DNA of 64,000 nucleotides, taken from contig JAFGCB010000016.1 in NCBI GenBank assembly GCA_016932855.1, positions 554-64,553 of the forward strand. Direction: 5' to 3'. The DNA comes from Candidatus Omnitrophota bacterium. Its GTDB lineage: Bacteria > Omnitrophota > Gorgyraeia > Duberdicusellales > Duberdicusellaceae. The translations under genes and the position numbers were made by a program. Shown one piece after another: positions 1 to 64,000 of the stretch; positions within the stretch are counted from its first letter, which is position 1; the number at the start of each line of letters is the position of its first letter. Under the pieces are notes generated by a model. The model had not been told where the DNA came from. It made no database searches and saw only the letters and a list, made by a program, of their open reading frames with translations.

Positions 1-1706
1 GGCTCGATAACAAATACCGCTCTGGGGCCTACGCCCTGCTGCCTGTGCCAGATATCGAAACTCTCGGCATTTGTCTGGTTGTCGAAATCCAGATAAAACC
101 TTAAGTATCTTCCGGATGCTCCAGGTATAGTCTCGCGCAGGGATATCCCGTCAACAAGCCAGCGAAGTTCACCCAAGGCTGCTCCGGAAGGCCCGAAGGA
201 TATATACTCGGAATTTGAAGACATGCGCAGATTACCGGAAATAAGAGCGCTTGCGTCAACTTCCAAACCGACAGAAGGCGCGGTTGTGCCTATGCCTACT
301 CTGTTACTTGCTGAATCAACGAAAAAAGTATCCGTATCTACGGTCATATCCCCGCCGGTTAAAGCCATATCGCCGCCGCTTATATTCAACCCGTTAGGTA
401 TAGATAAATTAGAAGCATTAAAGGTAAGGGTATCTCCGGAGGCAGCGCCTAAAATAGTGTCTCCGCCAACTCCCAGGTTTCCGCTTATATCCAAATCAGT
501 AAACCCGAAAGTGCCGACGCTTAAATTGCCCGCAATATTTACATTACCGCCAAAATCAGCATTACCGTCAACCTCAAAATCATCGGCAAGATAGGCGTCT
601 CCCGGACCTGCGACTATATCAGGCGTACCCGCGCCTACCATTAAAAGATTATCAAGATAGCTTATGCCGTCTACCTCGAAAGTGCCTTCAACAAACATAG
701 ACTCCCCGCCTAAGGCCTGAGTGGGCAGGGCATCCCCTACGGTTAAATCTCCGGAAAGAACTGCCACGTCATTATTTACATTAAGAATTTCAGTAGCGCC
801 CTTGGATAAGGACAAAACATCGCCGCCTCCGAGCTGGGTTACTTTAAGCCCTACGCCCTGGGTGTTTGCGCCTGCTGTAACCTCTAAGGCATCATTGGCA
901 GTAGAAGAAGAAGGGGTAAAATTAATAGATGTTCCGTCATGGGCAGTGCCGGTATAGTTAACTTCTAAGTATCCGTCAATAACGTAATTACCGGTTATGC
1001 CCAAGCCGCCGTTAACATGCAGCACCCCGTCCATATAGGCATCGCCGTCAACCTCGAGCGTACCGCTTATAAAGGCATCGCCGCCGTCTAAGGCTTGAGT
1101 CGGAGTTGCTCCTCCGAGCTTGAAGTTACCGCTGGCGATATTAACCATACGGGTCGCTCCACCGGCATTAACCACCAGGTCTTCGCCGGCGGCTGCGGCC
1201 ATATCAACCGCGGTGCCAGAAAAGGTAAGACTACCTTCCATAGTATCATCGGCATCCGAACGCAAGAACTGCGAACTCTTAAATCCTTCCAGGCGGTAAG
1301 AATTCAAGGCGTAAGCTGCCGAGGGAAGCTTTAGCCTCGGGCTCATCTCTCCGTCGCCGTCTACCTCTATGGAAATCCAATAGGTAGTATTGAAATCCAA
1401 GGCTGTAGGAAAAGCACTTGTATCTCCCAAGTAGGCGCTGAACAGACCGCTTGAACCTACGCTAAGAGGCTGAGTCTCGCTCCAAAGAGCCGAGCCTCCC
1501 TGCTGCTGGCTATAGAGCCTGAAAGTAAAGGTGTGAGCGCCGCTAAGAATCTCCTCCTCCTGGTTAGTCAGCCTTCCGTGACAGGTAATAACCCTGGGCG
1601 GAGACGAAAAAGCGTCGGTTTGCAAAAATATAAACTCAAAGAAGACCAGCACAATGAAGAAAGTGAAGAAAAAACGGACATTTTTAAAACTAGACCTTAA
1701 TAACAT
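1..1706 (-). CDS. Partial (runs off the window at position 1) large secreted repeat protein. It has an N-terminal signal peptide followed by Gly/Asp/Thr-rich repeats (GG..L.V.G motifs), suggesting a beta-helix or adhesin-like surface protein.
   Basis: Reverse-strand reading from the ATG at 1704-1706 gives MLLRSSFKNVRFFFTFFIVLVFFEFIFLQTDAFSS..., a hydrophobic signal peptide. AGGAGG sits 7 nt upstream. The frame stays open to position 1 with recurring G/D/T-rich units. No long plus-strand ORF competes. It is absent from the ORF track because it is incomplete. Confidence 0.5.
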   Translation of the reverse strand, partial: MLLRSSFKNVRFFFTFFIVLVFFEFIFLQTDAFSSPPRVITCHGRLTNQEEEILSGAHTFTFRLYSQQQGGSALWSETQPLSVGSSGLFSAYLGDTSAFPTALDFNTTYWISIEVDGDGEMSPRLKLPSAAYALNSYRLEGFKSSQFLRSDADDTMEGSLTFSGTAVDMAAAAGEDLVVNAGGATRMVNIASGNFKLGGATPTQALDGGDAFISGTLEVDGDAYMDGVLHVNGGLGITGNYVIDGYLEVNYTGTAHDGTSINFTPSSSTANDALEVTAGANTQGVGLKVTQLGGGDVLSLSKGATEILNVNNDVAVLSGDLTVGDALPTQALGGESMFVEGTFEVDGISYLDNLLMVGAGTPDIVAGPGDAYLADDFEVDGNADFGGNVNIAGNLSVGTFGFTDLDISGNLGVGGDTILGAASGDTLTFNASNLSIPNGLNISGGDMALTGGDMTVDTDTFFVDSASNRVGIGTTAPSVGLEVDASALISGNLRMSSNSEYISFGPSGAALGELRWLVDGISLRETIPGASGRYLRFYLDFDNQTNAESFDIWHRQQGVGPRAVFVIE

Positions 1707-1983
1707 CGCAAACCTCCTTTAATTACAAAAATACCCCCACCACCGGAAAACCGAATGATGGGGGTTCAAACGGGCCCCTGGACAAAGGCCCTGGACTGTA
1801 CATAAAATGACAAAGAGCCCTTTGCTTTTGCTTAGGGCTCAGTTTAAATGCGCAGCCAAATCTTTTTTGCGGTTCTTGCCTAGTAGTAGCAGTTGCCTGC
1901 TCAGTCCAGGTCCCGTTTAACATTTTTTTATCCCTAATTACACCCTGCACTTATAGTTTAACTAATTTATACTATATAATTCA

Positions 1984-2016
1984 AGCCCAAAAAACCTTTA
2001 TTTTTAGGGCTTTTTT
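1984..2016 (+). terminator. Intrinsic-terminator-like hairpin (AAGCCC...GGGCTT followed by TTTTTT) on the plus strand.
   Basis: Stem AGCCC/GGGCT with a T6 tail is read directly at 1984-2016. No plus-strand protein gene lies upstream. Confidence 0.3.
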
Positions 2017-2268
2017 AGCTGTGCCAAGGCGAAAAATCGACTTTTAGAAAGGAAAGCGTTTTCGGCATGAAAACAAAGGCAGAAATCAATCTTAATAATA
2101 TATATTCAAAGAACTAAAAAATAGATTAGGGATATTATTTAAACCATAAAATAGGTTTAAATGTATTAAATATAAATTAACCTACGCTTTTCTCCTCTCC
2201 AGTTTATATTTTAGAAAGGCTGTGTTATTACCGAAATACTCCCGGCTTCAAGACAAAAAACCAAAGAC

Positions 2269-5200
2269 TTATTTTCTTAAAACCATCTCTTCCCCTGAAG
2301 GTAAAAGTATTCTGGCAGTAACGAATATCAAGAGATTTCTTCTTTCAATACTATCGTATTCTTTACGGAATAAATTACCCAAAAGAGGTATGTCGCCTAA
2401 TAAAGGAACTTTGGATTTATTGTGAGTCCTTACCTCCTTTATCAACCCCCCTAAGACAACAGTGTCACCGCTTTCCACAGCTACCGTGGTAGCTAAGTTT
2501 CGCGAGCTGAAGCGGGGAAGGCTTACGTCTCCGGTGTACTGGAAATAATCCGCGGTGGCCTCGGATACTTCGGGAATAAGCGACAGGCTTATAGTCTCGG
2601 AATCAATACCCATAGAAGGCACAACTTTTAAGATAATACCCACGTCCCGCCTTACAAAGTCTGTAGGGACATTTTGAAATTCAGTCTCACCGGCATCATC
2701 GTAATCACCGTCGCCGTTTAAATCATACTGGACTATCTGGAATTCATAACGGGTAGGATAAATCCACTCATCAACAACTTTTATTGCCGCAAGCTGGTTG
2801 TTAAGCGTGGTTATCCTCGGAGCAGAGAGAGTCTTGGTTTTATTGGACTTCTCCAAAGCATGAAGAATCGCCTGAAACTGAGGGTCAGTCAAAACCCCTT
2901 TGTAGGTCAAGTTAAAGCCTTCGGCGGCATTGGTAAAGGCCGTAAAATCCACACCGCTGTCCTCGTCAACTCCATGCTTAAAAGCTCCGTTTTCCTGTTC
3001 TATCGCAGCATCAGAATTAGTCTTCCATTCAATGCCCAACTCTTTTAAATCAGTAACATCAACCTCCAGGAAACGGGCCTCAATTAAGATCTGGTAAGGA
3101 CATACATCCAGGTTATAAAGAATGTCTTCTACTACCTGAAGGTTCTTGGGAGTATTACTTATTATTAAAGAATTAGTTCTTTTATCCAGAACTATCTTGG
3201 CCTCAGCAGGCCACTCCACCGCCTCCTTTAAGGTATCTTCTAAAGTCTCTATCTTGGAAATCGAGGCAAAAGAAGAAAGGATTCCGGCCTGGGATGTCTC
3301 AGAGGTGGCAAATTCGGTAAAAAGCCCGGCACCCTTGGTAAGCTTATAAACCCTGGTCTCAATAGCCTCGGACTCAATCTCTTCGGGCAAAGCTATCCAG
3401 ACAAGATCCTCATCGACCCTAAAAGACAAACCAGCGCTTTTCAGCATATATTTTAACGCCTCGTAAGCCGGGGTGCTGTCAAACTTAGCAGTTACTTTCG
3501 GCTTCTTCTCCAGGACATTTCCCGAAAGAATAATATTAGCCCCTGTTTCCTGAGCGATAAACTCAGCCACATACTTAAGGCTTACATTATCAAAATCCAA
3601 AGTCACTCTTTTCTCTAATTTCTTTCTGATCTCGGGAATCACTACAACCGCAACAGGCTGTATCTCAACTTCTGTCTTGGCCGGCTCAATATAAGGAGGC
3701 TGTGAATACTCCGCTGCCTTGCGGAGCATCTGCCTGTCAGATTCCTCTTCCTCTCTTAAGGCGTCTTTCATTTCCTCTTTGTGCTTCTTTTTTTGAGCCT
3801 CATCTATTATCTTCTTGGCGGAAGGCGTGTAGTATATCCGGGGATTTCCTTCAAGCTTAATAACTTCCTGGAAATAACTTACAGCCTCATCATAAAGACC
3901 CTGCTTGTAGAGTTTAAGACCCTTGTAATAAAGGTTGCGTATTTTTATTATTTTCTCGATATCGTGCTCTTCTTTGACGTCAGTCTCCCAAAAAGCAGAG
4001 CTCTCTTCATCCCCCATGCCCTGAGAAGCCTGGCTATAAAATTCCTCATCCTGGGGCTCGTAACTTACGCTCTCCACAGGGTTTCTCCTGGGAGGCTTAG
4101 AGCTGATTTTTAAACCCACGTAATTAATCAGGGAATCAACCTCTTTATCGTCGGGAAAATCACCTTTAAGGCCTATGAGAATCTGCTCCGCCTGTTCATA
4201 TTCCTCCAGGACAATCAAATTCCGGGCCTGGGCAATAACCCTATTTTTGTTTTTTTCCGCAGCGCTACTTGTAACCAAAGTCTTTTTAGCGGCTGGTTGA
4301 GAGGCCTGCTTAAGAGAGGCTGCCTCTTTTACCTCTACAGCAGATGCGGGTCTATCAACCCTTGCCGGCTCGTTTCTACTTGCTGTTTCCTTAAGCCTCG
4401 TTTCTTTAAGTTCAGCCTGCCTGTTTTTCTCATCCATTAAGGCAAGTCTTCTTTCCTCTTTATCAATATAGGCATTAATCTTTAAGTTCATTGACCGGGC
4501 ATAATCTGAAACGGATTTCTCTCTAGAATACTTACCCTGCAACAGCTCAAGCTCTTCCAGGGCTGAATCATACTGCCTTTCTCTAATAAATTCGGATACT
4601 TTTTCCTTAGTCGAGGCAAAATCAGAAGAAAGCTTCTTTTGATAACGCCTCTTCTCAAGATAAGCTTTATCTCTTTCGTCCTTGGCAATATAAGATCTTA
4701 TCTTCGGCTGCATTGCTCTGGCGTAACTCAATACAGACCCTTGCCCGGGATACATCTCTTCCAATAAAGCAAGCTCCTTTAAAGCCTGTTTATATTCTCC
4801 TTCTTTTATAAGCCGTGATATTTTTCCCTTGGCAGAGGCTAAATCCGATTTAAGCTTCTGCTGATAATCTTTCCTCTCAAGATAAGCCCGGCGCTCTTCT
4901 TCTTTTTCAATATAGGAATTAACCTTTAAGCCCATTTTGCGGGTATAATTTGAAACCGACTTTTCTTGAGGATAAACACTCGCTAGTTCCTTAAGCTCTT
5001 CTAAGGCCCGGTCATACTCTTTTTCTTTGATAAAGTGAGCTACTCTCTGTTTAGCTGTTGAAAAATCAGCTGAAAGCCTCTGGCGGTAACGCTCCTCCTC
5101 AAAAGAAACGTCTACTTCCTCGTCTTTTTCCAGATATCCGCTTAGCCGCCGGCGCATTGCCGTTGAATAATCAAGAACTGTTTTCTCGCCAGGATAAATT

Positions 5201-6207
5201 CTTTCAAGCAAGGAAAGCTCGTTTAAGGCCGCTGAATACTGTCTTTCTTTTATAAGGCCGGATATATTTTTTTTCGTTGAGGCCAAATCCGAAAGCATTC
5301 TTTCTCTCTGAAGCTTCTGGCGTAAATCAGACTTTCTTGTTTCTTCCTTCTCCTCGGCTTTCTTTAAAACAGTAATAAGCGTCTTTACCGCCTTATCCTG
5401 AGGGTATTTTGAGTTAAGCACTTTAAAAATGGCTCTTGCTTGTTCAAAATCCTTATCAGCCACGGCGACTTTAAAACGCTTGATAAGGTCCTTTTTATCT
5501 GTCTGGGCCTGCTTATAAGTTTGAACCGGGGAATATTCTTCTTTCCTGGGTAAAGTTTCTTCCGGGGCCGCTTTCTTTACCAAGGGCTTCTCTACTTTTT
5601 TAACCTCTCTTATTACAGGCTGTTCCGCAGGTTCTTTCTTTACAGCAGACCTTATTACCTGAGGAGCCTCTATTTCATTTAATAAATCCCTTATTTTGGC
5701 ATCACCGGGATAAACCGCTGAAAGCTCGATAAGCATGGAACGGGCTTTCTTATAGTTGCCGTAAGAGATGTATTTTTCCGCTTTCTTAATAAGAGATATC
5801 TTCTTCTGAAGATCTTGCATCTGCTTTGCCCGGATTTGGGCTTGCTGCTTTTCAAGATAGCGGCTTGCCTTATCCTTAAGCTTACGGATATAAGAGGCTT
5901 CGGGACAATTCTGCAGAAGATTCTCAAACAAAACCAAAGCTTCCCGGTAATTCTTAGAACTATAGTAACTTCTTGCCTTCTTGTAAACCGACAGATCCCT
6001 GGAAGCCTGATTAAAATACTGCAGGGCTACCGCATTTCGAGGCTCGCCTCTTAGGATGGCTTCTGCTTTATTGACTACCCCCTGGAAGTTTCCTCTAAGG
6101 TAATTAATCCTTAGCCAGTCAGACCAGGAGTCATTGCTAGCATAGATGAAAAAAGTAGCTAAAACCGCGATAAAGCCACAAATAATTACTGCTTTTAGAA
6201 ACTTCAT
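2269..6207 (-). CDS. pilQ: Type IV pilus/type II secretion secretin (PilQ/GspD family). It carries a very long N-terminal extension: a TM/signal segment, TPR-like repeats and about five tandem ~64-aa repeats.
   Basis: The C-terminal VPLLGDIPLLGNLF motif and secretin-domain pattern (GDTVVLGGLIKE..., LLIFVTARIL) are present. N-terminal repeats follow the Y..A...L..L...YP pattern. ATG at 6205-6207 overlaps the upstream gene's stop (TGATG). Confidence 0.8.
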   Translation of the reverse strand: MKFLKAVIICGFIAVLATFFIYASNDSWSDWLRINYLRGNFQGVVNKAEAILRGEPRNAVALQYFNQASRDLSVYKKARSYYSSKNYREALVLFENLLQNCPEASYIRKLKDKASRYLEKQQAQIRAKQMQDLQKKISLIKKAEKYISYGNYKKARSMLIELSAVYPGDAKIRDLLNEIEAPQVIRSAVKKEPAEQPVIREVKKVEKPLVKKAAPEETLPRKEEYSPVQTYKQAQTDKKDLIKRFKVAVADKDFEQARAIFKVLNSKYPQDKAVKTLITVLKKAEEKEETRKSDLRQKLQRERMLSDLASTKKNISGLIKERQYSAALNELSLLERIYPGEKTVLDYSTAMRRRLSGYLEKDEEVDVSFEEERYRQRLSADFSTAKQRVAHFIKEKEYDRALEELKELASVYPQEKSVSNYTRKMGLKVNSYIEKEEERRAYLERKDYQQKLKSDLASAKGKISRLIKEGEYKQALKELALLEEMYPGQGSVLSYARAMQPKIRSYIAKDERDKAYLEKRRYQKKLSSDFASTKEKVSEFIRERQYDSALEELELLQGKYSREKSVSDYARSMNLKINAYIDKEERRLALMDEKNRQAELKETRLKETASRNEPARVDRPASAVEVKEAASLKQASQPAAKKTLVTSSAAEKNKNRVIAQARNLIVLEEYEQAEQILIGLKGDFPDDKEVDSLINYVGLKISSKPPRRNPVESVSYEPQDEEFYSQASQGMGDEESSAFWETDVKEEHDIEKIIKIRNLYYKGLKLYKQGLYDEAVSYFQEVIKLEGNPRIYYTPSAKKIIDEAQKKKHKEEMKDALREEEESDRQMLRKAAEYSQPPYIEPAKTEVEIQPVAVVVIPEIRKKLEKRVTLDFDNVSLKYVAEFIAQETGANIILSGNVLEKKPKVTAKFDSTPAYEALKYMLKSAGLSFRVDEDLVWIALPEEIESEAIETRVYKLTKGAGLFTEFATSETSQAGILSSFASISKIETLEDTLKEAVEWPAEAKIVLDKRTNSLIISNTPKNLQVVEDILYNLDVCPYQILIEARFLEVDVTDLKELGIEWKTNSDAAIEQENGAFKHGVDEDSGVDFTAFTNAAEGFNLTYKGVLTDPQFQAILHALEKSNKTKTLSAPRITTLNNQLAAIKVVDEWIYPTRYEFQIVQYDLNGDGDYDDAGETEFQNVPTDFVRRDVGIILKVVPSMGIDSETISLSLIPEVSEATADYFQYTGDVSLPRFSSRNLATTVAVESGDTVVLGGLIKEVRTHNKSKVPLLGDIPLLGNLFRKEYDSIERRNLLIFVTARILLPSGEEMVLRK

Positions 6208-7244
6208 CAGTCAACCTCCCGCTTTAATATCAATTCTTTTTGATTTTTTATATTTTTTAATATTAAACGATTCTCCTGAAACCCCTTTACTTCAAAATCT
6301 TCGATTTTTTCTCCTAAGCTTAAAAAGAAGACTTTATTTTTAACTGTATCTTCTACGGCAGCTACAGCTTCTCCTTTTAAACTGCCCATTCCTCTATAAA
6401 AGAAACGCTGGGTGGCTATCTTGGGGGCATCCTGCGGAGTCTTAGCAGAAATAACTTGATGGGTTTGCATCTTTTTAAATATCTTGTTCTGCAAGAATTT
6501 CTCCTTCAAATCACCGCTTACAATCACGTAATTCCTGTAATCTTTAGGCATAGCAGCATCGCTTATCGAACTTAGAACCCTACTGTCAACCATCAGCTTT
6601 GTAACTTTCATATTATAAGTAAAGCTCTCCTGCCGGCTTAATTCCATCTTCTCTATGCTCAGCAACGGTAAAAACTCGGTAAGTAACAATACGTACTGGG
6701 CAACATTTAAAGCCTCGGCCCTGAACCTAAGTTCTATGGCCAAAGACTTATTATCCTGCTGGGTCGGAGTGGGAATCTCCACAAAGGTAAAGTCTAGCCC
6801 TGCCTTCAAGCCTAAATCAACCGCTTTCTCTAATACCTCCATATTTCTTATAAAGTAAGGAGCGTCCTCCTTGGAAGGCAGAACTTTAGGAACCTCGATC
6901 TGAGGAGGCAATAATCCTTTTATCTCTGTTTTTAGCAATAGTTTCTTCTCTATGCCATCCAGCTTCCGGGCAAATACTATAGCCCCGTCGAATACGGTTT
7001 TATCTTCGCTTGAAATTGTATCGAACATATCCACTAAACCCATAAGCTTGCCTTCAAGCTTACGGGTGTCAACTTTCAGCCTCTCAAGCAAATCCTGAGT
7101 TACCGGTTTTTCCGTTTCGGACTCATAAGAATCTATTTTCTTCTTTAACGACACATTTATATTGCTCAAGATAATCACGCCGACTAAAGCTATCGCATTT
7201 AAAACAAGTATAGTGCTAATTAAGCTGTTGGATCTATCTTTCAT
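6207..7244 (-). CDS. Pilus assembly protein. It resembles a PilO-like region (N-terminal TM, coiled coil) followed by a PilP-like C-terminal beta domain.
   Basis: N-terminal TM helix (LISTILVLNAIALVGVIILS). Operon position is between pilMN and pilQ. ATGA overlap with the upstream gene. Confidence 0.45.
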   Translation of the reverse strand: MKDRSNSLISTILVLNAIALVGVIILSNINVSLKKKIDSYESETEKPVTQDLLERLKVDTRKLEGKLMGLVDMFDTISSEDKTVFDGAIVFARKLDGIEKKLLLKTEIKGLLPPQIEVPKVLPSKEDAPYFIRNMEVLEKAVDLGLKAGLDFTFVEIPTPTQQDNKSLAIELRFRAEALNVAQYVLLLTEFLPLLSIEKMELSRQESFTYNMKVTKLMVDSRVLSSISDAAMPKDYRNYVIVSGDLKEKFLQNKIFKKMQTHQVISAKTPQDAPKIATQRFFYRGMGSLKGEAVAAVEDTVKNKVFFLSLGEKIEDFEVKGFQENRLILKNIKNQKELILKREVD

Positions 7245-8611
7245 TTTTTAATAAGTTTAATTTTGAAATATATGGCTTCTTTGATTTCTCTTGTTGATTC
7301 GGAACGGGAAGAAACCGGCACAATTTGCGTAAAATACCCGCTTTCTCTTAAATCTCTAAGGAACTGTGATATATCATCGTATGAAGGGCTTTTTATATCC
7401 AGGTTTATCTGCCAATCTTCCTCTTTTACGAAATCAAATCTCTCAACCTCTATGTCGCCGAGCTCTCTGTCGATTAAACTTACGGCTTCCACCAGAAATC
7501 GATGATTTACGACTTCTTTCTCGAGGGGTTCAATCTGCTTAAGCAAACTCTCTTTCTTAAGATTAAGCTCCCTGTAAACCGGGATTAACTCGTTGGTGAT
7601 TTTCTCCTGAGAATCCACGGCTGTCCTGTTTATAATTATGCTGTTTAAAAGAAAAGCCGCTGCCCCGACAAGAAAAACTAAGCTAAGCGTGCTTACCAAA
7701 AGAGCTACCTTTAAAAACTTCTGCTTGTAGGCGTTCCAGAGATTCTTGTATCTGTCCTGCTCAATAAAATCGATGTTTAACAGGCCCTTCTCCAAGACCC
7801 CCAAAGAAGCGCCCAGAAGAACCGGCAACTGTTCTTTAAATTCTTCTAAATTTTTATCTTTCGCCTTAAATTTAATTCTTCTCTGGTTTATCTCAAAGAT
7901 ACTTAACTTAATCTTCAATTCCTCGGAAATCTTGCTAACAAGAGGCTCTTCTATCTTTCCGCATATAAATATCTCGCTAAAACTTTCCTTTGGCACTGCT
8001 TCCTGAAACTGAAGATATTCGGTAATCCTCCGAAGCTCTTTGGTAATGGTCGCTAAAACTGAACCTTCCGAAGAAGATTCAAAAGGCATTTCATATAAAA
8101 AGAATTTTGTCTTATGGAACACTAAAATATCTAAAAGTTCCCCGGTAAGATACAAAAAAGCAAAGCTTTCTTTTTCTTTAGGGTAATTAAAAACGAAATA
8201 ATTATAAAGACTGGAAGCCTTGCAAGTCAAAGAAACAGGAGTAACATTTAAGGAATCCAGATAGAAAAGAGTCTTCTCCACGTCTTTACTTTTAACTACG
8301 AAAAGAGTAAGCCTGCTGCCGAATACCTTATAATTCCATTTGGAATCCTTTAGAGAAAAAGGAGGTCTATGGAGGATAGAATCTTCTATTGTCCGTTTGT
8401 TCTTAAGCTGGTCCTTTCTTAAGGAAACGCTCTTTATAAACACGGGATAATCCAAGGTCACTACAGCCGGCGAGGATTTCTTTCTATGAAGGGAAATAAA
8501 TTCCTGGTTGCTCTCGATAAAACCGGATACAAGAAACTGATTGGCTTTCTTTACTACCTCTAAGCCTTTAACTTCCGCGTTCTTAACTATTAAACTAACT
8601 AATCTCTTCAC
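7241..8611 (-). CDS. pilM: PilM-PilN fusion protein: actin-like ATPase-fold PilM N-terminus, then a TM segment and PilN-like C-terminus.
   Basis: GTG start at 8609-8611 with AGGAG upstream. Internal TM (VALLVSTLSLVFLVGAAAFLL) follows a PilM-like N-terminus. It is in operon context with the secretin. Confidence 0.55.
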   Translation of the reverse strand: MKRLVSLIVKNAEVKGLEVVKKANQFLVSGFIESNQEFISLHRKKSSPAVVTLDYPVFIKSVSLRKDQLKNKRTIEDSILHRPPFSLKDSKWNYKVFGSRLTLFVVKSKDVEKTLFYLDSLNVTPVSLTCKASSLYNYFVFNYPKEKESFAFLYLTGELLDILVFHKTKFFLYEMPFESSSEGSVLATITKELRRITEYLQFQEAVPKESFSEIFICGKIEEPLVSKISEELKIKLSIFEINQRRIKFKAKDKNLEEFKEQLPVLLGASLGVLEKGLLNIDFIEQDRYKNLWNAYKQKFLKVALLVSTLSLVFLVGAAAFLLNSIIINRTAVDSQEKITNELIPVYRELNLKKESLLKQIEPLEKEVVNHRFLVEAVSLIDRELGDIEVERFDFVKEEDWQINLDIKSPSYDDISQFLRDLRESGYFTQIVPVSSRSESTREIKEAIYFKIKLIKK

Positions 8612-8629
8612 AAGCTTTACTCCTTAAGA

Positions 8630-8812
8630 TTAGCTTCTTCCCAATATTTTCTTAAGCCGGCCGATATCGTCAACAGCGTACTCCCTTCTGTTATTTATGG
8701 GATTACGCTTGGCCTTGGGAAAGATTTTTTTCTTCTCGTAGCGATAGAGAGTTTGCTTGGAAATACCAAGTATTTGAGCTACCTCCTGGGAATTATAAAA
8801 AGTCCTCTTCAT
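8630..8812 (-). CDS. Small HTH DNA-binding protein (excisionase/MerR-like HTH_17 type).
   Basis: TFYNSQEVAQILGISKQTLYRYEKKKIFP helix-turn-helix. ATG at 8810-8812 is preceded by GGAGG. The track's longer TTG start at 8857 is less likely. Confidence 0.5.
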   Translation of the reverse strand: MKRTFYNSQEVAQILGISKQTLYRYEKKKIFPKAKRNPINNRREYAVDDIGRLKKILGRS

Positions 8813-9040
8813 AGCCTCCGCCCTCCTTCTCAAAAAACTTTCAAACATACTATACAATGTTATACAAACATACTTAAACTTAACCCAATATCATCATAAT
8901 ATATCAAAGGCTATCTGTCAATGTCTTTATTACTCAAATACCTTATAGATTAAAATAAAAAATATAAATTTGTTAAAGATTTCAATAATAATTAACGGAT
9001 ATATAAGATTTGTGCTCGGTGCTGCAAAAACAGCTTTGGG

Positions 9041-11938
9041 CTAGAAGAGCTTAAGAAGCGTATGGGGACAAATACGGTTATAGGCGCACCAGTTACAGGA
9101 ACGGTAGGAAGGACTGGGTTTAAAATTTCTATTTCTTATCCCTTTTTCTACCTTGGAAATCTTTTCTTCAACCTTCTCAAAATCTTTGCCGGTTTTTTCT
9201 GCTCTGCCGATAAGCCCTGATTCCAAAAAATGTAGTTCCACCCTTTTAGGAAGCTTCCCGCATGATTTATAAAAGGCAAAGGAATAAAGATCCATCTGAA
9301 GACTTTCCTTAGCCCGTTTATCAGCATCCTCCTGGACCGTAACCGAAGAGGATGATTTAAAATCAATGATAACCCCTAGGCCTTCCTCAAGATCGATTCT
9401 GTCCCAGCGGCCTCTGATCACCGCCTTATTGAAAGTAAAGCGGAACTCCTTCTCTACCTCATGAGGCAACCTGCCGCAGCTCTCTTGACTTTGATAGAAC
9501 CTTTTAAGAGCATCCTTTGCCTCCTTTAGTCTTAAATCTTCATGCTCTCGGCTTATAAAACCTTCACAGCGCCAGGCGGCAAGAAATGCCTCCCAAAGCT
9601 TATCTTCGCTTATAGTCCTTTTTTGTTTTTTCTCCTCGTTGTATTTCTGAACCGCCTTATGTAAGGCGCTTCCGTAAACAATCGAATGATGCTGGATTAT
9701 AGGGACTCTTAGAATATGGACAAACTTGTATTTAAGAGGACAGGTTAAGTAATCGTCTATACGGTAAAAACTTAAAGCCAAAAGCTCACCATCGGCGATG
9801 CCGCCCAGCATGAACTTACTTGCGGCCTCTTTTCCGGCTTGGGCTTCTATGGCTTTTTCTATATCCTCTCTTTTTTCGGGTAAAATCTTCTTAGGTACAT
9901 CCAGAGTTTCGTATACGAACCTGCTTATCTTACGCAGCCTCTTTCCTCCGTAGTCCTGAGAAGAAGTAAGAATTACCTCCTCCTTTGCCCGGGTTAAAGC
10001 CACATAAAAAAGCCTACGCTCCTCTTGTATGTGGTAATCTCCTTGCGGAAGCATGTCCTTGTGAAGCTGCGAAGGAAGCTGCAATACGCTTGACCTTTTA
10101 GGCCAGGGGAATTTACCTTCAACAAGAGCGGCGATAATCACTACTCTAAATTCAAGACCCTTAGCCTTATGAACGGTCAAAACATTCACCGCGTCTACCT
10201 CCAAAGAAGCCTCTTGTATTTCCGGAGACTCTCCCGCCTCCATTACCATATCCAAATACTTAACAAAATATTGAAGTCTATTTTCCCGGGTTAAACCCTC
10301 GTACTCACGGATACTTTCGAAAAACTTGGCAATATTTCTTACTTTCTGCTCATTCTCCAGACTCTCCTGTTCAAGCAGAGTCTTTAAAATACCTTTGTCG
10401 GTAAGCCATATATAAAGAAGGCGACCTGTCGACTCCTGGGTGGAAAGTTCGATATAGTGTTTAAGCTCTTTTACCACCCGGGCTATTTTCTCTCTGGTCT
10501 TATCGTTAATTTTAGGAGCGTTTTCTAAATTATCTAGATTAGTTAAGACGTAGAAAAGGGATTGATTAATCCTTGAGGCGAAATTCGTAAGAGTAATTAA
10601 TTCCAAGGTATCCGGATCATAAAGCTTCTCAATCAGATAATAAAGGCTAAGGGAATCAGCGGGGTTTGCTACAAGCTTCAGGAAAGATAAGCAGAGACGT
10701 ATTTCCTCCTGGCTGTAAAGACCTCTATTGCCCGAAAATCGCCAGGGTATTGCCGCGATATTTAAAGCCCTTAAAAAGGGGTCGCTGTCATTATTTGATC
10801 TTACAAGAATAGCGAAGTCTTTGTATTTATAGCTGTCCCTTGAAACCCTTTCTTTTATAAGTGAAGCTATTCTATCGGCCTCCAAATTGAAATTATCAAA
10901 AAAATAAAATTTAACCGGTATAACCTTCTTTTTTTTATTAGGCTTAAGCCTCTTGTCAATATTGGCCTGTACGGCGAGTCTATCGGGATTATTATGCTGG
11001 ATAAGCTTAAAGGAAGTGTCAAGTATTGCTTTCTGCGAACGGTAATTTATGTTTATGCTTATCTTTTTGGCATCAGGGTAAAACTTCATAAAATTCATGA
11101 TATTACTGAAGGCCGCGCCCCGGAAACGGTAAATAGCCTGGTCATCATCGCAGACAACCATAATATTTTTATGGGCCTGGGCTAAAATAGTAAGCAGCAT
11201 AAGCTGGCAGAAATTGGTGTCCTGAAACTCATCCACTAAAATATATTTAAATTCCTGGTGGTATTTATTAAGAACTGAAGGGCGCTTTCTTAAAAGACAT
11301 AAGGCTAAATATACCTGGCTTGAGAAGTCAAGCTTTGCCTCTTGGATTTGAAGCTCCATGTATTTTTTGTAACACCGGGCTATTTCAATATGCCTCTCTT
11401 TATCTTCCTTTTCGGCGTCAGTATCCCGGGGTAAGCCCTGGGCAAACTCAAGGTATTCTTCAACGCTTATATCTTCGTCCCTGGCCCTGTCAAATATGCT
11501 TAAAAGAGCCTCTATGAATTTCGTGGGGTTTGAGGTAGGCCGGTATTTATTTAAAGGAAATTCGAAAAGGTGCTCCCTGAAAAAAACCACTGCCTGGTGC
11601 CGGGTTAAAATCTGGAAATCCGGGTCTAAGCCTATCTCTAAGGCATTTTCTCTTAAGACCTTGTCTCCGAAAGAATGAAAGGTCGATAACCAGGCATCCA
11701 CAAACCCGTAAGGAACCAGAATATCTACTCTTTCCTGCATCTGGTCAGCGGCCTTATCAGTAAAGGTAAGGGCTAAAATCTGGGAAGGACGGGCCTTCTT
11801 GGCAGTAATAAGATAGGCTATTCTTTTAGTGATTATCTGAGTCTTGCCTGTGCCTGCTCCGGCAATCACCAACAGCGGGCCGTCGGTATGAATAACTGCC
11901 TCTTTCTGCTGAGGATTTAGGTCTTTCAATAAATCCAT
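9041..11938 (-). CDS. UvrD/PcrA-family SF1 helicase fused to a C-terminal Cas4/AddB-like PD-(D/E)XK nuclease with a Cys cluster (Fe-S).
   Basis: Walker A motif AGAGTGKT with UvrD motifs. C-terminal nuclease has C...CNWCAYNRIC. The likely true start is the ATG at 11936-11938 (MDLLKDLNPQQ). The track's TTG at 12085 would overlap the rpmB promoter and gene. Confidence 0.75.
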   Translation of the reverse strand: MDLLKDLNPQQKEAVIHTDGPLLVIAGAGTGKTQIITKRIAYLITAKKARPSQILALTFTDKAADQMQERVDILVPYGFVDAWLSTFHSFGDKVLRENALEIGLDPDFQILTRHQAVVFFREHLFEFPLNKYRPTSNPTKFIEALLSIFDRARDEDISVEEYLEFAQGLPRDTDAEKEDKERHIEIARCYKKYMELQIQEAKLDFSSQVYLALCLLRKRPSVLNKYHQEFKYILVDEFQDTNFCQLMLLTILAQAHKNIMVVCDDDQAIYRFRGAAFSNIMNFMKFYPDAKKISININYRSQKAILDTSFKLIQHNNPDRLAVQANIDKRLKPNKKKKVIPVKFYFFDNFNLEADRIASLIKERVSRDSYKYKDFAILVRSNNDSDPFLRALNIAAIPWRFSGNRGLYSQEEIRLCLSFLKLVANPADSLSLYYLIEKLYDPDTLELITLTNFASRINQSLFYVLTNLDNLENAPKINDKTREKIARVVKELKHYIELSTQESTGRLLYIWLTDKGILKTLLEQESLENEQKVRNIAKFFESIREYEGLTRENRLQYFVKYLDMVMEAGESPEIQEASLEVDAVNVLTVHKAKGLEFRVVIIAALVEGKFPWPKRSSVLQLPSQLHKDMLPQGDYHIQEERRLFYVALTRAKEEVILTSSQDYGGKRLRKISRFVYETLDVPKKILPEKREDIEKAIEAQAGKEAASKFMLGGIADGELLALSFYRIDDYLTCPLKYKFVHILRVPIIQHHSIVYGSALHKAVQKYNEEKKQKRTISEDKLWEAFLAAWRCEGFISREHEDLRLKEAKDALKRFYQSQESCGRLPHEVEKEFRFTFNKAVIRGRWDRIDLEEGLGVIIDFKSSSSVTVQEDADKRAKESLQMDLYSFAFYKSCGKLPKRVELHFLESGLIGRAEKTGKDFEKVEEKISKVEKGIRNRNFKPSPSYRSCNWCAYNRICPHTLLKLF

Positions 11939-11990
11939 AATTATCTCGTAATGCGTAATGGGTAACGCGTTATGCGTGTATATTTTTGGC

Positions 11991-12018
11991 TTGACAAAAT
12001 ATTGATTTGAAGTATACT
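11991..12018 (+). promoter_or_regulatory. Sigma70-type promoter (TTGACA-16nt-TATACT) for rpmB. The ATG lies ~10 nt after the -10 box, giving a near-leaderless mRNA.
   Basis: Consensus hexamers read directly in the sequence. Confidence 0.4.
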
Positions 12019-12028
12019 CTTTAAAATC

Positions 12029-12280
12029 ATGAGTAAAAAATGCTTTTTTTGCGGTAAAAAATCTTCCGGGGGCAATGTTGTTCAAAGAAGAGGTCTAGCT
12101 AAGAAAAAAGGCGGCGTAGGCAAGAAAACTACCTCTATTACCAAACGTAAATTTAAGCCCAACCTTCAAAGAATAAGGGTAGATCTAAAAGGAGTTATCA
12201 AAAAAGTTTTTGCCTGTGCTAAATGCATCAAGAAAAACAAGATTCGCAAGCCCAAGCCGGCAATAAAACCCTCCCTCTGA
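12029..12280 (+). CDS. rpmB: 50S ribosomal protein L28.
   Basis: MSKKCFFCGKK...GN.V......G......RKFKPNLQ...V...G......CAKCIK pattern typical of L28. Confidence 0.7.
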   Translation: MSKKCFFCGKKSSGGNVVQRRGLAKKKGGVGKKTTSITKRKFKPNLQRIRVDLKGVIKKVFACAKCIKKNKIRKPKPAIKPSL

Positions 12281-12297
12281 ATTCCCCACGTTTTCCA

Positions 12298-13974
12298 TCA
12301 AGACATCCTTACATCTTTCAAGCTAAGTACTGCCTGGCTGTCAGGCTGATTTGATCTTATTTTCAGACTATAAACGACATCAAAGCACTGCCCGTACTCT
12401 AAGATCCGGAAAAACTTATTATTAGCTCCTATCCGGGCTGGGTATATAAAATTAGCATCGCCTCCTGCCTGCTCTTGGAACCAAACAAATTTGTCAGTGC
12501 CTTTATCGGTAATATTCTTAACTTTAAGACTCTTGGTAAGAAAAAGCGGCTCGGGGTTCGCTTCCCCGAAAGGGGAAAAAAGCTTAAGAGTCTCTAAAAA
12601 CTGGGGCGTTATCTCGGAAAAATTTATCTGCCTGTCTATTTCCAGGCTGGAAATAAGGTCTTTTTCTTTAAGGACTTTTTTTGCCACTTCATTTATGGCC
12701 TCGCGGAATTTATTTATCTTATCTTTTTCTATCTCTATACCACAGGCTTTCTTATGGCCGCCGTAATCTTTTAGATAATCTCTGCACTCATCCAAGGCCT
12801 GCATCAAATGAAAGTTGTCTATGCTCCTTCCCGAACCTTTTCCCAAATTTTCCTTTAAGGATATAAGAAAGGTGGGCCGAGAAAATCTTTCTTTAATATT
12901 AGAAGCGGCGATTCCTAAAATCCCGGAATGCCAGTCTTCCTCAAACAGGACAATTACGTAATCTTTACGTAAATCGACTTCGCTTTCAATCTTAGCTAAG
13001 GCGGAATTTAGAACCTCTTTGGACTCTTGCCTGCGTTGCTTATTGTTTTTTTCCAATACGATAGCAAGTTCAGAAGCTCTCTGCTCGCAATCGGAAGAAA
13101 GAAGCTCAAAAGCAGGATAAGCGCAGGAAATTCTGCCCGAGGCGTTTAAGCGCGGCCCCAGAATCCAGCCTAAATGAAAGGTATCTATATATTCGCTCTT
13201 TAAGGTAGTTTTCTTTATCAAAGACTCAATTCCCAGACAAGGAGAAGTCCTTAGCTTCTCCAGGCCCAGCTTAACTAAAATCCTGTTCTCATCTAAAAGA
13301 GGCGCTACATCGCAGACTATAGACAGACTTACCAAATCTAAATACTCGTAAGCAAATATCCCCTTCAAAGCCCAGATGAGCTTAAAAGTAAGCGCGCCGG
13401 TAGACACTTCCTTGAAGGGATAGATAGAGTCTTGTCTCTTGGGGTTAACTAAAAGAAAATTCCTCTTCATCTTAAAAGATTCATGGTGGTCCACCACAAC
13501 AACATCCAGGCCCAGAGATTTCGCCTCATTGAGCAATCTGGAATTAGTCCCGCAATCAAGAGCAATAATCAAAGTCGCGCCTTCCTGGATTGCTTTGGCA
13601 AAGGCTTTTTTGTTAAAACCGTATCCGTCATCGATCCGGGAAGGGATAAGCACAAAAAAATCCACCCCTCTTTTAGAAAAATAATCGCTGAGCATAGCCA
13701 GGGAAGTAATCCCGTCAACATCATAGTCACCGAAAAGAAGTATTTTCTCCTTGTTGTCTATGGCTTTTCTTATTCTTAATACCGCTTCTTCCAAATCAGG
13801 AAGAAGCGACGGCTCATGTATAAACTTCCGTTTTGGATAAAGAAACTTTTGCGATTCTTCCTTATCTTTTACGTTTCGGTTAACAAGCAACTGACAGACG
13901 CTTAAAGAAAGTCCGGTTTCTTCAGCCAGCTTTTTAACCTCGCTTGTCTCTTCTGCAACCTTCCAATTCTTCAC
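12298..13974 (-). CDS. recJ: Single-stranded-DNA-specific exonuclease RecJ (DHH/DHHA1).
   Basis: LLFGDYDVDGITS and VVDHHE DHH motifs. GTG start. Confidence 0.9.
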   Translation of the reverse strand: MKNWKVAEETSEVKKLAEETGLSLSVCQLLVNRNVKDKEESQKFLYPKRKFIHEPSLLPDLEEAVLRIRKAIDNKEKILLFGDYDVDGITSLAMLSDYFSKRGVDFFVLIPSRIDDGYGFNKKAFAKAIQEGATLIIALDCGTNSRLLNEAKSLGLDVVVVDHHESFKMKRNFLLVNPKRQDSIYPFKEVSTGALTFKLIWALKGIFAYEYLDLVSLSIVCDVAPLLDENRILVKLGLEKLRTSPCLGIESLIKKTTLKSEYIDTFHLGWILGPRLNASGRISCAYPAFELLSSDCEQRASELAIVLEKNNKQRRQESKEVLNSALAKIESEVDLRKDYVIVLFEEDWHSGILGIAASNIKERFSRPTFLISLKENLGKGSGRSIDNFHLMQALDECRDYLKDYGGHKKACGIEIEKDKINKFREAINEVAKKVLKEKDLISSLEIDRQINFSEITPQFLETLKLFSPFGEANPEPLFLTKSLKVKNITDKGTDKFVWFQEQAGGDANFIYPARIGANNKFFRILEYGQCFDVVYSLKIRSNQPDSQAVLSLKDVRMS

Positions 13975-14028
13975 TTTATCCTCTTGTCCAATTTAGCAAT
14001 TTAACAATATGGCAATATGACAATGGAA

Positions 14029-15663
14029 TTACATCTCCTCCGGCGCGCAAACCCCTAAAAGCTTGAGCCCAAGGCCTAATACTATCTTTACCGACTTTAT
14101 AAGATAAACCCTGGCCCGGGTTAAATCTTTGTCACCTTCAACCAACACCCGGTGAACTTCGTAAAATTTATGAAAAGAAGAAGAAAGACCGCCCAGGTAA
14201 TCTAATATAAAATAAGGCTCTCTCTGCTGAAAGCTAAGTTCCAATATATTCTTAAACTGCAGGCACTGCTTTATCAGGGAAATTTCCTCTTCTTCGCTGA
14301 GCAAGCTTAAACTTTCAAGGTCCGCAGGTCTTTGCGAGCCTGATTCAGGATTATATTTATTTATTATACTGCATATACGGGCATGGGCATACTGGATATA
14401 ATACAAAGGATTGTCAAAAGTCTTCGCTTTAGCTAAATCCACGTCAAACTCCAGGTGCGATGAGTTTTTTCTTGTTAAATAATAGAACCTGGCGGCGTCT
14501 TTACCTACCTCATCTATCAAATCAGAAAGTAAAACCGCTGTGCCTTTTCTTTTTGACATCCTGCCCTTGGTCTTTAAACTCACCAATTGAATAATAATAA
14601 CCTCCAGAAACTCTCTCTTAAAGCCCAGAGCCTCGATTGCCGAGGCTACCCGGCTTATATATCCGTGATGATCCGGACCCCATAAATTTATTATGGCATT
14701 AAACCCCCGCTCAATCTTATCCTTATGATAAGCTATGTCTGAGGCAAAATAGGTAAGTTCGGTATCGGCTTTCCTTACGACTCTGTCTTTATCGTCGCCG
14801 AATTTAGTCGAAGAAAACCACAAAGCCTCTTCTTTGCCGTAGACAAGACCTTTTTTCCTTAAAAATTCAACTGCTTCTTCAACTTTACCTTTATCAATAA
14901 TATCTCTCTGTTGGCTTATCCAAGTATCAAAGTTTACTCCTAAAAGCTCTAAATCTTTTTTAATCCAGTCCAGGCAGCTTTTAAGAGCGAATTCTTTTAT
15001 ATCGAAAGCATCGGATCTTACCCGGTAATCTTTGCTTTCCAGGGCCTGGGAAGCGATCTGTTTTACGTACTCCGCCTGATAGCCGTCCTGAGGAACAGGC
15101 TTATTACACATTAACGCGGAAACAGAATCAGACAATAAATCAGTCTGCTTGCCGGCGTCATTTATGTAATACTCTCTTGTGACCTCAGATCCGAGAAACG
15201 CGAGAAGGTTGCCGATCACGTCTCCGACCACAGCTTGCCTTCCATGAGCGATAGAAAGTGGCCCGGTAGGATTAGCGCTTACAAACTCCAAGATAATCTT
15301 CTGTCCGGATCCTTTACCGCTACGAAAAAAGTCTTCTTCCTGCTTTAATAAATCACCCAGAAGTTTGCGCACCGCAGAATCCTTAAGAAAAAAATTAATA
15401 AACCCCGGCGGCACAACTTCCACCTTGTCTACTCCAGGGTTAGTTTCCAAAAGCATTTCCTCTATGCTTGTCTTTAAGGCATTTGCAATATCCAAGGGGG
15501 TCTTTTCTATAAGGCCGGATAGCTTAAGAGGTAAACTTAAGGCCAGGTCTCCGAATTTCCTGTTCCGGGGAATCTCCAGAAAAAAATCTGCTTTCTCGCC
15601 GGGATAAGAATTTTTAAGTGAGTTTGCTATTATCTCTTCTAATTGCGAATAGAATTCCTGCAT
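14029..15663 (-). CDS. argS: Arginine--tRNA ligase.
   Basis: SANPTGPLSIAHGR (HIGH-type) and RMSKRKG (KMSK) motifs with Arg-tRNA synthetase N-terminal-domain layout. Confidence 0.9.
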   Translation of the reverse strand: MQEFYSQLEEIIANSLKNSYPGEKADFFLEIPRNRKFGDLALSLPLKLSGLIEKTPLDIANALKTSIEEMLLETNPGVDKVEVVPPGFINFFLKDSAVRKLLGDLLKQEEDFFRSGKGSGQKIILEFVSANPTGPLSIAHGRQAVVGDVIGNLLAFLGSEVTREYYINDAGKQTDLLSDSVSALMCNKPVPQDGYQAEYVKQIASQALESKDYRVRSDAFDIKEFALKSCLDWIKKDLELLGVNFDTWISQQRDIIDKGKVEEAVEFLRKKGLVYGKEEALWFSSTKFGDDKDRVVRKADTELTYFASDIAYHKDKIERGFNAIINLWGPDHHGYISRVASAIEALGFKREFLEVIIIQLVSLKTKGRMSKRKGTAVLLSDLIDEVGKDAARFYYLTRKNSSHLEFDVDLAKAKTFDNPLYYIQYAHARICSIINKYNPESGSQRPADLESLSLLSEEEEISLIKQCLQFKNILELSFQQREPYFILDYLGGLSSSFHKFYEVHRVLVEGDKDLTRARVYLIKSVKIVLGLGLKLLGVCAPEEM

Positions 15664-15689
15664 TTTATGACACAGATTATCAGCGATAA

Positions 15690-15795
15690 ACTCGATCCTG
15701 GATGCTCGATCCTAGATCCTTGTTTTTAGGGCATCGCGTATCGGGTGTCGTTGTTTTTCCTACGTTTGCACCCCAAGCCCGATACCCGAATATTT
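15690..15795. repeat. Family A intergenic palindromic repeat (GCGTATCGGGTGTCG ... CCCGATACCCGAATAT), copy A1, preceded by a ctcgatcct direct repeat.
   Basis: The same motifs are seen at 18221-18310 and 30069-30150. Confidence 0.6.
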
Positions 15796-15799
15796 TTGG

Positions 15800-16168
15800 T
15801 CATCTGCGAAAACGGAAGGCTACTTTCTTGGCGTCTTTAAACAATCTTTCAAGTTTATAGAAATCCCTTCTTTCCTCGGAAAATATATGAAAACAAACAT
15901 CTACATAATCGATCAAAGACCAGCCTCCTTCTTCATCCTTTTCCATATGATGAATGGAAAAACCCTCTTCTTTGGATAGCTTAACAAGCTCTTCCAATAT
16001 CGCGCTGGAATGAGGAAGAGAGGTAGAGCTTACAATCACAAAATAATCCCAGATAAAATTAAGCTTCCTTAAATCCAAAACAACAGGCTTAAGAGGATGC
16101 TTACGAGAAGCTGCCTCAAGAAGCCTTTTTGCTTTATCGCGGGAATTTAGAGACCGGCTTTTCTTCAT
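15800..16168 (-). CDS. rsfS: Ribosome silencing factor RsfS (Iojap family).
   Basis: DYFVIVSSTS...GGWSLIDYVDVCFHIFSEERRDFYKLERLF pattern. Confidence 0.8.
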   Translation of the reverse strand: MKKSRSLNSRDKAKRLLEAASRKHPLKPVVLDLRKLNFIWDYFVIVSSTSLPHSSAILEELVKLSKEEGFSIHHMEKDEEGGWSLIDYVDVCFHIFSEERRDFYKLERLFKDAKKVAFRFRR

Positions 16169-16174
16169 CTGCCT

Positions 16175-17446
16175 TCAAGCCAAGCTTCTTAAAGTTCTCT
16201 TAAGGCAAGAAGCGTAACTTTCCTTCCTGTTGGTTACTATGGCTACTTTTAATCTATTGTAAGAGAAAATCTCCCGGCAGACCCTTCGTATATCGTGGGC
16301 GGTAATTTTTAGAGCCTCTCTTTCTATGTCTTGATATGAGAATACCTTATCTAAAGTGCAAACTGATTCTCCGATATAAAGCATGGAATTCAAAGTCGAT
16401 TCTAAAAGCATGGAAAGATTACCCAGAAAATAATCCTTTGCCCTTAAAAGCTCGTCTCTTCCTACGAGCTTTTCTTTAAGCTTATTAAACTCCTTTATTA
16501 TAACCTTAAAAGCGAGCTCCACATTCTTGGAATCCAGGCCGCAGTGAACCACAAAAGCTCCGGTGTCCTTGTATTTCCTAAGCCCGGTCGATACTTCATA
16601 AGCCAAGCCTCTTTTTTCTCTGATTTCCTCAAAAAGCCGCGATGACATGTTTGCTCCTAAAATAATATTCACAAGCTCCAGAATAAATCTCTTTTTATCC
16701 GAATAACTAAAGCCGGGCAGGCCCAAAGACAAATGAGTCTGCTGGAAAGAAGTCACTTCCTGTTTTATTTTAAGACCCGGAAAGAATCTGGCTCTGGGCG
16801 ATTTTCGGGGTCTTAGTCTAGGGTTATCTGCGAATTTGCCGCGGATAATCTTCTCAAAATCCTCAGGCAGGCTCTTGGCACAAACAGCCACAACTATATT
16901 TGAAGGCCTGTAAAATACATTTTTAAATTCCCTTAAACTCTTCTGGGATATGCGCTTAACCGATTCCCTGGTCCCGATAACGTCCATACCTAAAGGATGC
17001 TTACTCCAGATAAGCTCCTCAAGGATGCTTGCCACCCTTGATGACGGCATATCATTATACATTCTAATTTCTTCCAATATCACTCCTCTTTCTCTCTGAA
17101 TATCCTCTTTTTTAAGAAGGGGGCTTGCCACCATATCCGAGAGAACATCGAAAGCGCTCTTGCAGTTCTTATCCAGAATCTTAGCGAAGTAGCAGGTGAC
17201 CTCCTGGGAAGTAAACCCGTTTAACTGACCTCCCCTTCCTTCAATCTGCTGCTTTATCTTCTTATAAGAATAGTTCCTGGTCCCTTTAAAAAGAAGATGC
17301 TCTAAGTAATGGGCAATGCCTTTAAAACTTAAGGGCTCGCAGCGCGCTCCGCGCCTAACCCATATGCCGATGCTTGCGCTTTCAACATTCTTGAACTCTT
17401 TGAATACCAGCTCGAGCCCGGAAGGAAATTTTATCCGTTTAACCAT
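16175..17446 (-). CDS. M16 family zinc metallopeptidase (insulinase/pitrilysin-like).
   Basis: HYLEHLLFKGT inverted zinc-binding motif (HxxEH). ATG at 17444-17446 is preferred over the TTG at 17494. It overlaps the trpA 3' end by 16 nt. Confidence 0.8.
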   Translation of the reverse strand: MVKRIKFPSGLELVFKEFKNVESASIGIWVRRGARCEPLSFKGIAHYLEHLLFKGTRNYSYKKIKQQIEGRGGQLNGFTSQEVTCYFAKILDKNCKSAFDVLSDMVASPLLKKEDIQRERGVILEEIRMYNDMPSSRVASILEELIWSKHPLGMDVIGTRESVKRISQKSLREFKNVFYRPSNIVVAVCAKSLPEDFEKIIRGKFADNPRLRPRKSPRARFFPGLKIKQEVTSFQQTHLSLGLPGFSYSDKKRFILELVNIILGANMSSRLFEEIREKRGLAYEVSTGLRKYKDTGAFVVHCGLDSKNVELAFKVIIKEFNKLKEKLVGRDELLRAKDYFLGNLSMLLESTLNSMLYIGESVCTLDKVFSYQDIEREALKITAHDIRRVCREIFSYNRLKVAIVTNRKESYASCLKRTLRSLA

Positions 17447-18213
17447 AAAGTAAATTTCTCGAAGTCCTTTAGAAAATTCCTGTTTTTGCGGCAAATAAGA
17501 ATCTTCTTGATAAGAACGCTGCCGGCTATCACGCCGTCAAAGTATTTTTTAAACATGCGGGCCTGTTTCTGGCTGGAAATTCCGAATCCTATGCAGACGG
17601 CGGCACGCACCTGTTTCTTTATCTTCTTTATATGTTTAAATATTTTCGAGGGAAGGGTTTTTCGCGGTCCGGTAACGCCTGTCACTGAAATATAATAAAT
17701 AAAACCGGACGACAACCTGTCAATAAGCCTTAAGCGTTCCTTCTGGGTGGTAGGAGAGATAAAGAATATAGTATCGATATTATTCTCGCGGGCTTTGTTT
17801 ACGAAATGCCCCGCCTCTTCAGCTAATAAATCAGCTACGATAACGCCGTCTATAAGCCTGCTGAAACGCTTAAAAAACTTATCAATTCCCATATGATAAA
17901 CAGGATTATAATAGGTCATGAGAATTAAAGGAGCTCTTATTCTGGACTTAAGTTTTTTAAGCGAAGATAAAAGCTTGTAAATATTGGCCCCTTTATCAAG
18001 GGCTATTTTGGAAGAAGTCTGGATTATCGGCCCGTCAGCGATGGGATCAGAGAAAGGGAGACCTATTTCGATAAAGTCAGCTCCGGCTCTATCTAAAGCC
18101 ATAACTATTGACTCGAATGTTTTCATATCCGGAAAACCAAAGGTCATATAGGGGATAAAGGCCTTCTTGCCCTGTTTCTTCAACTCTCTAAATTTTTCTC
18201 TAATTAATCCCAT
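17431..18213 (-). CDS. trpA: Tryptophan synthase alpha chain.
   Basis: N-terminal KKAFIPYMTFGFPD...GADFIEIGLPFSDPIADGPIIQ. Confidence 0.9.
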   Translation of the reverse strand: MGLIREKFRELKKQGKKAFIPYMTFGFPDMKTFESIVMALDRAGADFIEIGLPFSDPIADGPIIQTSSKIALDKGANIYKLLSSLKKLKSRIRAPLILMTYYNPVYHMGIDKFFKRFSRLIDGVIVADLLAEEAGHFVNKARENNIDTIFFISPTTQKERLRLIDRLSSGFIYYISVTGVTGPRKTLPSKIFKHIKKIKKQVRAAVCIGFGISSQKQARMFKKYFDGVIAGSVLIKKILICRKNRNFLKDFEKFTLWLNG

Positions 18214-18220
18214 CTCGCGC

Positions 18221-18310
18221 CCTTACGCTCCATTTCGGGTATCGGGTATCGCGCATCGGGTATCGTTTTATTCCGATACTCTACACCCCATACCCGACAC
18301 CCGAATATCA
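18221..18310. repeat. Family A intergenic repeat copy A2, lying between trpB and trpA inside the trp operon.
   Basis: cgggtatcgggtatcgcgcatcgggtatcg ... ccccatacccgacacccgaatat. Confidence 0.6.
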
Positions 18311-18328
18311 AGGGTTAAAAACCCTTAT

Positions 18329-19492
18329 CTAAATAAATTCATTTACTATTTCCAGATCTTTATCGCCCCTTCCCGACAAACACATGACCACAATGGAATT
18401 CTTCTTGGCGCTTCTGGATAAATTCTTAAGGTATGCCGCCGCGTGAGCTGATTCAAGCGCCGGTATAATCCCTTCTAACTCCGAAAGCATCTTAAATCCC
18501 TGTAGAGCCTCTTTGTCAGATACCCCGACATAGCGGGCTCTCTTTATCTTTTTATAATAGGAGTGTTCGGGCCCGACTCCGGGATAATCAAGGCCGGCGG
18601 CTACAGAATATGCTTCTTCAATCTGGCCGAATTTATCCTGAAGTACATAAGATTTTGAGCCGTGAAGCATACCTACGCTTCCTTTAATAAGACTCGAGGC
18701 ATGATGACCAAGATAACCTTTTCCCTTGGCTTCCACTCCCAGAAACTTCACTTTCCTGTCTTTAAAAAAGGGGTGAAACAAACCTAAAGAATTGCTGCCT
18801 CCTCCCACGCAGGCAACAAGATAGTCAGGCAATCTCTTTTCAGCCTTTAGTATCTGCTTGCGCGCCTCTTTTCCGATTACCGCCTGTAAATCTCTTACTA
18901 TAAGAGGATAAGGATAGGGCCCGACAGTCGAGCCCAGAAGATAGTAAGTATTCTCTACATTGGTTACCCAATCCCGCAAAGCTTCATTGCAGGCGTCCTT
19001 TAAGGTCTGGGAACCGCTGGTAACCTCTAGTACTCGCGTACCCAAAAGCCTCATCCTGAAAACATTCATCCTCTGCCGCTGAATATCTACCTTTCCCATA
19101 TATACGTCACATTTTTTACCGAAAAGAGCGGCAACCGTGGCGGTAGCCACCCCGTGCTGGCCGGCCCCGGTCTCGGCAATAATCCTTTCCTTTTTCATCT
19201 TTACGGCAAGAAGAGCCTGACCTAAGGCATTGTTTATCTTATGGGCGCCGGTATGAAGCAAATCTTCCCGCTTAAGGTATATCCTTAACTTAAATTCTTT
19301 ACTTAAGTTTTTTGCGAAATAAAGAGGAGAGGGCCTTCCTGCGTACCGGCTCAAATAGAACTTAAGTTCATCCTGAAAAGCTTTATTTCTTGAATACTTA
19401 CGGTAAGCCCGATCAAGTTCCCTTAAAGGATACTCCAAAGTCTCGGGAATAAATCTTCCTCCAAAATCACCGAAATATTCTCTCTTAGCCAT
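18329..19492 (-). CDS. trpB: Tryptophan synthase beta chain.
   Basis: [38 protein letters not shown]-site motifs. Confidence 0.95.
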
Positions 19493-20120
19493 GGCCTTGT
19501 GCCTCTTTTACTTGCGCTATAAATTTTCTTACTAAATCCCCGTCCTTTTTTCCCGGAAACCTCTCGACACCTCTGGCTACGTCTACCGCGTAAGGTCTTA
19601 ATTTCTTAACCAGGCTTCTTACATTGACAACAGACAATCCTCCGGAAAGAATTAAGAAATTAAGCTGTCCGGCTATTTTCTTAATAATCCTGAAATCCAA
19701 AGTGGCCTGCGGTTTTGCGCTCTTCTCCTCAAAAGGTATGTCTAGAAGCACACCGTCCAGGCGAAACTTTAGAATCCTTGAAACAATATCCGCGTCCTTA
19801 GGAAAAAAACTCTTAATTACTTTAAAATTTTTTCTGAACCTGGCACAATATGATGCTGATTCTGCGCCATGAAACTGCAGCGTATCAAGCCCTACAGAGT
19901 TAGCGATTCTAAACACAGAATCCTCGTTTTCGTTAACGAAGACCCCTACTTTACTTACAAAACAAGGCAGGCCCCTTACTATTTTTTCAGCCTCGCGCGG
20001 CAAGATATAACGAGGGCTTTTAGGATAAAATATAAAGCCAAGGGCACTGGCCCCTGCTTCAACGCACAGAGAGGCGTCTTCCTTGTCTTTAATCCCGCAT
20101 ATCTTGACCCTCGTATTCAT
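19485..20120 (-). CDS. trpF: Phosphoribosylanthranilate isomerase.
   Basis: [39 protein letters not shown]. Confidence 0.85.
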
Positions 20121-20164
20121 CTTAAGATTATCTCTTTACTATTTTAATGATAAATCCATTCTAA

Positions 20165-20375
20165 AATCCCAATTTCCAATACTACCAAACAAATCCCATC
20201 CTTCGATTACACTCAGGATGGCCCTGAGTATTCCCGAAGGGCCAACTTCCAAATCCCAAGATGTTTTGGATTCGGGATTTTGCCTGCCTGCCGGTAGGCA
20301 GGTATTTACTTGGGATTTGGTAATATTGGGTTTTGGGATTTAATTTGGGTTTTGTCATTTGAAATTTGGAATTCC
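20165..20375. repeat. Family B intergenic repeat copy B1 (AAATCCCAAA/TTTGGGATTT units; CCAATACTACCAAA ... TTTGGTAATATTGG inverted arms; central CCTGCCTGCCGGTAGGCAGG hairpin). It lies between trpF and trpC.
   Basis: Shared motifs with 36421-36606 and 52720-52800. Confidence 0.6.
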
Positions 20376-20384
20376 GACAATATA

Positions 20385-21170
20385 TCAATCTCTACAGCCT
20401 ACTTTAAATTCTTTAAGCTTCTCTTTGATATCCTCGGCTCTCATAAGAGCCTCGCCGATCAACACCGCATCCACACCGGCTCCTTTTAGAAGAAGAATTT
20501 CTTTGAGCGAGGATATGCCGCTTTCGCTTACAACAAGAGTATCCTCGGAAATAAGCGGGCTTAACTGCAAAGTCGTATCTAAGTCCACCTCAAAGGTATC
20601 TAAATTTCTATTATTTATTCCTATGATCTCAGGGGACAGCTTAAGCGCCTCTTTTAGCTCTTTCAAGCTGTGAACCTCGACAAGCACATCCATACCTAAT
20701 TCCCTGGCAAGGGTATAAAGTTTTTTAAGCTTCTCCGGCTTTAATATCTTAACTATAAGCAGAATAGCGTCCGCTCCCAAGGCCCGGGACTGGTATACCT
20801 GGGTCTCATCGATAATAAAATCCTTTCTCAAGACAGGAATATTGGACTTTTTCTTTATCTCCTTTAAAAACTTAAGTTTTCCTAAGAAAAATTCTTCCTC
20901 GGTTACTACCGACACGGCCTGAACCCCTACTTTCTTATAATCCTGCAAGATCTCAAGATGATTAAAATCCTGCCTTAGCACACCGGAAGAAGGAGAAGCT
21001 TGTTTAATCTCGGCAATAATTGAAATATTTCTGTCTTCTCTTAAAGCCTTGGAAAGCGATAAAATCTTAGGGGCCTGCTTAGTCAGAGAAATTATTTCTT
21101 TCTCGGATTTCCTGAGAATATTAATCTTTTTCTTCTTGGCCTCTATGATTAAAGAAAGTACTTTATGCAT
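20385..21170 (-). CDS. trpC: Indole-3-glycerol phosphate synthase.
   Basis: IIAEIKQASPSSG and VQAVSVVTEEEFF motifs. Confidence 0.9.
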   Translation of the reverse strand: MHKVLSLIIEAKKKKINILRKSEKEIISLTKQAPKILSLSKALREDRNISIIAEIKQASPSSGVLRQDFNHLEILQDYKKVGVQAVSVVTEEEFFLGKLKFLKEIKKKSNIPVLRKDFIIDETQVYQSRALGADAILLIVKILKPEKLKKLYTLARELGMDVLVEVHSLKELKEALKLSPEIIGINNRNLDTFEVDLDTTLQLSPLISEDTLVVSESGISSLKEILLLKGAGVDAVLIGEALMRAEDIKEKLKEFKVGCRD

Positions 21171-21226
21171 AACCTGCTTAAAGCTAGAGAGTTAAGACTG
21201 ATTTTTTATTATCCTGAACTTATAAA

Positions 21227-22249
21227 TCATTTGCGTGAATTTAGAAATTCTTTTAATTCTTGAAGTTTCTTAAGGGCTGCCCCGCTTTCAATCTGTTCTC
21301 TTGCAACTTCTACCCCCTGTTTAAAGTTTTTAGCCAACCCCGCCAAAACAAAACAGGCCGAAGCATTGGCCAACACCACATCAAGCCTTGCCGAGGGTTT
21401 AGCGCTAAGAACGCCAAGAACGGAATTTACGTTATCCTCTACCCTACCGCCTTTTATTTGAGAAAAACTCCTGCGGCTTAACCCGAAGTCGCGGGGACTT
21501 ACATAAAAAGTCCTGATCTTCTTATTTTTAACCTCGGTTATTTTGGTCTTTGCGCTAATGCTTATTTCATCATAGGTATCCTCGCCCCACACAACAAAAG
21601 CCCTCTTGGTCTTAAGATCCCTTAAAACTTTAGCTACTTTTTCCGTCAAATCTTTACTGTAAACTCCTAAAACCTGATGGGTTGCGCCTGCCGGATTAGT
21701 AAGGGGGCCTACTATGTTGAATATGGTTCTTATTCCTATCTCTTTACGCACCGCGGCTACGTTTCTCATGGCCGAATGGTATAAAGGAGCGTATAAAAAA
21801 CCTATGCCGACTTCTTTTACTGCCTCCTCAACCACTTTAGGCTCCAGACTCAAGTCAATGCCCAAGCCTTCAATTACATCAGCGCTGCCGCAGACTCCGG
21901 AAAAAGAGCGATTGCCGTGTTTAGCTACCTTTATGCCTTTTGAGGCTATGACAAAAGCCGTACAGGTCGATATATTAAAGGTTTTAACAGGCTTGCCCCC
22001 GGTACCGCAAGTATCTAAAACTATGGAGCCTTTCTCCGCTACATTTAACTTCAGAGACTTTTCTCGCATAATCTCAGCCAAGGCTCTCATCTCATCCGTA
22101 GTCTCTGTCTTAATCCGAAGACCTACGAGAAAGGCCGCTGCCTGGGCCGGGGTCGCCTTGCCTTCCATAATCTCCAGGAAAACCTGCTTTGCCTGAAGAT
22201 AAGAAAGCTTTTCTCCCTGGCATAATTTATTTATCGCTTCTCTAATCAT
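21227..22249 (-). CDS. trpD: Anthranilate phosphoribosyltransferase.
   Basis: VLDTCGTGGK...HGNRSFSGVCGSADV motifs. Confidence 0.9.
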   Translation of the reverse strand: MIREAINKLCQGEKLSYLQAKQVFLEIMEGKATPAQAAAFLVGLRIKTETTDEMRALAEIMREKSLKLNVAEKGSIVLDTCGTGGKPVKTFNISTCTAFVIASKGIKVAKHGNRSFSGVCGSADVIEGLGIDLSLEPKVVEEAVKEVGIGFLYAPLYHSAMRNVAAVRKEIGIRTIFNIVGPLTNPAGATHQVLGVYSKDLTEKVAKVLRDLKTKRAFVVWGEDTYDEISISAKTKITEVKNKKIRTFYVSPRDFGLSRRSFSQIKGGRVEDNVNSVLGVLSAKPSARLDVVLANASACFVLAGLAKNFKQGVEVAREQIESGAALKKLQELKEFLNSRK

Positions 22250-22815
22250 AGTTTTAAGAAATTCTTAAGAAGAGACTTACCGTCTCTAGTCAATATTGAT
22301 TCAGGATGAAACTGTATTCCAAAACACTTTGAATTCTTTACCTTTATCGCCATTATTTCTTTTTCTTTTGTTTCGGCACACACCTCTAATATCGAAGGCA
22401 GCTTCTTTCTGTCAATTATCAAAGAATGATACCTTGTAGCCACAAAAGGAGACTTAAGGCCCTTAAAGACATGCTTTTTATTATGATAAATAAGAGATGT
22501 CTTACCGTGCATTATCCTGGATGCCCTTACGATCTTGGCGCCCATTGCGAAACCGATGGCTTGATGCCCGAGACATACTCCCAAGAGAGGTATTTTATCA
22601 TAAAATTCCTTAATTAAGGAAACAGAAATCCCGGCACGCTCAGGCCTTCCCGGCCCGGGAGAAATTACTATCTTGCTGGGCCTAAATCTCCGAATCCCAG
22701 GTATAGTTATCTGGTCATTTCTTTTTACCGTGACCTCCGCGCCCAGCTCTGAGATATACTGGTAAAGATTATAAACAAAAGAATCGTAATTATCTATCAA
22801 CAAAACTTTCTTCAT
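22246..22815 (-). CDS. trpG: Anthranilate synthase component II (glutamine amidotransferase, TrpG/PabA type).
   Basis: MKKVLLIDNYDSFVYNL...LGVCLGHQAIG...FGIQFHPES catalytic triad context. The likely start is the ATG at 22813-22815. ATGA overlap with trpD. Confidence 0.85.
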   Translation of the reverse strand: MKKVLLIDNYDSFVYNLYQYISELGAEVTVKRNDQITIPGIRRFRPSKIVISPGPGRPERAGISVSLIKEFYDKIPLLGVCLGHQAIGFAMGAKIVRASRIMHGKTSLIYHNKKHVFKGLKSPFVATRYHSLIIDRKKLPSILEVCAETKEKEIMAIKVKNSKCFGIQFHPESILTRDGKSLLKNFLKL

Positions 22816-22933
22816 TTTTTTGTATATCCTTGGACTTTCGATCCTCGTTTTAAGACACAGCACCTGGCGCCATGCACTTAACACCTATACTCTTAAGAAC
22901 AAACATAGAGTATCAACAAATCAAATTTAAACT

Positions 22934-24196
22934 CTATTCTCTGCCCCGCCGCACCTGAGCACCTAGCTGTTCAAGTTTTGAGATGAAGTTTTCATAGCCT
23001 CTATCAAGATGATAAAGCCTGTGGATTATGGTCTTGCCGCTTGCGCAGAGGCCGGCCGCAACCAGACAAGCCGAAGCCCGAAGATCCGAAGCCATAACCT
23101 CGGCATGAGAAAATTTTCTTGAACCCTCTACTACCGCCACGGAGCCAAAACGGTTTATTTTAGCTCCCATTCTATTAAGCTCGGGGACATGCATGAATCT
23201 GTCAGGGTATACCTTCTCGGTAACCGTAGAAATCCCTTCAGCCTGCGAAAGTAAAACCATAAACTGGGCCTGCAAATCTGTAGGAAAACCGGGGAAAGCC
23301 AAAGTAGTAATATTTGCGGGATTAATCTTTCGATGCCGCTTTACGCATATACTGCCGTTCTTTATCTGGACATGCTGGCCCATATTTTTAAGGGCATCAA
23401 TAACCGCGCCCAAGAAAGAAACCGATATGTCTTCTATCACCAGCGAACCTCCGGTTGCTATAGCAAAAACAATAAAAGTCCCTGCTTCGATGCGGTCAGG
23501 GATTACTCTATGCTTAAAACCGCTCAGTTTCTTCTTGCCTCTTACAGTTATCTGGGGCGTGCCTTCGCCCTGGATATCAGCTCCCATTTTCTTTAAAACT
23601 TTGGCTAAATCTACGACCTCGGGCTCGCAAGCCGCGAAATCAATTATAGTCTCTCCGCTGGCAAGGGTCGAAGCCATCATAATATTGGCAGTGCCTAGAA
23701 CCGAGGGACCAAAAGGGCTTCCTAAAAACATCTCTTTGCCCAAAAGCCCCGAGGATGAAGCATAGCAGTATCCTCCGGAAATTCTAATATTAGCCCCTAA
23801 TTCTTCAAGCCCTTTCATATGCAGATCTACGGGCCTGATGCCGATGACGCAACCTCCCGGTAAAGAAACCTTGGCTCTCTTCCTTTTGGCAAGAAGAGGC
23901 CCTAAGACGCAGAAAGAAGCCCTCATTGTTCTTACCAGCTTGTAAGGAGCCACAAAGCTCTTATTGCTCCTTGTCTTTATGGTAAGAGAGTCTTCCTGGA
24001 AATATACTCTCTTACCTAAAACCTCTAGTATTTTGACCATAGTATGCACATCCAGAAGGCGGGGGACATTCTCAATATGACACTCTTCGTCAGTAAGCAG
24101 GCTTGCCGCCATTATAGGCAAAACCGCGTTCTTTGAACCGGAAAGCCTTACTTTCCCCTTTAATTTCTTACCGCCCCAAACCTCTAACTTATCCAT
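22934..24196 (-). CDS. murA: UDP-N-acetylglucosamine 1-carboxyvinyltransferase.
   Basis: N-terminus MDKLEVWGGKKLKGKVRLSGSKNAVLPIMAASLL..ENVP matches the MurA pattern (rather than AroA). Confidence 0.85.
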   Translation of the reverse strand: MDKLEVWGGKKLKGKVRLSGSKNAVLPIMAASLLTDEECHIENVPRLLDVHTMVKILEVLGKRVYFQEDSLTIKTRSNKSFVAPYKLVRTMRASFCVLGPLLAKRKRAKVSLPGGCVIGIRPVDLHMKGLEELGANIRISGGYCYASSSGLLGKEMFLGSPFGPSVLGTANIMMASTLASGETIIDFAACEPEVVDLAKVLKKMGADIQGEGTPQITVRGKKKLSGFKHRVIPDRIEAGTFIVFAIATGGSLVIEDISVSFLGAVIDALKNMGQHVQIKNGSICVKRHRKINPANITTLAFPGFPTDLQAQFMVLLSQAEGISTVTEKVYPDRFMHVPELNRMGAKINRFGSVAVVEGSRKFSHAEVMASDLRASACLVAAGLCASGKTIIHRLYHLDRGYENFISKLEQLGAQVRRGRE

Positions 24197-24198
24197 AA

Positions 24199-25038
24199 CT
24201 AAATAGATGCCGGTTCCCAGAGGCCAAAACCATTCTCTATCTGGTTCCTGGTTTCTTCCTCCAATACAATAACTCTATCTATCCCCGCATAATCTTTTAC
24301 AACTTTTACTAATTCAAAGCCGCAACTTTCCGCGTAGCCTACTGTATTCTGCCTTTGACCATATCCTATCTCAAGAAATAACAGACCTTTTGCTTTTAAA
24401 TAAACTCTCGCTGCCTTGATTATCTTCCTTATGGCATCCAATCCGTCTTTACCACCGTCTAAAGCAATCCTGGGCTCATAATCCATCCGGTGCTTGCGGA
24501 TATAATCAGACTCAACATAAGGAGGGTTAGAGACAATTATATCAAAAGATTTCTCTCTAAAACACGACAATAAATCGGCTTTTACAAGATAAACATTCCT
24601 GCACTTATGCTTTAAAATATTTCTCTTGGCAAGAGCCAGGGCCTTAGCGCAAATATCAACAGAGAAAAACTTAAAAAAGGGATTTTTTTCTGCCAGGGCA
24701 ACCGTAATATTTGCCGAGCCAGTGCCGATATCCAGAATAAACAGCTCTTTCCTGCCGCCTGAATATTGAAGAACAGCTTCAACCAAAATCTCCGTCTCCG
24801 GCCGGGGTATTAATACCGCCTCGTCAATCTCGAATTCTAAACCAAAAAAAACAGCTTTTTTTAAAAGATATTCCAAAGGCCTGCCTTTATCGTGTTCTCT
24901 AATAACCCGGCTTAATGACTCTTGCTCAGAGGCAGTCAGGTTCCTTTTTCCCGATATATAATCATAGAAATCAATATTAAAAAGCTTCTCAATCGCGAAT
25001 TTTAGATCCGAAGTGCTTATTTGAGGCTTAAGCTTCAT
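24199..25038 (-). CDS. prmC: Release factor glutamine N5-methyltransferase PrmC/HemK.
   Basis: IVSNPPY motif with class I MTase motif I (LDIGTGSANI). ATGA overlap with prfA. Confidence 0.85.
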   Translation of the reverse strand: MKLKPQISTSDLKFAIEKLFNIDFYDYISGKRNLTASEQESLSRVIREHDKGRPLEYLLKKAVFFGLEFEIDEAVLIPRPETEILVEAVLQYSGGRKELFILDIGTGSANITVALAEKNPFFKFFSVDICAKALALAKRNILKHKCRNVYLVKADLLSCFREKSFDIIVSNPPYVESDYIRKHRMDYEPRIALDGGKDGLDAIRKIIKAARVYLKAKGLLFLEIGYGQRQNTVGYAESCGFELVKVVKDYAGIDRVIVLEEETRNQIENGFGLWEPASI

Positions 25039-26093
25039 ACTCTCGACTTTCTCTCCTTCAAGATTAAAGGCTTTATTATCAAATCCAGGTTACCTTCCAT
25101 GGCTTCTTCCAGCCTGTATACGGTAATCGGCCCTCTATGATCAGTAACTCTTCTCTGGGGAAAATTATAAGTCCTTATCTTTTCGCTTCTATCGCCTGTT
25201 CCGATTTGCCGCCTTCTCTCGGAATCAATTCCTTGGGCCTGGGCCCGCTTCTGGTACTCAAGAATCCTGGCCTTTAGAATACGCATTGCCTTTTCTCTAT
25301 TCTTGATCTGGGAACGCTCATCCTGACAAGTAGCCACTATTCCCGAAGGTAAATGCGTAATCCTTACGGCTGAGTCAGTGACATTTACATGCTGGCCTCC
25401 CGCGCCCTTGGCCCTAAAAGTATCAATGGTCAAATCTTTAGGCTCAATCTGGACCTCGAGAGCACTTGGCTCCTTAAGCACGGCTACGGTCACCGTTGAA
25501 GTATGGATTCTTCCTCCTGATTCAGTAACCGGAATCCGCTGAACCCTGTGAACCCCGCTTTCAAACCGGAAATGAGCGTAAGCGCCCTTGCCCTTAACCG
25601 CAAAAATCACTTCTTTAAATCCTCCTATTTCCGTGGGCTGAGAATCCAAGACTTCCATATTCCAGCCCTTATTTACGACGTATTTTGAATACATCCGGAA
25701 AAGGTCAGCCGAAAAAAGCGAAGATTCCTGACCGCCGGCAGCAGGCCTTATTTCCACAATTACGGTCCTGTCGGGCTCCTGCTCTTCCTGATAAATCATC
25801 TCTTCTATATCTTCCTCGATATTGCCGACTTTTTCCTGAAGATTGCCGAGCTCCTGCTGGGCAAGCTCCAATATATCTTGACTTTCCTTCCCGTTATTAA
25901 GCATATTCTCTAAATCGCCTCTTTGCTTCAGAAGGCTCTTGTATTCTTTCGAGAGTTTTATCAATTCTTCCAAAAAGGAAAATCGCTTGGCAAGCTTCTG
26001 ATATTTATCCCTGTCAGAAATAATGTCCGGCGAAGCAAGCAACAAGGACAATTCCTCGTGTTCTTTTTCTATCTTTTCAAGATCTTCAAACAT
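25035..26093 (-). CDS. prfA: Peptide chain release factor 1.
   Basis: GGQHVN motif. PVT tripeptide at the PAT position. Adjacent prmC. Confidence 0.9.
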   Translation of the reverse strand: MFEDLEKIEKEHEELSLLLASPDIISDRDKYQKLAKRFSFLEELIKLSKEYKSLLKQRGDLENMLNNGKESQDILELAQQELGNLQEKVGNIEEDIEEMIYQEEQEPDRTVIVEIRPAAGGQESSLFSADLFRMYSKYVVNKGWNMEVLDSQPTEIGGFKEVIFAVKGKGAYAHFRFESGVHRVQRIPVTESGGRIHTSTVTVAVLKEPSALEVQIEPKDLTIDTFRAKGAGGQHVNVTDSAVRITHLPSGIVATCQDERSQIKNREKAMRILKARILEYQKRAQAQGIDSERRRQIGTGDRSEKIRTYNFPQRRVTDHRGPITVYRLEEAMEGNLDLIIKPLILKERKSRV

Positions 26094-26166
26094 AGCTAAG
26101 ACTCCAGACTAAAGACAAAAGACTTTAATCTAGATTTCTCCGGTCTTGGGTCTTGCGTCTTTAGTC

Positions 26167-26370
26167 TTATTTTGATTTCTGGTATTTCTTGATAAACTTA
26201 TCGACCCTTCCCTCGGAATCAACAAACTTCTGTTTACCGGTAAAGAAAGGGTGGCATTCCGAGCAAATCTCCACGTGTATATTGGGCTTTGTAGAACGGG
26301 TATGGATTACATTGCCGCAAGCGCAAATTATCGTGGACTCTACATATTTAGGGTGTAACTTCTTCTTCAT
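26167..26370 (-). CDS. rpmE: 50S ribosomal protein L31.
   Basis: MKKKLHPKY...C.CG......[25 protein letters not shown]. Confidence 0.85.
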
Positions 26371-26392
26371 CTTAGAACCTCCTTAAAACATC

Positions 26393-26532
26393 AAACCTAT
26401 TGTCAAAAATTTTAATAATATTTTAATAAATCAAAATTCAAAAGGAAAAAGTCAAAATTTCAATTCAAAAGTTAAAAGTTTTGGATTTTGAATTGCAATT
26501 TTGCATTTTGAATTTTTACTTTTAAGTTTTCA
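26393..26532. repeat. Family C AT-rich intergenic repeat copy C1 (CCTATTGTCAAAA ... TCAAAAGGAAAAAGTCAAAATTTCAATTCAAAAGTTAAAAG), with internal inverted aaaattcaaaa/ttttgaatttt.
   Basis: Near-identical blocks at 42411-42530. A related copy lies at 37020-37140. Confidence 0.55.
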
Positions 26533-27780
26533 TTATTGATTCATGGTCAAAAGAAACTCGGCGTTGCTTTTTGTCCGGGAAAGCCGTTCAATAAGAAGCT
26601 CTATTGCCTCTACCGAGTTTAAGTCGTTTAAGACCTTGCGCAGTATCCAAATCCTCTGAAGCTCATCGGGATGCAGTAAAAGCTCTTCCCTTCGGGTGTT
26701 GGAACGCTTAATATCCACCGAAGGATAGATTCTCCGCTGGAAGATATTTCTATCCAGGTTTATCTCCATATTTCCGGTTCCTTTAAATTCTTCGAATATC
26801 ACGTCATCCATCCGGGAGCCTGTATCCACCAGGGCTGTGGCGATAATAGTAAGTGAGCCTCCTTCTTCTATGGCTCTTGCCGCTCCGAAAAACCTCTTGG
26901 GTTTATGAAGGGCGTTGGAATCAATTCCGCCGGAAAGGATTCTTCCTGAATGGGGCTCAACAAGATTGTAGGCCCGGGCAAGCCTGGTAATACTGTCGAG
27001 AAGAATTACCACGTCTCGTTTGTGCTCAACCAGCCTTCTGGCCTTTTCAAGGACAATCTCGGCCACTTGGACATGCCTATCAGCCGGTTCATCAAAGGTA
27101 GAGCTTATCACCTCGCCTCTTACCATCCTCTTCATCTCAGTAACTTCCTCGGGCCGTTCGTCAATCAAAAGAACCATCAAAAGCACGTCGGGATTGTTAG
27201 TCACTATAGAATTGGATACTTTCTGCAAAAGCACGGTCTTTCCGCTATAGGGCGGTGCAACTATAAGGCCCCGCTGGCCCTTGCCTATGGGGACAAGTAA
27301 ATCTAATATTCTCGTAGAAACCTCTTCAGGCTTAGTCTCCAACAGAAATCTCTCCTTAGGATAAACCGGAGTCAAATTATCGAAAAGAACCCTGTTCTTA
27401 ACCTCTTCGGGGTCTTCGAAGTTAACCGCCTCGACTTTTAGAAGCGCGAAATACTTCTCGTTTTCTTTGGGAGGCCTGATCTGACCGCTTACCGTATCTC
27501 CGGTCTTAAGAGAAAATTTTCTAATCTGTGAGGGCGAAACATATATGTCGTCGGGAGAAGGAAGGTAATTGTAGTTCGGCGAACGCAAAAAACCGAACCC
27601 CTCAGACAATACCTCCAAAACACCGCTGCCAAACATAAGGCCCTCTTTCTCGGCCTGAGCCTGGAGAATTTTAAAAATCAAGTCCTGCTTCTTAAGGCCG
27701 CTTGCGCCGTTTATTGTTAAATCCTTGGCAATCTTGCTAAGCTCTGATATTTTGGTCTCTTTCAGCGTCCCGATATCCAT
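26533..27780 (-). CDS. rho: Transcription termination factor Rho.
   Basis: Rho N-terminal domain, RNA-binding and ATPase motifs ([15 protein letters not shown]). The likely start is the ATG at 27778-27780 (MDIGTLKE), preceded by GGAGG. Confidence 0.9.
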
Positions 27781-27932
27781 TGCTACCTCCTTTGGTCTGG
27801 CACTAGAGCGCTTAACCATAACGCTACCTCCGTTCGATAAGAGAACAGAAAACAGAATACAGACAACAGAAAAAGACTCTTCTTCTTTCCGGGCTCTGCA
27901 CTCTATGCTCTGCGCTCTCTAAAAGTTTGTAA

Positions 27933-28526
27933 TTAACTCCCAATAATTTTTTGATATAAAACATCCGCTTTCTTCTTTAATTCCTTTAAGGTCCCGGTGT
28001 TCTCAATAACAAAGTCAGCTCTTTTTATCTTCTTTTCTAAAGGCAACTGCTCTCTGATCAAGTTTATAACCTGCTTCTTAGTATATCCCGATTCTATTGC
28101 CCGCTTCAGCTGCAGCTTAAGAGGACAATTTACTAATGTTATTTTATCAAACAGCCTGTCAAGCTTAGCCTCAAAAAGCAAAGGAACTTCCACGATTAAA
28201 ACTTCGGCTTTTTTCTCATAAGATGCAATCCTTTTCTTAAGGTGTTTTATAATATAAGGATGGACAATCCTGCTAAGAGCCTTAAGATCGCTTCTGCCGG
28301 GATTGTTCAACAATCTTTGCTTAAGTTTTCTTCTGCTTACCCTGCCCTGTTGCAGTATATCTTTTCCGAATTTTTCTACCAGACTTCTCTTTAAAAAGCT
28401 GTCTTTTAAAAGAAGTTCATGATAAATCCTGTCAGCGCTCAAAAAGGCTGCCCCTTTTTTCTTAAAAAACTTAGCAAGCGTGCTTTTCCCGGTTGCAAAA
28501 CCTCCGGTCAAACCTATAAGAATCAT
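27933..28526 (-). CDS. coaE: Dephospho-CoA kinase.
   Basis: MILIGLTGGFATGKST P-loop with CoaE layout. Confidence 0.85.
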   Translation of the reverse strand: MILIGLTGGFATGKSTLAKFFKKKGAAFLSADRIYHELLLKDSFLKRSLVEKFGKDILQQGRVSRRKLKQRLLNNPGRSDLKALSRIVHPYIIKHLKKRIASYEKKAEVLIVEVPLLFEAKLDRLFDKITLVNCPLKLQLKRAIESGYTKKQVINLIREQLPLEKKIKRADFVIENTGTLKELKKKADVLYQKIIGS

Positions 28527-28568
28527 CCTCGTCTCTTATTTAAGGTCAAAACGACATAGATATAAAGA

Positions 28569-28632
28569 GTGCTAGGCGTTAGGTGCTAAGTTATTAATAT
28601 TTAGTTGGCACCATGCGCCTTGCCCTAAGCAC
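28569..28632. repeat. Family D palindromic repeat copy D1 (GTGCTAGG...GGTGCTAAGTTATTAATATTTA...CCTAAGCAC), overlapping the glgA stop codon.
   Basis: A 23-nt block (AGGTGCTAAGTTATTAATATTTA) is identical to 40978-41000. Confidence 0.6.
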
Positions 28633-30001
28633 TCTTGTAAAGCTGTACATAATCCTTGGCTGCTGTTTCCCAAGAGAAATTAAGACCGGCGACTCTCTTC
28701 TGAAGCGCTGTTAAAGAATCTTTATCCGAAAATAAGGAGCTTGCCCTTTCTACGGCATCTAGCAGGGCCTCCTGGGAATACTGCAAAAAAACAAAACCGT
28801 TACCTTTGGACTTATCCCGGGTGTAATCAACTACCGTATCTTTAAGCCCCCCGGTAGCGTGGACTAAAGGCAGAGTAGAATATTTAAAACTTATCATCTG
28901 CGACAAACCGCAAGGCTCAAACCTTGAAGGCAGAAGGAAAACATCGCTGCAGGCGTAAATCCTATGAGCCAGCGTTTCATCAAACTTAATATGCAAAGAA
29001 AAGCTCTGGGGATGCTTTTTAGCTAAAGAAGAAAGGATATCATGGTACTTTGGATCTCCGGTGCCCAAAATTACCACCTGGTGATTCTTTAATATTGAAG
29101 GCATGGCACCGGAAAGGATATCCACGCCTTTCTGCTCGGTAAGACGCGATACCATACCTAACAGCAAGGTATTTTTATCTTTCTTAAGCCCGAGCTCCTT
29201 TTGAAAAGAAACCTTATTCTGAGCTTTTTTATCTAAATTCTTTTTATCATACTGCAAATATATAGCCTTATCAGAATCCGGATTCCAAACATTGTAATCA
29301 ATAGCGTTTAAGATGCCCGAAACTTTGTGGCTGTGCTGTCTCAATATATGGTCAAGACCGCAGCCGGCTTCTTTCGCCTGAATCTCCTGGGCATAGCTGG
29401 GGCTTACCGTATTTACCCTGTCAGCTTTAATAATCCCGCTCTTAAGAAAATTAAGCTTTGAATAAATCTCCAAGTCCGGCATGTACCCTTTAGAAAGTCC
29501 CAGAAGATCAAATTGGTCTAAGCTAAACAGCCCCTGAAAAGCTAGGTTGTGAATAGTAAGAACGGTCCTAGCCTTTTTGAAAAATTTATCTTTTTTATAA
29601 AACTCCTCCAAATATAAGGGTAAAAGCGAAGACTGCCAATCGTTGCAATGTATGATATCGCAGGAAAAACCTATCTTCTTAAGCACCTCCAAAGACTTCC
29701 TGCAAAAAAAACTAAACCTCTGCAGATTGTCGGGATAATCACCTTGAGCGGTATTATAAAGCTGGTCTCTTAAGTAATAATTATCGTTTTTTATAAACAC
29801 CACCTCAATATTCTTTCCAACCTTTGACAGACCGAAATCTTCGCTTAAGCTTTCGGGCTTTATTCCTTTATAAAGAGGCATAAAAATCTTAACCTCAAGA
29901 CCCAGCTTTTCAAGGCCTAAAGGAAGCGCTCCGGCTACGTCAGCAAGGCCCCCGGTCTTAGCGAAAGGAAAAACCTCAGACGAAAGAAATGCAACTTTCA
30001 T
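28625..30001 (-). CDS. glgA: Glycogen/starch synthase (GT5, ADP-glucose type).
   Basis: KVAFLSSEVFPFAKTGGLADVAGALP N-terminal motif. The start at 29999-30001 (MKV) with GGAGG upstream is preferred. Confidence 0.8.
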   Translation of the reverse strand: MKVAFLSSEVFPFAKTGGLADVAGALPLGLEKLGLEVKIFMPLYKGIKPESLSEDFGLSKVGKNIEVVFIKNDNYYLRDQLYNTAQGDYPDNLQRFSFFCRKSLEVLKKIGFSCDIIHCNDWQSSLLPLYLEEFYKKDKFFKKARTVLTIHNLAFQGLFSLDQFDLLGLSKGYMPDLEIYSKLNFLKSGIIKADRVNTVSPSYAQEIQAKEAGCGLDHILRQHSHKVSGILNAIDYNVWNPDSDKAIYLQYDKKNLDKKAQNKVSFQKELGLKKDKNTLLLGMVSRLTEQKGVDILSGAMPSILKNHQVVILGTGDPKYHDILSSLAKKHPQSFSLHIKFDETLAHRIYACSDVFLLPSRFEPCGLSQMISFKYSTLPLVHATGGLKDTVVDYTRDKSKGNGFVFLQYSQEALLDAVERASSLFSDKDSLTALQKRVAGLNFSWETAAKDYVQLYKSA

Positions 30002-30068
30002 TTTTTTCTCCTCCATTTAAAAGTTTTAGGTGCTTAAGACCAAAACCTTTTCTTTAATCCTCAATTTT

Positions 30069-30150
30069 TCGGGTGTAGCGTATAGGATATCGGGTTTTGG
30101 GAAAATAAATACGACACCCGATACGCGATGCCCGATACCCGAAAGACAAG
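30069..30150. repeat. Family A intergenic repeat copy A3, in inverted orientation, between glgA and polA.
   Basis: cgacacccgatacgcgatgcccgatacccgaa. Part of it is the reverse complement of gcatcgcgtatcgggtgt at 15731. Confidence 0.6.
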
Positions 30151-30192
30151 AATCTTGAAACGATTGTCTAGGATCGAAACTTGGTCTTAAGC

Positions 30193-32721
30193 CTATTTAC
30201 TGGCTTCCAGCCAGGTGTTTCCCCACTGAATATTCACCTTTATCGGCACCGACAAAGAAACAACCTTTTCCATTATATCTTTAGTTAAACTCTTAAGCTC
30301 CTCTAGCTCCGAAGGCTCGACATCAAAAACAAGCTCATCGTGTATCTGAATAATCAGCCTCGAAGAAAAATTCCTGGACTTAAATTCTTGAAAAACCTTT
30401 ATCATGGCCAACTTAATAATATCAGCCGCCGTGCCCTGAATAGGAGCGTTTATAGCCTGACGCAGGCTATACTCAACAAGCCCCTTATTGTAACTTTCAA
30501 TATTTTCCAAATAGCGCCTCCTGCCGAAAATAGTGGTAACAAAACCCTGCTTTTGGGCAAGTTCTTGAGTATAGTCGATATAGCGCTTAACGCCGGGGTA
30601 ACGCACGAAATATTCGGAAATAAAACTCTCTGCTTCGTCTAAAGATACACCCAGCTCTTTAGCCAAACCGTATGGACTCATCCCGTAAACTATCCCGAAG
30701 TTTATCCGTTTGGCGAATTCTCGCTGGCTTAAAGAGACGTCCTTTTCTTGCTTAGAAAATAACAAGGATGCTGTAAACCTATGGATATCTTTATTGGTAT
30801 TAAAAGCCTCTAATAGATGCTCGTCCTTGGAAATATGAGCAAGTATTCTTAGCTCTATCTGGGAATAGTCGGCAGCTAAGATAACCCCGCCTTTAAAAGA
30901 AGGGATAAATGCCGCCCTTATGGCCTTGCCCTGTTCCTCTTTTATAGGAATATTCTGCAGGTTAGGTGAAAAGGAAACTATTCTTCCGGTAGAAGTTGAA
31001 ACCTGGCTAAAGCGGGTAAATATCTTTCCTTTATGCGCCTGGGCTTGGCTTATAAAAGGCTCTATATAGGTGGAAAGAAGTTTTGTAAGTTTTCTGTAGC
31101 TTAATATCTTTTCTATTACAGGATGCTTAGTCTTCAATTTACTTAAGGCCTCCTCGTTAGTGGAAAAACCCGTCTTAGTTCTTTTTACTGGCTTAAGGCC
31201 GAGCTTGCTAAAAAGAATTTCCGAGAGCTGTTTGGGAGAATTAAGATTAAACTTCAAGCCGGCGGTATCAAATATCTCTTTCTCTAAAGAAGATTGTTTT
31301 TCTTTTAGAGAAGAAAGATACTTTTTAAGAAAATCTAAATCTATGCCGATTGACGAAGATTCCATCCAAGCCAAGACCTCTGCGAGAGGAGTTTCAATCT
31401 CATAAAAAAGCTTATCCAGCGAATGATTCTTAAGTTTATCTTCCAGAACCCTGTATACCCTTTCTATAAAACTGACCTTGCTTAACTGGTCGATTTCCTG
31501 CTGGGCTATGTTTAAATGCTCCCAGATGATATCTTCCAGACTTAAATCCTGAAGATGAGACTTAAGAATAAACGAAGCTATCATTACATCAAAAAAAGGA
31601 AGCCTAAGTCTTATATTATATTTAGCAAATTGCAAAATAGCTTCCTTAATATCAAAAGTTACCTTTTTTATATCCGGATCCTCAAGATGCTCTTGGATTT
31701 TCCCCGGGGCTGCCTTATAAATTAAGCCTGAAAAATAGATATAAACGCTCTCCCGGCAAATATAAAATATGAACTCTTTATCCTGTTTTATCTTCTTGGC
31801 AACCGAAGGGCTGTATTCTTTTACAGAGACATCAGAACCAGGCGCTGAGGAAGAAAACTCTTTCATTAAGGATTTAAACTCCAATTCCCTAAATATAGAA
31901 CAAAGCCTGTCCTTATCAGGGAGTCCTATCTTAAGATCTTCCAGCTTTAGATCTATGGGTACGGCCCTATCCAAGGTAGCCAAATCTTTACTTAAAAACG
32001 CTGAATCCTTGGACTCTGCTATGAGTTTTCTTAAGGAATCCCTGGGAATTTTCTGCATGTTCTCTAGAATATTTTCAATGCTTCCGAAGCTCTCGATTAA
32101 ATTTACCGCGTTCTTAGGGCCTATGCCCTTTACACCGGGAATATTATCAGTCGAATCACCGCACAAGCCCAGTAAATCGGGTATATTTCGGGGAGCCACA
32201 CCCATATCTTTTAATACTCTCTGCTCGTCGAGCAATATTTCCTTATTAGGGTTATACAGCATGACGGTTTTATCTTCGACAATCTGAAGTATATCCTTGT
32301 CAGAACTAAAAACCAAACACTTAAAACCAAACTCTTTAGCTTTATCGGCTAAAGTCGCTATAACATCGTCGGCTTCGTAGCCCGGCATCTGGGCGATAGG
32401 AATTCTTAAAGCCTTTACTACTTCCTGTATCCTGGGAATCTGAAGTTTAAGCTCGTCGGGAGTAGGAGGCCGGGTTATCTTATAATCTTTAAATTTATCC
32501 TGCCTAAAAGTCTTTCTGGATACATCAAAGCATATCCCCAGATACAAAGGTTTAAATTCTTTAAGAATCTTTTTTAAAATATTAACGAATCCAAAAACAG
32601 CTCCGGTAGGAAAGCCCTGCGAGTTTCTTAGATCCCGGATTGCAAAGAACGCTCTGTAAGAAAAACTTGTTCCGTCTACAAGATATAATGTCTTTTCAGG
32701 ATCGAATGCGATTTTTTTCAC
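30193..32721 (-). CDS. polA: DNA polymerase I.
   Basis: 5'-3' exonuclease N-terminus (LVDGTSFSYRAFFA) and family A polymerase motifs (RRxAKxxNFGxxYG, QIHDELV). GTG start. Confidence 0.9.
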   Translation of the reverse strand: MKKIAFDPEKTLYLVDGTSFSYRAFFAIRDLRNSQGFPTGAVFGFVNILKKILKEFKPLYLGICFDVSRKTFRQDKFKDYKITRPPTPDELKLQIPRIQEVVKALRIPIAQMPGYEADDVIATLADKAKEFGFKCLVFSSDKDILQIVEDKTVMLYNPNKEILLDEQRVLKDMGVAPRNIPDLLGLCGDSTDNIPGVKGIGPKNAVNLIESFGSIENILENMQKIPRDSLRKLIAESKDSAFLSKDLATLDRAVPIDLKLEDLKIGLPDKDRLCSIFRELEFKSLMKEFSSSAPGSDVSVKEYSPSVAKKIKQDKEFIFYICRESVYIYFSGLIYKAAPGKIQEHLEDPDIKKVTFDIKEAILQFAKYNIRLRLPFFDVMIASFILKSHLQDLSLEDIIWEHLNIAQQEIDQLSKVSFIERVYRVLEDKLKNHSLDKLFYEIETPLAEVLAWMESSSIGIDLDFLKKYLSSLKEKQSSLEKEIFDTAGLKFNLNSPKQLSEILFSKLGLKPVKRTKTGFSTNEEALSKLKTKHPVIEKILSYRKLTKLLSTYIEPFISQAQAHKGKIFTRFSQVSTSTGRIVSFSPNLQNIPIKEEQGKAIRAAFIPSFKGGVILAADYSQIELRILAHISKDEHLLEAFNTNKDIHRFTASLLFSKQEKDVSLSQREFAKRINFGIVYGMSPYGLAKELGVSLDEAESFISEYFVRYPGVKRYIDYTQELAQKQGFVTTIFGRRRYLENIESYNKGLVEYSLRQAINAPIQGTAADIIKLAMIKVFQEFKSRNFSSRLIIQIHDELVFDVEPSELEELKSLTKDIMEKVVSLSVPIKVNIQWGNTWLEASK

Positions 32722-33034
32722 AGAGTTTTAAGGGATAGGGAGGCGAAACTCCTATAAATTTACCTTAAACGATACTATTAGAATATGGTGGATTTTGGTC
32801 GATAGATTTTGAAAAAGGATTATTCTTAAGCTCTTTCCAAGGCTTATAAAAAACTGGAAAGAGCTTGATTACAAAGATTCTAATAAGATTACAGAGATTT
32901 GTAGTTAGAAAGACAATCTCTGAAATCTATATCTAATCACCGTAATCATAAATTTTTCCCTGATTTTTTCCCTAAAAATGTATCCCCTTACTATAAAGAG
33001 TTAAAAAATTAATCTATGAAGGGAGGAAAAATTC

Positions 33035-33856
33035 TTATTCTCTTGGGACTTCAGGAACTAACGTGAGCGCTTTCCTTAACTCTTGCATTAAAGATAAATA
33101 ATCTTTTCTGTCTAAATAACTCAGGCTGTTATTTAAATGGGCTTTGATTTCTTCTCTGGCTGCCCCTTCCCGGGCAGTATTTTGATACTTAGTAGCCTCG
33201 GCAATCAAGGTCTCATCAGACGGCTGTAAAAGAACAACCGCCTCAAACTCTTTAATCGCCTCTTTATAGAGGCCGCTGGAAAAAGCTTGAAGACCTGCTT
33301 CAAAATGCATCTTGGCTTCCTGGAGCACTCTTAAGCGCTCCTCTTCCTTCAGTACGGCCATATTGCGGGAAAAAACCTCTGCTTCTTCAGCCAGCTCTTC
33401 CTGTCTGGCCTGAGGATATGTGCCTAATTTTATAAGGTGCTCGCGGGCTTTCTGCCTCCAATAACCGCCTTTTTTTCCCATAAGATATCTTTTTTTCCAG
33501 TAGTGAGTGGCCTTAAGGGGCTGATTTCTCTTTTCATAAAGAAAACCCAGATTGGAGTAAGGAGCAAGATAATTAGGGTCGATTTCTATTGCTTTCAAAT
33601 ACATAACCTCGGCCCTGTCTAAATCACCCATCGTCTCGTATACTACGCCGGCATCATTATAGGCCTCCTTATAAAAGGGGTTCATCTGGGTGGCTTTCAA
33701 ATAAGAAGAAAGCGCTCCTTTTAAATCTCCTCTTGTCTGAAGCTCGTAGCCCTCTTGCCTATACGATAGGGCCTCTTCTTCCATGACGCCGTAAACAGGG
33801 AAAACCAAGAAAAGGCAGGAAATAAGAATACAAATAGATAAAAACGTTTTCAGCAT
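33035..33856 (-). CDS. Secreted TPR-repeat protein.
   Basis: Signal peptide followed by TPR-like repeats (AYNDAGVVYETMGDLDRAEVMYLKAIEIDPNY). Confidence 0.6.
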   Translation of the reverse strand: MLKTFLSICILISCLFLVFPVYGVMEEEALSYRQEGYELQTRGDLKGALSSYLKATQMNPFYKEAYNDAGVVYETMGDLDRAEVMYLKAIEIDPNYLAPYSNLGFLYEKRNQPLKATHYWKKRYLMGKKGGYWRQKAREHLIKLGTYPQARQEELAEEAEVFSRNMAVLKEEERLRVLQEAKMHFEAGLQAFSSGLYKEAIKEFEAVVLLQPSDETLIAEATKYQNTAREGAAREEIKAHLNNSLSYLDRKDYLSLMQELRKALTLVPEVPRE

Positions 33857-33939
33857 AACTTTTTTTTACATTAACATATTATTATTTCTCTGTCAATAAA
33901 AAACTCAGTAGTTTCAAGGGGTTACATAAATTTACGCCC

Positions 33940-35040
33940 CTAGAGTTGCTTGAGCAGCATTTCAATATCAACATACTTCTCAACAATATCCTTTGCCATT
34001 CTGGTCTTCTGGCAATCCTCGGGCTTTATTTTAACCGTCAAATCATGCACGCTGGAAGCCACGCTGTAGGTATCTGCCTTTGCTAAAAGAAGAGGAATCT
34101 GGGCCCGTCTTACCAAATCGATAATAGTCTGGTGAGGCTTAATCCCGCCGGTTAATACAATGCCGGCAATCTTTAAACCTTCTTTAGCCCTGTCCATTTG
34201 AAAGCCGACTACCGCCAAAATCAAATCCTCCCTATCCCCAGGGGTTATGACAAGACAACGGTCGGAAAAATAGCTTAGAGCATCGTGAGGCGCCATTGCC
34301 CCTACTAATATCTTATCTATGTATACGCCTATCCCGTTCTTTCCGGCCAAAAGCTCAAAACCCAACTCTTCTAGTACCTGACCCACGGTTGGCTCGGACA
34401 ACGACCTTACGTAAGGAATAACTCCCAAAACTTTAAGACCTCTTTTTTTTAAACCCATACGGACTATTTTATTAACTTTCTCGTATTTATCAGCCTTTAC
34501 CTTATTGATTATCGCCCCGATAACTTCAACCTTTTCTTTCTCAAATAAGGCCTTGCTAAGCATTATTTCATCAATAGGCCGGCCTATGCCGCCGCTGGCA
34601 ACTATTACTACTTTCGAATCTAACAGCTTGGCTACCGCGGCGTTAGAAAGCCCAAAGACCGAACCTACCCCGGCATGACCCGTACCTTCGATTACTACCA
34701 GATCTTTGTCTTTACTTACAGCCTCAAATGAATTCTTAATCTTTTTTGTAAGCTCCTTATTGCTGCCCTTTAGAATATATTTCTTGGTAAAGCCCTTCTC
34801 GATAGCTATCGGGCTCATATCCTGAATTTTGCACTCAATGCCGCAAACCTTTTCTATCAATACCGAATCCTCGTCTACTTTGTGACCCTGTTCAACAAGA
34901 TATCTCTGGCCCACCGGTTTTATGAAACCGACCTTTTGAAATCTCTCTTTGAGGGCGCAGATTAAGCCGAGGCTGACGCTGGTCTTTCCATCATTCTGCC
35001 CGGTTGCCGAAATAAATATCTTGTGCACCTTATTCTTCAT
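33940..35040 (-). CDS. Phosphotransacetylase N-terminal-domain-like protein (BioD-like plus DRTGG domains; no PTA catalytic domain).
   Basis: KIFISATGQNDGKTSVSLGL resembles the Pta N-terminal segment. DRCLVITPGDREDL is a DRTGG-like motif. Confidence 0.55.
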   Translation of the reverse strand: MKNKVHKIFISATGQNDGKTSVSLGLICALKERFQKVGFIKPVGQRYLVEQGHKVDEDSVLIEKVCGIECKIQDMSPIAIEKGFTKKYILKGSNKELTKKIKNSFEAVSKDKDLVVIEGTGHAGVGSVFGLSNAAVAKLLDSKVVIVASGGIGRPIDEIMLSKALFEKEKVEVIGAIINKVKADKYEKVNKIVRMGLKKRGLKVLGVIPYVRSLSEPTVGQVLEELGFELLAGKNGIGVYIDKILVGAMAPHDALSYFSDRCLVITPGDREDLILAVVGFQMDRAKEGLKIAGIVLTGGIKPHQTIIDLVRRAQIPLLLAKADTYSVASSVHDLTVKIKPEDCQKTRMAKDIVEKYVDIEMLLKQL

Positions 35041-35092
35041 AGTTTTGTCTTACACAGATGATTGCAGATAAACCATCTGTGATCATCTGTGT

Positions 35093-36385
35093 TTATTTTT
35101 TTTCCCACTTCAAAAGCTCTATAACTTTTCCCAAGGTGGAGCCTTTATTAATTTCTTCTCGTAATCTATTTTCCTGTTCCAAAATGCTCATGGCCCGGTT
35201 GGCAACCTCAACTGCTCTATCTTCGGGAATACAGACTACCCCGTCATCATCCCCTACTATCCAATCTCCGCTGCACACCCTTATTCCTGAAATTTTAACG
35301 CAGACTCCTATTTCCCCGAAACCTTTTGGCTCACCGGCAGTAGGAGTAATGAGCTTGGAGAAAACAGGAAATCTTAGCTTGCGTATTTGCGAAGTATCCC
35401 TGACCGCTCCGTCTACTACTATTCCGGAAAGCTTCCTGTTTAGGGCCGCGCAGGTGGCAAGCTCCCCCCAAACAGCTGGCCCTACCCCCCCGGCATCTAT
35501 TACCAAAACATCGCCTGCCTGAGCGCAATCAATAGCTTCTACTGTCTTTGCCCAATCTCCGGGATAGGTACGCACAGTAAGCGCCCGGCCGACCATTTTT
35601 ATACCCTTAAAAAGGGGATGGATTTCTTTTAAATCACCGCTTCTGTGCAGGGCATCGGAAAGATTAGCGGCTGAAACCTTCATTAAGACTTCACGAACCC
35701 CGGAAAAAGAAACTCTCTTAAAATACTCGCTTTTAATCGCCCTGCCGGTAGTAATAACTTTCTGAATGGCTTTAGCTGCTTGCTTAGGATTCTTGGCCTT
35801 GGTAACCGCGCCGCCTACTATCACTATGCTCGCTCCGGCTTTTACTGCCAGGTGAGCGGTCTGGGAATTTATTCCTCCGGCGCAGGCCACAGGGATAGAA
35901 ACCGCCTTAGCGACTTTGCGCAAGCGGGAGAAAGGATCTTTACCCTGCATCTGCTCATCAATAGGGCAATGCACGCTTATGTAATCAACTCCCAGCTCCT
36001 GAATTTTCCGGGCTCGTTTTTCTATCTGGCTTTCTTTGACCTCGATAAGGTCTACTTCCACTTTTATGCCGTAGTTTTTGCCGGCTTCAACGCACTCTCT
36101 TATGGTGCTATCGGAAGAAAGGCCCAGCACGGAAATAATATCTGCTCCGGCCTTAGCTGCTGCCTCGGCTTCGATTCTTCCCACGTCCATAGTCTTCATA
36201 TCAGCGATTATCGTAGCTTTTGGAAACTTTTTGCGAAGGACCCGTATGCTATTGAGGCCTTCGCTTTTTATCAAAGGGGTTCCGGCTTCAATCCAGCTAA
36301 CCCCTGCCGCTACAGCTTCTTCAGCTACGGCCAAAGCTCGTTTGAGATTTAAAAAATCCAAAGCAACCTGTAATACCGGTTTCAT
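35093..36385 (-). CDS. Fusion of a 3-hexulose-6-phosphate synthase-like (OMPDC-family) N-terminal domain and an RraA-like C-terminal domain.
   Basis: N-terminus KPVLQVALD...IEAGTPLIK...IIADMKTMD matches the HPS pattern. C-terminus DVLVIDAGG...GELATCAALNRKLSGIVVDGAVRD matches the RraA pattern. The ATG at 36383-36385 with a GAGG RBS is preferred over the TTG at 36406. Confidence 0.6.
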   Translation of the reverse strand: MKPVLQVALDFLNLKRALAVAEEAVAAGVSWIEAGTPLIKSEGLNSIRVLRKKFPKATIIADMKTMDVGRIEAEAAAKAGADIISVLGLSSDSTIRECVEAGKNYGIKVEVDLIEVKESQIEKRARKIQELGVDYISVHCPIDEQMQGKDPFSRLRKVAKAVSIPVACAGGINSQTAHLAVKAGASIVIVGGAVTKAKNPKQAAKAIQKVITTGRAIKSEYFKRVSFSGVREVLMKVSAANLSDALHRSGDLKEIHPLFKGIKMVGRALTVRTYPGDWAKTVEAIDCAQAGDVLVIDAGGVGPAVWGELATCAALNRKLSGIVVDGAVRDTSQIRKLRFPVFSKLITPTAGEPKGFGEIGVCVKISGIRVCSGDWIVGDDDGVVCIPEDRAVEVANRAMSILEQENRLREEINKGSTLGKVIELLKWEKK

Positions 36386-36420
36386 ATCCTCACACCTTAA
36401 TTCCAACTGTCAAAACCCAA

Positions 36421-36606
36421 ATTAAATCCCAAACCCCAATACTTCCAAATCCCAAACTTTATACGAATGTACGAATTTTTTACGAATCTACGAATAATCT
36501 AAAAGACCATTCGTATATTCGCAGTGATTCGTAAATTCGTAGGTTTGTTTGGTAGTATTGAAGATTGGAATTTTGGATTTGACATTTGGAATTTGTCGTT
36601 AATATT
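36421..36606. repeat. Family B repeat copy B2. It contains a direct array of four TACGAAT units mirrored by four ATTCGTA units (36472-36550).
   Basis: ccaaatcccaaac ... gtttggtagtattg arms. tacgaatgtacgaattttttacgaatctacgaata / attcgtatattcgcagtgattcgtaaattcgtag. Confidence 0.6.
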
Positions 36607-37026
36607 CTATTCTCCGATTATCTGCACAACAAGCTCGCGCGAACGAGAGCGGTTATCGAAATCAATAAAAACAATCTGCTGCCAGGTGCCCAGAAGTAAA
36701 TTCTTGTCAGAAAAAGGTACCGTAAGAGACGGGCCTAATAAGGCGGCCCGGACATGAGAGAAACCGTTGCCGTCCTGCCAGCGTATATTGTGATGGTACT
36801 CGCCCTTACGAGGCGCTATTATCTCGAAAGCCTCTTTTATATCCTCTATTAAACCTGGCTCATACTCAATAGTAGTAAGAGCTCCTGTTGAACCAGAAAC
36901 AAAAATCGTAGCTATGCCTTTTTTTAGAGAACTTTCCTTAAGGCAGGAATCTACCTTATCAGTAATGTCTATTATATCACTCTCGCCCTTTGATTTCAGT
37001 TTTATAGTTTTTGTTACAACGGACAT
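36607..37026 (-). CDS. YjbQ/UPF0047 family protein (secondary thiamine-phosphate synthase family).
   Basis: Family-typical ...IEYEPGLIEDIKEAFE....HHN...DGNGFSHVRAALLGPSL. Confidence 0.7.
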   Translation of the reverse strand: MSVVTKTIKLKSKGESDIIDITDKVDSCLKESSLKKGIATIFVSGSTGALTTIEYEPGLIEDIKEAFEIIAPRKGEYHHNIRWQDGNGFSHVRAALLGPSLTVPFSDKNLLLGTWQQIVFIDFDNRSRSRELVVQIIGE

Positions 37027-37140
37027 AACAAAAAAATTAAAATTTAAAAACTAAAAACGCAAATTAAAGACTTAAAGATCTTAGCCCAAGATTTAATATT
37101 GAAAATACGTTAGTATCTACTTTTGATTTTTTAGTTTTGA
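37020..37140. repeat. AT-rich phased A/T-tract element related to family C (copy C3).
   Basis: ttttgattttttagttttgactttttactttt resembles the C1/C2 tcaaaa periodicity. Confidence 0.3.
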
Positions 37141-37144
37141 CTTT

Positions 37145-37933
37145 TTACTTTTTCTTGTAGGCGTCTAAATATGAATCGCAATAGATATTCTTATTAAGTA
37201 AAAGTTCGGCCGTAATCATAGCGTCCATAAGCTCTTTATCCATCGGGTCTACGATAGCGGCGTCCAATCCTTGAGCCTGAGCCATAATCAGAAAAGTCCT
37301 ATTAATAAGACTGCGGTTTTCCGTGCCTTGAGAAACATTGCTTAAACCTACCACTGTCTTAGGAGGCGGGTTATACAAAAACCTGAATTCCCTTAGAGCT
37401 TCCAGGGCCTCGAGAGACTGGGGCTGGGCTACATTAACCGGAAGTACAATAGGGTCAATATAAAGCTCTTCTAAATTAAACCCTGCCTCGACACAAGAGG
37501 TAAGAATTGCCGCGGCATACTCGCTCCTCTGGGCTCTGTCTCTGGGAACGCCGCTTTTGCCGAGAGTAAGACCGATCAATCTTGCCTTGTACTGCTTGGC
37601 CATAGGAACAAAAATGTCTAGTTTTTCTTTATCGGCGGTAGATGAGTTTACCATTGCCTTGTTTTTGACTACTTTTAAGCCTTCCTCGATAACAGCCGGC
37701 TTTGTACTGTCAAGGCAAAGCCCTGCGTCAACCACTTCTTGAATTGTTTCAACGAGCCACTTCATAGCCTCCTGGGCGTCCTTGGCAGCCGGGCCGACAT
37801 TTACATCCAGCATAGACGCTCCGCTGGCTACCTGTTTTTTGGCTAAATCCTGAATAACTTTTTTATCCCGCTCTTTTATGGCTTTACCTACATCTTTGTA
37901 CATACCGTTGATTCTCTCGCCGATAACTAGCAT
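37145..37933 (-). CDS. acsE: Methyltetrahydrofolate:corrinoid/iron-sulfur protein methyltransferase (MeTr).
   Basis: MLVIGERINGMYKD...LDVNVGP...LSNVSQ closely follows the AcsE pattern. The ATG at 37931-37933 is preferred over GTG 37939. Confidence 0.85.
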   Translation of the reverse strand: MLVIGERINGMYKDVGKAIKERDKKVIQDLAKKQVASGASMLDVNVGPAAKDAQEAMKWLVETIQEVVDAGLCLDSTKPAVIEEGLKVVKNKAMVNSSTADKEKLDIFVPMAKQYKARLIGLTLGKSGVPRDRAQRSEYAAAILTSCVEAGFNLEELYIDPIVLPVNVAQPQSLEALEALREFRFLYNPPPKTVVGLSNVSQGTENRSLINRTFLIMAQAQGLDAAIVDPMDKELMDAMITAELLLNKNIYCDSYLDAYKKK

Positions 37934-38024
37934 CTCCACCTCACTTCTTTAGGTAGAAACCAGACTTAAATGCCAGATTCCAAAAGCAAATATCTTCTTC
38001 TGGTTACTGGTTGCTGGCTTCTGG

Positions 38025-38990
38025 TTACTTTTTCATCAGCTTATCAATAGTCTGATTTACAATCGATATTGCCTTAGGATGACGCATAACCAAGATGTCC
38101 GCTCCGCAGAGAAGCATGGAAGTAGCGGTGATTACTTCCCACATTAAACCGCGCTCTACTTCCGGGCCCCATTCCGGATGCTCGGCTTGAGGAGTCTTTG
38201 CCTCTTTAGCCCTCCAGGCCTCAAATCCCACAAAACAGATAAAAGGCATGGAAAGCATCTTATCCCCGGCCAAAGCCGCAAGGCGGGCTCTTTCCATAAT
38301 CGAATAGGCGTATTCCATACCGTATCCTAAAGCCCCGATAGTAGGATTTATGGCAATCTTTTCTAAAGGAAAGCCCATATCAGAAATAAGTATATTTACC
38401 TGCTTGGCAATATTGATATCAATGGGCGACTCGGCAATAATGCTGTGACCGTCGGCAAGACAGGACGCGGTAAGGGTCTTGTAATTTTCCTGCGTAGCAT
38501 CACCAAAGAGACAATTTTCTCCCTTAGCAGCCTCACTACACTTAGGAAGCACAAGGTTGTCTTTCTCGTCATTTCCCGAACCTAAAATAATCAAAGGTAC
38601 GCCCACTGCCCCAAGAATTGCCTTAACAGTACTTGCCGCTTTATCAGGTGAAGCATCTCCAAAATCAGGATGGGTACTCTGAAGCTTAAGGCACAGGACT
38701 TCAGCCTTATATTCGTTGACGCACTTTTTCGCCCATTCCACGGGATTATCCAGAACACCGTTAAACGGTTCACTAAGAGCCTTCGGCCAATCAGGCGGTT
38801 TTGTATCCAGTATCTCCATAGCGATGACAGGCCTGTGAGGCATCTGACCGTCGCTGAAAAGATAGGGTAGGGTCGAAACTCCTCCTACAGTAAGCGTGGA
38901 ACTGCGGCTGCCGCCTTCTTCCATACCGGAGCCTAACTTCAAAGTATTCACCTTATTCACCCATTTGTCTCTTATCAATTCTACAGCCAT
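38025..38990 (-). CDS. acsD: Corrinoid iron-sulfur protein small subunit.
   Basis: MAVELIRDKW...GDKMLSMPFICFVGFEAWRAKEA... matches the AcsD pattern throughout. Confidence 0.9.
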   Translation of the reverse strand: MAVELIRDKWVNKVNTLKLGSGMEEGGSRSSTLTVGGVSTLPYLFSDGQMPHRPVIAMEILDTKPPDWPKALSEPFNGVLDNPVEWAKKCVNEYKAEVLCLKLQSTHPDFGDASPDKAASTVKAILGAVGVPLIILGSGNDEKDNLVLPKCSEAAKGENCLFGDATQENYKTLTASCLADGHSIIAESPIDINIAKQVNILISDMGFPLEKIAINPTIGALGYGMEYAYSIMERARLAALAGDKMLSMPFICFVGFEAWRAKEAKTPQAEHPEWGPEVERGLMWEVITATSMLLCGADILVMRHPKAISIVNQTIDKLMKK

Positions 38991-39004
38991 TGCTCATTAT
39001 CTCC

Positions 39005-40957
39005 TTATTTACCTTTAATCTTAACCGTGGGAAATCTATTTAAATCCGTATGGGGAAAAAAGAGACTCGAGACATATTCATCCATATAGCTGGACTCGAC
39101 ACTTAGCTCGATATAGGTCATCTTCCTGGCGATATTCTCGGATTCATCCTTTGCTTGATACGATAGGAGAATCTCCCGTGAGCCTACCAGAGAGCTGTTG
39201 CCGATAAAAGAAAACCTCTCTCTTTCAAGATCAGGCAAAAGCCCTATAGCGATCGCCTTGTCTATATCAAGATAGGTCCCAAACCCACCGGCTATATAGA
39301 ACTGCTCGACGTCTTTAAATTCCAAGTTCATCTTTCTAAGGAGTATGGAGCTTGCCGAATATATGGCGCCTTTGGAACGTTTCAGGTTATCCAAATCCTC
39401 CTCAGTAATGACTATGTCAAAGTCTACAGCCGCGTCTTTCTTAAAAACAAGGACAAATTCCCTGCTTTCGCCAGAACTGCGGAGCCTGGGCGAAGATATC
39501 TTTTCGGAAAATTTTCCGTTTCTGTCGATGATTCCGCTGGTCAAAAGTTCGGCTAAACAGTCGATATAGCCTGAACCGCATATTCCTTTCGGCTTTGCCT
39601 TACCGATAGTGATAACTTCCACATCATACGTATTCTTATCTATAGCAACTCTCTGAATAGCTCCCTCGGCCGCCCGCATACCGCATTTTACACCGCTGCC
39701 CTCAAAGGCCGGACCGGCTGAAGCAGCGCAGGAAACCATCCACTCTTTGTTGCCCAGAACTATCTCTCCGTTGGTACCTACATCAATGAGTAGGGTGAGT
39801 TTATCTGTCCGGTTGAGGCCGCAGGCAAGGACCCCAGCAGTGATGTCACCTCCTACATAGGTGCTTGTCCCGGGAACACAGGCCAAAAGCCCCCGGGGGT
39901 TTATTTTGATGCCGGCTTCCGCCGCTCGTATCACCGGAACAAAGTTAGCCGTTGAAACATAAGGCTCGCGTCTTATAAATTTAGGATCGACTCTTAAAAG
40001 CAAGTGTATCATAGTAGTATTACCGGCGCACTCCACTGCGTTTACATCGTTTAAATTTATTTTATTGTCATTGACCAATTCTTTAATTATCCCGTTGATA
40101 TTATCAATTACCGCGTGGTGAAGCTTTTCTAGGCCTTCGCTTTCCGAAGCATAGACAATCCTGGTAATTACATCGCTTCCAAACGTTACCTGTTTATTGT
40201 AGGTGCCTTTCGTCCCCAGTATCTCTTTCGTATTAAGATCTACCAGCTGTCCGGTAACAGTGGTAGTGCCGATATCCAGAGCAATGCCGTAGTTTCTAAC
40301 TGAAGTATCTCCCGGCTCAATAGAAACAATCTCTACTGTCTCATTTCGCTTCCCCAAAAGCGCTGTGACCTTCCAATCGCTCTCGCGCAAAAGCCTTCCC
40401 AATCTCTTTATATTGGTAAGACCTGCCTGCATTATTGGGATATCTCTATTCTTCCTGATCGCTCTATAGAGTCGTTCTAGATCGCTTATCGTATCACTAA
40501 GCGTAGGGGGCTTAAGCTCAAGATAAAGCTTTGTCGCCAGAGGGCTGGGCTTAAAAATCCCTTCCTCGACGGTCAATGCCGCCTTACCCAGATCAACTGC
40601 CTGGCTGTACATCCCTTTAAGACGCAGAAGTTTGGCGTCTTCATCGGAAATCTTATCCAGCTCAACACCTGATTCAGGAGGGACTTCCACTTCCACATCA
40701 CTGTGGACAGTCGTCTGGCAGGCCAAAACATACCCTTTTCTTCTTTCATCAAGGGTTATGCGTCCAGAAGGTTCGGTCTTGAATTGTCCTCTTTTCACGA
40801 TAACCTTACACCTGCCGCAGACTCCGTCCCCGCCGCAGCTTGAATTAATATAGACTCCGGCTTCTACAGCCACTGAAAGCAGGTCTCTTCCTTTATTTAC
40901 TTCCAGAGTAGTGGGGTTGGGGTGCAAGAAGGTTACGATACAACTATCCTTATCCAT
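39005..40957 (-). CDS. Reductive activator of corrinoid Fe-S protein (RACo-like): N-terminal [2Fe-2S] ferredoxin domain plus ASKHA-fold ATPase.
   Basis: CGGDGVCGRCKV...LACQT plant-type ferredoxin motif followed by ~550 aa of ATPase. It sits between acsC and acsD. Confidence 0.8.
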   Translation of the reverse strand: MDKDSCIVTFLHPNPTTLEVNKGRDLLSVAVEAGVYINSSCGGDGVCGRCKVIVKRGQFKTEPSGRITLDERRKGYVLACQTTVHSDVEVEVPPESGVELDKISDEDAKLLRLKGMYSQAVDLGKAALTVEEGIFKPSPLATKLYLELKPPTLSDTISDLERLYRAIRKNRDIPIMQAGLTNIKRLGRLLRESDWKVTALLGKRNETVEIVSIEPGDTSVRNYGIALDIGTTTVTGQLVDLNTKEILGTKGTYNKQVTFGSDVITRIVYASESEGLEKLHHAVIDNINGIIKELVNDNKINLNDVNAVECAGNTTMIHLLLRVDPKFIRREPYVSTANFVPVIRAAEAGIKINPRGLLACVPGTSTYVGGDITAGVLACGLNRTDKLTLLIDVGTNGEIVLGNKEWMVSCAASAGPAFEGSGVKCGMRAAEGAIQRVAIDKNTYDVEVITIGKAKPKGICGSGYIDCLAELLTSGIIDRNGKFSEKISSPRLRSSGESREFVLVFKKDAAVDFDIVITEEDLDNLKRSKGAIYSASSILLRKMNLEFKDVEQFYIAGGFGTYLDIDKAIAIGLLPDLERERFSFIGNSSLVGSREILLSYQAKDESENIARKMTYIELSVESSYMDEYVSSLFFPHTDLNRFPTVKIKGK

Positions 40958-40972
40958 TATAAATCTTCTTAT

Positions 40973-41030
40973 GTGCTAGGTGCTAAGTTATTAATATTTA
41001 TCTAGCACCTGGCACTTTGCGCCAGGTGCC
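40973..41030. repeat. Family D palindromic repeat copy D2, with an additional perfect hairpin GGCACCTGgcactttgcgcCAGGTGCC.
   Basis: GTGCTAGGTGCTAAGTTATTAATATTTATCTAGCACC. 23 nt are identical to D1. Confidence 0.6.
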
Positions 41031-41049
41031 TCTTAAAAATATTTACTCT

Positions 41050-42390
41050 CTATGAATTCTTTAAAGATCGAAGATAGGAAGGTATGCCGGCAGCCTCTTT
41101 AGGCCCGACTTTAACCTTCCAGCCTGATTCTTCTTCTAAAGGAGCGCTTAAGACAGCTACATAACCCGGTATAATCACTTCCTTATGCGAAACCTTATCC
41201 TTTATGCCGCACTCATTTAAAGTCTTGGCGATTGTCTCGGCCGTAAACTTCTCTGCTGCCCAGGCGGTGAGGACACTTAAGCCTTCGGCAAAAGAAGCGA
41301 TTATATAGGCGCCGACCCTGCTTGATTCTACTTCTGACTCGACTGAATAATAACTTAAAGAAAAATTAGTGGTTACAAGCACCGGCGACTTATCGCTTAC
41401 CTGGCCTACTTCATAAACCTTAGCCTCTACCTGGAGGGGCTTCTGGGGATCTGTAAATATATTCTGCCTTAGGGTAAGAATAGGCAAGACCTGCCAGGGC
41501 TCTACTCCTTTCATAATAACAATACTTGCGTATTTAGCTACATAACTTGCGGCCTCAGTTACTTCCTGATAAGGACAAGTAGAGGCGGTTATGGCTATTG
41601 TAGGATACCCCAAAGGTCTAAAAGTCTTCTTTAAGGCCAGCTTTCTTACCTGGGTAAGTTCCTGTATCTTTTTAGGTAAATCTTTATCCTCGCAGTCAAG
41701 CACCAAGTCTTCCACTCCTCTTGCGGTTATTTTCTCAACAAGAACCGCCAATTCATCAAGGGTCTGCGCCTTTACCGCTAAGGGAAGCGAACGTTCCTTG
41801 GCAAGCTCTGCCATTTTTTCGAAGTTATCCTTATCCGCCGCGTAAATTAAAGGACGTCTATCTTTTACAATATCCAGACCCTCTTTCATCACTTCTGGAT
41901 TATCGCTCATTAGCACCAAACCTAAATCTGTCTGGGAGGAAACCCTTTTTACTAGCTCTACAAAGGTTTCCTTATTTGAGCTTGCGCATTTTAAAGCTAT
42001 TAGATCCACCTTGATCTCTTGACCTACCCGTTCAAATTTTAATTTGTTTATGGAAGAGACTTTTTGGCTTACCTCGTCGCTGGTTAAAGTATCTTCGATT
42101 AAAAAACCGAGCCCTGTGGGATGATAAAAAGTCTCCTCGTGGCGGAACATGACTGTTTCGTTGCCCACTTCAAGCTTTTGGTCATCTTTTCCGATACTTA
42201 CAAGCTTAATAGGCGGACGCGAAGCGCTATCAAGAGCAGCTTTGCCGGCTTCGGTAATACGCGGACATTTGCTTAAATCCACCTTCTTAGCGGCAAGCTG
42301 CATGGCAAAAGCAAGACAGGTGGGGAAACCACACTCTTTACAATTAGTCTTAGGCAAATGCTTGTAAATATCCAATCCTGATAAAGCCAT
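41050..42390 (-). CDS. acsC: Corrinoid iron-sulfur protein large subunit.
   Basis: MALSGLDIYKHLPKTNCKECGFPTCLAFAMQLA N-terminal [4Fe-4S] motif and overall AcsC pattern. GGAGG RBS. Confidence 0.9.
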   Translation of the reverse strand: MALSGLDIYKHLPKTNCKECGFPTCLAFAMQLAAKKVDLSKCPRITEAGKAALDSASRPPIKLVSIGKDDQKLEVGNETVMFRHEETFYHPTGLGFLIEDTLTSDEVSQKVSSINKLKFERVGQEIKVDLIALKCASSNKETFVELVKRVSSQTDLGLVLMSDNPEVMKEGLDIVKDRRPLIYAADKDNFEKMAELAKERSLPLAVKAQTLDELAVLVEKITARGVEDLVLDCEDKDLPKKIQELTQVRKLALKKTFRPLGYPTIAITASTCPYQEVTEAASYVAKYASIVIMKGVEPWQVLPILTLRQNIFTDPQKPLQVEAKVYEVGQVSDKSPVLVTTNFSLSYYSVESEVESSRVGAYIIASFAEGLSVLTAWAAEKFTAETIAKTLNECGIKDKVSHKEVIIPGYVAVLSAPLEEESGWKVKVGPKEAAGIPSYLRSLKNS

Positions 42391-42410
42391 ATATCCTCCT
42401 TATATGTCTT

Positions 42411-42530
42411 AACCTATTGTCAAAATCTTAATCTTAATATTAGTAAGTCAAAACTCAAAAGGCAAAACTCAAAATTTCAAGTTAAAATCCAAAATTTTTA
42501 AAAATCCTGATATTTTAAATGTTTTTTAAA
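42411..42530. repeat. Family C AT-rich repeat copy C2, between acsC and acsB.
   Basis: acctattgtcaaaa...tcaaaaggcaaaactcaaaatttcaagttaaaatccaaaa. Confidence 0.55.
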
Positions 42531-42565
42531 AGGCCTGAAGTCTTTAGTCTTAAGTCTATGGTTTA

Positions 42566-44743
42566 TTATAATAATGCTTCCAAGCTTAATGCCGGGTGGC
42601 CTACTTTTTCTAAATGGGCAAGTAACTCCTCAGAGGTAGTGGCTTGCGTCTCGTCAGCGATTTTATTTATAAGGTCGGGGTCACCTTCTTCTTCGCATCT
42701 TTTCTTAAGTTTTTCACCCAGAGTCTCCTTAAGCTCCTTGGGCATCCAGACGACTCTTTTTAATCCTCCTTCAGCGGAGATAAATTTCTTGCTTACCAGA
42801 TACAGCCTTCCCACGCCCATAAAACCCGGGGTCTGGGCCCCTCCGCCCACAGAGCCGGCTAAAGTAGAGAAGCTCATCCCGCAGGGAGTCATGCCGGCAT
42901 ATTCCCGGTTTACAACCATAAACCCGTTAGCTTCCGGTAAAATTGCTATAATACACTCAAAGCAACCGCAAGAAGTTTCAGGAAAAGTAACTATGGAATA
43001 ACCGTGAAATCTCTCTAAGGTCTTATTTGACTTCTGATATACAAAATCATTTATGCCTTGCCATTCACCTCTTTTAGGATCAAGACACTCGCCCTTCTTA
43101 ACCGGCTGATTAGGGCCTGAAGGATTGAGCTCAAATGAAGCCTTGGCATCAAGCCAAGTATAAGCCCCGCATAAACCTAACCGCTCAGGCTTAACAATAC
43201 AAAGATGATTAGGCGCAAATGATTGACAAAGGGTGCATGAATAAAACGTATCCACGCTCTCATCAGTCATACCGGCCATTCGCTCATCGCGCTCCTGATA
43301 AGCCTTCTTTGCCTCTAATATTACTTTTTCTACGTCTTCCTTCTTAGTATAAATTGTTACCTGAACCTTATCAATAATAGCACCGAAGGTATCATGGAGC
43401 CTGGCGTGAAGAATAACCCCAAAATGTTTTATTTTAAATCCTTTATTCTTGGCGTCCTTACTTATCCGCATCCAGCACATATTGCGCTGGCCCATATGAA
43501 AAATACCCATGGCCTCGTTTAAAAAGGTATGGACTTGCCGTTCTAAAATTGGCTCAAAATCTTTCTGCATCTTTCGCCCGGCAACTTCCACTAAAATCCC
43601 TAAGGGCATGGCTGCGCCTTCCTTGCAGTCATCAACTTCAGGGCCGATAACTTCTATCTTTGCGTCTTCAACCTCATCCAGCTTCTTGCTGGTTACCCAT
43701 TCAAAAGCCTCTGAATATTTGCCTCCGAACTGGCAGTACATCTGCTCGCGCCTTACCCGCTCGCCCTCAAAAGCGGCTGAATAGGAAACAGGAATAGGGA
43801 TCTCAGACATCTTAACCTTTACTCCCCGGGTCTCTAAGCAGGTAGATACTACTTTCTTATAATCCAGCTCTTTTATCAGGTGTTCATAGGTGCAAATCCC
43901 GGTCGGCCGTATCTCAGGGATATCAGTATCAGCGATAATAGGAAATCCCATATTGATAGCGCCAGCGCCGGTGGCGTATTTTATATCGTCAAGCTCTCCC
44001 AGAGTAAGCCCAAAAGCAAAAACCCTGTTTTTGCAATATTCAAGACACTGACGGGCCTGACCTTTTTTAAGCCCTCCGAAGGTAAGAGCCGAGCGTATGG
44101 CCCAGTTTAAAGGATAAATACCGGTTATGGTATCTCTTCCGAAAGGAACAATATAGGTCTCCCAGCCCATCTCCACATTCTCCTCTAAGAGCTGATCAAT
44201 GATGCTTTTACCTTTTGTGTTTGAACCCACAAAAGACATGATATTTCTCTTCTGGAATTCTCTTACTATCTCCACTGCGGTCTTATTATCAGGGGCGGCA
44301 CCGAGAATAGCCGCAAAACCCGGCATGCGTCCGTCGACTAACTGGATACCGAAATTTCTCATCCAGGTATCAGTATAAAAACCTATACAATCAGATTGAG
44401 GCTCCTGATTATAAAGATAGCGCAAGGCAACGATCATCTCTTCCGCAAACAGGGCTGCCACGCCTGAATCCAAGGCATCTCCTAAATAGGGAAGCCAAAG
44501 ACTTTCGCTGGGCTCATTATGCAAAAGGCTCTTGGCCTCGGATAAAACCAGGATCATGTCTTTAAGAGTCTTTACCTCCAGGCCCAGAAGTGCGTAAGCC
44601 AGGGGCAGGTAGAAGGCGGTTTCCGGAAAAGCCACCGTCTGGGTTTCACCTTTTTCCTTAATGGCTTTATGTAAAAAATCTTCCGCTTCTTTGACTAATA
44701 TCTTCGCCCCGCGTATAGCTGAAGCAGCTACTATTTTAGACAT
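42566..44743 (-). CDS. acsB: Acetyl-CoA synthase (CODH/ACS beta subunit).
   Basis: Pattern matches throughout (YSCTLCQSFAPNHLCIV..., CGCFEC, A-cluster Cys motifs). The ATG at 44741-44743 with GGAGG is preferred over the TTG at 44848. Confidence 0.9.
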   Translation of the reverse strand: MSKIVAASAIRGAKILVKEAEDFLHKAIKEKGETQTVAFPETAFYLPLAYALLGLEVKTLKDMILVLSEAKSLLHNEPSESLWLPYLGDALDSGVAALFAEEMIVALRYLYNQEPQSDCIGFYTDTWMRNFGIQLVDGRMPGFAAILGAAPDNKTAVEIVREFQKRNIMSFVGSNTKGKSIIDQLLEENVEMGWETYIVPFGRDTITGIYPLNWAIRSALTFGGLKKGQARQCLEYCKNRVFAFGLTLGELDDIKYATGAGAINMGFPIIADTDIPEIRPTGICTYEHLIKELDYKKVVSTCLETRGVKVKMSEIPIPVSYSAAFEGERVRREQMYCQFGGKYSEAFEWVTSKKLDEVEDAKIEVIGPEVDDCKEGAAMPLGILVEVAGRKMQKDFEPILERQVHTFLNEAMGIFHMGQRNMCWMRISKDAKNKGFKIKHFGVILHARLHDTFGAIIDKVQVTIYTKKEDVEKVILEAKKAYQERDERMAGMTDESVDTFYSCTLCQSFAPNHLCIVKPERLGLCGAYTWLDAKASFELNPSGPNQPVKKGECLDPKRGEWQGINDFVYQKSNKTLERFHGYSIVTFPETSCGCFECIIAILPEANGFMVVNREYAGMTPCGMSFSTLAGSVGGGAQTPGFMGVGRLYLVSKKFISAEGGLKRVVWMPKELKETLGEKLKKRCEEEGDPDLINKIADETQATTSEELLAHLEKVGHPALSLEALL

Positions 44744-44757
44744 TAAAAACCTCCGCT

Positions 44758-46053
44758 TTAAACCAATCTTCCTTCTATGGAAACACTCATACTGAAAGTT
44801 TTCTCTTTCTCGGGAATCAGGTCTTTTACCTGAGCGTACCCGAACCAATCTTCTAAGAGAAGATCTTTAATTTTTGATATGTCTATTTTTTCTTTTATTA
44901 AAGACAGATAGACCCCGGCATTAGTGAATCTTCCCACCCGGATAAAACCGACCAACTTCTTATCTTTTATGACCGCTCTTTTGTAAGTAGAATTTTCAGG
45001 GTCATTGACTGCTATTTCATCGAATCCAGCTTTACCTTCTTCGGGTATCCGGTGAATACCCAAAGAAACTACCGGCAGACCGAAAAACTCTACGGAATTT
45101 TCGGCCAGGGATCCATCATACGATGTCTTTTTCCCGGCCATGTTCAATCCGGCTATCCTGCCTTGCAGAGATGCGGCGCTCCATAAAGCGTTTATCGTAG
45201 TCTGACCTAAAGCCACGTCGTAGGTCTCGGCGCAATCACCGGCGGCAAAAATACCTTTAAGATTAGTCTCAAGATGCTCATTAGTCAATACTCCCCAATG
45301 TGTCTTTATCCCCGAATCTTTCAGCCAGTCCGTGTTCGCGGCCACGCCTTTTCCTACGACCACGATATCGCAGACGCGTTCCTGGCCATCGTCAAGCACC
45401 ACCGACTCCACCTTGTCTTTGCCGACTATCTCTTTCGCGGCCAGACCGGTATGTATCAATATCCCGTTCTTTTCCAAATGCCTCCTTAATATCAAAGCCG
45501 CTTTTTCATCTATTACCTGGCTCATAAGGGCTTTCGACTTTACTATCACCTCAACATCCAAGCCTTGCTTAGCAAGCCCGTAAGCAGCCTTAAGCCCCAC
45601 CAGACCTCCTCCTAAAACCAGCGCTCTCTTTGCGGTCTTAGAAAGTTTAAGCAAGGCCTCGGCGTCATCTAAGGTCCTGAACGTATATACCCCGGGTTTC
45701 TTTTCGCCGGGTAAACCTAAAGGCTTAGGATAACCGCCAGTGGCAAGCAATAATGTATCAAAGACGACCTCTTGCTTGTTTTCTAGAATGACTTTCTTTT
45801 TCTCAGGCAAAAGTCTAATAGCTTTTTTTCCCAATAAAGTATTTGCCTTCATCCTTTCGTAAAAATCGCCAGGGCGCAAAAATAAATCTTTCTTCTGCTT
45901 AAGCCCTGCTAGGTAGTACGAAATAAGGCAACGGCCGTAAACAGGATAGCTCTCATCGGAAATAACCGTTATCTGTCCTTTTTTATCTTGGGCTCTAATC
46001 GCTTCCAAAGCATTGAGGCCTGCCGCGCAATTACCGATTATTACGTAATTCAT
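44758..46053 (-). CDS. FAD-dependent pyridine-nucleotide-disulfide oxidoreductase (Nox/CoADR-like).
   Basis: N-terminal Rossmann motif VIIGNCAAG, redox Cys context YGRCLISYYL and a second NAD-binding GGGLVGLKAA. ATGA overlap with cooF. Confidence 0.7.
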   Translation of the reverse strand: MNYVIIGNCAAGLNALEAIRAQDKKGQITVISDESYPVYGRCLISYYLAGLKQKKDLFLRPGDFYERMKANTLLGKKAIRLLPEKKKVILENKQEVVFDTLLLATGGYPKPLGLPGEKKPGVYTFRTLDDAEALLKLSKTAKRALVLGGGLVGLKAAYGLAKQGLDVEVIVKSKALMSQVIDEKAALILRRHLEKNGILIHTGLAAKEIVGKDKVESVVLDDGQERVCDIVVVGKGVAANTDWLKDSGIKTHWGVLTNEHLETNLKGIFAAGDCAETYDVALGQTTINALWSAASLQGRIAGLNMAGKKTSYDGSLAENSVEFFGLPVVSLGIHRIPEEGKAGFDEIAVNDPENSTYKRAVIKDKKLVGFIRVGRFTNAGVYLSLIKEKIDISKIKDLLLEDWFGYAQVKDLIPEKEKTFSMSVSIEGRLV

Positions 46054-46565
46054 TTCTTTTCTTTGCTCCTCCCAATCCTCTCCTTAAACTCTTCCAATGT
46101 CCCAAGGAACAAACAACCCGTAGGACAAGCTTGAACACAGGCCGGCTCAGCGGTCTCGATACAAAAATCACATTTAAGACTTACCTTCTTATCTTTATCC
46201 ATGATAAGGGCGCCGAAAGGACAGGACATAATACACATACCGCAACCAACACATCTATCCTTGTCGATGGTCACCATACCGGTCCGCTCATCCCTGGTGA
46301 TTGCCGCGCTCATGCATGCCAATACGCAGGCCGGCTCGTCACAGTGCCGACATTGCAGAGGGTACGAACCCTCTTTGGTGACCTGCACGAAGACTCTCTT
46401 CTTGGGCCGGGGCTCCTCCCGGATTGCCAGGAATACATTTTTTTCCTGAGAATGGGCGACGGCACAGGCTATTTCGCAGGATTTGCACCCCACGCACCTG
46501 GCGATATCACAATAAATCCTTATCTGCGCATTGGTCTTTTTATTTTCCGCTTTTATCTTGGCCAT
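46050..46565 (-). CDS. cooF: CooF-like 4Fe-4S ferredoxin electron-transfer subunit.
   Basis: Four CxxCxxCxxxC(P)-type motifs (CVGCKSCEIAC, CRHCDEPACVLAC, CVGCGMCIMSCP, ...). Confidence 0.8.
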   Translation of the reverse strand: MAKIKAENKKTNAQIRIYCDIARCVGCKSCEIACAVAHSQEKNVFLAIREEPRPKKRVFVQVTKEGSYPLQCRHCDEPACVLACMSAAITRDERTGMVTIDKDRCVGCGMCIMSCPFGALIMDKDKKVSLKCDFCIETAEPACVQACPTGCLFLGTLEEFKERIGRSKEKK

Positions 46566-46594
46566 AAGGTCCTACTTTCGTGGAAGAATCGGTC

Positions 46595-48529
46595 TTAAGC
46601 CTTTGTCGCGGCCTCAGGGGCCCGAGCATACATAAGAGGCGCCAGCTTCAAAGCCTGCCTTTTCTTATCGATGTGAGCTATCATCATCCGGGCTGCTTTA
46701 ACAGGGTCTTGCTCAAAAGCAAACTTACCTCCCACGATATTCTCAAGTTCACCGGTTAGATAATCGGTCACCTTTTTACTTCCTAAGACCGGCAGGGGCG
46801 TACCAAACACAGTATACACACCGCTTCCTACAAAGTAGGAGCCGATGGAAACCGCTTTTTCACTCATCCATTCCGGAGCAGCGCCAGCCGCCGGAAGATC
46901 ACTGATATCTTCGCCTAAGCCGCCTTCGGCGACTACAGAAGCAAGAATAAGTAGTATCCTGGAATTATCGACACAGGAACCCACATGCAATACCGGCGGA
47001 ATCCCCACTGCTTCACATATTTCACGCAAACCTTCACCTGCGTATTCAAGAGCGCTCTCAGGGGTAAGAAGCCCTTCTTTAGCGCAAGCGATAGCTGAGC
47101 AGCCGGTCTGAACAACCAAAACATCGTTCTTTAAGAGCTCCTTAACCATAGCAACATGAGCCCAGTCATGTTTTATATTAGGATTATTGCAGCCTACTAC
47201 ACCGGCTGCTCCTCTTAACCTGCCTGAAATTATAGCGTCATTTAATGGACGTAGGGTAAAGCGGTATTTCCCGCCAAGGATTCGAAAAGCATTCTCTGTG
47301 GTAAATCCAGCGACTAAACCTTTGATCTCAGGAGGGATATCCACTCGCTCTTTGACTCTGTTTTTGTAATTCTCCACGCCGAGTCTTATAATCTGCTTGG
47401 CGATTTGAAAAGCTTTCTCTTCCTTAAATTCGATGTGTTCTACGCCAGGGAATTTGCATTTCGGCGAAGTAGTGACGAGTTTCGTATGGAAGCAATTAGC
47501 CACGCTGGAAAGCGCCGGCATAATACACTGGACATCGACCATCATAAGTTCTACCGAGCCTGTTAAAATAGCTAATTCTTGCTGCAGAAAATTACCCGCC
47601 GAAGGAAAACCATGCCGCATTAACAACTCATTAGCCGTACAACACATACCCACTAAATTTATCCCCTCTGCGCCGTATTTCTTCGCCAAGTCCAACAACT
47701 CTTTGTCTTTGGCAGCATCGGCAACCACATCGGAAAGCGTAGGTTCATGGCCATGAACAACAATATTAACCTGATTTTCTTTTAATACACCTAAATTAAC
47801 TGTCGCTCTAATCGGTTCAGGCGCGCCAAATAAAATGTCTGAAAGTTCGGTAGCAATCATTGAACCGCCCCAACCGTCGCCAAGCGCGGCTCTTAGCCCA
47901 TGATTAATTACGTTTTTATAATCGTTGTCAACTCCTATATGGGTCCTGTGCATTATCTCAACGATCTCTCTGTCGATACCCCGGGGCATCATACTGAACT
48001 TCCTCCAGATAGCCTGTCGTTTCGCGGGAGCAAGGCTTGTATACTTTAATTCCCCATGCTGCTGGCCGAACTCGGAAAGACACTTGTCTCCTAATTCCTG
48101 GCCTATACTCTGGGTATCTTTGCCCGCAATATCTATTCCGTAAACTTGCGCTGTCTTTTTAAGCTTCTGGGTGCCCTTTAAATGATAATCGTGGGCCTGG
48201 CCAGAAGCCGCCAGGATCAATGCATGGGCAATATCGCGGCCGTGATCTGAATGAGCCGCGGCCCCGGAAGCGATCATCCTCACGAAATTCCTCGCCACAA
48301 TAGTATCGACCGAAGCTCCGCAGATACCGGTCTGGGGACCCTCTCCAAAAGGATCTATTCTGCAAGGACCCATATTACAAATCTTACAGCATATCCCCAG
48401 CTCCCCGAAGCCACACTGCGGCTGCATTGCATCGTATCTATCCCATACGATATCTATATTTTCATCCTGAGCCTTATTTATCATCTTTTGACTTGCCGGA
48501 TCATAGGAACGTTCTTCTGCTTTAGCCAT
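46595..48529 (-). CDS. cooS: Anaerobic carbon-monoxide dehydrogenase catalytic subunit (Ni-CODH).
   Basis: N-terminal B/D-cluster Cys motifs (CGFGELGICCKICNMGPCRI) and C-cluster region patterns. Confidence 0.9.
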   Translation of the reverse strand: MAKAEERSYDPASQKMINKAQDENIDIVWDRYDAMQPQCGFGELGICCKICNMGPCRIDPFGEGPQTGICGASVDTIVARNFVRMIASGAAAHSDHGRDIAHALILAASGQAHDYHLKGTQKLKKTAQVYGIDIAGKDTQSIGQELGDKCLSEFGQQHGELKYTSLAPAKRQAIWRKFSMMPRGIDREIVEIMHRTHIGVDNDYKNVINHGLRAALGDGWGGSMIATELSDILFGAPEPIRATVNLGVLKENQVNIVVHGHEPTLSDVVADAAKDKELLDLAKKYGAEGINLVGMCCTANELLMRHGFPSAGNFLQQELAILTGSVELMMVDVQCIMPALSSVANCFHTKLVTTSPKCKFPGVEHIEFKEEKAFQIAKQIIRLGVENYKNRVKERVDIPPEIKGLVAGFTTENAFRILGGKYRFTLRPLNDAIISGRLRGAAGVVGCNNPNIKHDWAHVAMVKELLKNDVLVVQTGCSAIACAKEGLLTPESALEYAGEGLREICEAVGIPPVLHVGSCVDNSRILLILASVVAEGGLGEDISDLPAAGAAPEWMSEKAVSIGSYFVGSGVYTVFGTPLPVLGSKKVTDYLTGELENIVGGKFAFEQDPVKAARMMIAHIDKKRQALKLAPLMYARAPEAATKA

Positions 48530-48667
48530 ATTAATCTCCTTTGCTTGATCGTTGTTTCTGCTTATAACACTAATTTACGCGAATCAAAGGACGCTAATTT
48601 TCGCGAATACTATTAGCGGTAATTTCTCATACACTCGCTGTAATTTACGTCCTAATCTGTAATCTTC

Positions 48668-49543
48668 TTAAAGACCTAGCTCATCTAAAAGCTGGGGAAC
48701 GTATTTATCCCAGCCTAAAGGCATTATATGAACGCCTTGACATAAAGGCTTTAACTGCTTTATAAGACGGGCGGCTATTTCAATAGATTTCTTTGGCCTG
48801 TCTTCTTTGGAAACCGAAGACATCTCGTCGATTAAGTCTTCGGGCACGTTTACTCCGGCAACGTTCTTATTCATAAACTTAGCCATGCCGGCTGATTTTA
48901 AAAGTACTATACCGGCAAGCACCGGAACTTTAAGGTGTTTTACCTTATCCATAAAATCGGCAAATCTATCCGCTTGGTATACAGCCTGAGTCTGAAAGAA
49001 GCGGGCGCCGGCTTGAACTTTTTTCTCCATCTTTATAATCTGAGGCTCAAGGGGCTCGGCTCCGGGAGTTACCACCGCACCTAAGAAAAAACTGGGACTT
49101 GACTCTAAGGGGTTTCCGACCATATCCTTGCCTTCGTTCAAACCCTTAGCTGCTTGAAGCAACTGCACCGAATCAAGATCATATACAGGCTTGGCCTGAG
49201 GATGATCTCCTAAAACAGGATGGTCTCCGGTAAGGCACAATACATTTTCAACCCCCAATGTATAAGCGCTTAAAAGATCCGACTGCAAAGCCAGTCTATT
49301 GCGGTCACGGGTAACCATCTGAAAAACCGGTTCCATGTCTTTTTCTTTAAGAAGAGCGCAAGCCGCCAAAGAACCGAATCTCATTACTGCCGATTGATTG
49401 TCAGTTACGTTAATCGCGGCGACTCTTCCTTTGAGATGCTCTGCTTCAGCTAAACACTCCTTAATATCTACTCCTTTAGGGGGACCGATTTCAGAAGTGA
49501 CGACAAACTCACCCTTATCTAATTTTTCCTTAAGAAGACTCAT
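48668..49543 (-). CDS. metF: Methylenetetrahydrofolate reductase (short MetF type).
   Basis: GEFVVTSEIGPPKG N-terminus and TIM-barrel MTHFR motifs. The ATG at 49541-49543 is preferred over the TTG at 49573. Confidence 0.8.
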   Translation of the reverse strand: MSLLKEKLDKGEFVVTSEIGPPKGVDIKECLAEAEHLKGRVAAINVTDNQSAVMRFGSLAACALLKEKDMEPVFQMVTRDRNRLALQSDLLSAYTLGVENVLCLTGDHPVLGDHPQAKPVYDLDSVQLLQAAKGLNEGKDMVGNPLESSPSFFLGAVVTPGAEPLEPQIIKMEKKVQAGARFFQTQAVYQADRFADFMDKVKHLKVPVLAGIVLLKSAGMAKFMNKNVAGVNVPEDLIDEMSSVSKEDRPKKSIEIAARLIKQLKPLCQGVHIMPLGWDKYVPQLLDELGL

Positions 49544-49833
49544 TCTTACACCTTTCTCTTCTAAAAAAATCAATAAATTTTCAGGATTTTTTGGATGGAT
49601 AGACTAGAATTATCCTATGCTAAATATTGAATTTTAACACTATAAGTATTATAAGTCAAGCGAAGACTGGACTTACGCAGATAAGCGAACTTAAGCTCGG
49701 TCTTCGCTTAACCCAACGCTTATTTCTACCGTATTTTCAGTTAAAATAAGTGCTGGTTCAAATTTGCAGGCATCCTTGAACCTAGGCTTTACTTTTACTT
49801 TGTTCCGCAAATCCTCCCCTCGCTGAAAAGACT

Positions 49834-49862
49834 TTGACAATTCGTTTTTATCCTATTAAAAT
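49834..49862 (+). promoter_or_regulatory. Sigma70-type promoter (TTGACA-17nt-TAAAAT) for the hydrogenase operon. The ATG is ~8 nt after the -10 box, which is consistent with a leaderless-type mRNA.
   Basis: Consensus hexamers read directly. No SD sits between the -10 box and the ATG. Confidence 0.4.
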
Positions 49863-49870
49863 AGGACACT

Positions 49871-50782
49871 ATGACCACCAAAGAAAACAACTCAAATCCC
49901 CCTACCGTTAAAGAAATTCCCGCAATTTGGCTGCCCGGTGCAGGCTGTACAGGATGTTCGGTATCGGTACTTAACGCGGTAAGCCCTAAGATTAAAAATT
50001 TGCTGCTTGATGAAATCGTACCCGGAACTAAGGTAAGTTTGCTTTTCCATGCCACTATTATGGCCGGCCAGGGAGAAATGGTAATTGAAGTATTAAAAGA
50101 TACCCAGAAAAGAAAGAAAGGTAAATACCTTTTAATCGTGGAAGGCTCTATACCTACGGCTGAAAAAGGAAAATACGGGACTCTGGGAAACCTTAAAGGT
50201 AAACACGAAACTATCTTGGGAAGCCTTAAGGAGCTGGGAAGCAATGCTCTGGCCGTAATTGCCCTGGGCGCCTGTTCCTCTTACGGAGGAATACCAGCAG
50301 CCCATCCAAACCCTACCGGATGTAAAGGCGTGAAAGAAGTCTTTAAAGAAAATAGTATAGAAACGCCGGTTATTAATGTTCCCGGATGTCCGCCTCATCC
50401 TGACTGGCTCTTAGGCACTATCTCGAGTCTACTTTTAGGAAGAATGCCGGAACTTGATGACGTTGGACGGCCCAAACTTTTTTACGGTACGCTCATACAT
50501 GAAAACTGTCCCCGCAGGGCTGATTTTGATAAAGGAAAATTTGCCAAATACCCCGGCGATGAAGGCTGTCTCTACCAGGTAGGCTGCAAAGGCCATTACA
50601 CCTACGCTGACTGTGCCTTAAGGCAGTGGAATAACGGGGTTAACTGGTGCATAAAAGCAGGCTCGCCCTGCTTAGGATGCGTTGAGCCGGAATTTCCCGA
50701 TTTAACCTCGCCCTTTTATGAAAAAATTACCACGGAGGACATAAAGTCGTGCATCACTACAAATACACAATCGACCCGATAA
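49871..50782 (+). CDS. [NiFe]-hydrogenase small subunit, with no Tat signal and no C-terminal membrane anchor (cytoplasmic, uptake-type architecture).
   Basis: WLPGAGCTGCSVSVLN, GACSSYGGIPAA, PGCPPHPDW and distal Cys motifs. The N-terminus lacks RRxFxK. Confidence 0.85.
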   Translation: MTTKENNSNPPTVKEIPAIWLPGAGCTGCSVSVLNAVSPKIKNLLLDEIVPGTKVSLLFHATIMAGQGEMVIEVLKDTQKRKKGKYLLIVEGSIPTAEKGKYGTLGNLKGKHETILGSLKELGSNALAVIALGACSSYGGIPAAHPNPTGCKGVKEVFKENSIETPVINVPGCPPHPDWLLGTISSLLLGRMPELDDVGRPKLFYGTLIHENCPRRADFDKGKFAKYPGDEGCLYQVGCKGHYTYADCALRQWNNGVNWCIKAGSPCLGCVEPEFPDLTSPFYEKITTEDIKSCITTNTQSTR

Positions 50783-52236
50783 CCCGGATAGAAGGCCACT
50801 TAGGAATCGAAGTAACCGTAGATAAAAATGTTATAAAGGAAGCTAAAAGCTCGGGAACTTTATTCCGGGGCTTTGAATTGATCCTAAAAAAAAGAGACCC
50901 CAGAGACGCAAACCGTTTAAGTCAAAGGGTCTGCGGGGTCTGCCCGGCGGTCCATGCCAAAGCCTCGGCCCTTTGTCTTGACGACGCTTTTGGCCTAAGC
51001 GGAAAAATAACTCAAAACGCAAAAATCATCCGCAACCTCATCCTCGGCTCAAACTTTCTGCAATCCCATATCCTGCATTTCTACCACTTAGCTGCCCTTG
51101 ACTACGTAGACGCAAAAAAAGCCGTGGGAGATATCGCTCCTTTTACTCCCCGCTACGAAGGAGATTACCGCCTGGATAATAAGATAAACCAACAAGCAAC
51201 AGCCCACTATATGCAAGCCTTGGACATACGGCGCAAAAGCCATGAGATGCTGGCAATTTTTGGAGGAAAGATGCCTCACAATGTAGGTATTATTCCCGGC
51301 GGAGTCACTGAAAAACCGACTGAAGATAAAATTACTAATTTCTTATGGCGCTTAAATGAAATCCGTGAGTTCATTGACAATTGCTATATACCCGATGTAA
51401 TCGCTGTTGCCAAAACCTACGGCGATTACCTAAAAATCGGCAAAGGCTGCGGAAACCTTCTTGATTACGGGGGATTTGAAATTAACGCAAATACATTTTT
51501 TAAACCAGGGGTGGTATCTGCGGGCTTGGAACTCTCAGAGTTGAATGCGGAGAAAATAACCGAAGACGTAAAATATTCCTGGTTCTCCGACCAGACAACC
51601 GGACTTCATCCTTCCCGATCAGAAACTGTACCCCAGACCGAGAAAAAAGATGCTTACTCATTCATTAAATCTCCCCGCTATGACGGCAAAGTAGTTGAAA
51701 CAGGACCTCTTGCCCGCATGGTAATTGGATACCTGCAGGATAAACCTCAAATTAAAAACCAAATTGACAGTCTTCTTTCTGAGCTTGATATCGCGGCTCA
51801 AGACTTATTTTCTGTAATGGGCCGCCATGCAGCCCGGGCAATAGAAGCTAAATTAGTTGCTGATACCATGGCCGAATGGATAGTTAAGTTAAATCCCGAC
51901 GAAAAAGTTTTTAGCGGATACCAGCTGCCGGAAACAGCCCAGGGAACAGGTCTTACAGCAGCCCCCCGGGGAAGCTTAGGCCACTGGATATCGATAAAAG
52001 ATTCTAAAATAGAAAGATACCAGATAATAAGCCCTACTTCCTGGAACGCCTCGCCCAAAGACGATAAAGGAAATCCCGGCCCTATTGAGCAGGCCCTTAT
52101 CGGGACAGAGATTAGAGATAAAGAAAATCCTTTCGAGGTAGTAAGGATAATTCGCACTTTTGACCCTTGCCTTGCCTGTTCCATGCAGTTGATTACTCCC
52201 AAGGGTAAAAAAATCGGAGAGTTCGAAGTTGTATAA
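50749..52236 (+). CDS. [NiFe]-hydrogenase large subunit.
   Basis: RIEGH, the RVCGVCPAVH L1 motif and C-terminal DPCLAC followed by a 17-aa extension. GTG start with GGAGGA upstream. Confidence 0.9.
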   Translation: MHHYKYTIDPITRIEGHLGIEVTVDKNVIKEAKSSGTLFRGFELILKKRDPRDANRLSQRVCGVCPAVHAKASALCLDDAFGLSGKITQNAKIIRNLILGSNFLQSHILHFYHLAALDYVDAKKAVGDIAPFTPRYEGDYRLDNKINQQATAHYMQALDIRRKSHEMLAIFGGKMPHNVGIIPGGVTEKPTEDKITNFLWRLNEIREFIDNCYIPDVIAVAKTYGDYLKIGKGCGNLLDYGGFEINANTFFKPGVVSAGLELSELNAEKITEDVKYSWFSDQTTGLHPSRSETVPQTEKKDAYSFIKSPRYDGKVVETGPLARMVIGYLQDKPQIKNQIDSLLSELDIAAQDLFSVMGRHAARAIEAKLVADTMAEWIVKLNPDEKVFSGYQLPETAQGTGLTAAPRGSLGHWISIKDSKIERYQIISPTSWNASPKDDKGNPGPIEQALIGTEIRDKENPFEVVRIIRTFDPCLACSMQLITPKGKKIGEFEVV

Positions 52237-52687
52237 AAAAGTTGTAATCTTAGGTCTGGGCAATATCCTCTTAAAAGATGAAGGGATCGGCGTCCATATT
52301 TCCGAGGAACTTACGAAATTGCGTCTTGGCGACAATATCGAGATTATTGACGGCGGAACCGCAAGCCTGGACGCGCTTATCCAAACAGCAAATTTCGACA
52401 AACTAGTTATTGTTGATGCTCTAAGGGCCGGTAAAAAACCGGGGACTATATATCGTTTCAACAGCCACCAGCTGCATGCGCACCTTGATTCAAGGAAACT
52501 GTCCTTGCATCAATTTAGCCTATTGGAAGCTTTATCAATAACTGAAAAAACAGGAAATTTACCCAAAGAAGTTATCTTTATAGGAGTTGAGCCTGAAAAA
52601 ATAGACTGGGGCCTGGAAGTAAGTAAGTCTGTAAAGGAAAAAATACCGGAAATTATAAAGTTAGTGACCCAGGAACTACCCAATTAG
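52229..52687 (+). CDS. Hydrogenase maturation endopeptidase (HyaD/HybD family).
   Basis: VVILGLGNILLKDEGIGVH...IIDGGT...LVIVDA pattern. TTG start overlapping the large-subunit stop. Confidence 0.75.
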   Translation: MYKKVVILGLGNILLKDEGIGVHISEELTKLRLGDNIEIIDGGTASLDALIQTANFDKLVIVDALRAGKKPGTIYRFNSHQLHAHLDSRKLSLHQFSLLEALSITEKTGNLPKEVIFIGVEPEKIDWGLEVSKSVKEKIPEIIKLVTQELPN

Positions 52688-52719
52688 TTTTTTTAGAAAC
52701 TAATTGAATGACAAATTAC

Positions 52720-52800
52720 AAATCCCAAATCCCAATAGATTTTGGATTTGGGATTTTGGATTTACTTGGGATTTGGTAGTATTGGAACTTGGGATTTGAT
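52720..52800. repeat. Family B repeat copy B3 (caaatcccaaatcccaat...ttggatttgggattttggattt palindrome plus the TACTTGGGATTTGGTAGTATTGG motif).
   Basis: Shares TACTTGGGATTTGGTA(A/G)TATTGG with B1 (20306-20330). Confidence 0.6.
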
Positions 52801-52862
52801 TTATCTGCCTGCTCGCCTCTTGGCGAAACCGAGGGCCGACAAGTAGGGTAAACGACGAAGAA

Positions 52863-53528
52863 ATGCTTTACACAGAAAAAAAACCAATAGCTGAAATACT
52901 AGAGCTGCTAAAGGGAAGTAGGAATATCTTTTTAGTGGCCTGCAACGGCTGTCCTGAAGCCTGTGAAACCGGCGGAAAAGCAGCTTTAGAAGAAATAGAA
53001 AAAGAACTTAAGACGAACGCAAAGACCGTTAGCGGAAGCGTTCTAATTGATTTTCTCTGCAATAAAATGCTGGTTACTACCCGGCTTTTCAGATGCAGCC
53101 AGCAAATAAACCAGGCTGATTGTATTCTGGTGCTTTCCTGCGGTATAGGCGTTCAAGCTGTATCAAGCATTCTGGATAAACCCGCCTTGCCTGCACTAGA
53201 TACAATCTCTATGGGCGGCTTTCAAGGATTATGGCCCTCAAGCGAACGCTGCGAAGAATGCGGCCAATGCTACTTGGGACTAACAGGAGGAATCTGTCCG
53301 ATTACTTTTTGCAGTAAAAGTCTCTTGAGCGGGCCTTGCGGCGGCACTAAAGACGGTAAATGCGAAGTCGATTCCGACCGCGACTGCGGCTGGCATCTTA
53401 TCTATGAAAGGCTGAAGAAAATAGGAAAACTGGATGTTTTAAAAAAACCGGCTAAACCCCGAAATTACCAAAGAATGCTTACCTCCAAAGAACTGCGGAA
53501 AAAAACCTTCTACGACATAGAAGAATAA
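52863..53528 (+). CDS. Cys-rich Fe-S/zinc protein, MetV-like (resembles the MTHFR C-terminal-domain small subunit of acetogen MetFV reductases). Paralog 1.
   Basis: CNGCPEAC N-terminal motif. C-terminal CEECGQC...GGICP..FCSKSLLSGPCGG..DGKCEVD.DRDCGW.LIYERL block, shared with 54178-54894. Confidence 0.45.
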   Translation: MLYTEKKPIAEILELLKGSRNIFLVACNGCPEACETGGKAALEEIEKELKTNAKTVSGSVLIDFLCNKMLVTTRLFRCSQQINQADCILVLSCGIGVQAVSSILDKPALPALDTISMGGFQGLWPSSERCEECGQCYLGLTGGICPITFCSKSLLSGPCGGTKDGKCEVDSDRDCGWHLIYERLKKIGKLDVLKKPAKPRNYQRMLTSKELRKKTFYDIEE

Positions 53529-53576
53529 AGCCTCGTTTTAATAAAACCATAAAACGATAAGCAAAAGCTTCTGACC

Positions 53577-54194
53577 TTACCCTAACAGTGAGCTTATTAC
53601 CACAAAGCCGCCTTTACCAAAACCCTGACAGGGTTTTTCAACCGACTTCATTTTACCGGGTAATTCAAACAAGGTTTGATAATAAGAAAATGTATTGAAT
53701 CCGGCTACTTTGAGCAAATCCTTTAATTCCTCGACTCCGAAAAATCGAGCCTGTTTATAGAATAGGCTTTTCTTTTTCCGATAAAATCTACCCAAGAAGC
53801 TGTCTTTATCTATTATGCCCAGGATTACCCTTCCGTCTTTTTTTAAGACCCGACCGGCCTCCTGTAATACCTTCAAGGGATTATCGACAAAACATAGAGT
53901 TATGATAATCGCCGCATAATCAAAGGTATTATCAAAAAAAGGCAAGCCTTCGCCAAAACCAAGACATACATTTACGCCCCGTCGCCTGGCTATCTTAAGC
54001 ATATTCAAAGAAGGGTCTACCCCAATGGCAATCTCTAAAGAAGCGGCAAATCTGCCTGTTCCTACCCCGATCTCTAAACCCCTTCCTGGAGGTATTGCTT
54101 TCCTCAAAGCCTCAATTTCCGAGAAATAGGCAAACTTGTTATTATCGTACCAGTAATCATATTTCTTGTAATATTTATTAAACAGAGCTTTCAC
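53577..54194 (-). CDS. Class I SAM-dependent methyltransferase (type 11-like).
   Basis: Motif I LEIGVGTGRFA and post-I acidic residue. GTG start. Confidence 0.7.
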   Translation of the reverse strand: MKALFNKYYKKYDYWYDNNKFAYFSEIEALRKAIPPGRGLEIGVGTGRFAASLEIAIGVDPSLNMLKIARRRGVNVCLGFGEGLPFFDNTFDYAAIIITLCFVDNPLKVLQEAGRVLKKDGRVILGIIDKDSFLGRFYRKKKSLFYKQARFFGVEELKDLLKVAGFNTFSYYQTLFELPGKMKSVEKPCQGFGKGGFVVISSLLG

Positions 54195-54894
54195 AACGGT
54201 AAATTCCTGCTAAAGATTTAAATTCAGCCTCGTTTGCCTCAAGCTTTAAGTTACGGGGCCTGCTCCACTTAGAATAGTCTTTCGGCTCTCGGAATTTATA
54301 CATTAAATCCAGTTTATTAATATTCTTTAACCTTTCATATATTAATTGCCAGCCGCAATCCTGGTCTCTATCCACTTCGCACTTACCATCCTTTGCACCG
54401 CCGCAGGGGCCGTTTAAAAGGCTTTTCGTACAAAGGGTTAGAGGGCATAATCCGCCGGTATATTCTACAATACATTCACCGCATAAAGAGCAATACTCCG
54501 TAATATAGTCATCATTGACTGTCTCGCCGCCGAAAATCGTGTCGCACCCGGGATAAACATTACCTGCGTCTGTTGCATCCATAACAGTATGTATGCCCTG
54601 TCCGCAGGCTAAAACTAAGAAAGAATCGGCTGCCCGGGTCTCTTGCTCATGTTCTTTATTAAGCAGCTTCTTGGCTACCGACAGCTTACAGAGAGAAGAA
54701 CCGCTGGCCGTAGCTGCGTAACCGGTAACCCTTACACCTTTGTTTTCCAAGCGGGACTTCATTGCCTTGGCTTGCTCCTCTCCGCCGGAACGGCACTTCT
54801 CGGCACAATTACCACAACCAACAACAAATATTTTTTCTCCCTTTTTCAAAAACCCAACTATTTTGTCCAATGGCTTCTGTATTGTAGCATGCAT
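54178..54894 (-). CDS. Cys-rich Fe-S/zinc protein, MetV-like paralog 2.
   Basis: CGNCAEKC...CSLCGEC...GGLCPLTLCTKSLLNGPCGGAKDGKCEVDRDQDCGWQLIYERL. It is collinear with paralog 1. Confidence 0.45.
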   Translation of the reverse strand: MHATIQKPLDKIVGFLKKGEKIFVVGCGNCAEKCRSGGEEQAKAMKSRLENKGVRVTGYAATASGSSLCKLSVAKKLLNKEHEQETRAADSFLVLACGQGIHTVMDATDAGNVYPGCDTIFGGETVNDDYITEYCSLCGECIVEYTGGLCPLTLCTKSLLNGPCGGAKDGKCEVDRDQDCGWQLIYERLKNINKLDLMYKFREPKDYSKWSRPRNLKLEANEAEFKSLAGIYRCESSV

Positions 54895-55212
54895 AAATCT
54901 TCTCCTTTTTTTTATCTACACCTTAACCATAATAATAATTTAAAAGTCCAAATCTGACCACCGACCATCGTAGAATATTTTCAGATATTTATAAAATTCT
55001 CTATCCATAGCATCCCTTTTTACGTCCTTTTCTTTAAAAGAATGTCTCTAGCCGGGGCAGTAACTCATTAAGATATCATTGACATGGCTTATCCTTTTAA
55101 ATATTTCTTCGCATTCTTTCTTCTTTTCATCTCTGCATTTATTCAAATGGTATTCATGCGTTAGTCGGCGGCAAGCTTTCTTCTTTTACTCTTTATTGCC
55201 GCTATTTTTAAT

Positions 55213-55413
55213 TTATCCTAAAGGGCAGGTTCCTGTCGGGCAATTGTTTGAGCTAAATGAGCTGGATTTACCCATACTAAATGCTGCATAAGTCTTCTCG
55301 ATATTTTTGCTCTTACACTTTTTGCATTTAAGCTCCGTTTTTTCAGCCGTAACCCCAATTAACAAATCAAATTTTTCACCACAATTTTTACAAATATAAG
55401 TATACAAAGGCAT
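55213..55413 (-). CDS. FmdB-family zinc-ribbon protein.
   Basis: MPLYTYICKNCGEKFD...LKCKKCKS: CxxC...CxxC at an N-terminal YxYxC. Confidence 0.55.
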   Translation of the reverse strand: MPLYTYICKNCGEKFDLLIGVTAEKTELKCKKCKSKNIEKTYAAFSMGKSSSFSSNNCPTGTCPLG

Positions 55414-55430
55414 ATCGCAACTCCCGATTA

Positions 55431-56060
55431 TTATGAACTAACCGTTTCCAATAATAAATTTTTGAATCTATCTAATGAGATTCCGCACGGCTCGATAGGA
55501 AGCCTCATCCAATCAGCAAATTCCAACACCTGTTGAGGGTGCTCCTGGCAGTACCTGTCAAAAATCCCTAGGGGATCTAAAAGAATCGCTTTATCGTGCT
55601 GGGGAAAGGTTTCATTGGCCTTGCCCTTATCCCAGTCTTTAAAGATTATCTTCCAATGTTCCATCCAGCCCCATGAGAGCCAATATACTTTCTGTCCGCC
55701 GCTTATATTTTCTCTCTCATCGGGGCTAACAAACATGTCAATACAGTTTTTTGCTTTTATTCTTACAGCGGAATTTACACTTTCCTGAATTATTCTTTCT
55801 ATGTCCCGGGCAGGATCTTTAATATCAATATAGCATCTGTTTCCGTAAATAACTATAATATTTTCCGAATATTTTTTTGCATTATTAATTTGTTTTTTAA
55901 GCTGTCCCTTGAGTTCACTGGGCACCTCATGCAAACCAGGCGCAGTATATAAAATCTTATCGGCGTTTAAAAATGCTGTCTGATTTAAAAATGCAAGCTC
56001 CCTGCGTAATGTACCGCAGGAAACAATGCTATACCCTTTAAAACCTGTTTTTCTATCCAT
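55431..56060 (-). CDS. Hypothetical protein, possibly DUF1638-like.
   Basis: Size and weak pattern only. There is no diagnostic motif. Confidence 0.3.
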   Translation of the reverse strand: MDRKTGFKGYSIVSCGTLRRELAFLNQTAFLNADKILYTAPGLHEVPSELKGQLKKQINNAKKYSENIIVIYGNRCYIDIKDPARDIERIIQESVNSAVRIKAKNCIDMFVSPDERENISGGQKVYWLSWGWMEHWKIIFKDWDKGKANETFPQHDKAILLDPLGIFDRYCQEHPQQVLEFADWMRLPIEPCGISLDRFKNLLLETVSS

Positions 56061-57336
56061 CTGCTGACTGCGATTTTTCTAAAGGGTGTGTCGGGGCTGT
56101 AATCTTTTCAATCTGTTTGCTAAGATATTTGTCGATAACGTCACTTACTATGGAATTTTCTTCTGCCCTATATATATCAACAAAATTCTCCTTTAGCATG
56201 TAAAAGGATATTTCCCCGATACGGGAAGTAAACAATACGTCTAACTTGTATTTGATGACGGCTTTTATGACTTTTATTCCTATATGTTTTGTTTCATGCA
56301 AGAATTCGTTATAATAAAAATCTTCGATTTCCGGAGTGCCGTCAGTAAGTTTAAGAATAATATAATACGGTGCCCGGCCAAAATGGCCGTGGACTTTCGA
56401 GCCTAAGCCATTCATATCCTTAACCGGAATAATCGCCGAAACAACCTGCTTTCTTGAAGGTTCAACATGCATAAATACGGATTCGACATTTTTATAATTT
56501 TTTATTATAAAGTTTTCTGTTTTATGTGCAAGTTCGTGCGCCCGGTACAAAGCAAGCGTAGGTGAAGTCTGAATTTTACACTCCACCATTTTAAAAGGGC
56601 CCGATTGGCGAATTTTAACCTCGCTTTTTCCCTTAACGCCGTATAGTTCGTTTATCTTTTCTTCAATTTCATATTGTAATTCAGGGTCTAAATTAGCGTC
56701 CATTAAGGCAAGTAATGCTGTCCATGCATTTTTGACGCCCAGCTTTACAACAAGAAATGAAATCAAAATTATAATAATTCCTTCTACGTAGGGAATCCTA
56801 AAAAATGCAAGCAAAATTCCTATCAAAACAACGACCGAAGTAAAAATATCAAGAAATGACTCTTGAGCGTTTGCAAGAAGCGATTGAGAGCCTATGGCCT
56901 CACCGATTTCTTGTTCTTTTCTGGCAATAAAGAATGCAGCCATAATAGACGCTAGACTTGCTGAAACCGGTGCAAAAGGAAATTCCTGAACCTCTTTTAG
57001 GAAAAAGAGCTTTTCATACCCACCTTTTAAAATCTCCCAACCAGCCCATAATATTACTATTCCGACTATAAGAGTAACTAAAGTCTCTGCTTTAAACAAG
57101 CCATAAGGGAACCGAGCGCTTTTCTTCTTGGAAGCCAACCAAAGGCCAAAGCCCGAAGCAAAAATAGCCAGAATATCGGCACCACTATGGAAAGCATCGG
57201 CTATAAGGATTTGGGAACCGAAAAGATGCCCTATGGCACCTTTGGCTACTGCTAAAAGGAAAGTTACCCCTGCCGCGATAAAGGCTGTTTTCTGTCCTCG
57301 TCTTAATCCTCTGGTAGTTTCTCTATCAACTTCCAT
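56053..57336 (-). CDS. Cation diffusion facilitator (CDF) transporter fused to a C-terminal NifX/NifB-like (dinitrogenase FeMo-cofactor-binding fold) domain.
   Basis: CDF TM region with HSGADILAIF-type motifs. C-terminus AIIPVKDMNGLGSKVHGHFGRAPYYIILK matches the Nitro_FeMo-Co family pattern. The ATG at 57334-57336 is preferred over the TTG at 57357. Confidence 0.65.
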   Translation of the reverse strand: MEVDRETTRGLRRGQKTAFIAAGVTFLLAVAKGAIGHLFGSQILIADAFHSGADILAIFASGFGLWLASKKKSARFPYGLFKAETLVTLIVGIVILWAGWEILKGGYEKLFFLKEVQEFPFAPVSASLASIMAAFFIARKEQEIGEAIGSQSLLANAQESFLDIFTSVVVLIGILLAFFRIPYVEGIIIILISFLVVKLGVKNAWTALLALMDANLDPELQYEIEEKINELYGVKGKSEVKIRQSGPFKMVECKIQTSPTLALYRAHELAHKTENFIIKNYKNVESVFMHVEPSRKQVVSAIIPVKDMNGLGSKVHGHFGRAPYYIILKLTDGTPEIEDFYYNEFLHETKHIGIKVIKAVIKYKLDVLFTSRIGEISFYMLKENFVDIYRAEENSIVSDVIDKYLSKQIEKITAPTHPLEKSQSADG

Positions 57337-57357
57337 GCCAACCTTAAATTCATCCAA

Positions 57358-57591
57358 TTATTCTGAAAAAAACTGGCGCGTCATCGGCACGCCGCATTTT
57401 GGACATCTGGTCTGAAAACAAGGAAGGCCCAATTTGTGAAACACGGTTATTCCGCAATTAGGGCAGATACAATTCTCCGGCTGTCTTCTTCGTCCCAAAG
57501 GTCCAAACCATCCCCTGCGTCCTCTTCTTCCCGGAAAACCTCTTCCTTGGCCTCCGCCTCTTCCTTGGCCTCTTCCGAATCCAAATGGCAT
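57358..57591 (-). CDS. Small Gly/Arg-rich protein with a C-terminal zinc ribbon (CxxC...CxxC).
   Basis: MPFGFGRGQGRGGGQGRGFPGRRGRRG... then CICPNCG...RCPKCG. Confidence 0.4.
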   Translation of the reverse strand: MPFGFGRGQGRGGGQGRGFPGRRGRRGWFGPLGRRRQPENCICPNCGITVFHKLGLPCFQTRCPKCGVPMTRQFFSE

Positions 57592-57628
57592 AACAATCTC
57601 CTTCTCTAAGAATAATTTTTATTGTCTA

Positions 57629-58342
57629 TTAAACCTCAATAATCTCACCGACATTTACGCTGATAAAATCTTTCCTATATTTATTCTTAAATATTTCTTG
57701 AGCTTCATATCCGCTACAATGGGTTGGAGCTGTTTTTTCCACGCCAAGTCTTATGAATTCATCAACAATAAGTTCAACTTCTCTTTTATCTTTATCCACA
57801 AGGTGAAATCCCCCCAGAACCGTATAAATACTTTCTTTTGGAAAATTCCCTTTTACTGTCTTTAATATTTTGACAATGCCCGGATGGGCACAACCGGTAA
57901 TAATAGAAACTCCTTTATCAGTTTTAACTACCAACGCCTCCTCAGGCATATATTCGCCTTTATATTTACCTTCTATTTCACCGCTGACAAAAATATCTTT
58001 TGCAATTTCAGTAACTTTTTTTGCTTCTATAAGCTTGCCTTTTAATCTTTTAACTTTTTCCTTAAATTCCAAACTGAAATTAGGACATCCATAAACCAAA
58101 AGACCCTCTTTCTTTCTTAATAATTCCCATAGACCTCCGGTATGATCCCAGTGATCATGAGAAATAACCACAGCCTCTATACTAGCGCTATCAGCATTTA
58201 AAATCCTCATATTCTCCAAAAGCCAAAAGCCGTTTTCTCCTGTATCAAACAATATCTTTCCATCAACCAAGAACGAAACTCCCCAACCTACATGCAGCTT
58301 CTTGTTTTTATTATCCTTGTCAAAAAGAATCTTCACCTTCAT
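57629..58342 (-). CDS. MBL-fold metallo-hydrolase.
   Basis: VISHDHWDHTGG (HxHxDH) and downstream His/Asp ligands. Confidence 0.7.
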   Translation of the reverse strand: MKVKILFDKDNKNKKLHVGWGVSFLVDGKILFDTGENGFWLLENMRILNADSASIEAVVISHDHWDHTGGLWELLRKKEGLLVYGCPNFSLEFKEKVKRLKGKLIEAKKVTEIAKDIFVSGEIEGKYKGEYMPEEALVVKTDKGVSIITGCAHPGIVKILKTVKGNFPKESIYTVLGGFHLVDKDKREVELIVDEFIRLGVEKTAPTHCSGYEAQEIFKNKYRKDFISVNVGEIIEV

Positions 58343-58354
58343 CTTAGAACCTCT

Positions 58355-58771
58355 CTATATTCTTCCATCCCTATTTTTAAGCAAAGTGGCTATTGTAGTT
58401 TCAGCAAGGACCCTATGTAGTCTTTTTTTAATATCTTTCATATGGGCCATTAGCACGCAGTCATCAGGATAGGGACAAATATCTTTTTCCAGCAAACAAT
58501 CCATAATATCTATTCTACCCCTAAATATCTTTATTATATCTATAAGACGCAACTTAGAAGCGGGCGTATTCAAAACAAAACCCCCGCCTTTACCTTTTAA
58601 AGATTTCAATATCTTTTTTTTGCTTAAAATCTGTAAAATTCTTCTCAAAAAAGCCCTACGCATTTTCAATTTATTGACCACCTCGCTCACAGAAGTATTC
58701 TTATACGGCCTTTGCGCAATATACAACAGAGACCTTATTGCGTAATAGATATTTTTATTTATTAACCTCAC
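58355..58771 (-). CDS. Rrf2-family transcriptional regulator with three C-terminal Cys (probable Fe-S sensing, IscR/NsrR-like).
   Basis: Rrf2 wHTH N-terminus (YAIRSLLYIA...VSEV) and C-x6-C-x5-C (CLLEKDICPYPDDC). GTG start. Confidence 0.7.
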   Translation of the reverse strand: MRLINKNIYYAIRSLLYIAQRPYKNTSVSEVVNKLKMRRAFLRRILQILSKKKILKSLKGKGGGFVLNTPASKLRLIDIIKIFRGRIDIMDCLLEKDICPYPDDCVLMAHMKDIKKRLHRVLAETTIATLLKNRDGRI

Positions 58772-59264
58772 TATATCTCTGTATTTTTTCTATTATTTTT
58801 CTGTGAGATGAAAATGGTATAACAGGCAACTCTTTCTTGTTGAAAAATTTAGCATCTCTCAATTCACTGTTTAATGATAGGTAATCTTTGGAAATTTTAA
58901 CCATATATCCAATAACGAGAACTGAACCATATTCTCTTGTTTTTTGAATATAAACACCGATTAATCTTTCAATCTTGCCTCTTAGGCCTGTTTCCTCTTT
59001 TAGCTCTCTTAAACAAGCGCTCTCAGGCGCCTCACCGAATTCAACAAACCCACCGGGTAAAGACCACTTATTTATACCCGGTTTGAGATTTCTCTTTACT
59101 ATAAGAACTTCTCCTTGTTTATTCTCTACCAAAGATACCGCCACTGGCAAAGGATTTTTATAATATACCCAACCACACTTTTGACAAATCAACCTTTTTC
59201 GACCATCTATCGTTTTTTTGAGTAAATAATGCCTGCATAAAGGACAAAATTTAAATGTGCGCAC
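58755..59264 (-). CDS. NUDIX hydrolase with an N-terminal four-Cys zinc ribbon (NudC-like arrangement).
   Basis: Nudix box GGFVEFGEAPESACLRELKEETGL. CPLC...CQKCG N-terminus. GTG start. Confidence 0.7.
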   Translation of the reverse strand: MRTFKFCPLCRHYLLKKTIDGRKRLICQKCGWVYYKNPLPVAVSLVENKQGEVLIVKRNLKPGINKWSLPGGFVEFGEAPESACLRELKEETGLRGKIERLIGVYIQKTREYGSVLVIGYMVKISKDYLSLNSELRDAKFFNKKELPVIPFSSHRKIIEKIQRYSEVNK

Positions 59265-59289
59265 TGTTATTTCTTCCTTACCCCTATTT

Positions 59290-59835
59290 CTACAATCCCA
59301 ACTTACCGCTTATTTCTCGCATCGCATCCAAGCATATAGCAACAAAATCTTCGGGCGATAGACCGAATTCCTGACAAGCTTCTATCTGCTGCCGATTTAC
59401 TCCCCGGGCAAAACTTTTCTCTTTAAAGCGATTTAAGACAAATTCTGTATTTAAAGCTTCTAGTTTTTTCTGCGGGTGCATTAAACAAGCAGCAACAATC
59501 AAGCCTGTTAAAGGGTCAACGCTGTATAACGCCTTCGCCATTAAGGTCTTTCTTTCAATGTGTCCGGGATGGCCTTTTATTGCTTCTAGGATTTGACTAT
59601 CTATATCTTCTTTCTCCAAAATTTCGGCGGTAACGAACCCGTGTCTTGGAAAATCATCTTTGGTATCCTCATAATCCATATCGTGGAGAAGGCCGGCTAA
59701 CCCCCAAAATTCTATATCTTCTCCAAATTCCTTAGCCAGTCGCTTCATACAGGCCTCAACCGCTAAACTGTGCTTTACCAGATTTTTATTCTTAAGTTTC
59801 GATTTGAGACGTTCTATAGCTTCGGATCTGTTCAT
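59290..59835 (-). CDS. HD-domain phosphohydrolase.
   Basis: H...HD motif (HSLAVEA...LLHDMDY). Confidence 0.65.
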   Translation of the reverse strand: MNRSEAIERLKSKLKNKNLVKHSLAVEACMKRLAKEFGEDIEFWGLAGLLHDMDYEDTKDDFPRHGFVTAEILEKEDIDSQILEAIKGHPGHIERKTLMAKALYSVDPLTGLIVAACLMHPQKKLEALNTEFVLNRFKEKSFARGVNRQQIEACQEFGLSPEDFVAICLDAMREISGKLGL

Positions 59836-59934
59836 GTTTGAATTGTCCTTATTTGAACTAATCTTTAAGACATTTTCTGCCCAAGGATGTAAACAGCCTG
59901 AAATTTAAACTAGGCCTTTATTTAATTTACATCC

Positions 59935-60279
59935 CTAAGCCTTAAATACTTCGTCCAATATATCGGTTATCTGTTTTCTATTCTGAATACTGCTTGTTGC
60001 CTTAACGACTTTCCCATTTTTGAAATAAACAGTAAAAGGTAAACCCATAAAGAAAGAGCATTCCGGCAAGTCCCTGATAAAAGAAGCGGCCGGAATATCA
60101 AAATCCATGTCTCTAAACTGAATATGCGGATATTCCACCTCCAATTTCTGCATGATACCAAAAACGGGAATGCACATCTGTCCCATTCTCCCGCAACAAA
60201 TCATGACATTCTCATTGGTTTTAAGTAACTCCTCAATTTGCTCACGACTCTCTATGTGCTTAAGATTCGTATTTAACAT
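59935..60279 (-). CDS. Thioredoxin-fold protein with an atypical active-site region.
   Basis: Trx-like secondary-structure pattern. CCGRMGQMC replaces the canonical WCGPC. Confidence 0.4.
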   Translation of the reverse strand: MLNTNLKHIESREQIEELLKTNENVMICCGRMGQMCIPVFGIMQKLEVEYPHIQFRDMDFDIPAASFIRDLPECSFFMGLPFTVYFKNGKVVKATSSIQNRKQITDILDEVFKA

Positions 60280-60504
60280 TGCCGCACCCCCTATTGTTTT
60301 TTAAGCTGTTTGAAAAACTCGCGAGGATTTTCATGCAGGCCAAGTATTGTATATAGAATTTTTATCGAAAAAGTCCTTTTCCTCGATTTCTACCTCTTTC
60401 CCTATATCAACCAAAACCGCCTGCCCTTCTAAAAATACCTCTGTCTATAAAAGATAAGACTGAACTTTCGGAAAAACGTATATCACTCTTTGATGGACTA
60501 AAAC

Positions 60505-60576
60505 TAATTATCCCCGAAGATTAAAATCTATACAAGCTCCACAACCTTTACATCTATCACCATCAATCCAAGGCAT
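60505..60576 (-). pseudogene. Possible remnant of a 4Fe-4S ferredoxin gene: a 23-codon ORF (MPWIDGDRCKGCGACIDFNLRG*) directly abutting the upstream stop. The remaining ~200 nt of the gap shows protein-like frames interrupted by stops.
   Basis: The CxxCxxC start of a ferredoxin motif is truncated by a stop. The gap at 60280-60576 is ~300 nt with no intact ORF. Confidence 0.2.
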
Positions 60577-61140
60577 TTAGCATTTCCTAAAATTTAATAT
60601 ATGACCTTCATTGTAATATTCATCGTGCAGGAGCCTTTTTGAAAATTTATGCTGGAGAATAAAACCTGTCTCCTCTACCTCCTCTATGATCCTATCTAAA
60701 TCAATGTTAGCCAACTCCATCAAAGGGTGATCTTTTTTATAATGCTTAGGATAAACCGAGAAAAGACCTTCTCTCTTTAACGCTCTATAAACCTCACTGT
60801 AAACTGCTTTCCTTTCTTTTCTATTTCCGTAATGAATAACATCATAACACAAAACTACATCAACAGATTCGTCATCTAAGGGGACTTTTGAGCTTTCGCT
60901 TATTACCTCAATATTTTTTATTTTTTCTTGTTGTATTAACCTCTTCAACTTATCCAATACGCCCCTATCATTATCTAAGGCATATACTTTCCCATCTCTG
61001 CCCACTGCTTTTGAGGCGGGAATCGTATAATGCCCCTTGCCTGAACCAAAATCTAATACAACCTGGCCCTTTTTAAGGCCAATTTCCTGTAAAAACTTTA
61101 CTCCATCCAGCTCTATCCACTCCTTAACATCTTCTTTCAT
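60577..61140 (-). CDS. Class I SAM-dependent methyltransferase.
   Basis: VLDFGSGKGHYT motif I. YALDNDRG post-I. Confidence 0.7.
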   Translation of the reverse strand: MKEDVKEWIELDGVKFLQEIGLKKGQVVLDFGSGKGHYTIPASKAVGRDGKVYALDNDRGVLDKLKRLIQQEKIKNIEVISESSKVPLDDESVDVVLCYDVIHYGNRKERKAVYSEVYRALKREGLFSVYPKHYKKDHPLMELANIDLDRIIEEVEETGFILQHKFSKRLLHDEYYNEGHILNFRKC

Positions 61141-61149
61141 CTCAACAAA

Positions 61150-61340
61150 GCTCTTTAAAAACCAGCTCTGGAATGAAGCTCCGCAGGCTAAAGCCTGCGG
61201 TTGCGCTTCGCTTTCGCTCGCGGAACCATCCCAAGCGTAGTCGAAGGATGGCTTGCCGTATTTAGCTTCTTGCGGAGCGGAATCCCGTACCTGCTTTGCA
61301 TCCCCGGCTTAAAAGCCGGGGCTTTACCGCGCGGGATAAA
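61150..61340. other. GC-rich structured intergenic segment with several perfect hairpins (CCGCAGGCTAAAGCCTGCGG, CCATCCC...GAAGGATGG, CCCCGGCTTAAAAGCCGGGG). It may be a terminator cluster or an uncharacterised structured RNA.
   Basis: The GC content is clearly above the surroundings, and palindromes are read directly. Confidence 0.3.
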
Positions 61341-61343
61341 AAT

Positions 61344-62696
61344 TTATTTGCTATACAGCTTTTCAAAGGCTCTTTCAGCCGCTAAAGCTATTGGTTCTTT
61401 GCCGGGGTCTGGAGACAGCTCTGGTTGACCAGCGCATCTGAAAGTAGCCAAATCCAAAGCCTTTAAGCCGCAACGTATTGCCAAGGCAATTACATCAATA
61501 TATTTTACCGGACATTCAGCATCACTGACTATCTGCCCACCTATTAATCGTTGATCTGTTTTATCAAATATGAGTTTCACAATATAGGGCTTTCGCTCCC
61601 GCATCATAGAATGTTTGCTGGTAGACTCTTGCCTTACTGCAACCACCTCAATACCTTCTTTTTCAGCCTTTGATTCGGTGATGCCCGCTCCGGCAATAGA
61701 TTTATCGAAGAATTTGGTAGAAAAACTATTAATTAAAGGCGGAAACTTTACCTGGAAGCCTAAAATATTCTTGGCTATAACTCTGCCGGAAATCACAGCA
61801 TTCGGACGCAACTGACCAAGCGTCGGTTTACCGGTAATATGACTTTGATATTCTATAAGATCTCCTCCTGCGTATATATCGGGATCCGAAGTCTGTAAAT
61901 ATCCGTTAACCTTTAAGCCAAGCTTGCCCAGCTTTAATCCGGCATGTTTAGCTAATTCAACATTACAGCGGGCACCTACAGAGATAATAACCATCCTTGC
62001 ATTTATCTCTTCACCCGAAGCTAAAGTTACGCTTTCCACGCTATCCTTTCCATTAATCGCTGTTGCTTTCTGATTTAACTGCAGTTGTACTCCTTTCTCC
62101 TTCATGTAAACCTGCACTTCTTCGGCCATATCCGGATCTAAAATACTTGGCATAATATGTCCAAACATTTCAACAACTGCAACTTTTAATCCCTGACGGG
62201 AAAGCAGATAGGCCTTTTCAACTCCTATTGCTCCAGCGCCCAAAAGAACAACATTCCTTACCCGTCGGGAATTTAACCAATGAAGAATATCAACTGCGTC
62301 ACCGCTTGTGCGAAGAGTAAATACCCCGGATAAATCAACTCCTGAAACATTAGGCATGACGGGCTTGGCGCCAGTCGCTAAAACGAGCTTGTCATAGGGA
62401 TAGGTATTTCCGTCAGCTGTCTTAACTATTTTTATTTCTCTATTTATTTCTACTGCTGCTACACTTACCAGTTTTATTCCCTTTTCCGTAAATATGTTAT
62501 CGTCCTTATAGGAAGAATCAACCATCACGTCGCCACAACAGATATAAGGAGTCGCGCATCTTGTCAATAAACCTTTTTCGTTAGGTTCCCGGATTATAGT
62601 TACTTCAAGAGAAGATTTCAGCTTTTTTAGCGTCAAAGCGGCTAATGCGCCGCATCCGGAACATCCAATAACAACTACTCTTCTTACCTGATGCAC
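61344..62696 (-). CDS. FAD-dependent pyridine nucleotide-disulfide oxidoreductase (NADH oxidase / CoA-disulfide reductase family).
   Basis: VVVIGCSGCG Rossmann motif, single redox Cys context LTRCATPY and a second NAD(P) fold. Confidence 0.75.
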   Translation of the reverse strand: MHQVRRVVVIGCSGCGALAALTLKKLKSSLEVTIIREPNEKGLLTRCATPYICCGDVMVDSSYKDDNIFTEKGIKLVSVAAVEINREIKIVKTADGNTYPYDKLVLATGAKPVMPNVSGVDLSGVFTLRTSGDAVDILHWLNSRRVRNVVLLGAGAIGVEKAYLLSRQGLKVAVVEMFGHIMPSILDPDMAEEVQVYMKEKGVQLQLNQKATAINGKDSVESVTLASGEEINARMVIISVGARCNVELAKHAGLKLGKLGLKVNGYLQTSDPDIYAGGDLIEYQSHITGKPTLGQLRPNAVISGRVIAKNILGFQVKFPPLINSFSTKFFDKSIAGAGITESKAEKEGIEVVAVRQESTSKHSMMRERKPYIVKLIFDKTDQRLIGGQIVSDAECPVKYIDVIALAIRCGLKALDLATFRCAGQPELSPDPGKEPIALAAERAFEKLYSK

Positions 62697-62714
62697 TTCG
62701 TTCTCCTAACTTTA

Positions 62715-62981
62715 TTATCTTTTACAAACACCGTCATCTGAGCATGGCGGCTTATCGCAACGTTCGGCTCTGCCACAGCAGGTTCTGTCTGAAGAACTAT
62801 TATATTTGTAGTCTGTTGCATAAAAGCCTTTTCCTTTAAAAATCACTCCCACCCCCGCACTGATAAGCCTTTTGACTTCTTTGCCGCAGTGGGGACATTC
62901 CTTAAGGGGCTCTTCGCTCATTCTTTGAGATTTCTCGAATTTATAACCGCAAAATTCGCACAGATATTCGTATATCGGCAT
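62715..62981 (-). CDS. FmdB-family zinc-ribbon protein, paralog of 55213-55413, with a Cys-rich tail.
   Basis: MPIYEYLCEFCGYKFE...CPHCGK. Confidence 0.55.
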   Translation of the reverse strand: MPIYEYLCEFCGYKFEKSQRMSEEPLKECPHCGKEVKRLISAGVGVIFKGKGFYATDYKYNSSSDRTCCGRAERCDKPPCSDDGVCKR

Positions 62982-62984
62982 CTT

Positions 62985-63461
62985 CTACCTCAGCGCTTTT
63001 ACTTTAAATTTCAACGACTGCCAAAATGACAAATAATCAACAATCAGTTTCCCGCAAAGATGATCTATTTCATGCTGAAGAACCCTGGCAAAAAGACCCT
63101 TTGCTTTAATTTCAACAGCTTGACCTTCCTCATTCAAGCCTTTTATAATCGCTTCATAAGGCCTGACTATATCAACCCCCAAACCAGGCACGCTTAAGCA
63201 TCTTTCTTCCATGACATCTGCACCTTTTACCCTAAGAATTTGGGGATTAGCTAACTTTGTAATTCTTCCTTCAACTTCTACCACAATCATTTTTCTAAGA
63301 ATGCCGACTTGGGGTGCTGCTAAGCCTATGCCGGAAAAATACTTCATGGCAAAAAGCATCTGCTCAAAAAGAGTTTTTTCTCTTTGAGTTACTCTACTTA
63401 AAGAGACGCACTTTTTGCGTAATATTTTTTGAGGGTATTTTTTTATTTCTAAAAGTTGCAC
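62985..63461 (-). CDS. def: Peptide deformylase.
   Basis: GIGLAAPQVG, EERCLSVPG and QHEIDHLCG metal-site motifs. GTG start. Confidence 0.85.
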   Translation of the reverse strand: MQLLEIKKYPQKILRKKCVSLSRVTQREKTLFEQMLFAMKYFSGIGLAAPQVGILRKMIVVEVEGRITKLANPQILRVKGADVMEERCLSVPGLGVDIVRPYEAIIKGLNEEGQAVEIKAKGLFARVLQHEIDHLCGKLIVDYLSFWQSLKFKVKALR

Positions 63462-64000
63462 TTTTCTTCAAATTATAAATAAGCGCTATATCCGCCAATT
63501 TTGCCCTGGTTTCCTTAGCCACAACTCCACACTTGACCATAAAGAAAAAGAAAATAGGCCTTTTTTCGTTTGACAATGATTCAAAATTACCCTGTCCCTT
63601 GCTAATAATAACATCCGCCTTGCGATAGATTCTTTTAAAATCATTGCTGCATAACCTTAATATTGTACCCGGGGCATCAGAACCATTTGATAAAACTTTA
63701 GCAAACTTATCAATGCCGCAATATTTAGCGTCTTCAAATAAAGCGTCATTAATAATAGGCTTATTTTTTACCGCGAAATAAATTGTTTTTTCGGGATACA
63801 TCGTTTTTATTTCTTCTATCAAAATCCTATCAAAAACAACTTCTCCTGCGTTATCTGCTAGATAAAGAACCGTCTTGGCCATCTTTAATGCCTTTTTAAA
63901 TTCCTGATAATGAAACAAAGTTCTTTTACGGGCGTATTCTTCCTCTTTCAAAAGAATCCTGTTTAACTCAAGATTCACATTTAAATTATTCTTTACTCCA
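63394..64000 (-). CDS. DUF89/ARMT1-like (damage-control phosphatase family) protein. It is partial: the frame is open upstream of the GTG at 63978 to the window edge.
   Basis: AKTVLYLADNAGEVVFDRILIE...IISKGQGNFESL family pattern. It overlaps the def 5' end by 68 nt. Confidence 0.45.
   Translation of the reverse strand, partial: GVKNNLNVNLELNRILLKEEEYARKRTLFHYQEFKKALKMAKTVLYLADNAGEVVFDRILIEEIKTMYPEKTIYFAVKNKPIINDALFEDAKYCGIDKFAKVLSNGSDAPGTILRLCSNDFKRIYRKADVIISKGQGNFESLSNEKRPIFFFFMVKCGVVAKETRAKLADIALIYNLKKSATFRNKKIPSKNITQKVRLFK

Follow-up and report, generated by a model that had tools for sequence, protein, structure and literature searches.

Two apparently homologous heptamer hairpin repeats within operons of a Candidatus Omnitrophota bacterium

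Heptameric SSRs have been described in Xanthomonas (unit GGGAATC) and in Nostoc (unit GGGGA(C/T)T), and convergent inverted pairs are among them (Rehm et al. 2015, PMC4692102). Each Xanthomonas genome holds 70-75 inverted array pairs able to form stem-loops (PMC4692102). Direct repeats of TAACTGA are found in marine Beggiatoaceae, cyanobacteria and Bacteroidetes (MacGregor 2015, PMC4679880). Here we describe two hairpin elements of 7-nt units, D1 and D2 (family D), in a 64-kb stretch of Candidatus Omnitrophota DNA, referred to below as the window. D1 occupies the glgA/coaE junction and D2 the acsC/RACo junction; both junctions are gaps between the stop codon of one gene and the start of the next, co-directional one, all four genes lie on the minus strand, and Pfam confirms the gene assignments made in an earlier note on this DNA (Table 1).

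Table 1. Features of the D1 and D2 junctions and other heptamer hairpins of the window.
Feature	Position	Strand	Basis or description
coaE/rho spacer, class member	27820..27932	-	GCAGAGC-type units paired with CTGTTxT units
coaE, downstream of D1	27933..28526	-	Pfam CoaE, 1.9e-42
D1 element, 76 nt	28561..28636	-	sequence, fold, lag-7 identity, flank alignment to D2
D1 core, 24 nt	28580..28603	.	AT-rich apex and first unit of one arm
glgA stop codon (TAG)	28625..28627	-	embedded in D1 outer arm
glgA, upstream of D1	28625..30016	-	Pfam Glyco_transf_5, 2.3e-76
polA/glgA spacer, class member	30017..30192	-	GGGTATC/GGGCATC family; lag-7 identity 0.46
yjbQ/OMPdecase spacer, nested members	36407..36606	-	TACGAAT hairpin within CCAAAT/GGGATTT hairpin; z = -10.7
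CdhD-small/acsE spacer, class member	37940..38024	-	CCAGAAG/CCAGCAA/CCAGTAA array, starts at stop codon (TAA|CCAG)
RACo (reductive activator of corrinoid protein), downstream of D2	39005..40957	-	Pfam RACo_C_ter, 7.6e-107
D2 element, 77 nt	40958..41034	-	sequence, fold, lag-7 identity
D2 core, 24 nt, identical to D1 core	40977..41000	.	
Hairpin P1, extra GC-rich, in D2	41004..41030	-	sense RNA GGCACCUGGCGC-AAA-GUGCCAGGUGCU
acsC/CdhD (large corrinoid Fe-S protein subunit), upstream of D2	41050..42390	-	Pfam CdhD, 1.6e-110

The earlier note had reported an exact repeat shared by the two junctions, and the 23-mer AGGTGCTAAGTTATTAATATTTA does occur twice in the window, on the plus strand, at 28581-28603 and 40978-41000. 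Exact identity between D1 and D2 covers 24 nt (TAGGTGCTAAGTTATTAATATTTA; 28580-28603 = 40977-41000), and no other exact dispersed repeat of the window is as long as this core. One hundred shuffles gave no match to the 23-mer. The further copies that had been proposed as a search target are absent from the 64 kb, where no third 23-mer is found even at three mismatches and the copy number of D is two, and a query of public sequence collections, which do not include the source MAG, with the core 20-mer returned unrelated matches only. One of these, an IS in L002, has different terminal repeats (CAGCCCTTTAAAGGTGCT) and was judged a chance match. Both sites are base-for-base identical in the independent Logan assembly of SRR13394437, and thus the repeat is not an assembly artefact.

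The elements are larger than the 28569-28632 and 40973-41030 given previously. The D1 and D2 flanks align even with the core set aside (5' flank, p = 0.008; 3' flank, p = 0.04). Judged by sequence, D1 and D2 are homologous beyond the core, as copies of one small hairpin repeat. The sense strand of D1 reads AAGAG TGCTTAG GGCAAG GCGCATG GTGCCAA CTAAATATTAATAACT TAGCACC TAACGCC TAGCAC TCTTTATA and that of D2 AAGAG GCACCTG GCGCAAA GTGCCAG GTGCTAG ATAAATATTAATAACT TAGCACC TAGCAC ATAAGAA GATTTATA. In each copy, inverted arrays of GTGCTAG-like 7-nt units (GTGCTAG GCGTTAG GTGCTAA) flank the AT-rich apex TATTAATA. This apex is the perfect internal palindrome, not TTATTAATA as had been proposed; CTAGCACC, assigned to both copies, is present in D2 alone, D1 carrying TTGGCACC and CTAAGCAC. 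Identity at a lag of 7 nt reaches 0.46 in D1 and 0.55 in D2, each a value attained by 0 of 2000 shuffles, and the only other raised lag is 14. Aligned in 7-nt register, the two elements differ by four indels of 6-7 nt each, which account for every length difference. Counted by eye, the apex and 3' arm carry no substitution in about 29 positions and the 5' arm about four in 21, an asymmetry that could mean constraint on the core. Each arm holds two to three imperfect units rather than a long near-perfect array (typically at least four units), and given this the label SSR is loose for D. Perfect arrays of the TRF type occur in relatives, such as L017, but not in D.

Both elements fold strongly on either strand, with z-scores from -3.4 to -4.6 that were equalled by 0 of 200 shuffles. 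D1 folds at -26.3 kcal/mol sense (z = -3.4) and -33.6 antisense (z = -4.6), D2 at -26.6 sense (z = -4.4) and -25.7 antisense (z = -4.5). The outer stem of D1 is AAGAGUGCU/AGCACUCUU and its terminal inverted repeats are AAGAGTGCT/AGCACTCTT; a 7-nt bulge in its plus-strand fold corresponds to one extra unit, and one of its unit pairs shows a compensating change, GCG/CGC instead of the GTG/CAC of the D unit consensus. At D2, the entire 92-nt acsC-RACo spacer (40958-41049) forms a single folded structure, in which a basal A-U helix joins the bases immediately past the acsC stop to the stretch next to the RACo AUG. The extra hairpin noticed earlier in D2, P1, is present, its stem being not 8 but 9 perfect bp on the plus strand (GCACCTGGC/GCCAGGTGC) and 12 bp, two of them G-U pairs, on the sense RNA. 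The segment CAGGUGCU is common to P1 and an alternative long hairpin, P2: pair probabilities are at least 0.9 for P1 and about 0.01 for P2, which forms, at -19.5 kcal/mol, only when the 5' arm of P1 is blocked. P1 is followed by AGAUAAAUAUU, not by the U-tract that marks an intrinsic terminator; neither strand of D1 or D2 gave a terminator-like match. A search of the whole window against Rfam gave no match at the gathering score, and in E-value mode returned only chance matches to miRNA hairpins (16-19 bits, where the gathering score is 70).

Are D1 and D2 alone in this genome? Scoring of 32 window spacers showed heptamer-unit hairpins in about a dozen, with at least four recurring families besides D and at least eight distinct unit families within 64 kb. 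The element of the coaE/rho spacer folds at -37.3 kcal/mol (z = -4.8; lag-7 identity 0.44). The GGGTATC/GGGCATC family has other copies at 15664-15799 and 18232-18310, with a 23-nt exact inverted match between 15729-15751 and 30111-30133, and the yjbQ/OMPdecase elements have related copies at 20121-20384 and 52688-52862. Given that two other window families contain 23-nt exact matches, the identity between the D copies is not exceptional here. Families recur in either orientation, some elements are nested in others, and several arrays take the stop codon as their first unit. D and the class as a whole lie between aligned ORFs near stop codons; heptamer hairpins are absent from the sole divergent spacer available, a comparison that consists of one spacer, and the spacer with a conserved sigma-70-like promoter has no such element. 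Among co-directional spacers, 29 of 64 fold at z < -2. When 76 spacers of the window and of 11 other Omnitrophota loci are pooled, lags 7 and 14 stand out, with identities of 0.334 and 0.324 where the remaining lags give about 0.275; coding DNA shows a 3-nt period only. A strong lag-7 excess marks the window, L008, L009, L016 and L017, and there is none in L004, L006, L014 and a KSB1 control. In this genome, as in several other Omnitrophota loci, hairpin families with 7-nt periodicity are numerous and D is one of them, a membership that the earlier interpretation, partly supported as a whole, had overlooked.

The D sequence is found at none of the 12 relatives' junctions examined, which have either no spacer or unrelated elements, and family D is lineage-specific. 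The acsC and RACo genes of L005, L006, L007, L008, L010 and L016 are separated by 0-5 nt or have overlapping stop and start codons. The two closest relatives at this junction, L012 (82% amino-acid identity) and L013 (81%), carry heptamer elements unrelated to D, namely a GACACAA hairpin and a direct array of ACNACAT-like units, respectively. At glgA/coaE, the genes overlap in L018, L019 has an unrelated hairpin, and the syntenic L017 has an array of some ten GAGTAGA/GAGTAGC units, its complementary arm having roughly four; a second copy of this family lies in the acs operon of L017, with different numbers of arm units. In the window, D1 encodes the last residues of GlgA, K-S-A, plus the stop, yielding a C-terminus of ...LYKSA* where element-free relatives have ...LYEQMQQA* and ...LYESMEK*, and the glgA tail is element-encoded in the window and L017 alike, from different families.

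At many junctions the window and L017 both carry an element, though of differing families, which could reflect selection for the hairpin, and hence function, rather than neutral colonisation. On this account the whole class, D1 and D2 included, would be functional intercistronic RNA stem-loops on polycistronic mRNA that protect the upstream 3' end, direct RNase III/E processing, cause leaky U-tract-independent termination or couple translation, the sequence being free to vary while the hairpin persists. It is consistent with the strong folds, with placement between the stop and the next ribosome-binding site and absence from the one divergent spacer and from the promoter spacer, with the filling of the same junctions by different families in the window and L017, with the compensating unit pair of D1, with the basal helix of D2, and with the finding that most Xanthomonas heptamer repeats are transcribed (PMC4692102). 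However, no strand asymmetry remains after correction for composition (sense advantage -3.76 kcal/mol against -3.77 in shuffles; corrected p = 0.40), D1 folds better antisense, a U-tract follows neither element, many relatives have no spacer at all at these junctions, and efficient termination at D2 would deprive RACo and the downstream acs genes of a promoter. We see RNA function as possible, yet rather less than probable.

The earlier note took the exact identity to imply recent mobility or strong selection, for example an operator. An operator would be a DNA site through which a sequence-specific regulator co-controls the glgA-coaE and acsC-RACo junctions; 24 nt of perfect identity in non-coding DNA, the dyad AGGTGCTA-N15-TAGCACCT in D2 and an Rrf2-family regulator gene in the window (58355-58771) fit such a role. 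Yet neither element has a promoter-like site, D1 lacks the clean dyad, orthologous junctions show no conservation, other window families display equal identity, and the genes flanking D1 and D2 are functionally unlinked. Nor is the position relative to start codons conserved, as had been suggested for examination: the core lies 53 nt (D1) and 19 nt (D2) from the downstream ATG, and 21 and 49 nt, respectively, from the upstream stop. The operator proposal is not supported by these results and is highly improbable.

Mobility has fared better, though in part only. Homologous copies lie at unrelated junctions, and D2 is missing from every relative examined at acsC/RACo and represents an insertion relative to all of them; on the other side, the window shows neither a transposase nor a target-site duplication, and no third copy turned up. 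One form of mobility would be a non-autonomous element of the REP/RAYT or MITE type, mobilised by a transposase encoded elsewhere in the genome that recognises the hairpin or the terminal inverted repeats. Besides the copies at unrelated junctions and the insertion at D2, the terminal inverted repeats of D1, the nesting of elements and the occurrence of families in either orientation agree with this. Against it, Pfam detects a transposase or Y1/RAYT domain in 0 of 38 window proteins, the sequence shows no direct duplication flanking D1 or D2, the window contains no parent IS with ends matching D, and in public collections the core 20-mer hits unrelated sequences only. At least eight unit families in 64 kb are too many for cognate transposases, and 7-nt periodicity with whole-unit indels is foreign to REPs and MITEs. 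We consider such an enzyme-driven element unlikely.

We favour, at somewhat better than even confidence, the reading that D1 and D2 are diverged copies of one lineage-specific, slippage-prone intergenic heptamer hairpin repeat of about 77 nt, tolerated within operons. The element would reach a junction, just past a stop codon, by copying or by seeding, and would at times take the place of the final codons and the stop, as shown for glgA. Its arms would then gain or lose whole 7-nt units, probably by replication slippage, as indels of 6-7 nt make up all the length differences between D1 and D2. Families would turn over fast between lineages, given that the same junctions in relatives hold unrelated families or nothing. 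The elements would be co-transcribed in polycistronic mRNAs and tolerated because folding back of the inserted stretch keeps the upstream stop close to the downstream start region. Read in this way, D1 and D2 would be neither operator, promoter nor classical terminator; they would amount to structural punctuation or genomic "weeds" and have no sequence-specific target in regulation. More speculatively, and as a doubtful proposal, intercistronic "heptamer-array hairpins" may form a widespread and so far undescribed system in Omnitrophota, perhaps a general punctuation between cistrons. Such a system may comprise many unrelated unit families per genome, with stems often of about 6 bp plus one mismatch at a period of 7 nt; its arrays may begin at the upstream stop codon and sometimes provide it, be quickly replaced at the same junctions between lineages, and spread between junctions as whole elements independently of an element-specific transposase. 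If so, heptamer-array hairpins might be processing or termination signals that replace U-tract terminators, with D as one young family.

How do these elements relate to described systems? P1 of D2 resembles Rho-independent terminators as a GC-rich stem-loop soon after a stop codon, but D2 lacks a 3' U-tract and lies inside a conserved operon, directly upstream of a promoterless essential gene. MITEs share terminal inverted repeats, small size, intergenic location and presence or absence among relatives; D, however, has no target-site duplication or parent IS in the window, and what lies between its ends is an array of heptamers, not a transposon with a deletion. REP/BIME elements, associated with RAYT (Y1), are likewise short imperfect intergenic palindromes, often just past stop codons, in multi-copy families of tens to hundreds per genome; they are co-transcribed with flanking genes and can stabilise the upstream mRNA (PMC3333891). 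In contrast, the D class has no family-wide GTAG-type 5' tetranucleotide and no RAYT among the 38 window proteins, and it shows 7-nt periodic arms, whole-unit indels and many families per genome. TAACTGA repeats (PMC4679880) and the cyanobacterial STRR heptanucleotides are short intergenic heptamer arrays just upstream of start codons, next to housekeeping genes and even inside ribosomal-protein operons, with no link to gene function, and the CAGTTAT/AACTGTC arrays of L009 are similar. TAACTGA repeats are nearly all direct and of a single unit (169 direct sets versus one indirect; PMC4679880), whereas the D class consists mainly of inverted, hairpin-forming arrays of many units. The closest known analogues of D are the heptameric SSR arrays and inverted pairs of Xanthomonas and cyanobacteria (PMC4692102). 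They share 7-nt units, inverted pairs with stem-loop potential, a strong non-coding bias, location between aligned ORFs near stop codons, and variation of unit number and sequence at the same junction among related genomes, and the GGGTATC/GGGCATC family of the window fits the GGGNATC consensus. There, one unit type dominates a genome, whereas the present 64 kb holds at least eight families unrelated to one another, normally arranged as hairpins; D, moreover, is not G-rich and cannot form a G-quadruplex. Finally, the D copies, unlike those arrays, have in common a 24-nt non-repetitive AT-rich apex, which points to copying of the whole element and not only to local slippage.

D1, at the glgA-coaE junction, and D2, at the acsC-RACo junction, are homologous elements, periodic at 7 nt, that differ from each other by indels of whole units. 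The 23-mer that the earlier note placed at both junctions does occur exactly twice in the window (28581-28603 and 40978-41000), inside an identical core of 24 nt (28580-28603 and 40977-41000) that is the longest exact dispersed repeat there; the window holds no third match even with three mismatches allowed, and 100 shuffles yielded none. The gene names and gene context of the earlier note are likewise correct, Pfam confirming coaE, glgA, RACo and acsC/CdhD. All genes in the region lie on the minus strand, so D1 lies in the gap that separates the glgA stop from the coaE start, and D2 in the one that separates the acsC stop from the RACo start. Both sites are base-for-base identical in an independent Logan assembly of SRR13394437, which rules out an assembly artefact, and family D, the pair of hairpins, is a real feature.

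Family D, its flanking genes and related repeat elements in the window
Feature	Coordinates	Strand	Remark
coaE	27933-28526	minus	Pfam
D1	28561-28636		element span
glgA	28625-30016	minus	Pfam
RACo	39005-40957	minus	Pfam
D2	40958-41034		element span
acsC/CdhD	41050-42390	minus	Pfam
GGGTATC/GGGCATC/GCGTATC hairpin family	15664-15799		
GGGTATC/GGGCATC/GCGTATC hairpin family	18232-18310		
GGGTATC/GGGCATC/GCGTATC hairpin family	30017-30192		
AAATCCC/GGGATTT hairpin family, copy 1 of 3	20121-20384		nested; composite of 264 nt in the trp operon, at the trpC-trpF junction
AAATCCC/GGGATTT hairpin family, copy 2 of 3	36407-36606		nested
AAATCCC/GGGATTT hairpin family, copy 3 of 3	52688-52862		
stop-codon array	26167		rpmE stop
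stop-codon array	37145		acsE stop
stop-codon array	38025		CdhD-small stop

Homology between the two copies goes well past the core: masking of the 24-mer leaves flanks that align on the 5' side at p = 0.008 and on the 3' side at p = 0.04. Written in sense and in a 7-nt register, with [-] for a gap, D1 reads AAGAG TGCTTAG GGCAAG GCGCATG GTGCCAA [-] CTAAATATTAATAACT TAGCACC TAACGCC TAGCAC [-] TCTTTATA, and D2 reads AAGAG GCACCTG [-] GCGCAAA GTGCCAG GTGCTAG ATAAATATTAATAACT TAGCACC [-] TAGCAC ATAAGAA GATTTATA; each length difference is therefore an indel of 6-7 nt. Self-similarity at lag 7 amounts to 0.46 in D1 and 0.55 in D2, levels reached by 0 of 2000 shuffles, and it is raised at lags 7 and 14 and at no other lag.

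Both regions fold as hairpins far beyond shuffles on either strand (z = -3.4 to -4.6), and a 7-nt bulge in the best fold of D1 is one extra unit left unpaired. The internal palindrome had been misassigned: the perfect one is TATTAATA, and CTAGCACC, attributed to both copies, is present in D2 only. The additional hairpin described for D2 exists, but it has 9 perfect bp on the plus strand rather than 8, and 12 bp including two G-U pairs on the sense RNA. Units in D2 run forward, reverse, forward, giving two mutually exclusive hairpins, the short GC-rich P1 and the long alternative P2. In the predicted fold of the sense RNA P1 dominates, with a pair probability of at least 0.9, and P2 forms only when the 5' arm of P1 is blocked. 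Given this dominance, and that no U-tract follows P1 or P2, we reject a riboswitch-like switch; the alternative pairing is the expected by-product of three units in that order.

The class to which family D belongs is unusual and little studied, but within it D is ordinary; the class extends across the window and several other Omnitrophota loci. Of 32 window spacers that were scored, about a dozen carry such an element: an imperfect hairpin, long, with arms made of quasi-tandem units of 7 nt, sometimes 8 nt (for example GGGTATC, CCAGAAG, GCAGAGC, GACTAAA, TACGAAT, AAATCCC and TTTTGAA). Several predicted folds consist of helices of about 6 bp, with a single mismatch interrupting them every 7 nt. 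A number of families come back at distant junctions, two of them with exact identity over 23 nt, as inverted matches in the GGGTATC-type family (15729-15751 / 30111-30133) and in the AAATCCC/GGGATTT family (20332-20354 / 36411-36433). Elements are also found nested: at 36.5 kb an AAATCCC/GGGATTT loop hosts the TACGAAT family, and the one at 20.3 kb hosts GC-rich palindromes, CCTGCCTACCGGCAGGCAGG among them. A G-quadruplex is conceivable for the AAATCCC/GGGATTT family, because its G-rich arm has at least four G3 runs. When 76 spacers of the window and of 11 Omnitrophota loci are pooled, identity reaches 0.334 at lag 7 and 0.324 at lag 14, the level at the remaining lags being about 0.275; coding DNA has a 3-nt period only. 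The lag-7 excess is strong in the window and in L008, L009, L016 and L017 (L numbers denote fetched loci); it is absent from L004, L006 and L014, and from a KSB1 control locus. D is thus one family of a class that is widespread in this genome and differs from lineage to lineage.

Between about 2.3 kb and 49.6 kb each confidently called gene of the window is on the minus strand, and housekeeping operons are strung together (trp, acs, polA-glgA-coaE-rho-rpmE-prfA). The leaders of rpmE (26373-26482) and acsC (42390-42499) are 74% identical over 110 nt and share TTTTGAx arrays followed by TTTTGACAATAGGTT...AAGGAGG, with a related array at 37027-37144; either a further repeat family or a leader motif common to both genes is conceivable. 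Upstream of a TPR gene, a sigma-70-like promoter is conserved between the window (33857-33939; TTGACA-N17-TAATGT within ...TTATTGACAGAGAAATAATAATATGTTAATGT...) and L017 (6275-6432). With a lag-7 identity of 0.22, that spacer is free of heptamer arrays, which thus seem to keep away from true promoter regions.

The same junctions in relatives reveal rapid turnover of such elements. The window belongs to a Candidatus Omnitrophica/Omnitrophota MAG. Outside its own sample the closest RACo homologue is only 82% identical, and contigs encoding identical proteins, as strain-level variants, were found in the same sample only. Between acsC and RACo, stop and start codons overlap or abut (0-5 nt) in L005, L006, L007, L008, L010 and L016, while a small extra gene intervenes in L004, L009 and L014, L012 (82% identity) carries an unrelated hairpin of GACACAA-type units, and L013 (81% identity) a direct array of ACNACAT-like units. 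The extra gene (L004 9682-9988, L009 9745-10000, L014 3736-3948) sits exactly in the place of D2 and encodes a membrane-protein-like product of about 70 aa with a weak PLDc_N match. L016 also encodes, at 2867-8299, an acsB (ACS/CODH beta) homologue of 1810 aa with two intein insertions (Intein_splicing and LAGLIDADG_3 domains). In L017, where gene order from RACo to coaE is kept, the glgA-coaE spacer has about 10 GAGTAGA/GAGTAGC units and a complementary arm of about 4 units, and a second copy lies between CdhD-small and acsE in the same locus, mirroring the D1/D2 situation with a different family. The orthologous polA-glgA junction of L017 carries a GATACTC/CGAGTATC hairpin. In L018 glgA and coaE overlap, and L019 has an unrelated hairpin between them. 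D is absent from the relatives, whose junctions are empty or hold unrelated units; it is therefore lineage-specific, and the same junctions have been colonised repeatedly by unrelated families.

This repeated occupation of the same junctions is what speaks for an RNA-level role as intercistronic stem-loops, yet some relatives have no spacer at all and strand asymmetry is lacking, and we hold such a role to be rather unlikely. The sense strand does fold better than the antisense in 17 of 23 window spacers and in 42 of 64 across loci (Wilcoxon p = 7e-4). However, mononucleotide shuffles give the same mean sense-antisense difference (-3.77 vs -3.76 kcal/mol; corrected p = 0.40), so the advantage is a composition effect, and we withdraw it as a sign of RNA-level selection. 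As D1 moreover folds better in antisense, DNA-level and RNA-level structure are indistinguishable here.

The operator proposed in the earlier note is highly improbable. The core stands 53 nt from the downstream ATG in D1 and 19 nt in D2, and 21 and 49 nt from the upstream stop, so that no position relative to start codons is conserved; the orthologous junctions do not conserve it either, and neither D1 nor D2 has a promoter-like or U-tract terminator-like site, which also rules out a promoter or a classical terminator. Nothing, then, supports an operator shared by glycogen/CoA genes and the acetyl-CoA pathway, and a tempting regulatory reading is removed.

Mobilisation by a transposase, as for a REP or MITE, is improbable too, since no transposase or RAYT is encoded among the 38 window proteins scanned, all of them housekeeping. 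Nor did the further copies that the earlier note suggested seeking turn up: blastn-short finds no third D in the window or 19 fetched loci, and a 20-mer of the core has no match in GTDB species genomes or IMG/VR. Its two matches in JGI metagenomes are unrelated to D. One, on contig L003, is in the N-terminal coding region of a gene; the other, on contig L002, is in the subterminal region of an IS4-like element (440-500; 2010-2060), just inside its left end, and is judged a chance match because D lacks the terminal inverted repeats, CAGCCCTTTAAAGGTGCT, of that element. No Rfam family matches D. A dif/Xer site, suggested by a core beginning GGTGC..., is rejected, as by eye the conserved XerD arm TTATGTTAAAT is missing and two copies stand 12 kb apart. 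So is an integron attC: GTTAGGT in D1 fits GTTRRRY, but the same strand has no inverse core site, and the flanking genes are syntenic housekeeping genes.

How far do these elements intrude on genes? D1 supplies the glgA stop codon: its arm AAGAGTGCTTAG encodes K-S-A and the TAG stop of the window protein (...LYKSA*). In L017 glgA ends ...LYKVASRE*, encoded by GTAGCGA GTAGAGA GTAG units (11380-11400), and element-free relatives end in ...LYEQMQQA* and ...LYESMEK*. In two lineages, then, residues that two different element families encode have taken the place of the native C-terminal tail of glgA. Elsewhere in the window, several junctions have the stop codon as first unit of the array, as in TAA followed by CCAG AAGCCAG CAACCAG TAACCAG, or TAA followed by GAC TAAAGAC GCAAGAC, which hints either at arrays born in situ from the heptamer of the stop codon or at inserts that target stop codons.

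On balance we lean towards a young hairpin repeat, made up of heptamers, with D1 and D2 as its copies. Replication slippage would lengthen and shorten the arms, as proposed for heptameric SSRs by Mrazek 2007 (as cited in PMC4679880, PMC4692102). Whole elements would be copied from junction to junction, and operons may tolerate the inserts because these fold back on themselves; in D2, a basal helix would pair the bases that immediately follow the acsC stop with the region next to the RACo AUG. For the annotation of Omnitrophota MAGs, this means that perfect short identities between spacers are commonplace and derive from repeat families, and such families can go as far as altering the final codons and the stop of housekeeping genes. 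Knowledge of heptamer repeats goes back to the cyanobacterial STRRs. For the question of their function and origin, Omnitrophota, with many unit families, hairpins as the norm and turnover at orthologous operon junctions, offer a rich natural experiment, which could make hypotheses of slippage versus selection, and of DNA versus RNA, testable with existing metagenomes and metatranscriptomes.

We found no description of such repeats for Omnitrophota in the literature. The closest known counterparts are arrays of heptameric SSRs in Xanthomonas and Nostoc, which lie between aligned ORFs near stop codons, vary between related genomes, have no known function and include 70-75 convergent inverted pairs per Xanthomonas genome (PMC4692102); also close are the TAACTGA repeats that occur in Beggiatoaceae and in cyanobacteria (PMC4679880). 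The GGGTATC family of the window fits the GGGNATC consensus of the G-quadruplex-forming heptamer repeats of Xanthomonas and Nostoc (PMC4692102). Unlike in either known system, many unrelated unit families share one genome here, the hairpin arrangement is the norm, and whole elements with a common non-repetitive apex disperse between junctions.

Follow-up and report, generated by a model that had tools for sequence, protein, structure and literature searches.

The 64-kb stretch of DNA analysed here (the window) carries, at one edge of a CODH/ACS operon, the genes for a [NiFe]-hydrogenase, a maturation protease, a MetF and two PF12225 proteins (Table 1). All seven open reading frames that a first-pass annotation had found in 48668-54894 were present at its coordinates. 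Their Pfam matches, and those of the neighbouring genes, agree with its description of metF at the edge of the CODH/ACS cluster and of a divergent set of hydS, hydL and maturation protease genes, which it had read as part of an H2-dependent methylene-THF reduction module. The metF gene is the first of the minus-strand cooS/acs operon and likely starts at the ATG at 49543, giving a protein of 291 aa, the length of its relatives. The genes hydS, hydL, protease and metV1 are all on the plus strand, so that metF lies outside the hydrogenase operon, divergent from metV1 and 3.3 kb away from it; this divergence counts against coupling. The intergenic region between metF and hydS contains a promoter-like sequence on each strand, TTGACA-17-TAAAAT (49834-49862, plus) and TTGACT-17-TAAAAT (49659-49631, minus); these are matches to the consensus only, and the region holds no more such sites than shuffling would lead one to expect. 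The same region matched no Rfam family.

Table 1. Features of the hydrogenase locus and its surroundings (positions in the window)
Feature	Position	Strand	Content or evidence
CODH/ACS operon, downstream of metF	37145..48529	-	cooS, cooF, FAD/NAD oxidoreductase, acsB, acsC, RACo, acsD, acsE; Pfam matches PF03063, PF13247, PF07992, PF03598/PF19436, PF03599, PF14574, PF00809
metF	48668..49573	-	MetF-type methylene-THF reductase catalytic subunit; PF02219, E 6e-39, match over full length
metF-hydS divergent intergenic region	49574..49870	.	promoter-like hexamers, both strands
hydS, [NiFe]-hydrogenase small subunit	49871..50782	+	PF01058 + PF14720
hydL, [NiFe]-hydrogenase large subunit	50749..52236	+	PF00374, E 2e-148
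HyaD/HybD/HycI-type maturation endopeptidase	52229..52687	+	PF01750, E 4e-29
protease-metV1 spacer, 175 nt	52688..52862	+	TGGGATTT-type repeats and hairpins
metV1, hydrogenase-operon MetV, Fe-S/Zn protein	52863..53528	+	PF12225, E 4e-33
UbiE-like SAM methyltransferase	53577..54194	-	Methyltransf_11
metV2	54178..54894	-	PF12225, E 2e-32; overlaps methyltransferase gene

By sequence, HydSL is placed in the [NiFeSe]/group 1a lineage, nearest to the periplasmic enzymes. The top PDB match of HydS was the Desulfomicrobium baculatum [NiFeSe] small subunit (E 1e-88), and its top NCBIfam model was NF045520 (NiFeSe small subunit), with a score under the model cutoff. HydL, which is 100% identical to the NCBI protein MBN2119791.1 (Candidatus Omnitrophica MAG), matched D. 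vulgaris [NiFeSe] HysA best (E 3e-139, in an alignment that reaches the end of the protein, extension included) and passed the NF033181 cutoff of 600 with a score of 674. Its relationship to Mvh is remote (E 1e-25 to 1e-29). This placement puts HydSL outside the sensory group 2b, which had been raised earlier, and outside Mvh group 3c.

As had been predicted, the small subunit carries neither a Tat signal nor a membrane anchor. The 25 residues ahead of its CxGC motif (CTGC), with a stop codon just upstream, leave no room for the former, and the enzyme should therefore remain cytoplasmic; the C-terminal tail of 20 aa is polar, which argues against the latter. All 12 cluster ligands of HydS are present, namely C26/C29/C135/C173 (proximal), C248/C260/C267/C270 (medial) and H210/C213/C233/C239 (distal), the distal His being surface-exposed. 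HydL carries Cys rather than Sec at its active site, and C62/C65/C474/C477 are invariant. The protein ends in DPCLACSMQ, as first read, followed by an extension (LITPKGKKIGEFEVV) of 15 residues and not of the 17 originally counted. The usual residue at the processing site is indeed missing: Gln replaces His, a point against coupling; the same change recurs in 4 of 120 relatives. The protease (TIGR00072, 142 bits, over cutoff) is encoded after hydL in most related loci, and the retention of both this gene and the HydL extension, like the complete ligand set of HydS, speaks for coupling.

Both Cys-rich proteins beyond the protease gene belong to PF12225, in line with their initial description as MetV-like; of the two, however, only MetV1 is encoded in the hydrogenase operon. 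Of the 13 conserved Cys of MetV1, eight, all in the C-terminal domain, are invariant, and comparison of MetV with solved chains gave no detectable sequence or fold similarity except for a generic alpha/beta domain. In the JGI annotation, many members of its family are named 'ferredoxin'. The spacer ahead of metV1 is predicted to fold at -47.7 kcal/mol (z = -2.6). The protease and metV genes abut or overlap in most relatives, the spacer of one related locus (L081) measuring 135 nt, and the structured spacer of the window is a further feature that counts against coupling.

The genes metV2 and methyltransferase (53577-54894) belong to a separate conserved neighbouring block (DUF89, DUF1638, MetV2, methyltransferase), which probably lies outside the hydrogenase module. 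The pair recurs without metF inside a DUF89/DUF1638 block at L086, L090 and L098, and beside DUF89 and DUF1638 at L088; L087, also without metF, has another gene between metV2 and a methyltransferase of another type. The window is syntenic with L086 over 53577-63978. Members of the MetV2 family are paired with metF at four other loci (L005, L097, L099, L124). In the window and at L081 and L082, all from one Omnitrophota subgroup, MetV1 is the sole MetV of the metF-holding locus.

The conservation of the linkage was surveyed in 80 related genome loci, with 71 Tat-less loci assessable for metV and 63 loci for metF. A PF12225 metV was found within 2.5 kb of the hydrogenase in 70 of the 71, immediately after hydL or the protease gene in 61 (orthologues of metV1, 44-63% identical) and immediately before hydS in nine; the lone locus without a nearby metV (L032) is cut by a contig end. 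In all 63 assessable loci metF was nearby, with the order hydS-hydL-(protease)-metV-metF colinear in 51, and the metF genes in or beside these operons are 63-80% identical to that of the window. The linked loci come from more than ten phyla, with hosts in Omnitrophota, Planctomycetota, Elusimicrobiota, Chloroflexota (Anaerolineae, Dehalococcoidia), Bipolaricaulia, Fraserbacteria, Poribacteria, Aerophobetes, Spirochaetota and Desulfobacteraceae, and fhs, folD, acsE-like, cooS and acs genes usually lie nearby. In contrast, metV and metF were both absent from the four loci whose HydS has a twin-arginine signal (L053, L058, L074, L076; Fisher p = 4e-6, uncorrected for phylogeny). The Tat-less relatives formed one clade in a neighbour-joining tree without support values, in which the spirochaete group is unresolved. 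The common gene order also corrects the view that the hydrogenase had been inserted between metF and metV, as metF is the gene displaced from an ancestral hydSL-metVF operon; in this Omnitrophota subgroup it heads the divergent cooS/acs operon.

The nearest sequence relatives of HydSL, the group 1a periplasmic [NiFeSe]/[NiFe] hydrogenases (D. vulgaris HysAB, Desulfomicrobium baculatum; PDB 5JSU, 4KL8, 1CC1), align over nearly their full length. They, too, have a medial cluster with four Cys ligands, a distal cluster with a His ligand, a C-terminal extension of 15 aa and a protease of their own; they differ in their Tat signal, in Sec at the active site, in His at the cleavage position and in their partner, which is cytochrome c3 or a membrane complex instead of MetV/MetF. 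The same concept of a soluble hydrogenase joined through small Fe-S subunits to a Wood-Ljungdahl reductase, with no soluble carriers, is found in HDCR, an [FeFe]-hydrogenase with a formate dehydrogenase, which is not known to have a subunit homologous to those of HydSL-MetVF. MvhADG-HdrABC (group 3c plus heterodisulfide reductase) likewise wires a cytoplasmic [NiFe]-hydrogenase to a reductase by way of an Fe-S adaptor, although HydSL has no MvhD. On the reductase side, the acetogen MetVF (type II) and RnfC2-MetVF (type III) have the same core of MetF (PF02219) and Cys-rich MetV (PF12225), but the electron input proposed here is a two-subunit [NiFe]-hydrogenase rather than ferredoxin or the NADH-binding RnfC2; for type II, the physiological donor is an open question (PMC8760232). 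The chain of Sporomusa ovata (periplasmic hydrogenase, cytochrome b, HdrCBA-MvhD-MetVF) also has H2 as donor, methylene-THF as acceptor and MetVF as terminal reductase, an activity demonstrated in membranes (PMC9430772). That chain is membrane-crossing and energy-conserving, whereas HydSL has no export signal or anchor.

Because of the conserved synteny, a hydrogenase-coupled methylene-THF reductase is strongly supported, and the module first proposed holds in outline, with its details on MetV2, the insertion and novelty corrected. Gene content, domains, complete cluster ligands, the lack of a Tat signal and tight synteny are direct observations on this module. With moderate confidence, we favour a reading in which HydSL is a [NiFe]-hydrogenase that stays soluble in the cytoplasm, derives from the periplasmic [NiFeSe]/group 1a lineage but lacks its export signal, and is functionally coupled to MetV1 and MetF as an H2-dependent methylene-THF reduction module. 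H2 would be split at the Ni-Fe site, and the electrons would travel along the chain of proximal, medial and distal Fe-S clusters in HydS to the clusters of MetV1, which would bridge them to the flavin of MetF. Methylene-THF would then be reduced to methyl-THF, which would be used by AcsE, the corrinoid protein and ACS, all encoded next door. We infer from the genes that HydSL, MetV1 and MetF form a physical complex, that electrons flow in this direction and that no bifurcation takes place. With E0' of -414 mV for H+/H2 (PMC8760232) and -200 mV for methylene-THF (PMC9430772), the energy of the reaction is calculated as about -41 kJ/mol, and it would remain exergonic at an H2 pressure of about 10 Pa, in favour of this reading. 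A point against it is that a direct, uncoupled reaction would lose this energy under standard conditions, something unusual in energy-limited acetogens.

Roughly those 41 kJ/mol would be recovered by a larger complex that, in analogy to MvhADG-HdrABC, performs flavin-based electron bifurcation and couples H2 oxidation to exergonic methylene-THF reduction and endergonic ferredoxin reduction; HydSL, MetV and MetF would be its visible part, with HdrA- and HdrBC-like subunits encoded elsewhere. Such a complex is possible because the module adjoins a 1489-aa HdrA/GltD-like fusion at eight Anaerolineae loci (L027, L029, L030, L033-L036, L038), six of which also have an HdrBC fusion (order hdrA-metV-hydS-hydL-HK-metF-RR-RR-metV-metF-hdrBC-folD), and because of partial hdr flanking, with an HdrA-like gene, at L051. 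Moreover, MetVF is partnered by HdrABC-MvhD in type IV MTHFRs, and hdr genes may lie apart from the rest (PMC9430772, PMC6085437); they could sit elsewhere in the genome of the window. Against this, an hdr-like gene is missing from the surrounding 10 kb in most Tat-less loci, and the absence of hdrABC/mvhD and rnfC2 noted at first was borne out: a Pfam scan of the open reading frames of 2269-57357 detected no domain of Hdr, MvhD or RnfC, none of those in 57629-63978 matched such a gene by similarity to the annotated genes of a related, syntenic locus, and the 64 kb yielded no gene for cytochrome b, Hdr or MvhD. In vitro, Hdr-MvhD-MetVF of Sporomusa ovata did not bifurcate electrons from H2 either (PMC9430772). 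We regard the larger complex as rather unlikely.

It is less probable still that HydSL-MetV1 serves the cytoplasm as an uptake hydrogenase of general use, with MetV1 a ferredoxin-like exit subunit for several acceptors and the proximity of metF due only to shared regulation of C1 genes. The 'ferredoxin' label of the family, the MetV2 paralogues beside a methyltransferase without metF, and three loci (L083-L085) with hydS-hydL-hycI-metV and folD, fchA and fhs nearby, in the absence of an adjacent metF, are consistent with such a role; the presence of metF wherever the flanks sufficed, mostly right after metV, argues against it, as does the fact that PF12225 proteins are known biochemically only as partners of MetF (PMC9430772).

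A reversed module, oxidising methyl-THF and releasing H2 in acetate or methyl-group oxidation by a reversed Wood-Ljungdahl pathway, appears very improbable. The enzymes of the pathway are reversible, several host lineages are suspected syntrophs, and MetVF oxidises methyl-THF with artificial acceptors (PMC9430772); syntrophic acetate oxidisers are, however, thought to require reverse electron transport at this step (PMC10689502). Passing electrons from methyl-THF to H2 would cost about 41 kJ/mol, and by calculation the reaction becomes possible only once H2 falls under roughly 1e-7 bar; a soluble complex has no energy input.

An H2-sensing regulatory hydrogenase controlling Wood-Ljungdahl genes is barely credible. 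In its favour, HydSL is Tat-less and cytoplasmic like HupUV of group 2b, and the Chloroflexota-type clusters include genes for a histidine kinase that binds cNMP and for two response regulators. Against it, HydSL groups with the [NiFeSe]/group 1a enzymes, no kinase is near the hydrogenase in the window or in most loci, and HydL keeps its extension and dedicated protease, neither of which is known from sensory group 2b hydrogenases.

The coupling of HydSL to MetV1 and MetF had been taken as undescribed. It is absent from the four published classes of methylene-THF reductase, none of which is hydrogenase-fed in this way (PMC9430772), but the adjacency of hydrogenase and MetVF is not wholly new, as an independent MAG study inferred the same for Bipolaricaulia, where group 1a HysAB adjacent to MetVF may supply electrons (PMC11287216, 2024). 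HydSL-MetVF probably represents a fifth class of MetVF reductase, one that depends on H2, and, given the recurrence of the hydSL-metV pairing in more than ten phyla, H2 probably feeds the methylene-THF reduction step of CO2 fixation directly.

All the genes that the first-pass annotation had named were present at their coordinates in the ORF list and the Pfam scans (see the table). HydL, the large subunit of the hydrogenase, is identical to MBN2119791.1 (NCBI; a Candidatus Omnitrophica MAG). MetVF-type reductases combine a MetF of about 290 aa with a MetV of about 24 kDa, and the window holds this gene content, with a PF02219 MetF and a Cys-rich PF12225 MetV (MetV1). The two genes do not form an adjacent, co-transcribed metV-metF pair, metF being divergent from hydS and 3.3 kb from metV1.

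Genes of the metF, hydrogenase and metV region of the window
Feature	Position	Strand or orientation	Remarks
metF	48668-49573	-	PF02219; first gene of the operon with cooS/acs
Operon downstream of metF		-	cooS, cooF, FAD/NAD oxidoreductase, acsB, acsC, RACo (corrinoid activator), acsD, acsE (Pfam)
hydS	49871-50782	+	Diverges from metF
hydL	50749-52236	+	PF00374, E 2e-148
Maturation protease, HyaD/HycI-type	52229-52687	+	Pfam
metV1	52863-53528	+	PF12225; separated from the protease gene by a 175-nt spacer
UbiE-like methyltransferase	53577-54194	Convergent with the hydrogenase operon	Overlaps metV2
metV2	54178-54894	Convergent with the hydrogenase operon	PF12225; overlaps the methyltransferase gene

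Direct and inverted repeats of a TGGGATTT-like type fill the stretch that separates the protease gene from metV1 (52688-52862), and its RNA folds into hairpins of some length (-47.7 kcal/mol, z = -2.6). In most relatives the two genes have no such spacer, and the element could act as a terminator or attenuator, or be a repeat element that was inserted. No riboswitch (THF or other) was detected in the metF/hydS intergenic region, there being no Rfam family match anywhere in the window. On the other side of metF, cooS, cooF and an FAD/NAD(P) oxidoreductase (PF07992 with a rubredoxin-reductase C-terminal domain) sit between metF and acsB (44758-48529) and thus make up a CODH-CooF-flavoprotein unit inside the acs operon, which was also seen in the related genome loci L005 and L031. 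Just downstream of the acs genes are two unusual ORFs: the product of one (35093-36406) is a fusion of an OMP-decarboxylase/HUMPS-like with an RraA-like aldolase domain, and that of the other (33940-35040) has AAA_26 and DRTGG domains.

The best PDB matches of HydL and of the small subunit, HydS, were all [NiFeSe] hydrogenases, and the closest relatives of both subunits were the periplasmic enzymes of Desulfovibrio vulgaris and Desulfomicrobium baculatum (E-values of 3e-139 for HydL, in an alignment that reaches the C-terminus, and 1e-88 for HydS). Among the NCBIfam models, HydL scored above the cutoff of NF033181, and the next-best NF045518 and NF045520 (the HysA and NiFeSe-small models) remained below theirs. 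HydL keeps the nickel-ligand motifs RxCGxC (N-terminal) and DPCxxC (C-terminal), with C62, C65, C474 and C477 invariant in the alignment, and HydS has the full ligand set for three clusters, including a His-ligated distal cluster and a four-Cys medial site, the latter the same as in [NiFeSe] enzymes. The active-site residue of HydL is nevertheless Cys (DPCLAC, with a Cys codon) and not the Sec of the [NiFeSe] subtype. Judged by these matches, the hydrogenase is predicted to be group 1a-like, yet without the periplasmic placement of that group. HydDB also called a MetVF-adjacent relative from Bipolaricaulia group 1a (PMC11287216).

Other hydrogenase groups fitted less well. Group 2 was rejected on score, since the group 2a enzyme Huc matched HydL with an E-value of 1e-61. 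The first-pass annotation had held that a sensory (group 2b) enzyme would speak against its reading; group 2b HupUV enzymes have neither a C-terminal extension nor a protease and work with a partner histidine kinase, whereas here both the extension and the protease are present and no kinase was found in the Pfam-scanned ORFs of the window. Mvh, Frh and the NAD-linked hydrogenases matched HydL at 1e-23 to 1e-29, and a group 3c Mvh identity was rejected because the Mvh chains gave 1e-25 to 1e-29, against 1e-139 for group 1a, and no PF02662 protein was present.

Several features bear on the location of the enzyme. HydS has a stop codon directly upstream, only 25 residues before its CxGC motif and no RRxF motif, and so lacks a recognizable twin-arginine (Tat) signal; the HydS proteins of Tat-bearing relatives display TRRDFLK, SRREFLK and similar motifs. 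Its C-terminal tail of 20 residues is polar and therefore not a membrane anchor, and HydL and MetV1 are also devoid of N-terminal extensions. We infer from these sequence features that the hydrogenase remains in the cytoplasm. A Tat-bearing HydS was encoded at four of the related loci (L053, L058, L074 and L076), all four without metV and metF, and in three of them (L058, L074 and L076) a CooF/HybA-like gene takes the place of metV/metF. The association between the Tat-less state and metV/metF linkage had a Fisher p of 4e-6, a value that takes no account of shared ancestry. In a neighbour-joining tree of HydS, which is indicative only because it carries no support values, 70 Tat-less sequences formed one clade with a Tat-bearing sister group, and a small spirochaete group was unplaced. 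At HydS positions 103 and 151, the Tat-less MetV-linked proteins mostly have Gly103 and Cys151 and the Tat-bearing relatives mostly Cys and Ala, a swap of a non-ligand Cys that tracks the change of cell compartment or of partner.

In group 1a, a dedicated endopeptidase removes the C-terminal extension of the large subunit after His or Arg. HydL ends in DPCLACSMQ followed by 15 residues, instead of the 17 first counted, and the absence of the usual His/Arg was borne out, as Gln occupies the position at which the D. vulgaris enzyme, aligned through the extension, has His. Among the 120 closest homologues, the residue before the extension is His in 116 and Gln in four (HydL of the window and the database proteins P0002, P0016 and P0035); at the related genome loci it is His in 79 HydL genes, and L078 has no such motif. 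The four Gln variants are related Omnitrophota large subunits (the C-terminus in the window is at 52204-52236), and all of them keep the 15-aa tail. As P0016 retains this tail together with a protease gene in the operon, on both contigs that encode it, the substitution is probably tolerated in HydL as well, and it would represent a minor variant and not a sign of decay.

To evaluate the conservation of the linkage, an alignment of HydL was scanned against one genome per species, which yielded 80 loci (53-69% identity) whose ORFs were searched with the window proteins. Among the 71 Tat-less loci with enough flank, a PF12225 gene lies directly downstream of hydL/protease on the same strand in 61 and directly upstream of hydS in nine; the only one without metV, L032, is cut by a contig end. 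A nearby metF was present in every one of the 63 loci with enough flank for it, 51 of which have the colinear order hydS-hydL-(protease)-metV-metF. The conserved linkage on which the first-pass annotation had made its reading depend was thus found, with metV beside the hydrogenase in 70 of 71 loci. The hosts belong to Omnitrophota, Planctomycetota (Phycisphaerae, Sedimentisphaerales), Elusimicrobiota, Anaerolineae, Dehalococcoidia, Bipolaricaulia, Fraserbacteria, Poribacteria, Aerophobetes, Spirochaetota and Desulfobacteraceae, and the commonest other neighbours are fhs, folD, cooC and genes for an acsE-like pterin-binding protein and for FdhA-like and NuoF-like proteins.

The layout of the window, with cooF-cooS-metF diverging from hydS-hydL-hycI-metV, is repeated exactly in L081 and L082, and in L081 folD-fchA-fhs follows; in L083-L085 the hydrogenase and metV genes stand beside folD-fchA-fhs with no adjacent metF. 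What stays invariant is hydS-hydL-(protease)-metV, and metF changes position among the relatives. The proposed insertion of the hydrogenase between metF and metV was therefore not sustained, and the placement of metF in the window reflects a lineage-specific rearrangement.

Two other arrangements were observed. In four Planctomycetota-type loci (L017, L124, L125 and L131), one metF and one metV lie on each side of the hydrogenase (metF-metV2-hydS-hydL-(protease)-metV1-metF), which hints that one hydrogenase serves a pair of MetVF modules, or that the assembly is heteromeric. Eight Anaerolineae loci (L027, L029, L030, L033-L036 and L038) carry a variant cluster with a 1489-aa hdrA/gltD-like fusion, in the order hdrA/gltD-like fusion, metV, hydS, hydL, cNMP-binding histidine kinase, metF, two response regulators, metV, metF, hdrBC fusion, folD and protease. 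In this variant the Tat-less hydrogenase is combined with the Hdr-MetVF cluster of marine Chloroflexi, for which the paper describing the cluster did not report a hydrogenase (PMC5736913).

The first-pass annotation had assigned two MetV-like proteins to the module. Both do match PF12225, and each has the 13 Cys conserved in the family, with 39-41% identity between them, but only MetV1 belongs with the hydrogenase here. MetV orthologues inside hydrogenase operons are of the MetV1 type. The MetV2 family occurs in two settings, in the first of which it forms a canonical pair with metF, often next to hydSL or diverging from it (for example L005, L097, L099, L122, L124-L126 and L129-L131), which in some loci gives metF-metV2-hydS-hydL-protease-metV1-metF. 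In the second (L086, L088, L090 and L098, from Omnitrophota and Elusimicrobiota), metV2 lies beside and overlaps a gene for a UbiE-like SAM methyltransferase, without metF, in a block that also holds DUF89, DUF1638, a cation-efflux/NifB-like protein, Rrf2, a metallo-beta-lactamase, a Zn-ribbon protein and a deformylase. MetV2 of the window is of this second kind, with the entire 53577-63978 syntenic with L086; in the Latescibacterota locus L087, metV2 also lacks metF and its methyltransferase neighbour is looser. Since MetV2 lies in a separate syntenic block, and one Elusimicrobiota MAG has hydSL-protease-metV1-metF at L031 and metV2-methyltransferase at the separate L088, MetV2 was rejected as a second hydrogenase partner in the window and MetV1 alone was counted in the module there. 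The block without metF suggests a role for the MetV family outside methylene-THF reduction. MetV had no sequence match among solved structures; an AlphaFold2 model of MetV1, built with database homologues (pLDDT 82.5, pTM 0.80), gave a confident prediction for an alpha/beta N-domain and left the Cys-rich C-domain poorly defined.

The best-supported reading of the module is a soluble H2:methylene-THF oxidoreductase. Electrons from H2 would leave the Ni-Fe site, travel along the three clusters of HydS to those of MetV1 and then reach the flavin of MetF; that the proteins form a complex, that electrons flow in this direction and that energy coupling is absent is what we infer. With E0' values of -414 mV for H+/H2 (PMC8760232) and -200 mV for methylene-THF/methyl-THF (PMC9430772), we calculated about -41 kJ/mol for the H2-driven reduction under standard conditions and about -18 kJ/mol at 10 Pa H2. 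By the same calculation the reverse reaction is feasible only below about 1e-7 bar H2, which argues for the uptake direction.

The main rival to this soluble oxidoreductase would be a bifurcating complex of larger size that includes Hdr-like subunits. In the Anaerolineae variants the same module stands between the HdrA/GltD-like and HdrBC fusions; most loci, and the window as scanned, have no Hdr-like genes. Among the surveyed loci, hdrA-like and hdrBC fusions were found only in those variants, with an hdrA-like gene also in L051. Nor did the window, as scanned, show the hdrA, hdrB, hdrC and mvhD genes that accompany metVF in an Hdr-type (type IV) HdrABC-MvhD-MetVF enzyme: in agreement with the first-pass annotation, which had seen no hdrABC/mvhD or rnfC2, no Hdr, MvhD or RnfC domain was found in the Pfam scans of window ORFs 2269-57357, and the last 6 kb were assessed only by synteny with an annotated related locus. 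The Hdr-flanked variants might also bifurcate electrons to ferredoxin.

Four classes of methylene-THF reductase are distinguished in acetogens, namely MetF alone, MetVF, RnfC2-MetVF and HdrABC-MvhD-MetVF (PMC9430772; PMC8760232), and none of them has the hydrogenase input proposed here for the MetVF of the window. Membranes of Sporomusa ovata do pass electrons from H2 to methylene-THF, via a periplasmic hydrogenase, with cytochrome b and quinone as the proposed carriers (PMC9430772). The arrangement had been thought not to be described in this form, which holds only in part, as group 1a HysAB adjoins MetVF in Bipolaricaulia MAGs from Great Salt Lake sediment and may supply the electrons for the reduction (PMC11287216). 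Beyond that one sentence on adjacency, our literature search, which lay outside most subscription journals, returned no systematic survey, no mention that the Tat signal is missing and no hydrogenase-MetVF complex studied by biochemical or structural means. The central proposal of a hydrogenase-coupled methylene-THF reductase is thus supported by conserved synteny, with its interpretation corrected in three details, and on sequence evidence the module is best filed as a MetVF reductase with hydrogenase input from a group 1a-like enzyme. We lean somewhat towards HydSL-MetV-MetF being a fifth, H2-dependent class of methylene-THF reductase, soluble, derived from a group 1 [NiFe]-hydrogenase that was once periplasmic and lost its Tat signal, and widespread in uncultured anaerobes of at least 10 phyla.

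Metagenomic hits to group 1a are routinely read as respiratory H2 uptake in the periplasm. If our reading is true, the Tat-less, MetV-linked ones among them would work in the cytoplasm and serve carbon fixation specifically, a periplasmic hydrogenase lineage would have been re-used inside the cell, and in these organisms H2 would directly drive the most exergonic Wood-Ljungdahl step. Which donor supplies MetVF-type reductases with electrons in the cell is named as an open question of acetogen bioenergetics (PMC8760232), and it matters because a positive ATP balance during growth on H2 + CO2 hinges on this step. The module would offer a concrete, testable answer for many abundant uncultured Wood-Ljungdahl organisms (Omnitrophota, Phycisphaerae, Dehalococcoidia, Anaerolineae, Bipolaricaulia and others), and its breadth and its bearing on this question merit experimental follow-up.
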